Shown here piece by piece: positions 1 to 64,000 of a stretch of DNA of 64,000 nucleotides (positions are counted from its first letter, which is position 1; every line of letters begins with the position of its first letter). Where the stretch lies: NCBI GenBank assembly GCA_964016885.1, contig OZ024747.1, positions 38,626,001 through 38,690,000 of the forward strand, in the 5' to 3' direction. The translations under genes and the position numbers were made by a program. Source of the DNA: Eledone cirrhosa (lineage: Eukaryota). The notes below the pieces were generated by a model. It was not told the DNA's origin. It saw only the letters and a list, made by a program, of their open reading frames with translations, and did no database searches.

Positions 1-317
1 GACCATACGGCCTTCGTTGCAAAGAGAGATTCTCGTCAGAAGGTACTTTTCATTCAAAGAATATAAAATTCCTGAATTTAAATCACAAACTAGCGCTATC
101 AAAGACTGTTCCTGGGATGAGAGTGGATGATGTAGAACAGGTTTATCAAGGGCCGTAGTAAAGATAGAGGCAAAAGGAGGTAGGTCAAACTAGCCACCGC
201 TGTTGACAGCAGCAGTCGGAATGACCCGGTTTGTTCTCAACGTTTGTGGAGGTTGTAGTAATATGAAATACGTCCCTGATTTAAATTCAGGAATTTTATA
301 TTCTTTGAATGAAAAGA

Positions 318-401
318 ACCTTCTGACGAGAATCTCTCTTTGCAACGAAGGCCGTATGGTCTCCGTTTTATTTTTGGGATTCGAAACCGATCGGTAAAGG
401 T
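318..401 (+). ncRNA. Type I hammerhead ribozyme with enlarged loop II
   Basis: acctt-CTGACGA-gaatct...ggattc-GAAA-ccgatcgg-TA-aaggt; palindromic stem III ACCGATCGGT, GUA site. Confidence 0.85.
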
Positions 402-800
402 AACTATAGTAGGTAAAGTCAATTTTTTAAAATTTATTTTGAAACTTTTTCATTATTTACTAAACCTTGTTTATATTTGTTCTGGCTCGTTAATTTATTA
501 ACCCGCCATTGAACCACACTGGCACTTGGTTGGACAATACATGCGTACCTTGGCGCCTTCTGCGTGAAGGGACGTATTTCATATTACTACTACCTCCACA
601 AACGTTGAGAACAAACCGGGTCATTCCGACTGCTGCTGACAACAGCGGTGGCTAGTTTGACCTACCCCCTTTTGCCTCTATCTTTACTACGGCCCTTGAT
701 AAACCTGTTCTACATCATCCACTCTCATCCCAGGAACAGTCTTTGATAGCGCTAGTTTGTGATTTAAATTCAGGAATTTTATATTCTTTGAATGAAAAGA

Positions 801-884
801 ACCTTCTGACGAGAATCTCTCTTTGCAACGAAGGCCGTATGGTCTCCGTTTTATTTTTGGGATTCGAAACCGATCGGTAAAGGT
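801..884 (+). ncRNA. Type I hammerhead ribozyme (second copy, family A)
   Basis: Same motif as 318-401. Confidence 0.85.
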
Positions 885-939
885 AACTATAGTAGGTAAA
901 GTCAATTTTTTTAAACTTTTTCATTATTTACTAAACCTT

Positions 940-1695
<756 letters not shown>

Positions 1696-2663
1696 TCATA
1701 TAATGTTAACGCACACCATTGATTTTATTGTTGGAAGTCTACAAAAATGTGTAAGGCATTATGTTGGCCCCCTTGTGTGTAATACTACATAGATACGAAG
1801 ATACGAAATATAATTTGTATTGAAGTTCATTTAAATAGAACTGTTGCATGCTCACCTAATTATTCTATATGGTTCAATATCTCTATGATATTTGAAATAG
1901 TGCATTCGTCACAAATGCCAATAGCTTTTGAAATAGAGAAATAATGTTCAACAGTTGATTTTCCATGATGAATGTCTTTGATGAAATTGGTAATATGAAA
2001 ATAAGATAAGTTTAATATGCCTTATAAATATTCAAGACATGATGAACGAAATCAAAAATATCAATTCAAGCAGGTTTACTCATGCTAATTTAAAATAAAT
2101 ATATAAAACTGAATATTGCGTTTTATTTTTTAGAAAATTCTTGAGAAATTATTGAAAAAATATAAATATTTTTTAGATTTTTTAAAAATTTCGCTTTATG
2201 TGAAAGCCATCAAATATTTTCTGTTGAAAATGTAAGGAATGATGTTGAAATCAATATATTCATTATATGTGTATATGTTTTTTTACTTAAAACGTGGTCT
2301 CGATCTAGAATTTCATGGTTTAGAATAATGTTAATCCATGAAACTTTCCGACAGATAGTATGTAACTCACAAAGTATGGGTATGGAATATAAATTTGTTC
2401 ATACCGTTTCGTTTTGCGATTTAACATATGGTGCGGTTGTCATTGACGGACGTATCTAAATGTTTGAATTAATTCTGTTAAAAAGTCGCGGAGCTGAATC
2501 ATTCATGCACGTCCACAGGATTCCCAATACTAACTGATGTTGTATAAGCAAACACCTACACACTTTAGTATATATCGTGAAAAAAGCATTATTCTATGTT
2601 TATTGAATACAAAATGCAATGCAACATCTATTTTATAAATAGAAATTATGCCTTATACATAAT

Positions 2664-2847
2664 TGTTTCTACTTTAGGCACAAGGCCAGCAATTACCCAG
2701 TGCATTACTGGTACTTTATTTTATCGACCCCGTAAGGATGAAAGGCAAAGTCAACCTCGGCGGGATTTGAACTCAGATTGTAAAGGGACGTAACTATGCT
2801 GTAAAGCATGGCGTCCGACCCTCTACCGATACTGCCAATCCACCGCC
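2664..2847 (-). mobile_element. tRNA-derived SINE (Octopus-type) with 13-bp target site duplication
   Basis: Minus strand has an A-box-like TGGCAGTATCGG and B-box GAGTTCAAATCCC, then gactttgcctttcatcc..ggggtcgataaaat..agtaccagt; ccttatacataat repeated at 2651-2663 and 2847-2859. Confidence 0.85.
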
Positions 2848-3009
2848 CTTATACATAATAGTAATGGAACTACAACAGTATTATTCATTAAAGACTTCTG
2901 ATAAGACATAATGTGACATCAGAGAAACTGAGAATAACTAACGGCTGGTATATATTGAAATTAAGAAAATATATGAGGATTGCTTAAATGATATTTTGTG
3001 CCACGTATA

Positions 3010-3200
3010 GTTTCTACGTTTAGCATAAGGCTAGGAATACAAAAAGAAAAAAAAACTCAGCCCGTGTGCGTCACAGTTGTTTTATTTCATCAACCCGTCA
3101 GGAAGAAAGCAAAAGCTAACTTCAAAAGTATTTCAACTCAGGACGTGGCTATAGATCGCAATATCTGTTCGAGGCGTTAACCGGTACGGCCAATCCACGG
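3010..3200 (-). mobile_element. Degenerate copy of the same SINE
   Basis: Colinear similarity to 2664-2847. Confidence 0.6.
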
Positions 3201-3222
3201 TGGTTTAAAATATTGATAAAAT

Positions 3223-3411
3223 AATTGTTTCTACGTTTGGCACAAGGCCAGCAATTAACCAGTATATTACTGGTACTTTATTTTATCGCCCCCGTAAGGA
3301 TGAAAGGCAAAGTTAACCTCGGCGGAATTTGGACTCAGACCATAAAGGGCCGTAACTCTTAGCTACAAAGCATGGCGTCCGACCCGCTACCAATACTGCC
3401 AATCCACCGCC
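3223..3411 (-). mobile_element. tRNA-derived SINE copy
   Basis: High similarity to 2664-2847; atattgataa on both flanks. Confidence 0.85.
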
Positions 3412-4637
3412 ATATTGATAATAATAATAATAAACGAAGCCCAATTGCTGCTCGGTGGTTCAGTCAGCACGCTGGCGTATTGTTTCTAACGAGCTTATTT
3501 CACTTGGCCAAATTCCAACTGTTGGTAAAAAAACTGTTGTGCAATCATAATGTCATTGTTGTTGATGTCAATCTTATTGTAGCTGCCACTGTCGTAGTTA
3601 TTGTGGCTGTTGTTGTTTTTGTTGCTGCTTCCCTTGTTGCTCTTGTTGCTCTTGTTATTGATGTTGCTGTCTTTACATTTTAGTTTTATTCATGTGTGGT
3701 TTTTGTGTTATGGTAGGAGTTGTTTTTTTTATATCACAGGAGGTATTTTTGGTACAATTAAAAATTCTTGTTTGCCTTGATGTTGGTGAAGTTGTTGTTC
3801 TTGTTATCATAGGGGTTATTTTGGGAACAATTAATAATTACTGGTTGTTTTGTTGTTTATGTTTCTTTAATTTTACACAATAAAATAATTCTGTTAATTG
3901 CTCACAAAATGTATTACTGTCATATCACAACAACAATAACAACACACAAAATATGAAGCATCTGCAAAAAAAAAAAATAATCCTTAATTGCAACAAAAAT
4001 ATCTCCTACACAACAAAACCATAAACATGAAAAATAAGACACAAATTGAACAGCATGACAAACATAAAACTAATTATTATAATTGATAAAATAAGTCCCA
4101 CCCCATACACCATGACAAACCAGAACAATAACAATTCTTCGCAGCAATAATTTTACAAACAAGCTTGATGCGTCAATCGTCACAGAATGAAAAGATTCTT
4201 CTTTGCTTGTGTACATCAATCTGACACTCGGATGCTGGCACGTCAATACCTAAATCAATGTGAATTATTTGAGTTGTTCAACTTATTATATGATTCAAAA
4301 CTAGTAAAGTTATAATAAAGAAACGTAGTATGAAATCTAATAACGACTGGTTGAATAAAACTTTTTAATATGTTTTCAGATAAAATCACATCACTGGTTT
4401 TCAAAGGCGTGTTGTAAATTCTCGTCTTATTGATAGCATTACATTATTGTGTTAAAGAATTATAATTAACAACAGCGTGTATGAAAAGATGAATAAAGAA
4501 ATTCTGTTCTTAATTTTGATTAGTTAATTTGCCATTTTAATTATGTTAGTTTTCAGTTGACGAATCAACTCCAAAATATATAGTATGTTAGGCTGCTATA
4601 TCCTATAAAAAGTTTACACACTGATATGAAATGTTCT

Positions 4638-4680
<43 letters not shown>

Positions 4681-4855
4681 TTTCAGATTATTTTATTTTT
4701 CCTTATTTTTTCTTATTCTTCCTTACTCTGACTAATATCCCTATTATGTATCATCTCCATTCTCACTATTATCCTATGATCCTGTACCATATATATATTG
4801 TTCTTATGATGTAGGTCGGTAGAGCTTATATTCATTATTGTATTTTTGTTTTCAA

Positions 4856-4902
4856 CGCTCTGATGAGTCATGCCCCATGGTATGGATGAAACACTGTCAG
4901 CG
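4856..4902 (+). ncRNA. Minimal type I hammerhead ribozyme followed by AATAAA
   Basis: cgct-CTGATGA-gtcatgcc..ggtatggat-GAAA-cactg-TC-agcg-aataaa. Confidence 0.8.
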
Positions 4903-5619
4903 AATAAAAAGTTATTGATTTTAAAAGCGCTCTTTGTTTTCTCTTAATATATATATATATGGATATATATAACGTTAAAAATCGAAGGTAAAGATTCCCA
5001 TTAATCCCCTACAATTTAATGAGCTCAAAGGATAGATTGTGGGCTTTTTTTTATAAATTAGCATATAGTGAGAGATACACTTGGAGATATGTGTTTAATC
5101 ATAGGGGATCATAAACCACTAGAGCGATGAACATATTGACTACGAAAAGAAAGGTGAATACAAATCAGTTAAAAGAATAGACTAAAGTGTACTAGCCATC
5201 CAATAATAATTATAACACACAGACATGCTCAAATTAGAGTATGTTTCGCTATAAAATTGAAGAATACATATTGTAGATGACTCATTAGCAGAAGTCTAAC
5301 AATACGATCCACACATCTAAAAATATATAAGGAAAAACGCATGGTATATAAAAAAGACATGTGCGCTTTATAGCCCACGATGGTGTGAATAGATCAAAAG
5401 ACCGCTAAAATCAGCAGTTCAGAACCATTCAACTTAAGAAATTCTACTTACATATAACAATGAATTAGGAGTTTATAGATCAAATTAAAAAACGGAGTTA
5501 AAGACTCATATTAATCCCCTATAATTTAATGAGCTCAACCGATAGAATCCGGGTTCTTTATGAATCAGCATATAGAGAGAACTACACATGGAGATATGTG
5601 TACCTCTCTCTGTATGCTG

Positions 5620-5666
<47 letters not shown>

Positions 5667-5919
5667 ATAATAATAAATTTGAAGACTAAAATCCAAAGAG
5701 GGCTCGATAAGGATAAATATATATCAAATATATAAGGACCGTAACCAAAGTATCGTCTTCCTATCTTCCTTCGGTTGCAACGTTTTTTGAAATATTTATT
5801 TCTGTGTTCACAGATTGATATTTTTAGTTTCAGAAGATCCCGTTAAGGGTAAAAGCAGTGATTATTTGCTTAATTTTTCATCTGTTATTTTAATAAATAT
5901 ATATATATATATATATATG

Positions 5920-6640
5920 GGCCCAGAGCAGATCCGTAACATAGTACAACGCCCTGTACTCAATACACGTTGCTACCAATGTACCAGGAACATTCTTCAG
6001 GGCCCTTGACCAATCCTTTTCACTCACACACAAATACCCAAGCTCTTTAACAGACACACAGTAAAATTCTCATTCTCGACAACACTCAATCTAGCCGTCA
6101 CCATAGCACACACTAAAAGGACCAAAATACGCAAACATATGCAAGCACCCCAAGCAATCACTAGCAACAGTCCAAAACAACACCGCACAGATAACATATA
6201 ACAACGCTCAACAAGATGCTGAATCCAACCAAAATCTGACCAGCCAGCAACATAACAACAATGCAATAGTCCCCAGATGCAAATGCAAAAAGCCCGAGTA
6301 ATACCCATTGAGCGGGGAGTGCCGCCAAAAATGAATACACCTATATAGGCGCAACCTCGACAACCTTTTTAAGAGAGTCTTTACAACCACGTAAGCTCCT
6401 TCAACCACATACCTAAACGCTCCCAAACCATACTGGCAGATTTGATCTGGGACCTCAAGGATAAGAACCTGAAATACCAGATCAAATGTTCCATTAGGAG
6501 ATGCGTGGCCCAACTTCCCACCGGGGAGGATCACTGCAGGTTGTGCCTGGCCGAATTAAATTAAAATGTGCCACAAATTTGAGATCGAAAATTCTAATAA
6601 ACTACAGACACACCAGGAAAAATACATTCTCCACATTGAT
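5920..6640 (+). pseudogene. Decayed Naiad-like PLE fragment (RT C-terminus/linker/GIY-YIG)
   Basis: Manual translation gives KLFNRHTVKFSFSTT, RCKCKKPE*YPLSGEC and HCRLCLAE, matching the ORF at 44503-45465. Confidence 0.65.
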
Positions 6641-8276
6641 ATTCGGGCAGGAGCCACGGATAAACAATAACAACACAAACACAACATCGGAATAACTACC
6701 ACGATGGTTTCATATCTCATTTCATTAACTTTTTACCCTTGTTAATTTTTATCTTTACTCCTGTAAATGTTAGGCTGCATCCTTTATCATATCCCCCACC
6801 ACTAAACATATCACCATGTATCCACCACCCTCAACCACACCAACACATATCACATACCCTTGAGGCATACACAAACCATCAACACTATACTCTTCACCAC
6901 AATGGATTTTATCACCTCATTTTGTATCACTAATTGCACCACCGTTATTTAACATCACTTGTATTCCCTAGCACACTTTCACCCTTCTCATATTTTTTCT
7001 ACCACCATTTAACCCCACACGATATCCTCTTCATGCAATACCAAAGCACGTACATGTAGACCTGTTTCGTGTCTGCACACATGTGTGTATATATATATAT
7101 ATATACATGTACATATACATACATGTACATATACATATATACATATATGAATATATATATATATATATATATATATTCATATATGTATATATGTATATGT
7201 ACATGTATGTGGATACCCGAGTGTATATGTATATATGTGCATATGTGTTTTCCTGCACCGCTGCATAGCCATTTTGTAGTATGGAACCCGGGATATGACC
7301 ACGCATATCTCGTTAGCGTCTACACATGCAGTGATGCAGACCTATGTACGATACGTGCATGGGACGCTGTGTCTGAAAATACCTATAATTCGCATGATGT
7401 GTACGTGAGCCTGTGGTGCCAGTGCGGGAGTGCAGGATGACCAGTATGGAAGCTTCATATCCTGCCACGAGCAGACACATATAGTAATGTATACCCGTCT
7501 GGCTCCGTGTACCTTCCGTGTGTGCCTCTGTGGGGTGATACATGGCTGTATATATGTTTACATTGACGCATGTGTGGATGTGCATACATGTGCGTATGTC
7601 CCTGGGTGCGTATGTACACATGTTTATACATTTAGTTTCCTTTTTTATTTCCTTTAACACAATATACCCTGAACATACCATAATTCCTCATTTACACATA
7701 TTTTCATACACTAATCTCATACCATCTCATCACCTCATTAATTGTTTATAGCACAAATCCCCTTTAACGATGGCTAAACAGTATAATCTATGTCCACCCA
7801 CTATACCGTTACAAACTGATGACTAGCAGAAACACTCTACCCTTAGTTCAACCCCACATTCTTTCATGTGCTATCAGGCTCAGCCCTACTGCTTCCAGAC
7901 CACACACAGCATCTCCGACTCACCACGTACATGCCGACATATCTAAGGCAAGCCAAAATACCACACCCCCCAACTCACATCAACCACCGCTCCCCCAGCA
8001 CTACCTCCTCACTATGATCACCCCATCACCTATCTCACATGCCAAAACATTCCTCATAGCTAAGACACTAATCAACATAAATAGACCAATATATGAACGT
8101 GAAACATTACACATGTCTATGCTATACTAGCAAAATGGCCCAGCGCTGCTCGGGATTTACTCTAGGGTTCTTATATAGTTGATATATATTTACCTTTATC
8201 GAACCTCGTGAAATAAATACGTTTGTTTATATCTTGTTATTGTGTATGCAAAAATATCTCTAGACCAATATATAGT

Positions 8277-8342
<66 letters not shown>

Positions 8343-8518
8343 GATAGATAGATAGATAGATAAATATACACGGGTGTGTATGATTGTGTATAGAAGATTA
8401 TATTAATAAGAGGAATTCCAACTTTGTCTGATTTACTCGTTTTATTTACAATCCTTTAAAATTTATAATGTTATTATAATGAAAGAGTATGATAGAATAT
8501 TAAATTCTAAGTGTTAAT

Positions 8519-8557
8519 TGAACAAGTACTTTCATGCGTTCGCAATCTTCAGGTTCA
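8519..8557 (-). ncRNA. Minimal hammerhead ribozyme in inverted pLTR
   Basis: tgaac-CTGAAGA-ttgcgaacgcat-GAAA-gtac-TT-gttca. Confidence 0.75.
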
Positions 8558-9438
8558 TAATATGTGGTGACAGTCAAGTTTGCAATTTTCAACTGTAATA
8601 AGATGGGTAAATGTTCTACCTTTTATACATTTTATACAGGGAAAAGTGGCTCCAGAATCCTAAGTCTTGCAAACTGTATTTCGACCAATCAGTGTGTAGT
8701 TTCACTGAATTACTAGAGCTGATTGGTTTAAGCGTCACGACTGGTTGAGCATGTCTAACGACCAATAATTAATCATATCCAAATCATCAATTGTTTTGCT
8801 ATTTTTAGAAATGAAAAAATAGCATTTTCTATTAATCATCACCATCAACATCACTTTTATTATTATTATTATTGTTGTTGTTGGTGTTGTTGCTGTTGTA
8901 AGTGGTCGTAGTCATAGTGATAGTAGAAGTAATACACCTAAGCGTTATTATTGTTAATTTAGCTTGGGTTTGAATTTATCATGAGAAGTAGTAAAACCAG
9001 GAGATCATTCTCAAGATCTCAACAGAGACTACCAACAAGGAATGTGGAAACAAAACGTAGAATAACCAGATCACTCTCAAGATCTCAACAGAGATTGCCC
9101 ACAAGAAACTGGACGAAAAAACGATCTAAACCTGAAAGCAAACCAAGGTCATTTCCCCAGATTGTTAAAAATAATGCTAACAGGAAGAAAAATAATATAC
9201 AGAATACCAAAAATAGGACAAAATACATAACGAAACCAAATATAATATCATGACCAAAAGTTCATCAAGCGAACACCAACAGGAATATAAATCCTGAACA
9301 GAGAAAAATCCATTTTTTAACGTCAGGACAACAAAAACCGGAAAAAGAAAAACTCCAGGAGGAAACATACCCAAAACAACTGTACACGTAGATCCTAAAA
9401 TAATTAATTTATCTAAAAGAGATCTTGACAATGATGAA

Positions 9439-11625
9439 ATGCAAATTCTGTCAAGAGGACTGAAATTCACACCGACTCCAACAGTCAACCACCAAGAACT
9501 GAAGGAGGATACCCAAGAATTCTGTCGAAAATTACGTCTTGTAGAATTATTCGCTGATAAAAGTAATGAGAGTGATGAATCACTAGTAAAGAATAAATCA
9601 AATTTCACTCCGCCAAAAGGAAGAAATATCTTACTCGGCCAATACATTGACATCCTGTCTAAATTTCCCCTTAGACATAATACTAATGTTAGGCCAAACA
9701 TTAACAAATCAGAAATGTCTGCACTTAAACGTATACAAAATGATAAAACAATAATAATTAAACAAGCAGATAAAGGGGGTGCAGTTGTTATAATTGATAC
9801 TGAATACTACAAGGATTTGGTTGAGGAACAACTGAAAGACACAACATTCAATCATGAAATACCGTCAAATATAGACCACAACATCATGAAGAAGATCAAC
9901 AACCTGGCTTCAAAATACCACAACTCACTTACTGATAAGGAAAGAGACTACATCACCAATTTTGAGCCGAAACCCAGCAACCTGTATGGCCTACCGAAAG
10001 TTCATAAGTCAAAAGAAATACAACTGGCAGTAAGAGAACAAAACGGTGAGTACATTAAATTATTACACCCAAAAGACTTAAAACTTAGACCTATTATAGC
10101 TGGTCCAACATGCCCCACCCACCGTCTAAGCAATTTTGTTGACATTATTTTGAGACCACTATGTATTCACATACCCAGTTTCATCCGGGATGATATCGAC
10201 TTCCTGTCCCATCTTCCCAAAACCACTGAAACGAATTCACTTCTACTCAGTTTTGATTTTTTAAGCCTTTACACCAACATTACACATGATTTGGGAATAA
10301 AGGCGGTTAAATACTGGGTGGAAAAACATAGAGAAGTGATTCCCATCAGATTCACAGCGCCATTTATATTAGACGCAGTTAAACTTATTCTGGAAAACAA
10401 CACTTTCTTCTTCAATGGAAAGAATTACATCCAAATTAGAGGCACAGCGATGGGAACGAAGTTTGCTCCCGTTTACGCGAACTCTGTAATGGGATACTTA
10501 GAACAACAACTCTACCAAGAAAGAGAGGAAAAATATAGTACTGACTTTAGAAAGTACATTGACAAATCTTGGAAGAGATACCTTGATGACTGTTTCATCA
10601 TCTGGACAGAATCTCTAGATACTCTGGATGAGTTCAATATCCTCCTGAATAACCTACACCCATCTCTCCAATTCACAAAAGAGATGAATAGGACCAAATT
10701 ACCATTCCTAGATATAATGATAATCAAAAACGACACCACCATTACCACGGATATATATTATAAACACACAGACACCCATCAATATCTGAATTTTAAGTCG
10801 TGCCATCCACCTCATACAAAACGCAACATCCCATACTGCCTAGCCAGAAGAATTTGTACCATTGTAGAAGATACGAATACCAGGTACAAACGCCTAACAG
10901 AACTAAGAGAATTTTTGAACAAAGGAAAATACCCATCTCTACTTATAGAAAATGGCATACAGCGGGCTATAAGAATACCTATACAACAACTTAGGACAAA
11001 CCAAGGAAGAAGAAACCAAGAACTGGTCATACAATTTATAATGACACACAACCTATGTCACCAGAATATCTTCAACACTGCCAAAGCAAACCTACCAATC
11101 ACTGCTCAAAGTAATGAATTAAAAGGTTTAATCACAGATCGATCATTGACTCTTAGTAAAAGACAGCCCAAACTTTTGAAGCAATTACTAACAAAAGCAA
11201 AGTTTGACCTTAACAACAAAGACCAATCATTCACTGTATCTAAATGCAATGATAGTCGATGCGGCACATGTCAATCCATACACGCTGGTCAATATATGAA
11301 AACAAAAACTGGAAAAATATTCCCAAATGCAAATATGAACTGCAAAAGCAGAAATCTAATTTACTGCATTAAATGCCCGAATTGTGAAGAACTATATGTC
11401 GGTCAAACTGGAAATGCACTATCGGAACGTGCACGGATACACCGTCAACAAATCAGAGACCCAAATGTCCGTCAGATACCCCTAAGTAACCATCTAGCAA
11501 CATGTGGTCAGGGAATATTTATAATATTCCCATTCTACAAATTACACAGCCCAAGTGAAATCAAGAGAAAAATCAAAGAAAATAATTTTATTGATAAATT
11601 CAAACCCAAGCTAAATGAACAATAA
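9439..11625 (+). CDS. PLE polyprotein: reverse transcriptase + Cys linker + GIY-YIG endonuclease (728 aa, uninterrupted)
   Basis: LSRGLKFTPTP, ADKGG, LYGLPKVHK, RPII, GTAMG, RYLDD, LPFLD, CNDSRCGTC, NLIYCIKCPNC..YVGQT. Confidence 0.93.
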   Translation: MQILSRGLKFTPTPTVNHQELKEDTQEFCRKLRLVELFADKSNESDESLVKNKSNFTPPKGRNILLGQYIDILSKFPLRHNTNVRPNINKSEMSALKRIQNDKTIIIKQADKGGAVVIIDTEYYKDLVEEQLKDTTFNHEIPSNIDHNIMKKINNLASKYHNSLTDKERDYITNFEPKPSNLYGLPKVHKSKEIQLAVREQNGEYIKLLHPKDLKLRPIIAGPTCPTHRLSNFVDIILRPLCIHIPSFIRDDIDFLSHLPKTTETNSLLLSFDFLSLYTNITHDLGIKAVKYWVEKHREVIPIRFTAPFILDAVKLILENNTFFFNGKNYIQIRGTAMGTKFAPVYANSVMGYLEQQLYQEREEKYSTDFRKYIDKSWKRYLDDCFIIWTESLDTLDEFNILLNNLHPSLQFTKEMNRTKLPFLDIMIIKNDTTITTDIYYKHTDTHQYLNFKSCHPPHTKRNIPYCLARRICTIVEDTNTRYKRLTELREFLNKGKYPSLLIENGIQRAIRIPIQQLRTNQGRRNQELVIQFIMTHNLCHQNIFNTAKANLPITAQSNELKGLITDRSLTLSKRQPKLLKQLLTKAKFDLNNKDQSFTVSKCNDSRCGTCQSIHAGQYMKTKTGKIFPNANMNCKSRNLIYCIKCPNCEELYVGQTGNALSERARIHRQQIRDPNVRQIPLSNHLATCGQGIFIIFPFYKLHSPSEIKRKIKENNFIDKFKPKLNEQ

Positions 11626-12016
11626 TAACGCTTAGGGGTATTACGTCTATTATCACTATGACTACGACGACTAACAACAACAACAACAACAACAACAACA
11701 ATAATAATAATAATAAAAGTGATGTTGATGCTGATGATTAATAGAAAATGTTATTTTCATCATTTCTAAAAATAGCAAAACAATTGATGCTTTGGATATA
11801 ATTAATTATTGGTCGTTAGACATGCTCAACCAGCCGTGACGCTTAAACCAATCGGCTCTAGTAATTCAGTGAAACTACACACTGATTGGTCGAAATACAG
11901 TTTGCAAGACTTAGGATTCTGGAGCCACTTTTCGCTGTATAAAATGTATAAAAGGTAGTAAATTTACCCATCTTATTACCGTTGAAAATTGCAAACTTGA
12001 CTGTCACCACATATTA

Positions 12017-12055
12017 TGTACCTGAAGATTGCGAAAGCATGAAAGTACTTGTTCA
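12017..12055 (+). ncRNA. Minimal hammerhead ribozyme in 3' pLTR
   Basis: tgtac-CTGAAGA-ttgcgaaagcat-GAAA-gtac-TT-gttca. Confidence 0.7.
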
Positions 12056-12161
12056 ATTAACAATTAGAATTTCTGTCATACTATTTCATTATAATACCAT
12101 TATAAATTTTAAAGGATTGTAAATAAAACGAGTAAATCAGACAAAGTTGGAATTCCTCTTA

Positions 12162-12302
<141 letters not shown>

Positions 12303-12318
12303 TAAAATAACAGATTAA

Positions 12319-12369
12319 AGGTTAAGCAAACAATCGCTGCTTTCACACTTAACGGGATCTTCAGAAACT
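12319..12369 (-). ncRNA. Hammerhead motif of a separate terminal-repeat family (related copies near 5826 and at 55403-55453 have CAGAAGA)
   Basis: agttt-CTGAAGA-tcccgttaagtgt-GAAA-gca...tgc-TT-aacct. Confidence 0.55.
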
Positions 12370-12832
12370 AAAATAATCAATCTGTGAACGCAGAAGTAAA
12401 TATTTCGAAAAATGTTACACACTATATATATACACACACTATATATATATATATACATATATATACACACACTATATATATATATACATATATATACACA
12501 CACTATATATATATATATACATATATATACACGCACATAGCGTCATAATATCGTAATGCAGACATCAGAGATACAGACAGACAAACAGACAGACATTCTC
12601 TGTTTTAGATATATAGATATGTTCATTCTATCATTACAACAACAGAGGTACAACGAGCTTTTGATTCCAGAGTCGGGCCGATATATATATATATATATAT
12701 GAGATGTGAGGAAATATGATTGGAACGCCGTGACCAAAACTTCAGAATTAAAATAGAAATAATAAAACGCGACTACATAACATAATATAATAATGAGGTG
12801 GTTAATCCCACTGAACAGAAAAAGACGATAGA

Positions 12833-12887
12833 GTATAGTATAGTATAGTATAGTATAGTATAGTATAGTATAGTATAGTATAGTATA

Positions 12888-12890
<3 letters not shown>
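12833..12890. repeat. (TAGTA)n microsatellite
   Basis: Direct inspection. Confidence 0.95.
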
Positions 12891-12952
<62 letters not shown>

Positions 12953-12957
<5 letters not shown>

Positions 12958-14935
12958 AGATCAAAAGATGGTTAAAGGAGTTCAATATATTTTATTATGC
13001 GCATTTCAAAAACAAACATCATCAAACAATAATATTTGTGTTTTCATCAGATAAAACAGGAGAACATGATATGAAGGCTAAAAAAACACTTGTTGATAGT
13101 GCAGTTTTAAATCAACATATGAAAAGTGGTTTTAGATTGATGTGTGATATTGGGAAAAATATTTTATTTAGAGAGGGGGGGAGAGAAAAGGATGAAAAGG
13201 GAAGGAGATGAGAGGGAGAGATGGGTGATAGAGAGAAAGAGATAGTTTTTATAACAGAGAGGAGATATATTTTATATAGAGGGGTTGAAAACCGTTGGAA
13301 GATACTGTATAAATTAAAAATTTTGAAAATTAACGAAGGGAGGATATGTGCGAGGAAAAAATATATTATATTTAGGGAGGGGTGGGGGTGGAAAGGATGA
13401 AAAAAAGGGAGGAGATGAGAGTGAAGGTGGAAAGGGAGAGATGGGTGATAGAGAGAAAGAGATAGTTTTTATAACTGAGAAAAAGATATAATGTTTTAAT
13501 ATAGAGAGGTTGGGAACCGTTGGAAGATAATGTATAAATTAAAGGAATTTGAAAATTAACGAAGGGAAATTATGTATGGAGATAGAGAGAAAAAAATAAC
13601 GAAGGGAGATTATGTATGGAGATAGAGAGAAAAAAATAATAATTGTGGGTGAATATTCTAACGTCAAAAGGAGAAATGTAGGAATTTTAAAATTAGCAAA
13701 GAGAAAAAGTTTGTGTAGAAGGATTTGAGAAAAATAATGTGAAGTTAAAGTTTTTATATTGAATTCATATGTATTAATAATGGGTTCGTTGATGGGGAGA
13801 AAAAAATAATAATAAATTAAGGATGAAATTGAGATTAAAAAGATTTATGATAGAGAGAAAAAATAATAATGATTGCGGATGAATACTCAAAATGTCAAAA
13901 ACAAATGTTATTGTTTTACGAGGAGATATAATGAGGGTGATGAGTAAACGGGTATTATAGAGTGTATAATGCCCTTTAAAGTAAGGTAGATGGGTATAGT
14001 TTAAAGAATATATGAGTATATATTAAGAAAATATATAATAATAAATTAAGGATGAAATTGAGATTAAAAAGATTTATGATAGAGGGAAAAAAAATAATAA
14101 TGATTGCGGATGAATATTCAAAATGTCAAAAACAAATGTTATTGTTTTACGAGAAGATAGGATGAATAAACGAGTATTATAGAGTGTATAATGCCCTTTA
14201 AAGTAAGGTAGATGGGTATATTTTAAAGAGGTGTATGTATATGTGCCTTTGAGAAAAGATTCTAAATTGATAAAGAATTGAATATTAACTGTATACTTTG
14301 TGAAAAGTTCTATGGAATTTATGCAGGCAGATGGAAAACAAATCCGAGCGTCTATTTATTATGGATTCTAGGTTAGAGATAATGGTAAATTTTTCATTTA
14401 GGCAGAGATTACAGATTTTAGATAGAGAACTGTTCAAGTACGAGGATGCAGAAGAAATCTTTTTCCAAAAGATGTTATATTTAATGTTTTTGTCTTTTAA
14501 GGACCATATGAGTTCTGAGAGAGCAGTGTTAGTTCTTTTAAGTTTGTATTTGAAAGATGAATGATGATTATAGAGACGAGCTTTAAAAGAGGTGGAAGTG
14601 GAGCCAAAATAGGTGAAGGAATTGGTGCTAGTTATAATTTTACATTCATAAATTAAGTTTTTATCGAGGCAATGGTTGTTGAGAGGACATTTATTTTTAA
14701 TGCGGCAGTTGCAATTAGAGAGATTATTAATGAGTGATCTAGTGTTATCTATAGAAGGAATTGGATTGGAGAAGTTGTTTGCGATAGGAATAATAGGAAT
14801 AATAGTTTCTTGATTTAGAGTTGGATTATGAACATTTAGCGAAGTTGTGTTTGACGTTGCATTTGGGTTTACAGAAGTTAGCCTAGGGTTTACAATGACG
14901 TCAGGAGTACTATTATTGTTATTATGAGATTCAAT
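12953..14935 (-). mobile_element. Naiad-like PLE 3' fragment: decayed GIY-YIG plus long 3' UTR with internal tandem duplications
   Basis: Minus strand reads SNCNCRIKNKCPLNN, CNLCLNEKFTI and INRRSDLFSICLHK; HHR near the end. Confidence 0.75.
12990..13056 (-). ncRNA. Minimal hammerhead ribozyme
   Basis: ttttat-CTGATGA-aaacacaaat...atgtttgttttt-GAAA-tgcgca-TA-ataaaa. Confidence 0.75.
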
Positions 14936-14975
14936 ATTGGAATTGCTTTATTGTACTACAATAAAACTCACCTCC

Positions 14976-15010
<35 letters not shown>

Positions 15011-15014
<4 letters not shown>

Positions 15015-15595
15015 ACTAGAAATTGATTGACATATATATATATTTAAAATAAACGCATGAAACAATAACAGGGGATAATTTGTAGAGTGTGTAATCACAA
15101 AAAACTAGGTAGGTAACTAATTAAAGTTTAACCCGAGCCTCAAATATTACCTTTAAAAAATGATTAATCCTCCTTGTATATATTTCATAAAAAAATATAT
15201 TTCACCATCAGTCCGTAACGTTACAGTAGTCAAATCCTGGATCTTCAGCAAGGGAGAAGTTTTAACTATCTGTGTTTACACATATAATGCAAATCTGCGA
15301 GTGACCCATCGCAGGTGTTGCAATTCTAAAACTACTAAGAACATGCTAGCGTCATACCAGTGGCGTGAATAGGGAGATCGACTGCTATAAATAGCAGCCG
15401 AGTCCTTTCAACTGAGTTAGCTCTAAAATTAAGGATTAATCATTTTTTAAAAGGTAATACTTGAAGCTCTGGTTAAACTTTAATTAGTTACCTACATAGC
15501 TATATGTGATTACACACTTTACAAATTATCCCCTGTGATTGTTTCATGTGTTTATTTTAAATATATATATATATGTCAATCAATTTCTAGTTGAT
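15011..15595. repeat. About 160-bp inverted repeat pair (15011-15170 / 15432-15595)
   Basis: Arms are reverse complements with scattered mismatches. Confidence 0.75.
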
Positions 15596-16374
15596 ATAAA
15601 ATGCTCGGATCTATTCATTGGAATCTTTGAGCTTATTCTACGGTGGATATGGCGCATGTCTCGGACACGACTACCTTAATTTAATTTAATTTAATTAATT
15701 TTGTATAATATATATCTAAATCTAATTTTGTATAATATATATCGAAATCTTTGGTCATCTTCTACAATCTGTTCTCTGATATTTTGTTTCCCTTATATGT
15801 GCACACAATCCGAAAAATACATTGCACACATCATATAGGCGATTTGTATTTCCATCACTTTCACACGACTCTGCTTATTTCACACGACTTCCATTTATTG
15901 GGCATCGGAATTAAGATAAATATGTAGATTATTTTCGAAACATAGAGTCAAGTATTAAATTAAGTAAATTGCGTATTAATGATTGAAAATAAATATTTAG
16001 ATGCTGAAAATAAATGTGCATAAGGATAGAAATTATAAATATTAAAAGTGAATATTTTCCCTTCTTTTTCCTATGTAGTATACAATTCACAAAGCCAAGA
16101 TGATGTAGCACAGAAAAAAGGAGAGACACAAAATAAAAACCCAGTCGCTGTAGAGAGCACAGAATGTGTGACGAAAGAGCTTTGACAATATATAAACAAG
16201 CGTCCGTTTATCAAGCCAACGAACCAACCAACCGGAAATTCATGATAAATTGAAGTGAAACCCGACATATGCGTGTGTTTTATTGGCAGTGTGACCCACC
16301 CAAATTATAAGAATATCTGTTTCAACACTCGTTTTCAGATACAAGATCTTGCAGAACAGATTAAAAAAAGAAGT

Positions 16375-16449
<75 letters not shown>

Positions 16450-16456
<7 letters not shown>

Positions 16457-16780
16457 ATACTTTGGGAGGGTCATGTTGCCAATAAGAAACACACGCACCA
16501 GTTGCTTTCACTTCAATTTATTATATATTTATAAATTTATAAATTTACAAATCTACAAACTTATAAATTTCTGGTTGGTTGGTTGGTTCCACAACCAGAT
16601 AGTTGTTTATATAAGTTTGTAGATTTGTAAATTTATAAATTTATAAATATATAATAAATTGAAGTGAAAGCAACTGGTGCGTGTGTTTCTTATTGGCAAC
16701 ATGACCCTCCCAAAGTATAACAATATCGGTTTCAACACACGATTTCAGATAAAGAATCTTGCTAAACAAATTCAGAAACG

Positions 16781-16785
<5 letters not shown>
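16450..16785. mobile_element. Miniature bipolar insertion made only of two 3' termini of the PLE family at 21539-23743 / 58146-62133
   Basis: 16450-16612 (-) and 16610-16785 (+) match the element termini; (TA)n both sides; older related copy at about 16100-16375. Confidence 0.8.
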
Positions 16786-16838
<53 letters not shown>

Positions 16839-16888
16839 AATAACATTTCGCTTCAAGCATAGCTTAATACAATATATATATGAATGTT

Positions 16889-17230
16889 GTATCTCCAAAG
16901 AAATACGGTTTTAGGAAGCCGTAGCTATGCAAACACCGGGGGAAGCGAAGTCTTATTTCTTTTCTATTATAAGTTGAGCCATCCTATGCAGCTTCATATG
17001 CAAATGAAATTAATCACCTCATTTACACAGACGAGAAATGTATATATTCTCGCCTGTCTTCTAGTCCAGTAGTCGCAAGCGGTGGGAGGGATCCTCTGAC
17101 GATTGCCAGTCACACCTGAAATGCATAGACGGCTGTCCCCCTTGCTTCTGCTGGACAACATCAAAGGGCGTTAGCCCCCCAGTGTTTGCATAGCTACGGC
17201 TTCCTAAAACCGGATTTCTTTGGAGATACG
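16889..17230. repeat. Short element with about 55-bp terminal inverted repeats (MITE-like or bipolar terminal pair)
   Basis: gtatctccaaagaaat..aggaagccgtagctatgcaaacac.ggggg and its reverse complement at 17175-17230. Confidence 0.6.
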
Positions 17231-18659
17231 AAATTTTTATACATATATATATACGTATATAAGGAAAAAAGATGAAATATATATATATGTGTGTGTGTGT
17301 CTGATGATCATAATGACAATGAGAAATGTAAGCAAGCATATACAGAGTGCTAGATATTCATTTATGTTTATTTAGGTTACCTTTAGTTATTTGGTAGAAA
17401 GGGATACTTTTGCCTCTCTCTTTGTATCTACCTTTTCTATCGATACCTGTCTGCCTATCACAATATGCTTACAACAATGTACAAGATACGATGGAAATAA
17501 TCGACACTTTTAATATAGCGAGTTTGCACTAGAACTCATGACACACGTGCACGTGCGCATATATTTTTAATACATTTTATGTATACATATATATATGTAT
17601 ATATGTGTAGTGTTTATAATTATTTATATAAATACACATATATGTTTATATGTGTAGTGTTTATAATTATTTATATAAATACACACACACATACACACAC
17701 ACATATATATATGTATACATATTAAGAGAGAAGTTCATATATTAAAATATTTTGAAATTCTACATGCGTTTAAAAATATAAAATTCTACTGATGACATGA
17801 ACATACGCATGAAATAATATTTAAAATTTTATGTTAAAGATGAAAGAAGAATCAATGTTTTAGAAATATATTTGAAGAAAAATTATAATTATGTATGTAA
17901 CTTATAAACAGATAAAGGTGATAAAATGTTAAAGGTAAGAACACGGAAAAAAAGTGAAAACAGAGTAAACAAAAATGATAAATAGAAAGCATTAGATATG
18001 TTTCTGGCAGTATTAGATTATAATTTATACACATACATAAGTACCAATATGTTAGTTCCAAAAACGTTTCGGTGCTAGGTGTATATTTTCGTTGGCAACT
18101 AAAATATGAAAAATGACGCGTATGAATATAAGATATGTAATAATATATAAAAACACAAATTTAACATTGTAAATTATAAATATAAATATATTACAATACA
18201 ACATAGCAGCAATTGTGAAAATGTTTAAGAAATATAAAAGTAGAAATTGTGAGGAGGAATGTAAAGACAAATAGGAGAGTAGGAAGAATGGAAACGTATA
18301 TACGTTTGGAGAAATAAAAAAAGTGAAATAAAAGACTACTTCTATCGTATATAGACAAATGTTCAGAGGAAGAAGAAGCACAATAGATGGAAACATTTTT
18401 CTGAAGTTTAGATTTTTATTCTGATCTAGAAACCTTGTAAATTTAGCTTTTTTCAAATTTAAAATGAAATTCTTATTGCATGTTAGGAATATGAAGCTGA
18501 TCAACTGATTATTAACTCTATGGTTAATATGACTCAGTCTATTCTGAATCGGTTTCAGATTTACATATACAATCATTAGAATTGTGTAATTAATATTTAC
18601 ATAGTTTCATATTTAATAATTATTCATTATACTATGATTTCTCCTATAGTTTTGCCCTT

Positions 18660-19180
18660 ACATACAGGAACGTGCAAGCAAGCGAATACCTTCCATCAGG
18701 CATCATCCATACTCTGAACACCTTGCTTCCCTGGGCATGGATACATTGAAGCTCCGACGTCTGGCAACTGACTTGGTAAACACTCATAAAATGATTAATC
18801 ATATTGCCAACAACAACCCTGAGTACCTTTTTGATTTCCATGTGTCTAACACACGTGGGCATGCCAATAAAGTCAGAAAACAGCACAGCTTCCATGACTT
18901 TTGGAAACATCCTTTCATGCTCAGAGTTGCTGTAGCATGGAACAAAATACCTGCATCAGTTATTAGCTGTCGAGACACTGCATCCTTTAAAACCTCCATG
19001 CTTCCTGAGATTCACCAACACTACACCTATATTCCCCCTCCATACACACGCACACATGTATATAATGACTCATACACTATTCACTTCCCTGACATTTGTA
19101 TATTATTCTATGTACTATACATGCACCTTTGATGAGTTATAGTGCACCTGAGCACCGTACACAATGATTTCATTACTATT
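18660..19180 (+). mobile_element. CR1/L2-type LINE 3' end fragment
   Basis: LGMDTLKLRRLATDLVNTHKMI..NTRGH..LRVAVAWNKIPASV..SFK, typical of the CR1 ORF2 C-terminus. Confidence 0.8.
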
Positions 19181-21396
19181 ATCATAATCTCAAATATATG
19201 ATCTTATATAAAATTATTCAAATTTGATTGTATTGTTTGTTTTAAAATTTCCTTATAATGATTCTCTGTTAAATCCCAACCACTCTATTCGCATATCATC
19301 AACGATGAAATAGGATTTGGCAGTTCGCGAATCTTCAGTATTGTTGATATTTTTCTTATGAACAGCAGATTAAGATGTTCTCTTCGTTTTTGTCGCTTCT
19401 GGTAAGCTTGCTTATAACGTAATCCTTTGTATATAGTTTGCCTATATTATTTCTGTTGCCTATAAAATAAAGTACGAGTAATGCACTGGGTAATTGCTGG
19501 CCTTGTGCCTAAAGTAGAAACAATTAGTTCTGTTGCCTATATTATTTCTGTCTCTTTTTCCTGTATCCCCTGACAAAATTCAGATCTGTGTCGGAATGCA
19601 ATTGGGCAGTTTTAATTAATTGTTAATCCTTTCTTTTATATTCCTATATAGACAGATCTGTCCGTATTTATCCATTCTCTCTTCTTTTCATTACTTGATT
19701 TTGCTTGTATCCTTTTTTAATATTTTCCCCCATTGTATACCTTTGTTTGTAAAATATAATTGACTTTTTAGCATCTAAATCATTAATGCCACACATGATT
19801 CATATCTTATTATTAACGTGTTGAATCATAACTAATTACTATTTGAAGGTATTTTAGGAATACTCTCTAAATGAATATTTTATACAGATAGAAATGTTTA
19901 TTATAATAAACATTTCTATCAATTTTATTGTTACATCTATATTTGCAATCCTGTTTTTCATGCACTGTAACCTTTTCAATACATTTTGGCATTATTTACT
20001 AAAGCACTTTTCTAGATATAATAATTTAATTTACAATATACTTCTTGATTAATTCTTGTTTTCTTTCATTGAATAGATATAATCAACATTTTCTCATCCA
20101 GTTAAAATTCCAATCCAGACTTTATACATAAATTCATAATCTTCATCCAATAACATCTTATCGTTCATGACATTGCAACTATTAATTATCATATGCTGTT
20201 TTCGAAACACTTTAGTGATTCGTACATAATGAACATTATAAGAATTGATATATCTTAACAACCAAATATGTTGAGTTGTCTGGTAAAATCTATTTCAATG
20301 TTATTATAAGCTATGCTCATTGCAAAACAGATTTGAGGGACATGAACTATGAAAGCCATCGACAATATTTCAAATTTACTTTTAAATTCAATTATACAAA
20401 TACATTCATTCACGATGTACGATGCCTATTTAACCTCTTACATTGTAAGAATTTTTTCTCATGTATGCTTAAGCTGTATTTACTTATACTGGTTGTTGTA
20501 TATATTTACTTACAATGAATTAAATCAATTATTGTAAAAAATCCTCCAATATCTAGATGTTTCTGAAAGTAATTAAGGATGCTACCTTTGCAAGCACATT
20601 CATTCTCTACAAAACCCAAAATTCCAAAATCCATATTCAACATTTTAATTAAATTGGGCGTAAATGCAATCATAACTTTTGTGCGAGAAGTTAACTTGTA
20701 TCAGAATTCAACCGTTACGGGAAAGAACAGATGGGCAACACTAACCTTTATGTTGATGCAGGGTACAAATGAAGATAGTTTTCGGGATTCCATATGAAAA
20801 TAGCAGGTGTGTGTGTGTAGCCAATTTATCTTTCAAAGACAAGTAAACATTACGCAGTGGATGATACAAAGAGAAAATGTGATAAACAACCAAATAATTT
20901 TCATGACATCAGCATTTACACTTCAATGCATTTGGCATATACTTAGCTGATGATGAAATATGAATCGATTAAATACAATAATATTTGTAGCTATAGCAGT
21001 TTCTCACTTTGCATCGATAATATGAAGAACTGTTGATCTTGTATATATGCCTTACGCTCACACACTATACCCGTTTTAAATGAAGGTAATAGATTGAAAC
21101 GACTCAAAAAAATGAATATAATGAATATAAATTACATGATAGATTATCCATCTGATAGTGGCTATCGATGAAGCAGTAATATGTAGAAACAGTAATGTAT
21201 TAAAACGGATATAGATGATAGTGTATAAATATGAATATAAGGTTTTGTGTCTCTAACAACAGGTCTTCCATTTCTTATAAAAATCAACAAACCGTTTATA
21301 CATAGACACACAAATACATTCCCACACATATAGAATATGCATGTATACATACAAAGATACATACATACGTACATACATATAACACACACACCACAC

Positions 21397-23743
<2,347 letters not shown>

Positions 23744-23744
23744 A

Positions 23745-23780
<36 letters not shown>

Positions 23781-24020
23781 AAACAGTCGGAGGCTCATGG
23801 ATAACACTAAGATTAGACATAACCACAAAGCGCAAGCGAACCTATCGATAGACGGGTCTAGAAGAATTTTGATGAAGTTTATCTATATTTATTTCTTCAA
23901 ACTTACATTTTAGACTTAGTTCCGTTTAATTGATTATTTGTCTAGTTAATTTCTACGGACTAAGAGAAAAGACAAGGTCAATTTTATCTGACTGTTATTC
24001 ACAGAGGAAAGTATTTAACT

Positions 24021-24095
<75 letters not shown>

Positions 24096-24130
24096 TAATA
24101 AGAATCAAAGAACTGTTCAAACCATTTTTA

Positions 24131-24177
24131 TGCTTACAACTGTTTCCTCCAAACCGAGGTTTGGATTCTTCGGAGCA
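24131..24177 (-). ncRNA. Hammerhead motif with CCGAAGA core
   Basis: tgct-CCGAAGA-atccaaacc.tc.ggtttggag-GAAA-cagttg-TA-agca. Confidence 0.65.
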
Positions 24178-24889
24178 ATTTATTATTGAATGAACACTTA
24201 TATGACCTCCTTTTCACCCAATAGACATACAGATACATATGCAAATATTGTGGGTGAACATTCATTACAGCATTTAGTGTGGCAGTACACATTTAGAGAT
24301 TACATTCATATTAAAAGATAGAATCAAAAATACAGGTTAAAATACAACATGAAATTAAGCGGTTATAGAGTGCAATTGTTATATGTGTGGCAAGCACGTG
24401 CGTCTTGTTTATATAGTGTGGCAGAGAGTTACGTGTAATAGAAGCACTTAAGCAGGTGATCAAGAGTGTTAAGAGGGTTGATCTGGTAATGAATTCTTTA
24501 TATGATTGTTATAGCCTGTGTGTGGAGAAATAATATATGTATTTAAAAATAATGTAAGCATTAAAAATATTGTAAATGAGTAGCGAAGCGATGATATGGA
24601 TTTCATGCACTGCGACATTTTCATAGTCTGGGGAGCGTATTTTTCAGATGATATGCCCCTCACATAATCCACGACGATTCGATATTGGGCGTTTGACAAT
24701 CCAGTTAGAGAATCGTAGCTCTGTAAATCATCTGATGTTATTACATTGAGTTGTTTAACTTACTGGTAATAAGGTAGTAATATATTACTGCCTACCACTA
24801 TTTAGGGTTTATAAAAATATATATAACTACAAAAGGTTTTTGTATTTGCATAACCATAGATAGTATAATTAATACTATATATATATATA

Positions 24890-24992
<103 letters not shown>

Positions 24993-24993
24993 A

Positions 24994-25110
<117 letters not shown>

Positions 25111-25128
25111 GGATATATATATGTATAC

Positions 25129-25179
<51 letters not shown>

Positions 25180-25359
25180 TATATATATATATAACGGAGG
25201 AAATGTGGTAAGGAACCAGGTGGACCATAATGCACCAAAGTACTCAATACTTAGGGTAGTCGAGTGGGTAATAGGAACGAGTAGGACCCCAACGGCTGAG
25301 CTCAAGTCAAGAATTAGCCATCGAAACGGCTTGAGCTCAGCTGTCGGGTTCCTACTCGT

Positions 25360-25521
<162 letters not shown>

Positions 25522-26675
25522 AATTAAGTTAAAAGTGTACATCCACATATGTATACTGAAATACTAGTATGCATATGAATACACACACGTGTACATATGT
25601 ACATGTACCGAGTTTTTCACTGGACATTTTACTGTGAGTGTTCAGCTAGTCTGTATGTAAACACACAGACAAAACGGTTTTTAGAGTCATACTGGTTTTC
25701 GAGGAAACACCTTTCCTCTATTCTCCAGTAAGCCAGACAGGAATATTGGACTACTTTCGATGTTGTTACATCTCATCAGCAATATTTACCTATCCTCCGG
25801 CCTTTCTAGAGAATCGTAAAAGCACATATCGTTATATGCCTTTTCTATGAAAATTAGTAGTGGGCAGACTAATTTGCATAGAGCGTGAGTACGTAGCGGT
25901 TCAGCGGAGACGATAAAAACAAATAACGAAACGAAATTAAATTTCGTTTCGTTTGTAACTCACTTTTGTATGACTGACGCTTAAACAATTAAGTTAAAAG
26001 TGTACATCCACATATGTATACTGAAATACTAGTATGCATATGAATACACACACGTGTACATATGTAGATGTACCGAGTTTTTCATTCACTGGACACTTTA
26101 CTGTGAGTGTTCAGCTAGTCTGTATGTAAACACACAGACAAACCGGTTTTTAGAGTCATACTGGTTTTCGAGGAAACACCTTTCCTCTATTCTCCAGAGA
26201 GCCAGACAGGAATATTGGACTAGTTTCGATGTTGTTACATCTCATCAGTAATATTTACCTATCCTCCGGCCTTTCTAGAGAATCGTAAAAGCACATATCG
26301 TTATATGCTTTTTCTATGAAAATTAGTAGTGAGCAGACTAATTTGCATAGAGCGTGAGTACGTACCGGTTCAGCGGAGACGATAAAAACAAATAACGAAA
26401 CGAAATTAAATTTCGTTTCGTTTGTAACTCACTTTTGTATGACTGACGCTTAAACAATTAAGTTAAAAGTGTACATCCACATATGTATACTGAAATACTA
26501 GTATGCATATGAATACACACACGTGTACACATGTAGATGTACCGAGTTTTTCACTGGACACTTTACTGTGAGTGTTCAGCTAGTCTGTATGTAAACACAC
26601 AGACAAACCGGTTTTTAGAGTCATACTGGTTTTCGAGGAAACACCTTTCCTCTATTCTCCAGAAAGCCAGACAGG

Positions 26676-26720
26676 AATATTGGACTAGTTTCGATGTTGT
26701 TACATCTCATCAGCAATATT
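26676..26720 (-). ncRNA. Hammerhead ribozyme (family B); copies at 25742-25786 and 26211-26255 each carry one substitution
   Basis: Reverse complement of the 27053 motif. Confidence 0.9.
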
Positions 26721-27052
26721 TACCTATCTACCGGCCTTTCTAGAGAATCGTAAAAGCACATATCGTTATATGCTTTTTCTATGAAAATTAGTAGTGGGCA
26801 GACTAATTTGCATAGAGCGTGAGTACGTACCGGTTCAGCGGAGACGATAAAAACAAATAACGAAACGAAATTAAATTTCGTTTCGTTTGTAACTCACTTT
26901 TGTATGACTGACGCTTAAACAATTAAGTTAAAAGTGTACATCCACATATGTATACTGAAATACTAGTATGCATATGAATACACACACGTGTACATATGTA
27001 GATGTACCGAGTTTTTCACTGGACACTTTACTGAAAGGCCGGAGGATAGGTA

Positions 27053-27097
27053 AATATTGCTGATGAGATGTAACAACATCGAAACTAGTCCAATATT
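27053..27097 (+). ncRNA. Canonical minimal type I hammerhead ribozyme (family B)
   Basis: aatattg-CTGATGA-gatgt.aaca.acatc-GAAA-ctag-TC-caatatt; palindromic ACTAGT, GUC site. Confidence 0.92.
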
Positions 27098-27517
27098 CCT
27101 GTCTGGCTTTCTGGAGAACAGAGGAAAGGTGTTTCCTCGAAAACCAGTATGACTCTAAAAACCGGTTTGTATGTGTGTTTACATACAGACGAGCTGAACA
27201 CTCACAGTAAAGTGTCCAGTGAAAAACTCGGTACATCTACATATGTACACGTGTGTGTATTCATATGCATACTAGTATTTCAGTATATATATGTGGATGT
27301 ACACTTTTAACTTAATTGTTTAAGCGTCAGTCATACAAAAGTGAGTTACAAACGAAACGAAATTTAATTTCGTTTCGTTATTTGTTTTTATCGTCTCCGC
27401 TGAACCGGTACGTACTCATGCTCTATGCAAATTAGTCTGCCCACTACTAATTTTCATAGAAAAAGCATATAACGATATGTGCTTTTACGATTCTCTAGAA
27501 AGGCCGGAGGATAGGTA

Positions 27518-27562
27518 AATATTGCTGATGAGATGTAACAACATCGAAACTAGTCCAATATT
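27518..27562 (+). ncRNA. Hammerhead ribozyme (family B)
   Basis: Identical to 27053-27097. Confidence 0.92.
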
Positions 27563-27853
27563 CCTGTCTGTCTTTCTGGAGAATAGAGGAAAGGTGTTTC
27601 CTCGAAAACCAGTATGACTCTAAAAACCGGTTTGTCTGTGTGTTTACATACAGACGAGCTGAACACTCACAGTAAAGTGTCCAGTGAAAAACTCGGTACA
27701 TCTACATATGTACACGTGTGTGTATTCATATGCATACTAGTATTTCAGTATACGTATGTGGATGTACACTTTTAACTTAATTGTTTAAGCGTCAGTCATA
27801 CAAAAGTGAGTTACAAACGAAACGAAATTGAATTTCGTTTCGTTATTTGTTTT

Positions 27854-27888
<35 letters not shown>

Positions 27889-27889
27889 A

Positions 27890-29335
27890 TATTGCTTTTG
27901 CGTGTGTGTATATTGTTTTGTTTGATGTGTGATGTGTGTTCGTGATTGGGTGACTAATGTGTGTTTATGTGTTTGTTGTTACTGTGCTTGTGTATGTATT
28001 TATTTATTTATTTACTTAATTATTTTATTTTATTTTATTTACTTATTTATACTTCTCTTAGGTCAGTGTTGTTTGTTTGGGTGTTGTTGTTATTCCATTC
28101 ATTCTTTCTGTTTAGTCTTGGTCTTCTAATTTCTATTTCACTGGCCTCTCTGATTTTCCTATCTGCTGGGTCATTTCTATGTTTAGATATTATTCTAATT
28201 TCTATGTTGTCTATGTTACCGTCATGTTGTTGTCTGACATCTTCGTATAGTACTGCCCCGTTTTTTCGTCCTTTTAGTTCCCCCCAGTGTTGGTCTATCC
28301 TTTCACCTATGCTACGAGCTGTCTCACCTATGTATGTTGTTGTCATGTTTCTGCAGGTAACCTCTGTACATCTCATGCTATAGACTACGTTCTAGTTTTA
28401 CAGTTTATCCGGGGGCTTACCTTACATATGATACATTTTCTATTGGTACAGTGGGTTTTCTTAAAAGGGTAGGTTTTGCTGATCAGGGATTTTATGGTGG
28501 TTCCTGGCTTTTCTACCACCTTAATTTTTAAGTGGGTCTTTCTAAGGGCCTTTCTACACTGGTTAGCTAATATCCTTCCAGGGGTAGCGTCCACAGACAT
28601 GACACTCTGGTATCTCTGGTTGTCGTACCATGAGGTGGCTTTCCCTATCTTATGTCTAGCCCTATCTAAGCTATTCCATGATTTGCTCCTGTATAATGGG
28701 GAAATGCCTTTCATGTCCAGTTCTATGAGGGTCTCATACTTCTCCATGGCTCCTTCGTATACTCTGACTCTGTCTCTTGGGTTGTAGCCAGAGAACTGCA
28801 TGCGGTTGATGAAGTGTTGAAAGTGTCTTTCCATTTCTGTTGCTGTTGGGTCGCACATGCGGGACACATTCTTCATCACTCGTACCAAATCTGCGATCAG
28901 AATATTAAACTTAGCACTACTGGACATTACTGAGTTTTTGAGTATCAGGTATTTGGAGGCCATGGTTTTAGTATAGTGTGAGTGGAGAATTTGGGCTCTC
29001 TCGTCTATAGTGTTAATCCAGAGTTCTGTGTCTAATACAGGTAGTCTATTGTTAGGGTGTTTGGAAGGGAAGTCGATAGTTACAGTTATACTCTGGCGTA
29101 TGGAATTAGCTATCTGCTGGATGCTTTCCATTGTGCTACGTTCTAAATCAAACTTGTTAGTGCTCTCTAGTGGGGATGTTCTTATAACTATATTGATATC
29201 GTCTACATAACGAGAGTACATGATGAGGTCTATGGAGCTCTCATTAAGGAGATCTTTAAGTCTCCTTTCCCACCATACCATGAAAAAGTTGGCAACATCA
29301 CCAGCTATGCTGAGGCCAATGGCTGCTCCTTCTTT
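27890..29335 (-). pseudogene. 5'-truncated PLE RT-GIY-YIG (Nematis/Neptune-like subfamily), frameshifted
   Basis: GAAIGLSIAGDVAN, YSRYVDD, LPVLD, CTNRKCIIC, YIGETAR in ORFs 28385-29347 and 28047-28376. Confidence 0.85.
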
Positions 29336-29908
29336 TCTCTTGACCATTATCTTTCACTTATCATAAAATTCTCTAAAAAGGCTACAGAACGGATTTCCAA
29401 ATAAGGGCACGAAAATTTAATGAAAACTTGTTCACGTGACAGCCATAATTTAATTTATAACCAACCAAAAAAAAGCCCTCGTGAGCCCCTTTTTTCAAAT
29501 AAAAAGAAATTCAAACACTCATATATGAAAAAAAACAACCTGTGACCCCCCCCCCCCCCGCTGTTATTTGAAGAACTATTGTAACGCGAACTGGCGCGAA
29601 ATTTATTATAATTATTGACAAACCAATCAAATTACTTCTCGAAAAACCTGGCATTTCGAGCAAATTTTCCATATAAAACAAGTAACATTCAGAGACCAAC
29701 CAGATGTGAGGAAAACCACGGACCCTCCATCTCAACTCACCTTTTGAAAAGCAGGAGAACTGCGAAACTGGTAAAGGAACCAAATAAATATATATATTTA
29801 AAAAAAAAATAAGACTCCAGCTGCATTTTCGATTTCATCTCTTCTTCTTTATACTTTCACTAGTGTAGGACACCGCGGTTATTTTTCAATTTGTAAAAGA
29901 AACATCAC

Positions 29909-29915
<7 letters not shown>
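29333..29915 (+). mobile_element. 3' UTR/terminus of the Neptune-like element at 50181-52958
   Basis: Near-identical to 52378-52958. Confidence 0.85.
29740..29777 (+). ncRNA. Hammerhead ribozyme with U3-A8 core (also 52782-52819)
   Basis: cctt-TTGAAAA-gcag..ctgc-GAAA-c(t/c)gg-TA-aagg. Confidence 0.75.
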
Positions 29916-29952
<37 letters not shown>

Positions 29953-30663
29953 GTGTGTGTGTGTACATTTGTGTGTGTGTTTATTTTTGGGTTATATTAT
30001 ATTTATATATATTTATATGTATGTGTTTACGTATATATTTGTGTGAATGCGGTTGTATATATGCTTTTGTATATATGGGTTGTTGTGTGTGTATGGATTT
30101 AAGTATGTTTTTTTGTATGCATCTGTTGATTTCTTATTACGTGCGTCTGCGCACACGCATTTGTATACGTATGTACGTAGGATATGAACCATTGTTCTTT
30201 ATTGTAGGGTTTTATGTGTATGTATGTGGATGTGTGTGTATTTTTGGCTGTATGCATTTTTATATATACATGTGTATGCGCGTGTATGTGTATGTGTAGA
30301 TGTATTTGTGCATGCATGTGTATGTTGATGTGTACGTATGTTTATTTTATATTTTTGTGTGTATATATATATATAAATGGAAAAAATGAAACTAAATTTC
30401 ATTTCTCACTCTCAGTACGGCTGTTACTTAAATATAAGTATGTACACGTACATACATATATGTATACAGACATATATATATACATACAGGCTAAACACTG
30501 TACGGCTTGATTCGGGATGTTTGTTTACAAACAAACCGAGCATGATAATAGATGGTCGGTAAATCCATACGTAGATATATATATGTGTGCATGTATGTAT
30601 ATATATACATACTACTGTGCGTCTGTATACATATATGTATGTACGGATAAATTCTTGTACATA

Positions 30664-30730
<67 letters not shown>

Positions 30731-30854
30731 AGAAGCAAAAGATTGCTTATTGTGATTCAGTTCTTGGTTAAGAAAGACAGTTTCATGGATGGTTTCATCG
30801 TTCGGTTAGGGGTAACTCCATAAGTCTGTAAGAATTCCGTTCAATCTTGGAGTA

Positions 30855-32328
<1,474 letters not shown>

Positions 32329-32939
32329 ATATATATATATATATATACACACACATACATATGTGTATCTCTTCTTATACGTGTGTATGAGTATTTATGG
32401 ATGTTTATGTGCGTGTGCATGTGTATGTATGTATATATATATACATACATTTATGTCAGGTCACCAGTTGGTGCTACTGGTAACATGTATCCCAGTACAA
32501 CATGGGAAGATAGTAATTGTCAAGAGGATTGTTCAAAAATTTGTTGTAAAGACAGTTGATTCTATCATGGCATTTAGTGGACGTTAGGGTAGGGGTAGCT
32601 GAACTTGCCAGTAGAACAAAAAGTGAGTGGGGGGAGCCCAGTCAAGCGTTGAAAGTGAAATCTATACAGCAGATTCTAAGCATAGTGTATATAAGGTCGA
32701 AAAAAGTGTACCGAAGAAGGGGAGGGGGTAGTTGAAAAAGTAGGTAAATCGAAAGGGAGTAAACAGACGAGCCATTATAAAGATGAGGAGATAATTATGT
32801 AAAAAAACAAATATATACACAAACAGCAATTTCTGGTTACTATTCCATCCCCACAATCCCCAAATCTCTCATTGGTATTGTAAAGCTATAGAAAAGTTTA
32901 ATAGGTGGAGAAAATGCTAAATACAGGATTGTAGTGAAA

Positions 32940-33290
32940 GCACTTCATAAAGCCATCTTTACAGGGCGTCTGACACCACTGCAAAAGTTAGTAGTAATCA
33001 GCCAATGCTATCTTACAATGACAGGTTAATAAGTTGAGGACAAACATACTAAAAACCTAATACGAACTATTAATTCAGGATGCTAATACATACTAATCCC
33101 AAGAATACTAAAGCAAATATACCACTAAGAATTTTATAAAGCCATCTTTACAGGGTGTCAAACACCATTGCAATAGTTAGTAGTAATCAGCCAATGCTAT
33201 CTTACAATGACAGGTTAAGGAGTTGAAGGCAAACGTACTAAAAAGCTAATACGAAATATTAATTCAGAATACTAATACAATAAATACTAA
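32940..33290. repeat. Tandem duplication of about 187 bp
   Basis: ataaagccatctttacaggg...agccaatgctatcttacaatgacaggttaa occurs twice. Confidence 0.75.
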
Positions 33291-34088
33291 TACAAGATTA
33301 CCAATGCAGAAATACCACTAAGAAATTTAGAAATCACGGAAATGGAGCAGCAACCAGAAAGAAGGCAATTATCTGGGGTCTAACACATCTGCTATAAAAA
33401 GCGTAATCGGCAAATTCTATCTTAAAATTAAGGGGGGGGGGGGGTGAGGCTACAGAGGACCGATGGGCTGCATCGGGGTGGGCGAAAAGTTGAAAAAAAA
33501 AGACGACAAGGAAGGAGATCTAGGGTGGAAGGACTAGGAAGAGATGAGGGGAAGAAGGAACTATAGAGGAACAGATAAAAGAAATATAAAAAATGTACGT
33601 CTACCTTTGTAAGCAGGGGTTACCCCTTACAAAGTCGGCAAGTGGGGTGTTTAATCCCTTGTCTACGCCCCCCTCCCCGGGTCATTATGGGGTTTGAGGG
33701 CGAGGTAAGTCCTACGCAATCTGTGTTTGCATGCAGTTACCAGTTTGTCTTTCTTGTTTAGGAGTTAGTCCTTCGAAAACAACATTTGTAATCTTTCCTC
33801 CGAGCATAAGTTACACGGACGGCGTCCTCCCGTGTAAGAGTTAGCTCTGGACAGTAAGCTCCAAGTGAGATTGTATGTTATATTATTATCTTTGATGTCC
33901 CATATGTGGCCCGAGTTTGTAGTGGTGTGACGCTGGGCCGGGTTTCGGAAAGTATCTCTGTGTAGGTAGAGCCGGCTCCAGAATTAGACCGATCCACACT
34001 ATGATCGCGTCTCGAGTTGTCCGCCGGCGAAACAATTGTAACACGCAATAAATTGAGTTCAGATGCATCGCTGATTTTCCGTTTTCCA

Positions 34089-34173
<85 letters not shown>

Positions 34174-34225
34174 ATATTATTCAAAATATCAATAAATGGA
34201 GACATTTACATAATCAAAATATCTG

Positions 34226-34287
34226 TTTTATTATATATATTTCGGAGGTAGTGTGCTGTTTTTTCAGTACGTCCTCATCAGATAAAA
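34226..34287 (-). ncRNA. Minimal hammerhead ribozyme
   Basis: ttttat-CTGATGA-gga...tcc-GAAA-tatata-TA-ataaaa. Confidence 0.7.
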
Positions 34288-34430
34288 TATATGAAATGAT
34301 GTATGGCATACCTCAACGTTTTGATGTATGACATACTAAAACCTTACGGTTGAGTGATTTTAATCTATATTCGTTGAATATTCAATGAACCCTATTAACA
34401 TTTGGTTATATATATATATATTTATATATA

Positions 34431-35287
34431 CGAGGTGTGTCAGAAAAGTTCCAGGACTGATGTCACAAAAGATTTATTTCAAACCAAAACTTCAGACTAA
34501 GAGTTTTCTCCTTCAAACTAATCTCCCTGGAGTCTAATGCACTTTTCCATTCTTTTCTGCCACAATTGCATGCACTCCTGGAAGGATTCTTCCGGGATCC
34601 TCCGCATTTCCGCTGTCACGGCCTTTTTTATGTCGTCCACGTCTTCAAAACGGGTCCCCCTCCGGGTCGTATTCGAGGTTCCATGACTCAACACCGGTGA
34701 TGACTGTCCCTAGAAAGTCTGGTTCGGTTTCAAGACGCTCGAGGATGTCCTGGCACACTTGCATGCTTCGACCCTTCTGGTCATCTTCAGCAGTTTTGGC
34801 ACCATCTTAGCGCAGACTTTCCACATGTCAAAATCTTCAGCGAGAATCTTCCAGACGCTGTCCCGAGTCATGCCCAGCTCATTTGCCATCAGTCGAACAG
34901 CTAGCCGACGATCGCTACGTATCATCTGCCTGACGCGCTCAACGTTGATCTCAGTCCTGGTTGTTGAGGGTCTTCCGTTCCTGGGGTCATCTTACACGTT
35001 CTCGCCTGTAATCGTCTGATCTCCATACACTTGCTGCAGCAATCCCAGTGCTGCTGACGGAGTTTTCCCCAACCGTACAAGAAACTTCAAGTTTGCTTGT
35101 TGCTCTGTGCTCATTGCTTAAGTCCTGAAACAGAGGACATGTATACAAAATTAAGAAGAAAAAAGTTTGATCGCTGCAGAGAGCTAAGATTACAGTTACA
35201 TACTCCAGGGGGATTAGTTAGTGTGAAGTTTGTGTTTGAAAGATATCTTTTGTGACATCAGTCCTGGAACTTTTCTGACACATCTCG
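34431..35287 (-). mobile_element. Internally deleted mariner (Tc1/mariner) DNA transposon
   Basis: About 43-bp TIRs cgag(g/a)tgtgtcagaaaagttccaggactgatgtcacaaaagat, TA flanks; transposase remnants DDPRNGRPST, KVCAKMVPKLL, GTRFEDVDDIK; catalytic core missing. Confidence 0.92.
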
Positions 35288-35301
35288 TATATGTATATGT
35301 A

Positions 35302-35376
<75 letters not shown>

Positions 35377-37539
35377 CACATACTGAATTCATCCGCCAAA
35401 AACTGGGGTTACCTCCCTTGCAGGGTAATACACGTGGGGTAATCATTACAACATATTACTACTGCTGGGATCCCGCTCGCTGACTGAGAACAAAATACCT
35501 GTTGACGAAGTGTCAGCCTTGTTCGATCATTATACCAAAATGTTAATATGGAAGCAGTCAGTATAATTGATTTCGATATCACAGAAACCTTTCACTGGAT
35601 TTTACCATCAATTCCAGGGTCCAGGTAAACTCTTTCGTTTGACATGTTTAGCTTGCTTCGGTTTTTTGGCTTCGGTGGCTGATGGCTTCTTGGCCGCTGT
35701 TTTCAGTTTATTGCTCTGGTCTTCTTTTATCCAATGAGCGCTGCCGCATATCTCAAAAATTGCATTTCGCTTTGTCTTTTACCACTGCCCAAATTCGATT
35801 ACCGCGACATATTGCTAGAAATTGTTAGAATATAATGAAAGAAAGTTATAAATTCATGAATAGATGAACAAGAAACATTACAAACGTATACATGATTGGC
35901 TACCGTTTTTTGAAATATGAAATAATTTTACTGAATTGTATACTGTCTAAATATTACGTTCCAATCCAGGGTCTTCTCACTCTGATTTCTGTTTGGTTTT
36001 GGTCATGTCAGAAGTTTAGCTGTACTGACCATGCTTGGCCATTTGCGGTTAGGGGAAGCTTTTTAACACGCAGTTGTAGTGGATGGCCATTGATTCTGCG
36101 GTGTTCATCCGCCTTTTAGTTTACCAACTCTTGATTTTTCTGCTGCTGACGTTTCACCTACCTTTCTCACCACAGTAGGATCTGGTGGGAAAGCTTGTTT
36201 AGTCACCGACCGCTCGACCATGAAGCAGGTTGTACTTGTTTAAATGGTACTAATAGCAAGCAGAAGTCTGAAGTAAGACAGAACTAGGATACCGTTATAC
36301 AACCAACCAAATGTGCATTACAGTCAGCTTCTTCAAATGAAGTGTGACAGTGGAGGACAATCGACATCTACGCTCTCTTTAATTATAGACGTTAGCAATC
36401 CTTCATTTGTGCATTATGACTCCCATATGGTGCTTATTTATAGATAGATAGACGGGTGTAGCCGAAAGGAAAACTTTCGATATGATCACAATAACAATGG
36501 ATGGGTCAAAGTTGACACTCAATAACACAAAATCTACTTCTAAGAAAAAGCAGCAACTTAAAATGAGGCCATGTTATCAAGCCCCAATTTCAAGTAGAAG
36601 ATGAATGAAAATTCAAAGTTGAATAGGAATATAAACATCTAATATTCAAAACGATTGATTTTTAATGTATCGAACACAAAATATAAAGATTCCCATCTTA
36701 GCAACATTTTGCTATAACAATAATATAAATTTCCTCTTCTATCTCTTCTGATTTCATTTCTATAATTTGAAAATACAGTTGTGTTTCATATTTATTATGC
36801 AAGATAACAATTTACATATCTGTAGCGCCATAAATAAATGCAATGTCTTTGCGTGATGTATCGACCAAGGTTTCGTTGTTGTTCCCTTATTGTTACCGTG
36901 ACGCTCCACCAAAGAAATCGACAGTGGACAATAAATTATTCAGAATTAATCTGTATAAATTATTTGACTTGAATATGAAGTCGTCAATGTTGGTTCGATG
37001 ATTCAATGAGATACGAGAGATGTTTATTTTCAGTCTTTATGTAGACTGTGTCGATCTTGTTTTTATTACAATACTAAGAAATGTGTAAGAAAGTATGTTT
37101 CAGAGATAAAAGTGTATTATACAGATAAGATTCTTTTATGGAGGGGGACATTTTGGTGTACTTCCATACTATACTGGAAATGAAAGTCAAATATACAACA
37201 TTGAATTAGTATGCCGAGCTATTAGATATTTACGACTGCATACATTAGGAAATTCAACATATATAAAGATAACCAGCATTGTATTAAATATATCAAATAC
37301 GAGAACATAGAACCTATCCATAGGTAACAAAATATATTAGTAATAAAACAGGACATAAACAATAATTATGAATCAAAAATAATATTGATCAGATATAAAT
37401 ACATAGAACGACCGATGCACTACATATCACATCTGTAGGATATCTTTCTGTTTCCCTCTATCTCTCTAAATATATATATAAGCATAATAGAATTTATACC
37501 AACATTCTATATATGTATGTATATTCTTCGGGTTTTATA

Positions 37540-39490
37540 ATTTCACAGAGTTTTGGCAATAGAGAAAGAGTCGGTTTATAACATAGTTACAAGACTTTCA
37601 TTGGAATTTACACATCATCAACTAGGTAACTATGTATGTATGTCTGAATGCATGCATGTGTGTGCAGGTATGGATATTATTGTATGTGTGGATGTGGATG
37701 TTTCGAGTTGAATGTGTGCATGTGTATATGTTTTGTATCTGTACATGTGTTTATGCAGTTATTAGATGCAGAATTTTTGGAATATTTTACATATTTTTAC
37801 TGTTCCATTAATGGATTGTACTTGTAATTTCTTAACTAGTTGTGTTCTTTCTGTTCCTGTGGAGCCTAGTTCACAAGATTTGTATTGAGGCAGTTACTAA
37901 CATACCCCAGTGCCCCAATAATCACAGGCATAAATCTGAAGGTGTAATCAGGGTGGAGTATCTGCAGATGTCTCATCAGTTCTGCATAAATAATCTCCTT
38001 TTCGCTATTATTTGATATTATATTGGCATCTGCTGGGCAGCTAATTTCCACTACTGTGCATGCTTTCTTCTTCCTGTCCCATGTCATAATATCTGGTCTG
38101 TTATGCCTGCATTTTATTGGATTTTTTATTGGAACATTCCTCCAGAACTCTTTCATATTATGTATATGTATGTCTTCCACATTGCTGTAGCTTTTAATGT
38201 GTTTATTATCGGGGCTATCTTTTCTACGGATTGCATTGTACAGTGTATTGGCCACAACATCATTCTTTATAGGTAGATAGTACCGCGATGACATCTTTGG
38301 ACAGCTGCTTATGACATGGGTAACATCTTCGATATTAATTATGCAGAGTCCGCGCTTGTTAGCACATGTAGGTGTTTTGCGTACGTCCCTATCTCTTTTG
38401 TGAATCAGGTATTTCGATTTAATTTCCTGTCCTTGGATTGCAAAAGCGTATCCTTCAGAGTGGGAGCCAATATAGCGGTTGTTGGTCCAATATTTGTTTG
38501 TCTATATTACTCTCACTCTGGGGCTTCCTGGCAACATATCCATGCATGATCTTTTGCTGATAACCATGGATTCTTTCATCTATGGATTCAATGCGAACTG
38601 CTGACCAACTTCCCTGGGTGTGAGATTTTAATTATCACGCAAGGAATATTTTTCAAGAAGTTTCCTCCCAATTCTCATGATCTTATCTGTCTAATGCATA
38701 TAGACTTGCTCTAGAGACGAGCCCCTACGCTTCGAGGTTCGTAGATGTTCTCGGAAGGATATGATGCGACATTCAAATGCTGTCTGGACTGATGTTTCAA
38801 GTAAAGGTGGTCTATGTCACTGTTGTTGTGGAAGTTTCCGGTGTTGTTTAGTATTTTTCGATTCCTAGCATCAAATACTTTGATTTCGTCTATCGTCCAA
38901 TTGAGTATTCCAAACGGTGATGCGAGGACAGGCACAGCAAACACATCGTGAGCCAACGTTTTATTGTGCGCAGAGAGTTCCGATGTCCATATTTTTCTTA
39001 ATCGGGTGTAATATTCCCTGCTTACGCGTTCCTGATTACCGATACCATTATAGGATATATTCTCATCTATCCCCAGTTATCTGTAGCAGTCCTCACCAGA
39101 TATCGGTGAAACAGTTAGGCCATTGATGACAATGTTGCTAGATTGGGTTGTTGTCTATCCCCACTTTACAGTCATATATGAGCATTTATCTTGGCCAAAC
39201 TCCCATCCTATATCCTTTGAGAATGTTGTAAGCAGGTAAAGATTTTTCTTCATCCCATCCATGTTATTGGCAAAGAGTTTCAGATCACCCACAAAGAAAT
39301 TATGGGTTAAGTTCATATTTCTCTCCTCCTGTGAGCCAATGATGTATTCTTCACATTTCTTGAGCAGAAAGGACAAGGGGTTTAATGACAGGATGAATAA
39401 TATCACAGAAAGACTGTCTCCTTGAAATATACCCCTGTGATATTCTATTTTATCAGTGAAAATAGAGTCCTTCTTTGTTTTCAACTGTCG
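37540..39490 (-). mobile_element. Decayed non-LTR retrotransposon with RT + restriction-like endonuclease (R4/R2-group)
   Basis: RGIFQGDSLSVILF, THNFFVGDLKLFA, FGQDKC, HNRPDIMTWDRKKKACTVVEISCP, PVIIGALG. Confidence 0.85.
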
Positions 39491-41280
39491 GATAGTAGCC
39501 TAAGAGGAAGACAACTTCTCTATGGCTCTGATAATATGTATGTATATATGTATGTATGTATCGATGTATACACACACACACGCACACATAAATATATATG
39601 ACTGACTGACACAGGCTGATCTATCGCAAACGCGTGCAATCCCCGAAACTAAAAGATCGAACGGACCGCACCCAGCAACCACTAGCTATTTGATCCACAG
39701 GTACATTTCCCAGAGAGTCCACGCAGCTGATAGTGAATCCCAGTTGATTCGTGAACTCTGAACTTTTAAACAAGACCAACTGTGCCTGGAGCTATGCAGA
39801 TGACTACTTACGCATAATGGATATCGCACCCACAAGGTCACCTGTATTGTTCATCCTGCTGTATGTGTGTAAAGTATCCGTGCGTGGGATATCCCTGAGT
39901 ACATTTTATTGACTATCAATTGTTAATTGATTGTTTGTTAATTAGGCAGGAATATACCATTATGTCTTTGTTAATCCTATGTGTTGCTGTATGTGTGTAA
40001 AGTATCCGAGCGCGGGATATCCCTGAGCTAATTTTGCTTGACTGTTAATTGTTTATTGATTATTTGTTAATTAGGCAGAAATATATTATTATGTCTTTGT
40101 TAATCCTGTATCAATAATTTTATAATAATTTATTGATAGTACATTATTAGATTACTGAAGCTACCTTATACCTTCTTAAAAATACATTTTATAATTATTG
40201 TCTTTTTGCTTATGTATTTTCTTACTTATCATTTTATTTAATCTTGCCCAACTTGATAAGCTCTTTGAATTGCTCCCTAATTAAATTACTTAAACTACTT
40301 AAATTATTTTATCTATTATACCTAAGTTGTATCTGTTGAAGCAGCCCTTTGAAAATTCCTCGGATATCCCAAATACCGTAATTTTTAACTTTTAATTTAT
40401 AATTTTCCTCAATTCGTTTATATATATCCTTAAAGGCTATCTAAAATTTTAATTCTTCGAAGGGTCTCTCGGAGGAGGTTCCTATTAAAAATATTAAAGG
40501 GGCCTTTTCTGAGGGATTTATTGAAGGCTTTTTGAATTAACCTTTAATTGATTAGTTTCTTTCAACTTAGTACGGATTATCAAAACTTCGTAAATTTTCT
40601 GAAAGTTTTTTTCTTTCGAAAAAACTTTTTTCTCTCGAAGGAATTTCTTAGGAAACTTTATATTTTTACTTTTTTTTATTTTTTCATTTTATTTTATTTT
40701 ATTTTATTTTATTTTATTTTATTTTATTAGTCTCTTAACCTCTTCTAGTTTGTTAGGTTTATTGGGGCTTGTAAGCTTTATGCACTTATTGAGGGATTTT
40801 TAAAGGTGCTTCTACGAGATCCCAAGTCTTTTACTTTTAATGCGTAAATTATAAATTATCTAATGTTTAACCTTCAATCCCTGACTCTTAGGCCCTTTTC
40901 AAATTCTCTTAACTCCCCATACCCCATGCCTTTTACAACTCCGACAACTAATATAAAAGAGCCCTCTTAGAATATAGACCCCAAATATACAAGCGGAACT
41001 GCTGATGTATACCACAATTTCAAACTGCTAGTCTTGAGTGATACGTTGATGTAAATAATGAACTTACGATTACATGTTATATGCCTTGAAAATCCAACCA
41101 TATGGTCGGACGAAACGGCTGTCGGCAATAAACTTGTTATAATGTCATAATAGTTTCTTTGTTCTTTTTCATTAATATTTCTGCTGTGCTTATACGCATA
41201 GAGCTTAACTAGCTAACGTCGCATATTTGGTAGGTAAGACGTGTTCATCGCCATTCACATACGACCTACGATACATCTTG

Positions 41281-41406
<126 letters not shown>

Positions 41407-41644
41407 GAAGTTATATTTAATTTGTTAGGATACAACAAGCAAATATTTTTATAACTGATATAAAGCACTCAACACATTTTAGGAGTAAATATACAATATA
41501 TTAACAAATGGAAACTATATTTATAAAACCATATTTATTTCATTATACATATTTCAAAGACACCAAAGCAAATTATGGTGTGCTTTCATCTGATAAAATA
41601 TAATATAGATCAGTTTTATAAACAAGTATTGACATACCCTTAAA

Positions 41645-42560
41645 AATACTATAGTAAATTCTGTACAGCAACGCATTCTAGAATTTCAGCTAATAAGAAT
41701 ATTTTTGATGATAAAGCACATTATTACAACGAAGCGTTAGGTAGAGCTGGATATAGTAATAAAATTAAATACATTGATAATAATAATATAACAACTAACC
41801 ATAATTTTAACAACTATAATAGAAAACCTTACAATAATTCGAAAAACAAAAAAAGGAATAGAACTAGGAATATAATATGGTTTGCTCTTCCTTTCTCATT
41901 AAATATTAAAACTCCTATTGCTAAACTATTCTTTAAAGCTCTTGACAAATGCTTCCCTAGAACACATAGATATTATTTAATATCTAATAGACATATTATA
42001 AAATTAACTTATTCAACCACCAACAATTTAGCGCAGAATATTAATAGAATTAATAATAGAAACTTAAAACCTAACCAGAATACCATTAACACCCCAGCAA
42101 TATCCAATTTAATAACACGGCTCCTAGTAACTTGATTTTTTATAAATGTAACTGTAGAAACAAATATAACTCTCCGTTAAATAACAATTGTTTAGCTAAA
42201 AATATAGTATATAATTGTAATGTAAAATCTAATCTAAATTCATTTAATTATGTAGGTTCTACTCTCACATACTTCTAATCTCGTTTTAATAACCATAAAT
42301 GCACTTTTACGAATATAAATAACAAATCTTCAACGTCTCTATCTAGCTTACTATGGGACCTAAAATTAAAGAACATTAACTATTCTTTGCTTTGGAATAT
42401 TATTTCCAAATCTCCTCCATTCCATTCTTCTTCTGAAAAATGGTGCTCTTTGTATAGAGGAAATATTCGTTATATTAAGGAGCAAAAATTATGTGAATCT
42501 AAGGAACAATCTTTTCAGTTGCTGCAAACAGAGTAAATTCAACGTTGAAATATAAATTTA
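41645..42560 (+). pseudogene. Decayed Naiad-like PLE fragment
   Basis: RNIIWFALPFSLNIKT, KCNCRNKYNSPLNNNCLAKNIVYNC, YVGST. Confidence 0.75.
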
Positions 42561-43052
42561 AAATGTAATATATAACTCATCTTATGAAACCTATCGATAA
42601 ATCATTAGATTCCTTCATACAACTGCCAAAAACTCTCTTAAATGAAGAAAAACCTTTCCGATAAACATACTTAATGTTTTCTTAAAAAAATGGATACATA
42701 AAAAATTAGGATAAACATACTGAAAGTTTCTAAAAAAAAGTTTTTTTTGGTTAATTCCTCTGATGTATATATAAAAAAAATTATAATTCATATTTTATAC
42801 CGTGTTTTTTCTATATATTCTTATATATATTTTAAAGATTACATATTTTTAGAATTATATTGCTTAAAAATTACATTGCTTAAAAATATAATTCCTTTTA
42901 AAATGATATAATTATATTTTTTTTTAAATTGTAATTCCTTTTAAAATTATAATCCGTTTCAAAATTATAACTCATATTATTTTATAGTATGTATTTTCTA
43001 TTTGTATATATATATATATGTATATGTGTATATATGTGTGTGTATATGTATG

Positions 43053-43085
<33 letters not shown>

Positions 43086-43665
43086 GTTTGTATATATGCG
43101 TATGTATGCATGTATGTATGTCTATGTATAGGTGGGTCTATATATATCGAAATGTATAATTTGAATACATTCTATGAATGAACTTATGTAAAAGGGTTGT
43201 TTTTTTTTACAGTTTATGCTTTAGATAAATACTTAAGAAAAACTTTAAACATTAAGACGTTATAGTAAACAAACTTATATTTTAACAGTCACAACTGTAT
43301 AACAGGTGCATTTATAAAATATATAAATTTTATAAAATTATAACTTAATATAAAATAATATAAGGTTCTCTTATAGTCTTAAATTTTGTTATCATCTTAA
43401 CTTTTATAACACTTAATCATTAGAACTATCTAAATTACAAATAAATCAATTAATTTTCCCTCACGCTGTATTGCTATTACTAAGAAGAGTTTTTCTTCAG
43501 TAAAAACTCTCTGAACATCCATATATTTTAAACATATTTTTTGTTATTTTATATAAGTTTTATTTTTAATTGAAAAATTAATAATTAATTGTTGATTGAT
43601 GATTAATAATAAATTTATGTAAGGTTATGTAATAATAACTTATATTTTAATAATATTTTTTGATA

Positions 43666-43705
<40 letters not shown>

Positions 43706-44014
43706 TTCATGAGTAACCAATCTTAAAGAGAGAGATTGAGATAGTAGAGGAGATATGAGAGGAAAGATTGGTGAGTTAGTTAGAAGCCAAAGCGTAAAGG
43801 CATGTGCTCAATGTGCAATATGCAGTAGAAAGCAGCTAGGTGGCTGGGTTCATGCAGAGGTTAAGTGCGCAGAGCTGGAAATATTCATTAGTTAAGCAAA
43901 ACAAGACCACACATCTCACAAGAGAGACATTATTAAAAGATTGTCAACACATTTAGTTTGATGTAAGGAATATAGAGAATAATAATAAAAATAATATTAA
44001 TAATAATAATGCCC

Positions 44015-44135
44015 GTTTACAATTGTTTCGCTACTCCGTATTATATTTCTGGATCAGATGACTATGTATCATAATTGATCTGGTTCAGTTGAAAATAATT
44101 AACATATTTAAAAAAACAGAGTGGCTCATCGGAAC
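44015..44135 (-). ncRNA. Hammerhead with CCGATGA core and large loop II (second copy 47370-47490)
   Basis: gtt-CCGATGA-gccactctg...c(g/a)gagtagc-GAAA-caattg-TA-aac. Confidence 0.7.
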
Positions 44136-44502
44136 TCAAAGGAATATAAATTAAAATAATGTTACATAATATAATGTTCCTTATATTAGTTTTTACTATG
44201 GTGCCTTTGTTTCATCAGCTGTCAGCCATAATCAAGCAGTACTCATCTGTCGAGGCTGCATTGTGTGAGATCTGTCTATGGGTAACAAGATGGCTGCCAA
44301 AGGGCATATTTACCTTACTAATTAGAGGGTGGTTTCAGGGTAAGTAACTTCTCGAGAGATTAGAGATTGTGTGTATTTTATAGTTATTTGCTAGTATTTA
44401 AATTATTTAATTGAGAGACATCGTAGAGGAGGTAACTTATAATTATCGAGTTGTTCATAGCAATTTAACTTATTAGCTACAATTAGAGATGGGGCTACAT
44501 GA

Positions 44503-47009
44503 CTAAGTTGGGTCAAAAACTCTATTGGCTAAGGAATTAGCCCTTCGATGTTGACAGCTAATGGTTACCTCCGTTCTAACGTTAATTGGTAGAGGTCTTG
44601 ATAGAGTTATGTAATATGCTTCCGTAACACAGAGATCACAAGATTTCCTTCGTCCATTGAACGGTTGTACCCTAGCTACGATATCCCATTTTAGTGAGTG
44701 TTGAACTTTTTTTATTTTAAGGTTTTTAGTGAGCCTAGCTAGCGATGTCGAACATCTGTTGCTGGGGTCTCGGAAGGAAAAAGAGTGCCCGTTATAGCGT
44801 ACCTTAAAAGGGTTAGAGGTAGACCCGATATAAGAGCTGGTATTCGAAGCAGTCTCAACTGTGCACCTATAGACTATGTTGGGTGTCAGGCAGTGTCCAT
44901 TTAATGGGCATGCATTGGGGTACCGGCAGTTGCAGTTGCTTCTGCGGTTAGTGAGAGTAGGGTTATTTAACCTAAGCAGTTGGTCCGTACTAGAAGGATT
45001 AGATGGGGGAGGTGTACTACTAGAGTAATTATTGGTGTAGTGGTGTGGTGTATTTGATAGTGGTGGTGGTACCGCGGTGTGGGAGTTATAGTGTCTTAGC
45101 TTATGATGGTTACTGAACGCGATGTGGCTAGCTAGGTTAGGTGTAGGGGAGAATGAGATTTTAATGTTGTTTTTATTAAATAGTTTGTAATATTTATGGT
45201 TAGGGGGGAAGTGTTTGGATAGGATAGAGAAGAAGCGATTGGGGATATTAGTGGCTAGATTAGATGAGAATGGTGGGTTAAGCCAGGTGATATTTCTAGG
45301 CCTATTCCTTCTAGGGGTTCTAGTGGAGTTGGTAGGGGCCTTCCTAGGGTTATTATTACCTAGGGGTTTGTTATTTGTCATCCAATTTCTCATTCCTATT
45401 CTAGGGTTGATTCTTAGTTTGCTACTAGGAGTGGGGAGCAGGCCGCTGCCACCATTAAAGTTCACTGTATAGGTGCTGTTACTGCTAAAATTCCGGCGAA
45501 TCTAGCTATATGCTAAGGTATTTCTAGTTCTAGTGTTAAGTTTATTATGGTGAGTTGCTGTGTTATGGCATTTTGGTATGTAATAAATTGATTGTTTATT
45601 ACCAGATTTAGAGAGAGCCTTATTATAATATTGTGCGTGGTTTATAAATATCTCTTCATTTGCTGATAGCATTGAGATCCTATAGGAGATAGATTTGATT
45701 ACTGCTCTGATGACTGCCGGTGGGTGGTTAGAGTGTGGGCTAATATATGTGAGTATTTCGCCTGGTTTATGGTAAGGGTTATAAAGGTTATTGTTGAGAT
45801 CAAGGGTGACGTCTAGGAAGTTTACTACTTTATGGTTCAGCTCGATGGTGATAGAGAGACCGTTATTTTTGAAGAATCTATGAAATTGTTTCTTAAGCAA
45901 ATCGATTCCCCGATTAGTGCAATTGTGGACTGCAAATAGGCGCGTCGTCCCTGTATATTCCACCTTGCATGGGTTGGATTTCGGCTCTGATGTTACGTAA
46001 TAGGTAAATCCCAACTAAATCGGTGACTTGCGCAGTGTCACTTGAGCCCATCGTAATGTCAAAGTTATCTGTTCTACCTTTTCTAGTCCAGAGTGCTCCG
46101 TTGAATTCAATGATATTCTGCCTAGCCATGAGTATGATGTTAATCTCATTATTGGTTATGTCCGAGTTGGTGGTTGCTAGGGCTAGTGCTTTGTTGAGCA
46201 GTTCCGGGGTTATTGGGGCGTAATAGCTGTCTATATCAAATTGGATGAACTTCATAGATTGCTTGGACCTTAGATCGGAGAACCATTTGATGACTTGGCC
46301 GGTGTTGGACCACAACTTGTAGGTGGTATTATCCCGTAGCCCAGGGATTATCCTATCAAAGATGTTCTTGCTGATGCGGCCCAGGTCAGAAGTGGTTGGG
46401 CTTATGAGTCTAATGGATGAGTTCTCTATAAAGTTTGGCTTGTGGTCCTTGAGAGAGAACCTTGGGCTTGTTGGTGCATAAGGGTGGGTAAATCTATCCA
46501 AATGCAAGTCCTTAACCAAAGCCTGGGCTTTTCGGTTAAGTACGTTTACACTGGAGGGTGTAGTTTTTTAAATAGTTTTTGTTGAGTTCTTTAAGAACGA
46601 AAGATTTGTAAATATCATGAGTCATGGTGTATAGATGTTTGGTTTTGGCAGACATAACATGTAAGAGGTTGCTATCCTTAAATTTGTTTATAGTTGTCGC
46701 TAATATAGTGAGTAAGTTATTCCTGTGTCTATAATGTTTTTTGAATTTAATGCTGCTGATGAAGTTGAATAGAAGTTTCTCAAAAGGGTCCAGCCGGATG
46801 TTGTGTGTGGGGTTTTTGCATGTGGCAAATCCATATCTATTTGCTGTACTTCCGGCGCCAGGAGCAACCACACGGTCAAAGTGGTACGCTTTCCATCTTA
46901 TTCTTCGGACGAAAGAGTTGACACCCTGTATTAATAGTTTGAGGTATGTGTTTCTGTCCGGAATAGGCATGGAATTAAGTGATATTCTGAGTTCCTGTTT
47001 ACACAACAT
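44503..47009 (-). pseudogene. Frameshifted Naiad-like RT-GIY-YIG polyprotein
   Basis: RRIRWKA, LKDHK, QFDIDSYY, FDITMGS, GIYRDD, VNFLDVTL, CNCRYPNACPLNGHC, IVYRC..YIGST, CDLC across four ORFs. Confidence 0.88.
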
Positions 47010-48409
47010 GGTGACTTCTAACAGTAAATAGCTCAACTACGGGAGCTCAAGTGTACACAGTTCAAGAGTAACCAATCTTAAAGAGAGAGATTGAGATAGT
47101 AGAGGAGATATGAGAGGAAATATTGGTGAGTTAGTTAGAAGCCAAAGCGGAAAGACATGTACTCAATGTAAAATATTCAGTAGAAAGCAGCTAGGTGGCT
47201 GGGTTCATGCAAATGTTAGGTGCGCAGTGCTGGAAATATTCATTAGTTAAGCAAAACAAGACCACAAATCTCACAAGGAAGACATTATGAAAATATTGTC
47301 AACATATTTAGTTTGATGTAAGGAATGTAGAGAATAATAATAAAAATAATATTAATAATAATAATGCCCGTTTACAATTGTTTCGCTACTCTGTATAATA
47401 TTTCTGGATCAGATGACTATGTATCATAATTGATCTGGTTCAGTTGAAAATAATTAACATATTTAAAAAAACAGAGTGGCTCATCGGAACTCAAAGGAAT
47501 ATAAATTAAAATAATGTTACATAATATAATGTTCCATATATTAGTTTTTACTATGGTGCTTTTGTTTCATCAGCTGTCAGCCATAATCAAGCAGTAATCA
47601 TCTGTCGAGGCTGCATTGTGTGAGATCTGCCTATGGGTAACAAGATGGCTTCCAAAGGGCATATTTACCTTACTATTTAGAGGGTAGTTTCAGGGTAAGT
47701 AACTTCTCGAGAGATTAGAGATTGTGTGTATGTTATAGTTATGTGCACTCATTTTCCTTCCGAGACCCTAGCAACAGATGTTCGACATCGCTAGCTATGC
47801 TCATTAAAGACCTTAAATTAAACAAAGTTCAACACTCACTAAAATGGGATATCGTAGCTAGGGGCCAACCGTTCAATGGACGAAGGAAATCTTGTGATCT
47901 CTGTGTTACGGAAGCACATTACATAACTCTATCAATACCTCTACCAATTAACGATAGAACGGAGGTAACCATTAGCTGTCAACATCGAAGGGTTAATTCC
48001 TTCGCCAATAGAGTTTTTGACCCAACTCTAACTGTAGCCCATCTCTAATTGTAGCTACTAAGTTAAATTGCTATGAACAACTCGATAATTATAAGTTACC
48101 TCTCCTACATTGTCTCTCAATTAAATAATTTAAATATTAGCACATAACTATAAAATACACACAATCTGTAATCTCTCGAGAAGTTACCTCCCCTGAAACG
48201 ACCCTCTAATTAGTAAGGTAAATATGCCCTTTGGCAGCCATCTTGTTACCCATAGGCCGATCTCACACAATGCAGCCTCGACAGATGAGTACTGCTTGAT
48301 TATGGCTGACAGCTGATGAAACAAAGGCACCAAACGCGAGTTTCCAACAGACATGGTCGCATTCTTTTAAGGGTATGTCAATATTTGTTTATAAAACTGA
48401 TATATATTA

Positions 48410-48474
48410 TATTTTATCTGATGAAAGCGCACCATAATTTGCTTTAGTCTCCTTGAAATATGTATAATGAAATA
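48410..48474 (+). ncRNA. Minimal hammerhead ribozyme (same family as 1371)
   Basis: tattttat-CTGATGA...GAAA-tatgta-TA-atgaaata. Confidence 0.65.
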
Positions 48475-48526
48475 AATATGTTTTTATAAATATAGTTTCC
48501 ATTTGTTAATATATTATATATATATA

Positions 48527-48633
<107 letters not shown>

Positions 48634-48956
48634 TAGTCCTTCATCAGTGATCTTCCAAACTTCATTGGTATTTTCATCGCTTTAAAAATCATATACCTCT
48701 GGTTGGTGCGAGTAATAACAAAATAAAGTTATTGGGACAAGTAAAATAGCGTGAAGCGAGTGAGACATGTAAACAAACAAAGATGGTATTGCAACGGAAA
48801 GATAGGAAGAGACAAGCACAAACTAGTCTTTGTTTGTTTACATGTCTCGCTCGCCTCACGCTCTTTTACTTGTCCCAATAACTTTATTTATAGGTATATG
48901 ATTTTTAAAGCGATGAAATACCAATGAAGGTTAGATGATCACTAATGAAGGACTAA
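48634..48956. repeat. Inverted repeat with about 130-150 bp arms between (TA)n tracts
   Basis: 48634-48783 versus 48828-48956 are reverse complementary. Confidence 0.75.
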
Positions 48957-49018
48957 TTTTATTCATATGTAACCCATGTGCAACCACGCAGCACTCCATT
49001 TTTCTTATATATATATAT

Positions 49019-49974
49019 AACGGAGGAAATGTGGTAAGGAACCAGGTGGATCATAACGCACCAAAGTACTCAATATTTAGGGTAGTAGAGTGGGTAATAG
49101 GTACGAGTAGGACCCGACGGCTGAGCTCAAGCCGTTTCGATAGCTAATTCTGGACTAAATGAACATTTTTATCCTGGTATTTGAATAGCCGAGCTTCTCA
49201 AGGGGTAATTCCATATATGGTAAAAGTGATTGTCACAAGGATTGGTCAAAAGTTTGTTGTTGAGACATAATAATTCTATGATGGCAATTTGTGGAGGGAA
49301 GGGGTAGCTGAACCTGCCAGTATGAGAAAGAGGGAGGAGGTGGAGGAGACCCAGTCATGCGTTGATAGTGCCGACTACAGCTGGGCATGAGGTCAAAGAA
49401 GATACTAGGGATTACGTCACCGTAATATATACTCGGTTTGTTATTTATACCTCTTAAAAGGGTCTCATTATAATTCCGTCCCACCTAGTAAACCTTTCTT
49501 TAGCCTAGCAGTACCAGTGAGAGACTTAGGTCGTAGTAACCAGAAATTGTTTATTTATTTATTTTTTGTTTTTTTACATTTAATTGCTTTTTAACACTCT
49601 CGGTATTTTTCTATATATTTACCCCATATTGTTTTAATTGTTTCGACTTCCTCCCTCTCCCCCTCCCTAATATCTTCTTTGACCTCATGCCCAGCTGTAG
49701 TCGGCACTATCAACGCATGACTGGGTCTCCTCCACCCCCTCCCTCTTTCTCATACTGGCAGGTTCAGCTACCCCTTCCCTCCACAAATTGCCATCATAGA
49801 ATTATTATGTCTCAACAACAAACTTTTGACCAATCCTTGTGACAATCACTTTTACCATATATGGAATTACCCCTTGAGAAGCTCGGCTATTCAAATACCA
49901 GGATAAAAATTTTGATTTAGTCCAGAATTAGCAGTCAAAACGGCTTGAGCTCAGCCGTCGGGGTCCTACTCGTT

Positions 49975-49978
<4 letters not shown>
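49019..49978. mobile_element. Bipolar pair of non-coding 3' ends with hammerheads (49112-49206 -, 49869-49964 +); miniature version at 25193-25365
   Basis: Arms about 49098-49410 / 49665-49978; acccc-TTGAGAA...GAAA-cggcttgagctcagccg-TC-gggt. Confidence 0.75.
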
Positions 49979-50029
<51 letters not shown>

Positions 50030-50180
50030 GTAGGAGGTGAGTTTTATTGTAGTACAATAAAGCAATGCAGATATCGGATAAGAAGCACTCTACAGTTTAT
50101 AGGACTGGGGTATACATAATATATAAGATCAAAAGATCATGGAACTCATTTAACCATCTTTTAATCTTGTATATATATAT

Positions 50181-51837
50181 ATGGCATACTTAGAAATCCA
50201 GATATATGAACAGTCCAAATCAAAATACGGATTGAACTTCCACAAATATTTATCAGAGAATTGGAAACGCTACTTGGATGATTGCCTCATTCTTTGGTCC
50301 CACACACTCGACCAACTGAAGGATTTCAAAAACTTAATAAACGGCGTCAATAACCACATCCATTTCACAATGGAATACAGCCAAGATCAACTCCCATTTC
50401 TGGACATCTTAATCTTAAAAAAAGACACAAATATCGAAACTGACATACACTACAAACCAACAGATTCCAAACAATATCTGCTATTCACCTCCAACCATTC
50501 AAAGCACACGAAGACGAACATTCCTTTTAACCTAGCAAGAAGAATTTGCACAATTGTCTCCAATTATGAAACGCGAAATAAAAGACTTCAAGAATTAAAG
50601 GAAATTCTACTCGAGAGAGAGTACCCACTATTACTAATAAATAATGGAATAGAAAGAGCTAAAGCAACAGGTATTGATGAATTACGGAAACAGAAACAAA
50701 TTCAAGGTACGTCCAATATTCTATCATATATCTCAACACACAACCCAAGAAATGCGGAAGCTTACAACACTATTCACAATAACATCCCACTACTAAAACA
50801 AAACCCAAGAATGAAAAAAGCCCTTGAAACACAAAATAATCAAAAGCAAAAGACAACCAAAATCACTGAAAACATTACTCCCCAATGCCAAATTACCTAC
50901 CACAAACCCACAACCAAGTATCAAAAAATGTGGTCGCTCTAATTGTGGAATCTGCACTCACCTCATTGAAGGCAACACGTATACATTTAAATAAGGACAA
51001 AATTTTACTGTAAAAAATCACTTCACTTGCTCATCAAAAAATCTGATTGATGCCATTAAATGTAAAGGATGCAATGAAGATTATATAGGACAAACTAAAC
51101 TCACACTCAGAAACAGAATGACAGTTCATCGCCAACAATTACGAGATCCAACCACGAGACAGATACCACTAAGTGCACATCTAGACATTTGCGCAAGTAA
51201 TAAGACACCCAAATTCCAAGTCTTCCCATTTTACCTTTGCGCTAACAATACAACAGAACAAATGCGAATAAATAAGGAAAATATGTTTATTCAAAAATAT
51301 AGACCAACATTAAATATGGTTTAATATACATTATGTCAACACCATAATATGACATACACACACACACATAACACCTTCTACTTTAGAAAATAAAAACCCG
51401 AACTAAATAAACCTTAACATACGTTTGCACTGACAATACAACAGCAAACACGAATAAGTAAGGAAAATATGTTCATTCAAAAATATTCCTACTAAAGGAA
51501 TCACTTTCCTACACACACACATACACACACACACAATATATATATATATATATTCTCTTCATCTTAACATGCTAACCATACTCCCACACACATAACACCC
51601 ATACACACACATAACAACCCCCACACCCACAATTCCCTCCCCATTTCTACTAATAGAACCACTTTCCTACACACATATATATACACACACACAAAATATA
51701 TATTCTCTCCATCTTAACATACTCGCATTCACACACATAACATCCATATACACACACACACAACTCCCTCCCCCATTTCTACAAATAGAATCATCTTCCA
51801 ATACACACATACACACACACACACACACACCCACCCA

Positions 51838-51900
<63 letters not shown>

Positions 51901-52203
51901 ACACACAAGCACACAAATAAACATACATATCTTCACTTCAATAGAAAATCTGAACTCTGACACCCCAGCGAACTAACCATATTCACTGAACCAGAACAAT
52001 TCTCCCAATCCCATTTCTCTTGACCACTATCTTTCCATTGTCATAACATTCGCTATAAAGACTACAGAATAGTTTTCCAAATAAGGGTGCAAAAATATAA
52101 TGAAATTTGTTCACGTGACAGCCAAATTTCATTTATAACCAATCAAATTACGTTTATTAAAAAAAAGCCTTCGTGAGCCACCTTTTTTTAAAGTAAAGAA
52201 ATT

Positions 52204-52257
<54 letters not shown>

Positions 52258-52958
52258 CACACACAAGCACACAAATAAACACACATATCTTTACTTTCTT
52301 TATTCAATAGAAAATCTGAATTCTGACACCCCAGCGAACTAACCATATTCACTGAACCAGAACAATTATCCCATCCCTTTCTCTTGACCATTATCTTTCA
52401 CTTATCAAAAAATTCTCTAAAAAGGCTACAGAATGGATTTCCAAATAAGGGCACAAAAATTAAATGAAAACTTGTTCACGTGACAGCCATAATTTCATTT
52501 ATAACCAACCAAAATAAAGCCTTCGTGAGCCTCCTTTTTTCAAGTAAAAAGAAATTCAAACACTCATATATGAAAAAAACAACCTGTGACAACCCCCCCC
52601 CCTCTTATTTGAAGAACTATTGTAAAGCAAACTGGCGCGAAATTTATTATAATTATTGACAAACCAATCAAATTACTTCTCGAAAAACCTGGCATTTCGA
52701 GCCACTTTTTCCATATAAAACAAGTAACATTCAGAGACCAACCAGATGTGAGAAAAACCACAGACCCCCCATCTCAACTCACCTTTTGAAAAGCAGAAGA
52801 ACTGCGAAACCGGTAAAGGAACCAAATAAATATATATATTTTAAAAAAAAAATAAGACTCCAGTTGCATTTTCGATTTCATCTCTTTTTCTTCATACTTT
52901 CACTCGTGTAGGACACCTCGGTTATTTTTCATTTTGTAAAAGAATACTCACTTTCTAA
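50181..52958 (+). mobile_element. 5'-truncated Neptune-like PLE (RT C-half + GIY-YIG at 50181-51324, frameshifted) with long CA-rich 3' UTR and HHR
   Basis: WKRYLDD, LPFLD, NIPFNLARRIC, YIGQT, HRQQ..IPLSAHL; paralogous to 9439-11625. Confidence 0.88.
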
Positions 52959-53153
52959 TATATATATATATATATATAGTAATATTTTTATTTATATTTA
53001 TATATGTTTGATATAACTATATATATGTAGGGTAGTACTAAGTACTATCCGGTTACGGGTATGACAAGAGCCCCAATGCAAATGTTCAAGTGTTTTACAG
53101 AGCCGAGATACAAAGTGTTAAAACGATCAAACATTAGTTTAGAACATTTATTA

Positions 53154-53198
53154 GCTGGGAATTATTTCTTCCAGAGGGAAGTCTGGAATCATCGGAGC
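53154..53198 (-). ncRNA. Hammerhead-like motif with CCGATGA core, stem III decayed
   Basis: gct-CCGATGA-ttccag..ctggaa-GAAA-taattccc-agc, followed by aataaa. Confidence 0.45.
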
Positions 53199-54269
53199 AT
53201 AAGGAATGTCGAAAACGTGTAACTAGAGTCCTAGTCAATTAGAACATTTAGAGTACATAATTGTTATTAGTGCCAAAGGCATCATGTGGAGAGTCGGGTG
53301 TTAAAAAGATGTTCCGCTTGAAATAACACAAATACAGGCAGCACAGGTTTGAAGTATAATAGCTATAAGTAAAAGTAAAAAGCACAAGCAAAAAAATCAC
53401 AGGCAAAAAAACACAGGCACAGAAGTTATGAGCAAGGACGATTGGTGTACAATGCAGGAGTCAATACAGTCAATAATACATGTATGAGGAAAGAGTTATA
53501 ATACAGTTGAAATAAACCTATTTTGTGTGGGGTTGTTAAAGCCTGTTATATGTGTTATAAATGGTTAAGATAGTGTGCAATTTGTTAGAGAGGCATGTGG
53601 TGCTAATGTAGGTATGTTTTATGTAAGGTGTAATGTAAAGAACTAGATAGAGTTGGGTATGTGATTTTCATTTAAGTGTTTTTGTGTTGTAGTTCGTATT
53701 TATGTGCCTGTATTGTTTGTTACTCACAGCTATTAACCATGGGATTATTTTGAGTCTTTTATAGTCAATAGGTGTTTTTTTGTTAAATGTAAATTCCCCC
53801 GAATTACTGGCCATGTTGTTATTTTAGGTATATTATCTTATGCATTTTTTATCTGTAAATTATCTTTGCTGGGGTTATTAAGATATTGGTAAACCGTTAG
53901 GTTCCTAATTTTATAAGTTTACACAGGAAGTTGTAAAGAGGGTTAATAACAAAGGGAGGTAATTAATGTTGTTGATAAATTAAGGGTTGTTATAATATTG
54001 TGATAGTGTTATAAATTAATCTATATAGAGTATATCAAATATAAAATATTCTTGGTTATACAATTGCTATCTTTTAAACTTGTGTGGAGGTGGTTAAAAC
54101 ATTTTTTAATTTAGTTTATTAAAACTAGATAGTTTTTACATAGTTTGTATATGCATGTATAATATAAGGTATATACATATGTGTGATAATGTATAGACAT
54201 ATATGTACACACACATATATTTGCACACACTCATACACATACACACACATACACCACACACACATATAT

Positions 54270-54322
<53 letters not shown>

Positions 54323-54610
54323 TATATATATATATACGATATTAAACAAATGTAAACTATATTTATAAAACCATATTTATTTCGTTATATATATTTCTGG
54401 GATATCATATTAAAAATATGGTATGCCTTCCTCAGACAAAATACAATACATAAGCTGTTTTATAAATAATTAGTGACATACCTTGTAATAATGCAACTTC
54501 CATTTAAAAAGTTGATTTGGTAGTAAACCTACTCCAGAAACTGTTGAGTGCTTTTATATCAGTTATAAAATATTTACTCGTTGTAACCCAACAATCTTAA
54601 AAAAAACTTT

Positions 54611-54669
<59 letters not shown>

Positions 54670-55469
54670 ATAATAATTAAATTGAAGACTAAAATCCAAA
54701 GAGGGCTCGATAAGGAAAATATATATCAAATATATAAGAACCGTAGAGCAAATATTTATTAAAATAACAGATTAAAGTTTAAGCAAAGAATCGCTGCTTT
54801 CACCCATAACGGGTACGTATTTATTTACTTTTATACGTTTATATAATTATTTGTTTATTTGTACACAAGCATTCACACACACACATATTTATGTGTGCGT
54901 GGTTTTGTATACCCATGGTAAGGTTTTGCGTATGCTTGTGTATGTACGTATCTGTTTGCGTGTATGTATTATTTGTTTCTATTATGTCTGTATAGTATTT
55001 ATTTACTTTGTTCTTAACTTTGTAGCGGAGATTCATTTGGTCTCCTAGTTAGAATTTTAGTCTACGATTTCTCCTATACCATTTACGTGGTTTTGTCTTT
55101 GCGTGCTATTGTTCTCCACGCTCCACATATGACTTATTATCTTCGTTTTTTCGTTCATTGCCAGAGAACGTCTCTATGCACCACATAAGAGAACATTAGT
55201 CTACGACCTCTTTTATACCATAAACGTGGTTTTGTCTTTGCGCGTAATTGTTTTTCACCGCTCCTATTAATGACGTATTATTCGTTTTTCCCCGTTCTTT
55301 GCCAGCGAACGTAACCACGAACCAAAGTATCGTCTTCCTGTCTTCCTCCGTTTGCAATGTTTTTTGAAATATCCAGTTCTGCGTTTACAGATTGACTTTG
55401 TTAGTTTCAGAAGATCCCGTTAAGGGTGAAAGCAGTGATTCTTTGCTTAAACTTTAATCTGTTATTTTA

Positions 55470-55505
<36 letters not shown>

Positions 55506-55510
<5 letters not shown>

Positions 55511-56790
55511 CAAATAACGAAACGAAATTAAAATTCGTTTCGTTTGTAACTCACTTTTGTATGACTGACGCTTAAACAATTAAGTTAAAAACGTACATCC
55601 ATATATGTATACTGAAATACTAGTATGCATATGAATACACACACGTATACATATGTAGATGTACCAAGTCTTTCACTGGTTACTTTACTGTGAGTATCCA
55701 GCTATTCTGTATGTAAACACACAGACAAACCGGTTTTTAGAGTCATACTGGTTTTTGAGGAAACACCTTTCCTCTATTCACCAGAAAGCCAGACAAGGAA
55801 TATTGAACTAGTTTCGTTGTTGTTACAACTCATCAGCAATATTTACATATCTACCGGCCTTTCTGGAGAATCGTAAAAGCACATATCGTTATATGCTTTT
55901 TCTATGAAAATTAGTAGTGGGCAGACTAATTTGCATAGAGTGTGAGTACGTACCGGTTCAACGGAGACGATAAAAACAAATAACGAAACGAAATTAAATT
56001 TCGTTTCGTTTGTAACTCACTTTTGTATGACTGACGCTTAAACAATTAAGTTAAAAACGTACATTCATATATGTATACTGAAATACTAGTATGCATATGA
56101 ATACACACACGTATACATATGTAGATGTACCAAGTCTTTAACTGGTTACTTTACTGTGAGTATCCAGCTATTCTGTATGTAAACACACAGACAAACCGGT
56201 TTTTAGAGTCATACTGGTTTTTGAGGAAACACCTTTCCTCTATTCACCAGAAAGCCAGACAAGGAATATTGAACTAGTTTCGTTGTTGTTACAACTCATC
56301 AGCAATATTTACCTATCTACCGGCCTTTCTGGAGAATCGTAAAAGCACATATCGTTATATGCTTTTTCTATGAAAATTAGTAGTGGGCAGACTAATTTGC
56401 ATAGAGTGTGAGTACGTACCGGTTCAACGGAGACGATAAAAACAAATAACGAAACGAAATTAAATTTCGTTTCGTTTGTAACTCACTTTTGTATGACTGA
56501 CGCTTAAACAATTAAGTTAAAAACGTACATCCATATATGTATACTGAAATACTAGTATGCATATGAATACACACACGTATACATATGTAGATGTACCAAG
56601 TCTTTCACTGGTTATTTACTGTGAGTATCCAGCTATTCTGTATGTAAACACACAGACAAACCGGTTTTTAGAGTCATACTGGTTTTTGAGGAAACACCTT
56701 TCCTCTATTCACCAGAAAGCCAGACAAGGAATATTGAACTAGTTTCGTTGTTGTTACAACTCATCAGCAATATTTACCTATAATCGTAAA
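55506..56790 (-). mobile_element. Retrozyme-like family B array 2: about 2.75 units of 466 bp
   Basis: Unit starts 55506, 55972, 56438; HHRs at 55799-55843, 56265-56309, 56730-56774. Confidence 0.88.
55799..55843 (-). ncRNA. Hammerhead ribozyme, family B variant (GUU site)
   Basis: aatattg-CTGATGA-gttgt.aaca.acaac-GAAA-ctag-TT-caatatt. Confidence 0.88.
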
Positions 56791-57620
56791 TTAGTTGATA
56801 TGTTTGAAGTAGTGAGACGAGAATCTATGGTAATGCGGACAGGTTTAGAAGATCTCTGATTGCCTATTTAGTAGGCTAAGGTTAGTGTGAATATTTTTAG
56901 ACTCGAGGATGCAAAGGTTACACAATTTGTTAGGTGGTCTATATGAAGGGGCCGTAGCTATCACTTCTCATTTTAAGGTGTATGGTATATTACTTAATTT
57001 TAATGAGTGTATGTATGTGTGTATTGCGGTTACGTTGCTAAGTTTAGGGTTCCTGAAGATTGAAGGTGTCAATTATATCTGGTCTTAAAGCTATTCGATG
57101 TAGAGCATTTATATACTTTCGAGATGTGATTGGCGGTTACAGTACCGGAGTAGACAATGTCTTTAATTAGGCAGTTCTTATTTAATGGACATGTCCTGTT
57201 AGCCCTACAATTACAATTGTTTTGTTTACTAGTATACTGGTTAAGGGTGTGTGCATTTGAGTGATTGTTTCTGTTTCTACTTCTAGTGTTATGATTATGG
57301 TGAGTGTTATTACTATTTGTATTATTAGTATGACTTGCTGTAGTCTTGTACTGTGTTGTTGTTCACGTTATTTCTATGCTGGACATTATTACTTTGGTGG
57401 AATTTGAAGTACTTTTAAATCTTTCTCTTGTTAGTGCTTGCTATAGGGTCTGCTATGTTAGGTGTGGTGGAGTAGGATATTTTAATTGTGTTTTTGTTAA
57501 ATAGGTTGTGGTATTTATGGTTACTTGGGAAGTTTTTGTCTAGAGTAGAGAAGAAAGCTTTAGGTATGTTTGTTGATATATTTTAGTTGAACGAAGGGTT
57601 AAAAATATGTTACTTCTTCT
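56790..57620 (-). pseudogene. Decayed Naiad-like PLE fragment
   Basis: NNCNCRANRTCPLNKNCLIKDIVYS on the minus strand. Confidence 0.7.
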
Positions 57621-58145
57621 TCTATTATTCTTATGGTTGTTATTCATACTACTGTTTAGTGTGGTATTAGGTTCCTTCTTATCTATATTTTGGTTTCTGT
57701 GGTGTTTCTTAGGGTTATTGCTGTGGCGTGATTTAAATTTTTCATGGCGCCCTTTGTACAGGGTTTGGACTTTCAATACTATGATCATATTTACTTTTAT
57801 TCATGGCCATGTTGTGTAAAATTATATTAGGTTGTCTATGGGTGGTTGACGATTTAGGTTTAAACTTAATTTAATTTTATCTCAAGAGGAATATCTTCCT
57901 AAGTCCTGACTCTCCACATGATGCCTTTGACACTAATAACAATTATGTACCCTAAATGTTCTAAATGACTAGGATTCTAGTTACAACTGGTTTTTCCACA
58001 TTATACATATTGTTAGCACACCAAACACTTAAATTGGGTTTATATTTTAATATAACCTAATGTTTGTTGAGTGAGATGGTTACCAGTCAGAATTTAGCTT
58101 TAAACTATCTCTGTTATTGTATTAAATATATGTATATATATATAT

Positions 58146-61100
58146 TTCGTTTCTGAATTTGTTTAGCAAGATTATTTATCTGAAATCGTGTGTTGAAACC
58201 GATATTGTTATACTTTGGGAGGGTCATGTTGCCAATAAGAAACACACGCACCAGTCGCTTTCACTTCAATTAATTATAATAAATTTATAATAAATTTATA
58301 AATTTATAAATTTCTGGTTGATTGGTTGGTCCCACAACCAGATAGTTGTTTATATATTATCATAGTTCTTTTGTCACACACTCTGTGACCTCTTCAATGA
58401 CTGGGGATTCCTTTCTTTGTTTTTGTGCCTCTCCTTTGTTCTGTCCTACGTCATTTCTCTGCGTGTGTTGTTTCTGTGTGTGTGTTGTGTGCTCAGTCTG
58501 CGCATGCGCCACATCCGGGTGTCTGTGTGTGTTTATGTTCATTTATTTATTTGTTTATTTACATATTACTGGTTGGTTGTTTGTTCTATGTGTGTGTGTG
58601 TTTTCATTTTGTCCTTAATTGTAAGTTGTGATGTTGCTGTTCCACTCATATTTTCTATTTAATTTTGGTTGTAATTCTTTTATGTTTATTGCCTCTGTGA
58701 TTTGTCTAATCATTGCGTCTTTTCTGTGTGTAGATTCTATTTTTATTTCTATGTTCTCTAATTTACCCTTGTGTTCTATTTTAGCATGTTGGTAGAGTAC
58801 AGATGATTCTTTACTATCTTGAAGGTCTCGCCAGTGTTCATTTATCCGTTCCCCTACACTACGAGCTGTCTCACCTATGTACACTATATTTTTGTCTCTA
58901 CATTGTCCTTCAGTACATCTTATGCTATACACTACATTTCTAGTTTTACAGTTAATATGGGGGCTTATTTTACAGGTTATACATTTCTTATCTTTACATG
59001 AGGGTCTTTGAAAAGGGTATGTCTTGCTAATAAGTGTTTTTACGGAGGTACCTGGTCTTTCTACTATCTTAATATTGAGTTTATGTTTATCTATGGCCCT
59101 TCTAAATGTGTAAGCTAATTCACCACTAGGGGTTGTATCGATGAACATTAAACTCTGGTATTTATTGCTATCATACCATGAGTTTATTCTATTAGCCTTG
59201 TTCCTAGTTCTTTCTATTCTATTCCAAAATGTGCTCCTATACAAGGGGCAGGTATCATTTATGTCATTATTTACCATTTTTTCCCATTTGGTTCTGGCTC
59301 CTCTATACACTCTGATTTTATCTCTCTGATTGTAGCCAGAGAACTGCATACGGTGGATGAAGTGTTGTATGTGTCTCTCTAGTTCTTCGGGGTTGCACAT
59401 GCGGGACACGTTTCTCATCACCCGTACCAAATCCGCAATCAGTATGTTGATTTTGGTATGGTCCGAAATGGCCGAGTTTCGGTGGATCAGATGTTTGGAA
59501 GTCATGGGTTAGGCATAATGGGAATGGAGGATGTGTTTTTTGTTATTAATGGTATCTAACCAGAGCTCTGTGTCTAGTACAGGTAATCGATGGTTGGGGT
59601 GTTTAATTGGGTAGTCTATAGTAACTCTAATGCTCTGGTGGATGGAGTTAGCTATTTGCTGGATGCTTTCCATTGTGTTTTCTCTAGTTCCTGACTGTTC
59701 TCTAGTGGGGGTGTCTTAACTACGATCTTTATATCATCAACATAGCGGGAGTACATTTTCAGGGTTAAGGGGTCTTCTAATTGTTCTTTAAGTTTAAGTT
59801 TAATCTACTGTCCCACCATACCATGAATAAGTTAGCTATGTCGCCTGCAATGCTAACACCAATGGGTGCTCCTTCCTCTTGGGCATATGTTTTTCCATTA
59901 AATTTGAACATATGTTCCTTAAGGGTTAATTTTATGCTGGCCCCTACCGCATGTGCAATCATTTTCTTCAGTTCATCGTGGTTTTCGGGTGTCCGTATGG
60001 CTCTGGTCCACCCGTTCCATCTATCTGTGTGGGTTTTCTTGGCCATTGAGGTAATGGTAGGTCTGCCTCTTGCTGGTCTTGTAGGGCACAGGTTGCTAAG
60101 GTCATATATGTCTAGGTAATTATTACTATAGGTAAGTTTAAGTAGGAGTCCCAACTCACTGGTATCAATCCCACGGAACTCAACATTGCTCTCAGTGATC
60201 CTTTCTACGCATTTCTCCACAGCAAAATCCACGTCAATAGATCGATACAGGGACACAACATCCATACTACCTATTATGCAGTTTGTTAGGTCCCTAGATC
60301 GGTTACTCTCGCCGATTCTGCTGAGGAGGTCCTCCGTGCTGTCACTGCCCGTGTTATGGTCTTTATGGAAGTTGTTGGCCGTCCTTTTGTTGGGCTGCAT
60401 TATATTCGTCGACATCACCATATGGGCATTGAGGGCTTTTTCACTATCCTCATGCTCCTGTGGTGTTACCTCTCTTGTGTTAGTGATGTGGGGTTGCATT
60501 GCCTGGATGTAGTTTGGCAGGCTGTCAACCGACATTCTGCCAGACTTGTCTGTTGGAAAGCATGCTCTCTCTCCATTTCGCGAGCGCTGTATGAGCTTAC
60601 GCAAGCCATTTGCAGATATTTCTCCCAGTTGTTAGGCCTCCAATCTATTATGCTTCTTGCTATGCTGTTCTATAATATTTCTAAGTTCGGATCTAGCTAT
60701 ACTAAATTGTGCTTCTGTTTGTTCATCGACGTGCGACGGCAATTGCGTGCGTTTGTTAAATGGTAAAGTCGTGGCGTGGACTCGTCACAGGTCGAACGAT
60801 TTATCGGAGGGATTATAAAAAGTAGAGTTCCAGGCTGCTGCTTTATGTGTACTAGTGCTATTGTTATTGTTAGTTGTGTTGTTTCTATTTCTATTTCAAC
60901 CAACAGCCTCATGGTTGTTTCTATGTCTCTCATAATTACTCTTGTCTAAACGTATCCCGCATGTGCAACCCCGAAGAACTAGAGAGACACATACAACACT
61001 TCATCCACCGTATGCATTTCTCTGGCTACAATCAGAGAGATAAAATCAGAGTATATAGAAGAGCCAGAACCAAATGGGGAAAAATGGTAAATAATGACAT

Positions 61101-62133
61101 AAATGATACCTGCCCCTTGTATAGGAGCACATTTTGGAATAGAATAGAAAGAACTAGGAACAAGGCTAATAGAATAAACTCATGGTATGATAGCAATATA
61201 TACCATAGTGTAATGCTCAACGATACAACCCCTAGAGGTGAATTAGCTTACAAAATTAGAAGGGCCCTAGATAAACATAAACTCAATAATAAGATAGTAG
61301 AAAGACCAGGTACCTCCGTAAAAACACTTATTAGCAAGACATACCCTTTTCAAAGACCCTCATGTATAGATGAGAAATGTATAACCTGTAAAATAAGCCC
61401 CTATATTAACTGTAAACTAGAAATGTAGTGTATAGCATAAGATGTACTGAAGGACAATGTAGAGACAAAAATATAGTGTACATAGGTGAGACAGCTCGTA
61501 GTGTAGGGGAACGGATAAATGAACACTGGCGAGATCTTCAAGATAGTAAAGAATCATCTGTACTCTACCAACATGCTAAAATAGAACACAAGGGTAAATT
61601 AGAGAACATAGAAATAAAAATAGAATCTACACACAGAAAAGACGCAACGATTAGACAAATCACAGAGACAATAAACATAAAAAATTACAACCAAAATTAA
61701 ATAGAAAATATGAGTGGAACAGCAACATCACAACTTACAATTAAGGACAAAATGAAAACGCACACACACATAGAACAAACAACCAACCAGTAACATGTAA
61801 ATAAACAAACAAATAAAGGAACATAAACACACACATACACCCGGATGTGGCGCATGCGCAGACTGAGCAAACAACACACACACAGAAACAAAATGGCGTA
61901 GGACAGGACAAAGGAGAGGCACAGAAATAAATAAAGGAATCCCCAGTCACTGAAGAGGTCACATAGTGTGTGACGAAAGAACTATGACAATATATAAACA
62001 ACTATCTGGTTGTGGAACCAACCAACCAACCAGAAATTTATAAATTTATAAATTTATTATAATAAATTGAAGTGAAAGCAACTGGTGCGTGTGTTTCTTA
62101 TTGGCAACATGACCCTCCCAAAGTATAACAATA
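58146..62133. mobile_element. PLE (same family as 21539-23743) bipolar insertion: 58146-60945 (-) + 60946-62133 (+)
   Basis: PTDKSG, GSMDVVSLY, GAPIGVSIAGDIAN, GIY-YIG on both arms; frameshifts; inverted UTRs. Confidence 0.9.
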
Positions 62134-62135
62134 TA

Positions 62136-62170
<35 letters not shown>

Positions 62171-62173
<3 letters not shown>

Positions 62174-64000
62174 TTGGATTATTCAATGATTTGGATTATT
62201 CAATGAAAAATATACCCACTCCTTCCAACACAACTTACACCAAAATCCTCATAGATAAAATCGAACAAGTCGTTAAAAGAATGAGATGGAAGGCAATGGT
62301 TCACGATGGACTATTCAGTGCTGATACTAAAGATTGTTTTGACATTAAATCCCGCAAATATCCACCTAGAATTAAAGACATGGCCAACTTCGAATTAGAC
62401 CTCGTTAATATAATTAGTGATATCAAATTTTGTAAGTACAATAATAACTTTCAAACTAAACTTTCTAACGATATTTCTAATTTTAGAAATTCTACAAACA
62501 CTTTCGTTCTTTCTGATAAAACTAAAAACCTCTTTGAAGTTAATAGTATTTTGTATAACCAACTTTTATCTAATAGTATTACCAATAAATATCAATTAAC
62601 TACTAATAAACCTACAATACTATCAATAAAGAAGCTAAAGAACTAGCTAGTTCTTTACAAATAGATAACCGGATTGAAAGCTTAGCTAAGCGTAAAGCAT
62701 ATATTACCTTAAAGACCATAAATTGAACTTTACTAATCGACCTAGTTGTAGACTGATTAACCCGGCTAAATCCGAGGTTGGCCTTGCAAGTAAGAAAATC
62801 TTAAGAAAATAATTCTCCAAATTAGAACTAACACTGTCCTATCACAGTGGCTAAATACTTCCTCTGTTATTTCTTGGTTCAATAATATACACGGTAAAAA
62901 TAAGTGTAGATTTACCCAATTTGATATTGTCGATTTTTACCCTTCTATTACTGTTTCCTTATTAACTAATGCCTTAGATTTTGCAAGACCCATCATTAAT
63001 ACCTCTAAATTAGAAGAGGACATTATCTTTCATGCTAGAAAAAATTTACTTTTTACTAATGATAATATTTGGGTTAAAAAGTCAAACCCTGAAAACTCTT
63101 TTGACGTTGCAATGGGTTCATATGACAGTGCGGATGTGTGTGACTTAGTAGGATTATTCCTTCTCCACACACTCAAAGAGAAATTTCCGTCCCATAATAT
63201 CGGTTTATACCGTGATGACGGATTAGCAGTTTCTCATACCACCAACGGCCATAATCTTGATAAATTCCGTAAAGATTTAATCAATACTTTTGCTAATCTT
63301 AACCTTAAAATTACGATAGATACGAACCTTACTAATGCTATCTTTCTTGATATTAATCTTGATCTACTTACTGCCTCTTTTAAACCCTATCATAAACCTA
63401 ATGAAAATCTTAGGTATATACACAAAGAGTCTTGCCATCCCCCTATAGTTTTTAATAATCTTATTCCTAACATTAGCCGTAGGATTTCTACCTTATCTTC
63501 GTCTATAGACTTTTTTAATAAAGCCGCCCCTTATTATAATAAAGCCCTTAAGAACAGCGGTTGTTTTACAGAAAAAATTTCTTATTTACCTACTCCTCCC
63601 CCCTAAAACTAACCATAATAACAGGAAAAGGAAGATTATTTGGTTCACACCCCCCTTCTCTCTAACTGTCAAAACTAATGGAGGAAGGAAATTCCTTGAA
63701 CTATTAGACAAACATTTTCCTCCTAATCATAGATATTATAAGATTTTTAATAGGAATATAGTTAAGATCAGCTACTCTTGTTGCCCATCTATGAAGTCCA
63801 AAATCACCAGTTCAAACCGTACGAGAATAAATCCAGGATGCAGTTGCAGGAAGCCGGATGAATGCCCATTGCAGGGTAAATGTAACACAAAATCTGTCGT
63901 TTATGAGGCAAAGATAACGCCAGTAATCAACAACCAGCCAGCCAGGTGTGAGCGATATGTCGGTATGACCCAGGACAGGTTTAAAACCAGATTTTACTCA
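62171..64000 (+). pseudogene. Naiad-like PLE polyprotein, frameshifted, runs off the window
   Basis: YSMKNIPTP, KRMRWKA, QFDIVDFYPSI, MGSYD, GLYRDDG, GCSCRKPDECPLQGKC, VVYEA..YVGMT. Confidence 0.88.

Follow-up and report, generated by a model that had tools for sequence, protein, structure and literature searches.

A family of hammerhead retrozyme arrays in Eledone cirrhosa with two fixed ends, a conserved fold and a sense-strand A-to-G signature

Two arrays of one non-coding, hammerhead-bearing repeat lie in the 64,000-nt stretch of Eledone cirrhosa DNA analysed here (hereafter the window). The first-pass annotation, made from the letters alone, had noticed that the hammerheads of the second array differ from those of the first by a double change in stem II that keeps the base pair. 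It had proposed that selection acts on the RNA structure and that each array was copied from one template molecule, as expected for rolling-circle copying of a circular RNA. What can such a paired change tell about the element, and how did its units come to stand in a row?

Tandem repeat detection (55504-56781) found array 2 as 2.7 copies of a 466-nt period with 99% identity, and its three hammerhead cores lie in consecutive units at a spacing of 465-466 nt (Table 1). Each hammerhead comprises a 7-bp stem I, CUGAUGA, a 5-bp stem II (GUUGU/ACAAC) with an AACA loop, GAAA, a single-pair stem III, A-[CUAG]-U, whose CUAG cap is palindromic, and GUU. On folding, the hammerhead was the minimum-energy structure of its region (hammerhead 2, identical in sequence to hammerhead 1), with the flipped stem II pair at 56294/56283. 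Units are arranged purely head to tail, consistent with a lack of LTR architecture, and neither array contains a stop-to-stop frame of at least 110 aa. With unit positions numbered from the predicted cut on the RNA strand, array 2 ends at site B (position ~302), which falls at 55504, and site A (228-233) falls at 55573-55578. Its 5' side is without a TA run. The filler at that junction is likely to be a short template jump of the reverse transcriptase, and relatives of the adjoining Penelope-like copy, 89-92% identical to it, run on as an AT-rich stretch at the junction. Array 1 has five cores with GAUGU/ACAUC and GUC; its minus arm of 1517 nt ends at site A, its plus arm of 824 nt ends at site B, and (TA)n is found on both sides.

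Table 1. Features of the two arrays and their surroundings, in positions of the window.
Feature	Position	Strand	Description
Array 2, subfamily B2 (U-A stem II, GUU)	55504..56781	-	single-armed insertion, 2.7 units of 466-nt non-coding putative retrozyme
Hammerhead 1, type I	56730..56774	-	predicted cut between 56737/56736; core CUGAUGA from 56767
Hammerhead 2, type I	56265..56309	-	predicted cut between 56272/56271; core CUGAUGA from 56302
Hammerhead 3, type I	55799..55843	-	predicted cut between 55806/55805; core CUGAUGA from 55836
Tail between the two fixed 3' ends	55504..55578	-	contains 13-bp hairpin
(AT)18 target tract	55470..55506		at 3' end of array 2
Near-private A-to-G, unit position 214 (aaaacgtacat)	55592, 56058, 56524	-	candidate editing scar
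Near-private A-to-U, unit position 26	55780, 56246, 56711	-	fixed, 3/3 units
Filler at array 2 5' junction	56782..56790	-	9 nt identical to unit positions 395-403
Decayed older Penelope-like copy (GIY-YIG end + 3' UTR)	56790..57400	-	adjoins array 2
Array 1, subfamily B1 (A-U, GUC)	25517..27856		two-armed head-to-head insertion

Judged by its sequence features, the element is almost certainly an animal (metazoan) non-LTR retrozyme. Such retrozymes carry a complete type I hammerhead in two or more successive units, as array 2 does, and the family is dispersed in many copies: in a search of the 3.0-Gb genome, the 37-nt ribozyme motif has 5,103 exact matches in its U-A form and 2,497 in its A-U form, and a reversed control pattern has none, which places the matches far beyond chance. 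The 466-nt unit lacks an ORF with reverse transcriptase (RT) and GIY-YIG domains; such an ORF lies elsewhere in the window. The family shares many features with metazoan non-LTR retrozymes as portrayed in the accessible text of Cervera and de la Pena 2020 (PMC7229834) and Li, Clavereau and Pollet 2026 (10.64898/2026.07.22.740005): a tandemly repeated non-coding unit that holds a single type I hammerhead, a low GC content, a copy number in the thousands, a strongly self-paired predicted circle in which the ribozyme is free to fold, and co-occurrence with Penelope-like elements. A single-pair stem III with a palindromic tetraloop is also found in axolotl HHR_Amex1 (PMC7229834), and the unit length is above the 170-400 nt given in PMC7229834 and inside the 51-972 nt given in 10.64898/2026.07.22.740005. 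Head-to-head, two-armed insertions that end at two fixed sites, and an A-to-G signature on the sense strand, both described below from genomic DNA, do not appear in the accessible parts of these two papers. Likewise, a literature search of main texts, few of them from subscription journals, returned no report of two-armed retrozyme insertions or of editing scars in genomic copies. An Rfam scan of the 64-kb window gave no match at gathering score.

How specific to array 2 is its ribozyme variant? The contrast between the two arrays was described correctly at the outset: all three array 2 units have the U-A stem II and GUU, the five array 1 cores have A-U and GUC, and the stem II form, the GUU junction and three further motifs (aaaacgtacat, ccaagtcttt and agacaagg) are each seen three times in array 2 and are missing from array 1. 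The core, stem I and ACUAGU, reported as unchanged, mostly are, although two units of array 1 deviate in stem I or in ACUAGU. In contrast, the notion that these variants are array-specific is contradicted by the thousands of exact genomic copies of the U-A motif, and only one of the three further motifs, aaaacgtacat, is nearly private. Among 179 fetched regions, the U-A stem was found in 81, ccaagtcttt in 45, agacaagg in 115 and aaaacgtacat in 2, one of which is array 2; an A-to-U motif at unit position 26, absent from the original list, was found in 4. At position 214, a letter other than that of array 2 makes up 370,007 of the 370,020 of summed contig depth in run X1. The paired change in stem II marks the whole subfamily B2, not array 2, and a single compensatory pair is by itself ordinary and proves little.

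The regions fall into set 1, 104 regions picked by similarity, ribozyme motif or length, and set 2, 75 further regions that were nearly all picked by 3' end motif and were fetched after the editing hypothesis had been noted. A rearranged locus, C1:76150200, was omitted from the variant-spectrum, pair-breaking, tree, junction, length and haplotype analyses, and C1:26559700 was also omitted from one analysis. A sister retrozyme family of ~468 nt, homologous to family B, has 10,471 exact ribozyme motifs genome-wide (e.g. L038:540-1007 and L190:4400-4879). It has U-U at the stem II base, a GUA cut triplet, an internal TA tract and the same two-end architecture.

An insertion tree rooted on a third subfamily, B3 (~87% identical), is a ladder, with A-U/GUC followed by A-U/GUU and then by U-A/GUU, from which it follows that GUU came first and separately and that the stem II flip took place once, on the trunk of the tree. 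GUU also occurs without the flip, in 9 of 47 scorable A-U insertions. Mismatched stem II forms amount to one A-A and three U-U units genome-wide, and as none of these four is fixed in its own array, no amplified mismatch intermediate survives. A U-U unit at C1:149585116, basal to the U-A clade, was considered as a fossil intermediate and rejected: the innermost unit of its array is A-U, and thus the mismatch was not fixed in the template. Selection against mismatches and a one-step template-switch repair are both compatible with the flip. According to the accessible part of 10.1101/2021.04.15.439925, template switching can produce compensatory changes in one step, and the lack of an amplified intermediate fits such a repair, as does the finding that, between the most similar A-U and U-A haplotypes, there are few differences beyond the two stem II sites. 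Hairpin repair by a single template switch is one half of a rather unlikely explanation that needs neither ADAR nor selection on intermediates; its other half, which concerns A-to-G changes, is taken up below. In the account that we prefer, the flip would have arisen once in the replicating lineage and been retained since changes in the lineage tend to preserve the fold, so that it now marks B2.

Selection on RNA structure, the first of the two original inferences, is supported across the whole unit by the avoidance of pair-breaking changes, not by the stem II pair alone or by an excess of double changes. Folded as a circle, the unit reaches a z score of -12.7 against 40 shuffles, and the hammerhead is present in the fold. 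We took the fold from one B subfamily group and tested it on the other, comparing the two B subfamilies that lie furthest apart. The 42 substitutions disrupt 2 of the 134 confident pairs, where 14.7 would be expected at random placement (0 of 5,000 permutations), and in the reverse direction 1 pair is broken against 13.2 expected. Double changes between these subfamilies number 1 against 0.57 expected (P 0.44), and 2 against 0.59 in reverse (P 0.11). Lineage variants, defined as common to at least 4 insertions, break pairs in 12 of 66 cases vs 236 of 542 for single-unit mutations (p 5e-5; p 0.006 for transversions and 0.065 for transitions alone). Further compensated pairs are 36:45, 151:204 and 110:125, the last of which is outside the minimum-energy fold. 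In the sister family, both sides have changed at 3 of 5 counted stem I pairs and 3 of 5 stem II pairs, relatedness being ignored. As for the 23 pairs changed on both sides, against 7.7 when shuffled, this count is inflated by relatedness and comes mostly from two sister-family rows.

The second inference, one template per array, also finds support, although the variants first cited for it are mostly subfamily markers. One template or one source per insertion is the rule, because just 2 of 158 insertions include a stretch deviating at three or more lineage-diagnostic sites, the other 156 being haplotype-uniform. The family supports both inferences, through evidence other than that originally given. 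The expected clustering of units by insertion is incomplete: 28 of 56 insertions are closest to themselves, with 15 ties and 13 closer to another; per unit, 252 of 365 are closest to their own insertion, with 78 ties and 35 closer to another; and by raw distance, within-arm distance is smaller than that to the nearest other insertion in just 29 of 73 cases. Mixed insertions include C1:21396000, which has unlike arms, and C744, in which a B1 piece is joined to B2 units. In the latter (L267, G000:C744:10500-18500), the innermost 1.2 units are B1-type and the outer ten B2-type, and the switch might reflect a template switch, recombination or misassembly.

The ends of the arms are informative about the mode of insertion. 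Of 170 arm 3' ends, 161 fall at site A (222-235) or site B (298-304), which are ~70 nt apart, and 149 have a TA run behind them; genome-wide, an exact match to the site-B end with adjoining TA occurs 1,767 times. The 58 two-armed insertions in which both ends are canonical are without exception head-to-head, each ending once at A and once at B. The inverted second arm and the tail at one end are family-wide features, array 2 itself having one arm. In the sister family, 22 and 28 ends fall at two sites ~59 nt apart, and a coding Penelope-like family of the window has the same two-end layout, with ends and tail of ~55 nt. As for the target-site duplications of such retrozymes, which when present are of >4 bp, insertion into (TA)n hides any duplication.

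The same architecture is known from GIY-YIG Penelope-like elements (PLEs), for which the accessible text of Craig et al. 2021 (PMC8557442) and Frangieh et al. 2024 (PMC11167929) describes an inverted 5'-truncated second copy, a tail at one end, two internal starts, a (TA)n or AT-rich target and a type I hammerhead. The two-end layout, inverted copies, one-sided tail and (TA)n bias are given in PMC8557442, and PMC11167929 reports that a PLE enzyme in vitro cleaves AT-rich DNA on both strands and extends both, and that its two internal start sites on the RNA delimit the tail. As the footprints of the retrozyme closely match those of PLEs, mobilisation by a Penelope-type enzyme is very probable. 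Unlike PLEs as described in these sources, the retrozyme has no ORF, its tail is ~70 nt long instead of 30-40 nt, and each arm is made of many head-to-tail monomers. A search for an autonomous partner with the retrozyme tail, or with a pLTR homologous to the retrozyme, gave no match to coding elements within the 64-kb window.

Most of the window consists of TA-flanked insertions nested in one another's TA tracts. The Penelope-like family mentioned above is found at 21449-23778, 58123-62170 and 16400-16830, with head-to-head arms, 3' ends ~55 nt apart and (TA)n flanks, and its copy at 21449-23778 carries a variant hammerhead core (CUGAAGAG) at 21742 and 23487. A fairly intact Penelope-like element, with a 775-aa open frame for RT and GIY-YIG domains, occupies 9298-11622 (plus strand), with inverted arms at 8268-8981 and 11592-12296. 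We assigned no clade to the Penelope-like fragments, since Pfam gave no family for 5 of the 6. A short TA-flanked fold-back family (943-1612, 41283-41647, 48365-48631 and 54264-54482) displays CUGAUGA...GAAA around an enlarged stem II region (1379 and 48418) and is possibly a further hammerhead variant. Other TA-flanked inverted elements with two offset ends lie at 30853-32333, 43699-48332, 49097-49979 and 54622-55495.

What was the template of an arm? In the set chosen by 3' end, 83 arms extend as far as the first cut junction, and just 2 of them end at it; 2 of 111 5' ends coincide with the cut, against 1.7 expected, and 58 of 111 arms are longer than one unit. Of the 608 junctions in both sets, 582 are exact. 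Leaving out short pieces had falsely suggested an accumulation of 5' ends at the cut (9 vs 3.7). Because the arms read through the cut site, the template must have been continuous there, i.e. a circle or an uncut multimer. It is very unlikely that the insertions began short, from cut linear monomers copied with end-to-end jumps, and that tandem duplication and conversion of the DNA afterwards made them longer and more uniform: besides the missing stops and the exact junctions, this would not fit the finding that length is unrelated to age, as judged by internal divergence (rho -0.06, n=77), nor the youngest insertions, whose two inverted arms are identical to each other and long. In four insertions with lengths of 3.3-9.2 kb, there is no internal substitution. 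That explanation can nevertheless call on the C744 switch interval from B2 to B1, which includes the cut site, and on the periodic subset variants of older arrays, which do reveal local duplication. In older long arrays, variants in subsets of units, often periodic, are found 75 times on one arm vs 9 times on both; DNA-level duplication therefore also lengthens arrays, and older long ones were reshaped further in this manner. Long arrays with higher-order periodicity (3-4, 6, 7) on one arm only were seen at L111, L105, L108-L109 and L088, and we regard them as retrozyme arrays turning satellite-like via local duplication.

The other continuous template would be a long multimeric RNA, transcribed from a homogeneous source array and left uncut, with a slow or dispensable ribozyme and no circle being read. 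Junction read-through fits it equally well, and homogeneous source arrays of up to ~18 units per arm exist. In the accessible parts of the respective sources, ribozymes with a single-pair stem III cleave weakly as monomers in amphibians (PMC7229834), 8 of 9 Xenopus dimers did not cleave (10.64898/2026.07.22.740005), and the PLE enzyme in vitro uses mainly unprocessed RNA (PMC11167929), which counts against the reading of circles. We nonetheless hold an uncut multimer to be unlikely. The catalytic core is conserved across family B and the sister family, subset variants are rarely found on both arms, and the multimer accounts neither for a founder with three clustered A-to-G changes in every unit, none of them present in the parent lineage, nor for 18-unit arms if the founder was short, so that a monomer step is needed somewhere. 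A circular monomer is the likely template on these sequence patterns. In run X4, whose kind is unrecorded, one 496-nt contig closes on itself, as either a tandem array or a circle would.

The three A-to-G changes just mentioned define a very young clade, whose identical arrays are unusually long. It had appeared private to one 20-unit insertion and is actually found in 69 units of seven insertions (G000:C1:30831200-30841199, C18:30949000-30963000, C1:322550000, C6:54091500, C1:85311500, C410 and C744), all of which were fetched. Apart from some small indels and the foreign B1 piece of C744, their units are identical, and what separates them from the parent lineage is one added A and the three A-to-G changes. 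None of the seven has a fixed variant of its own. The three letters are almost unseen in runs X1 and X2, whose contigs cannot show absence. Because one haplotype is common to seven insertions, fixation in an array is no proof of a separate circle per insertion, and the argument that edits private to an insertion prove one circle each is weakened. For the same reason, 'private in the sample' can mean a small sublineage, and the 91 fixed events considered below are not all independent. Homogeneous source arrays exist, and for any one daughter a multimeric transcript of such a source is a possible template. However, as the arms of the clade range from <1 to ~18 units with no substitution among units, the clade needs a step from monomer to multimer: either the founder was long and was born with all three changes in each of its units, or it was short and produced daughters far longer than itself. 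The simplest account is copying by rolling circle, with very rapid expansion at the DNA level as the alternative, and the clade suggests current activity and arrays that may be born long. Rolling-circle copying, as initially proposed, is thus favoured by junction read-through and by the zero divergence of this clade.

Which kinds of change become fixed in an insertion may tell more about the template. We called rare variants fixed when they were present in every covering unit of an insertion, and read their direction on the RNA strand. In set 1, A-to-G makes up 14 of 37 fixed vs 26 of 383 single-unit changes (p 7e-7), and in set 2, used as a replicate, 18 of 54 vs 20 of 159 (p 0.0016), i.e. 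32 of 91 vs 46 of 542 when pooled. These 32 events fall at 26 sites, with recurrent positions at 259, 273 and 336-345, and 59 of the 91 fixed variants are on both arms. The excess is biased towards the sense strand: U-to-C accounts for 13 of 91 fixed vs 67 of 542 single-unit changes, giving 32 A-to-G vs 13 U-to-C among fixed variants. A 5' G neighbour precedes 1 of 32 fixed vs 10 of 46 single-unit A-to-G changes (p 0.02), and in 6 insertions these changes cluster by two or three. The motif aaaacgtacat is itself one of them. In the sister family, A-to-G represents 10 of 28 fixed vs 10 of 161 single-unit changes (p 7e-5), 5 of the 10 coming from one locus, and the 11 cases on both arms include 3 A-to-G vs 3 U-to-C. 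A rare fixed variant of any kind is present in just 53 of 120 multi-copy insertions, and as A-to-G represents only 18 of 71 changes on inner branches of the tree (G-to-A 14, U-to-C 13), editing does not clearly dominate long-term change. Sublineages represented by L156:3966-4434, L189:1190-1658, L080:1440-1907 and L159:671-1138 have several A-to-G changes in one hairpin (340-357), as well as A-U pairs turned into G-C at 33:48 and 36:45, which fits a path of editing followed by compensation.

The strand, clustering and avoided 5' G of the A-to-G changes match the preferences of ADAR, and with good confidence we attribute the excess to this enzyme on the basis of these patterns. Viroid-like and HDV-like hammerhead circular RNAs are likewise small, highly paired, ribozyme-bearing and evolving under structural constraint, and HDV RNA is edited by ADAR. 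Unlike them, the retrozyme has DNA copies encoded in a genome and a hammerhead on one strand only, and it lacks the U-to-C excess that would point to an edited minus strand. Could the A-to-G excess instead stem from a transcription-coupled or polymerase bias filtered for G-U wobble, the second half of the explanation introduced with the stem II flip? A wobble filter should favour C-to-U as well, yet the ratio of A-to-G to C-to-U is 32:10 among fixed vs 46:73 among single-unit changes (p 3e-5). The clustering and the avoided 5' G also speak against a bias, an argument that bears on A-to-G and not on the flip. For retrozymes, RNA editing is mentioned once as a possibility in the accessible text of PMC7229834 and 10.64898/2026.07.22.740005.

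Taken together, the retrozyme would be transcribed, its RNA likely being cut to monomers by the ribozyme itself and circularised by ligation; the circles would likely be edited A-to-I by host ADAR, and a Penelope-like RT would likely copy them repeatedly into (TA)n DNA from the two fixed internal sites. We consider this whole chain, in which the component steps are interdependent, to be reasonably likely. It is tempting to go further and to view the arrays as the fossil trace of a Penelope enzyme that worked from both ends of a DNA break and reverse-transcribed single RNA circles, edited by ADAR, in rolling-circle fashion, with editing as a main heritable mutagen, a ratchet from A-U through G-U to G-C and selection on the fold of the circle. 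We put this forward as a tentative proposal, to which we give slightly less than even weight.

The spread of retrozymes through circular RNA and a Penelope enzyme has been proposed and not demonstrated, going by the accessible text of PMC7229834 and 10.64898/2026.07.22.740005; the latter adds phylogenetic support and favours local amplification of the tandems. The present family provides sequence footprints for three steps of this cycle, namely the class of the enzyme, its start sites and the passage of the template through edited RNA. The exact start sites, the young seven-member clade and the recurrent edit positions make an in vitro Penelope test of rolling-circle copying possible, along the lines described in the accessible part of PMC11167929. 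If the proposal is true, RNA editing by the host would be a main heritable mutagen of the element.
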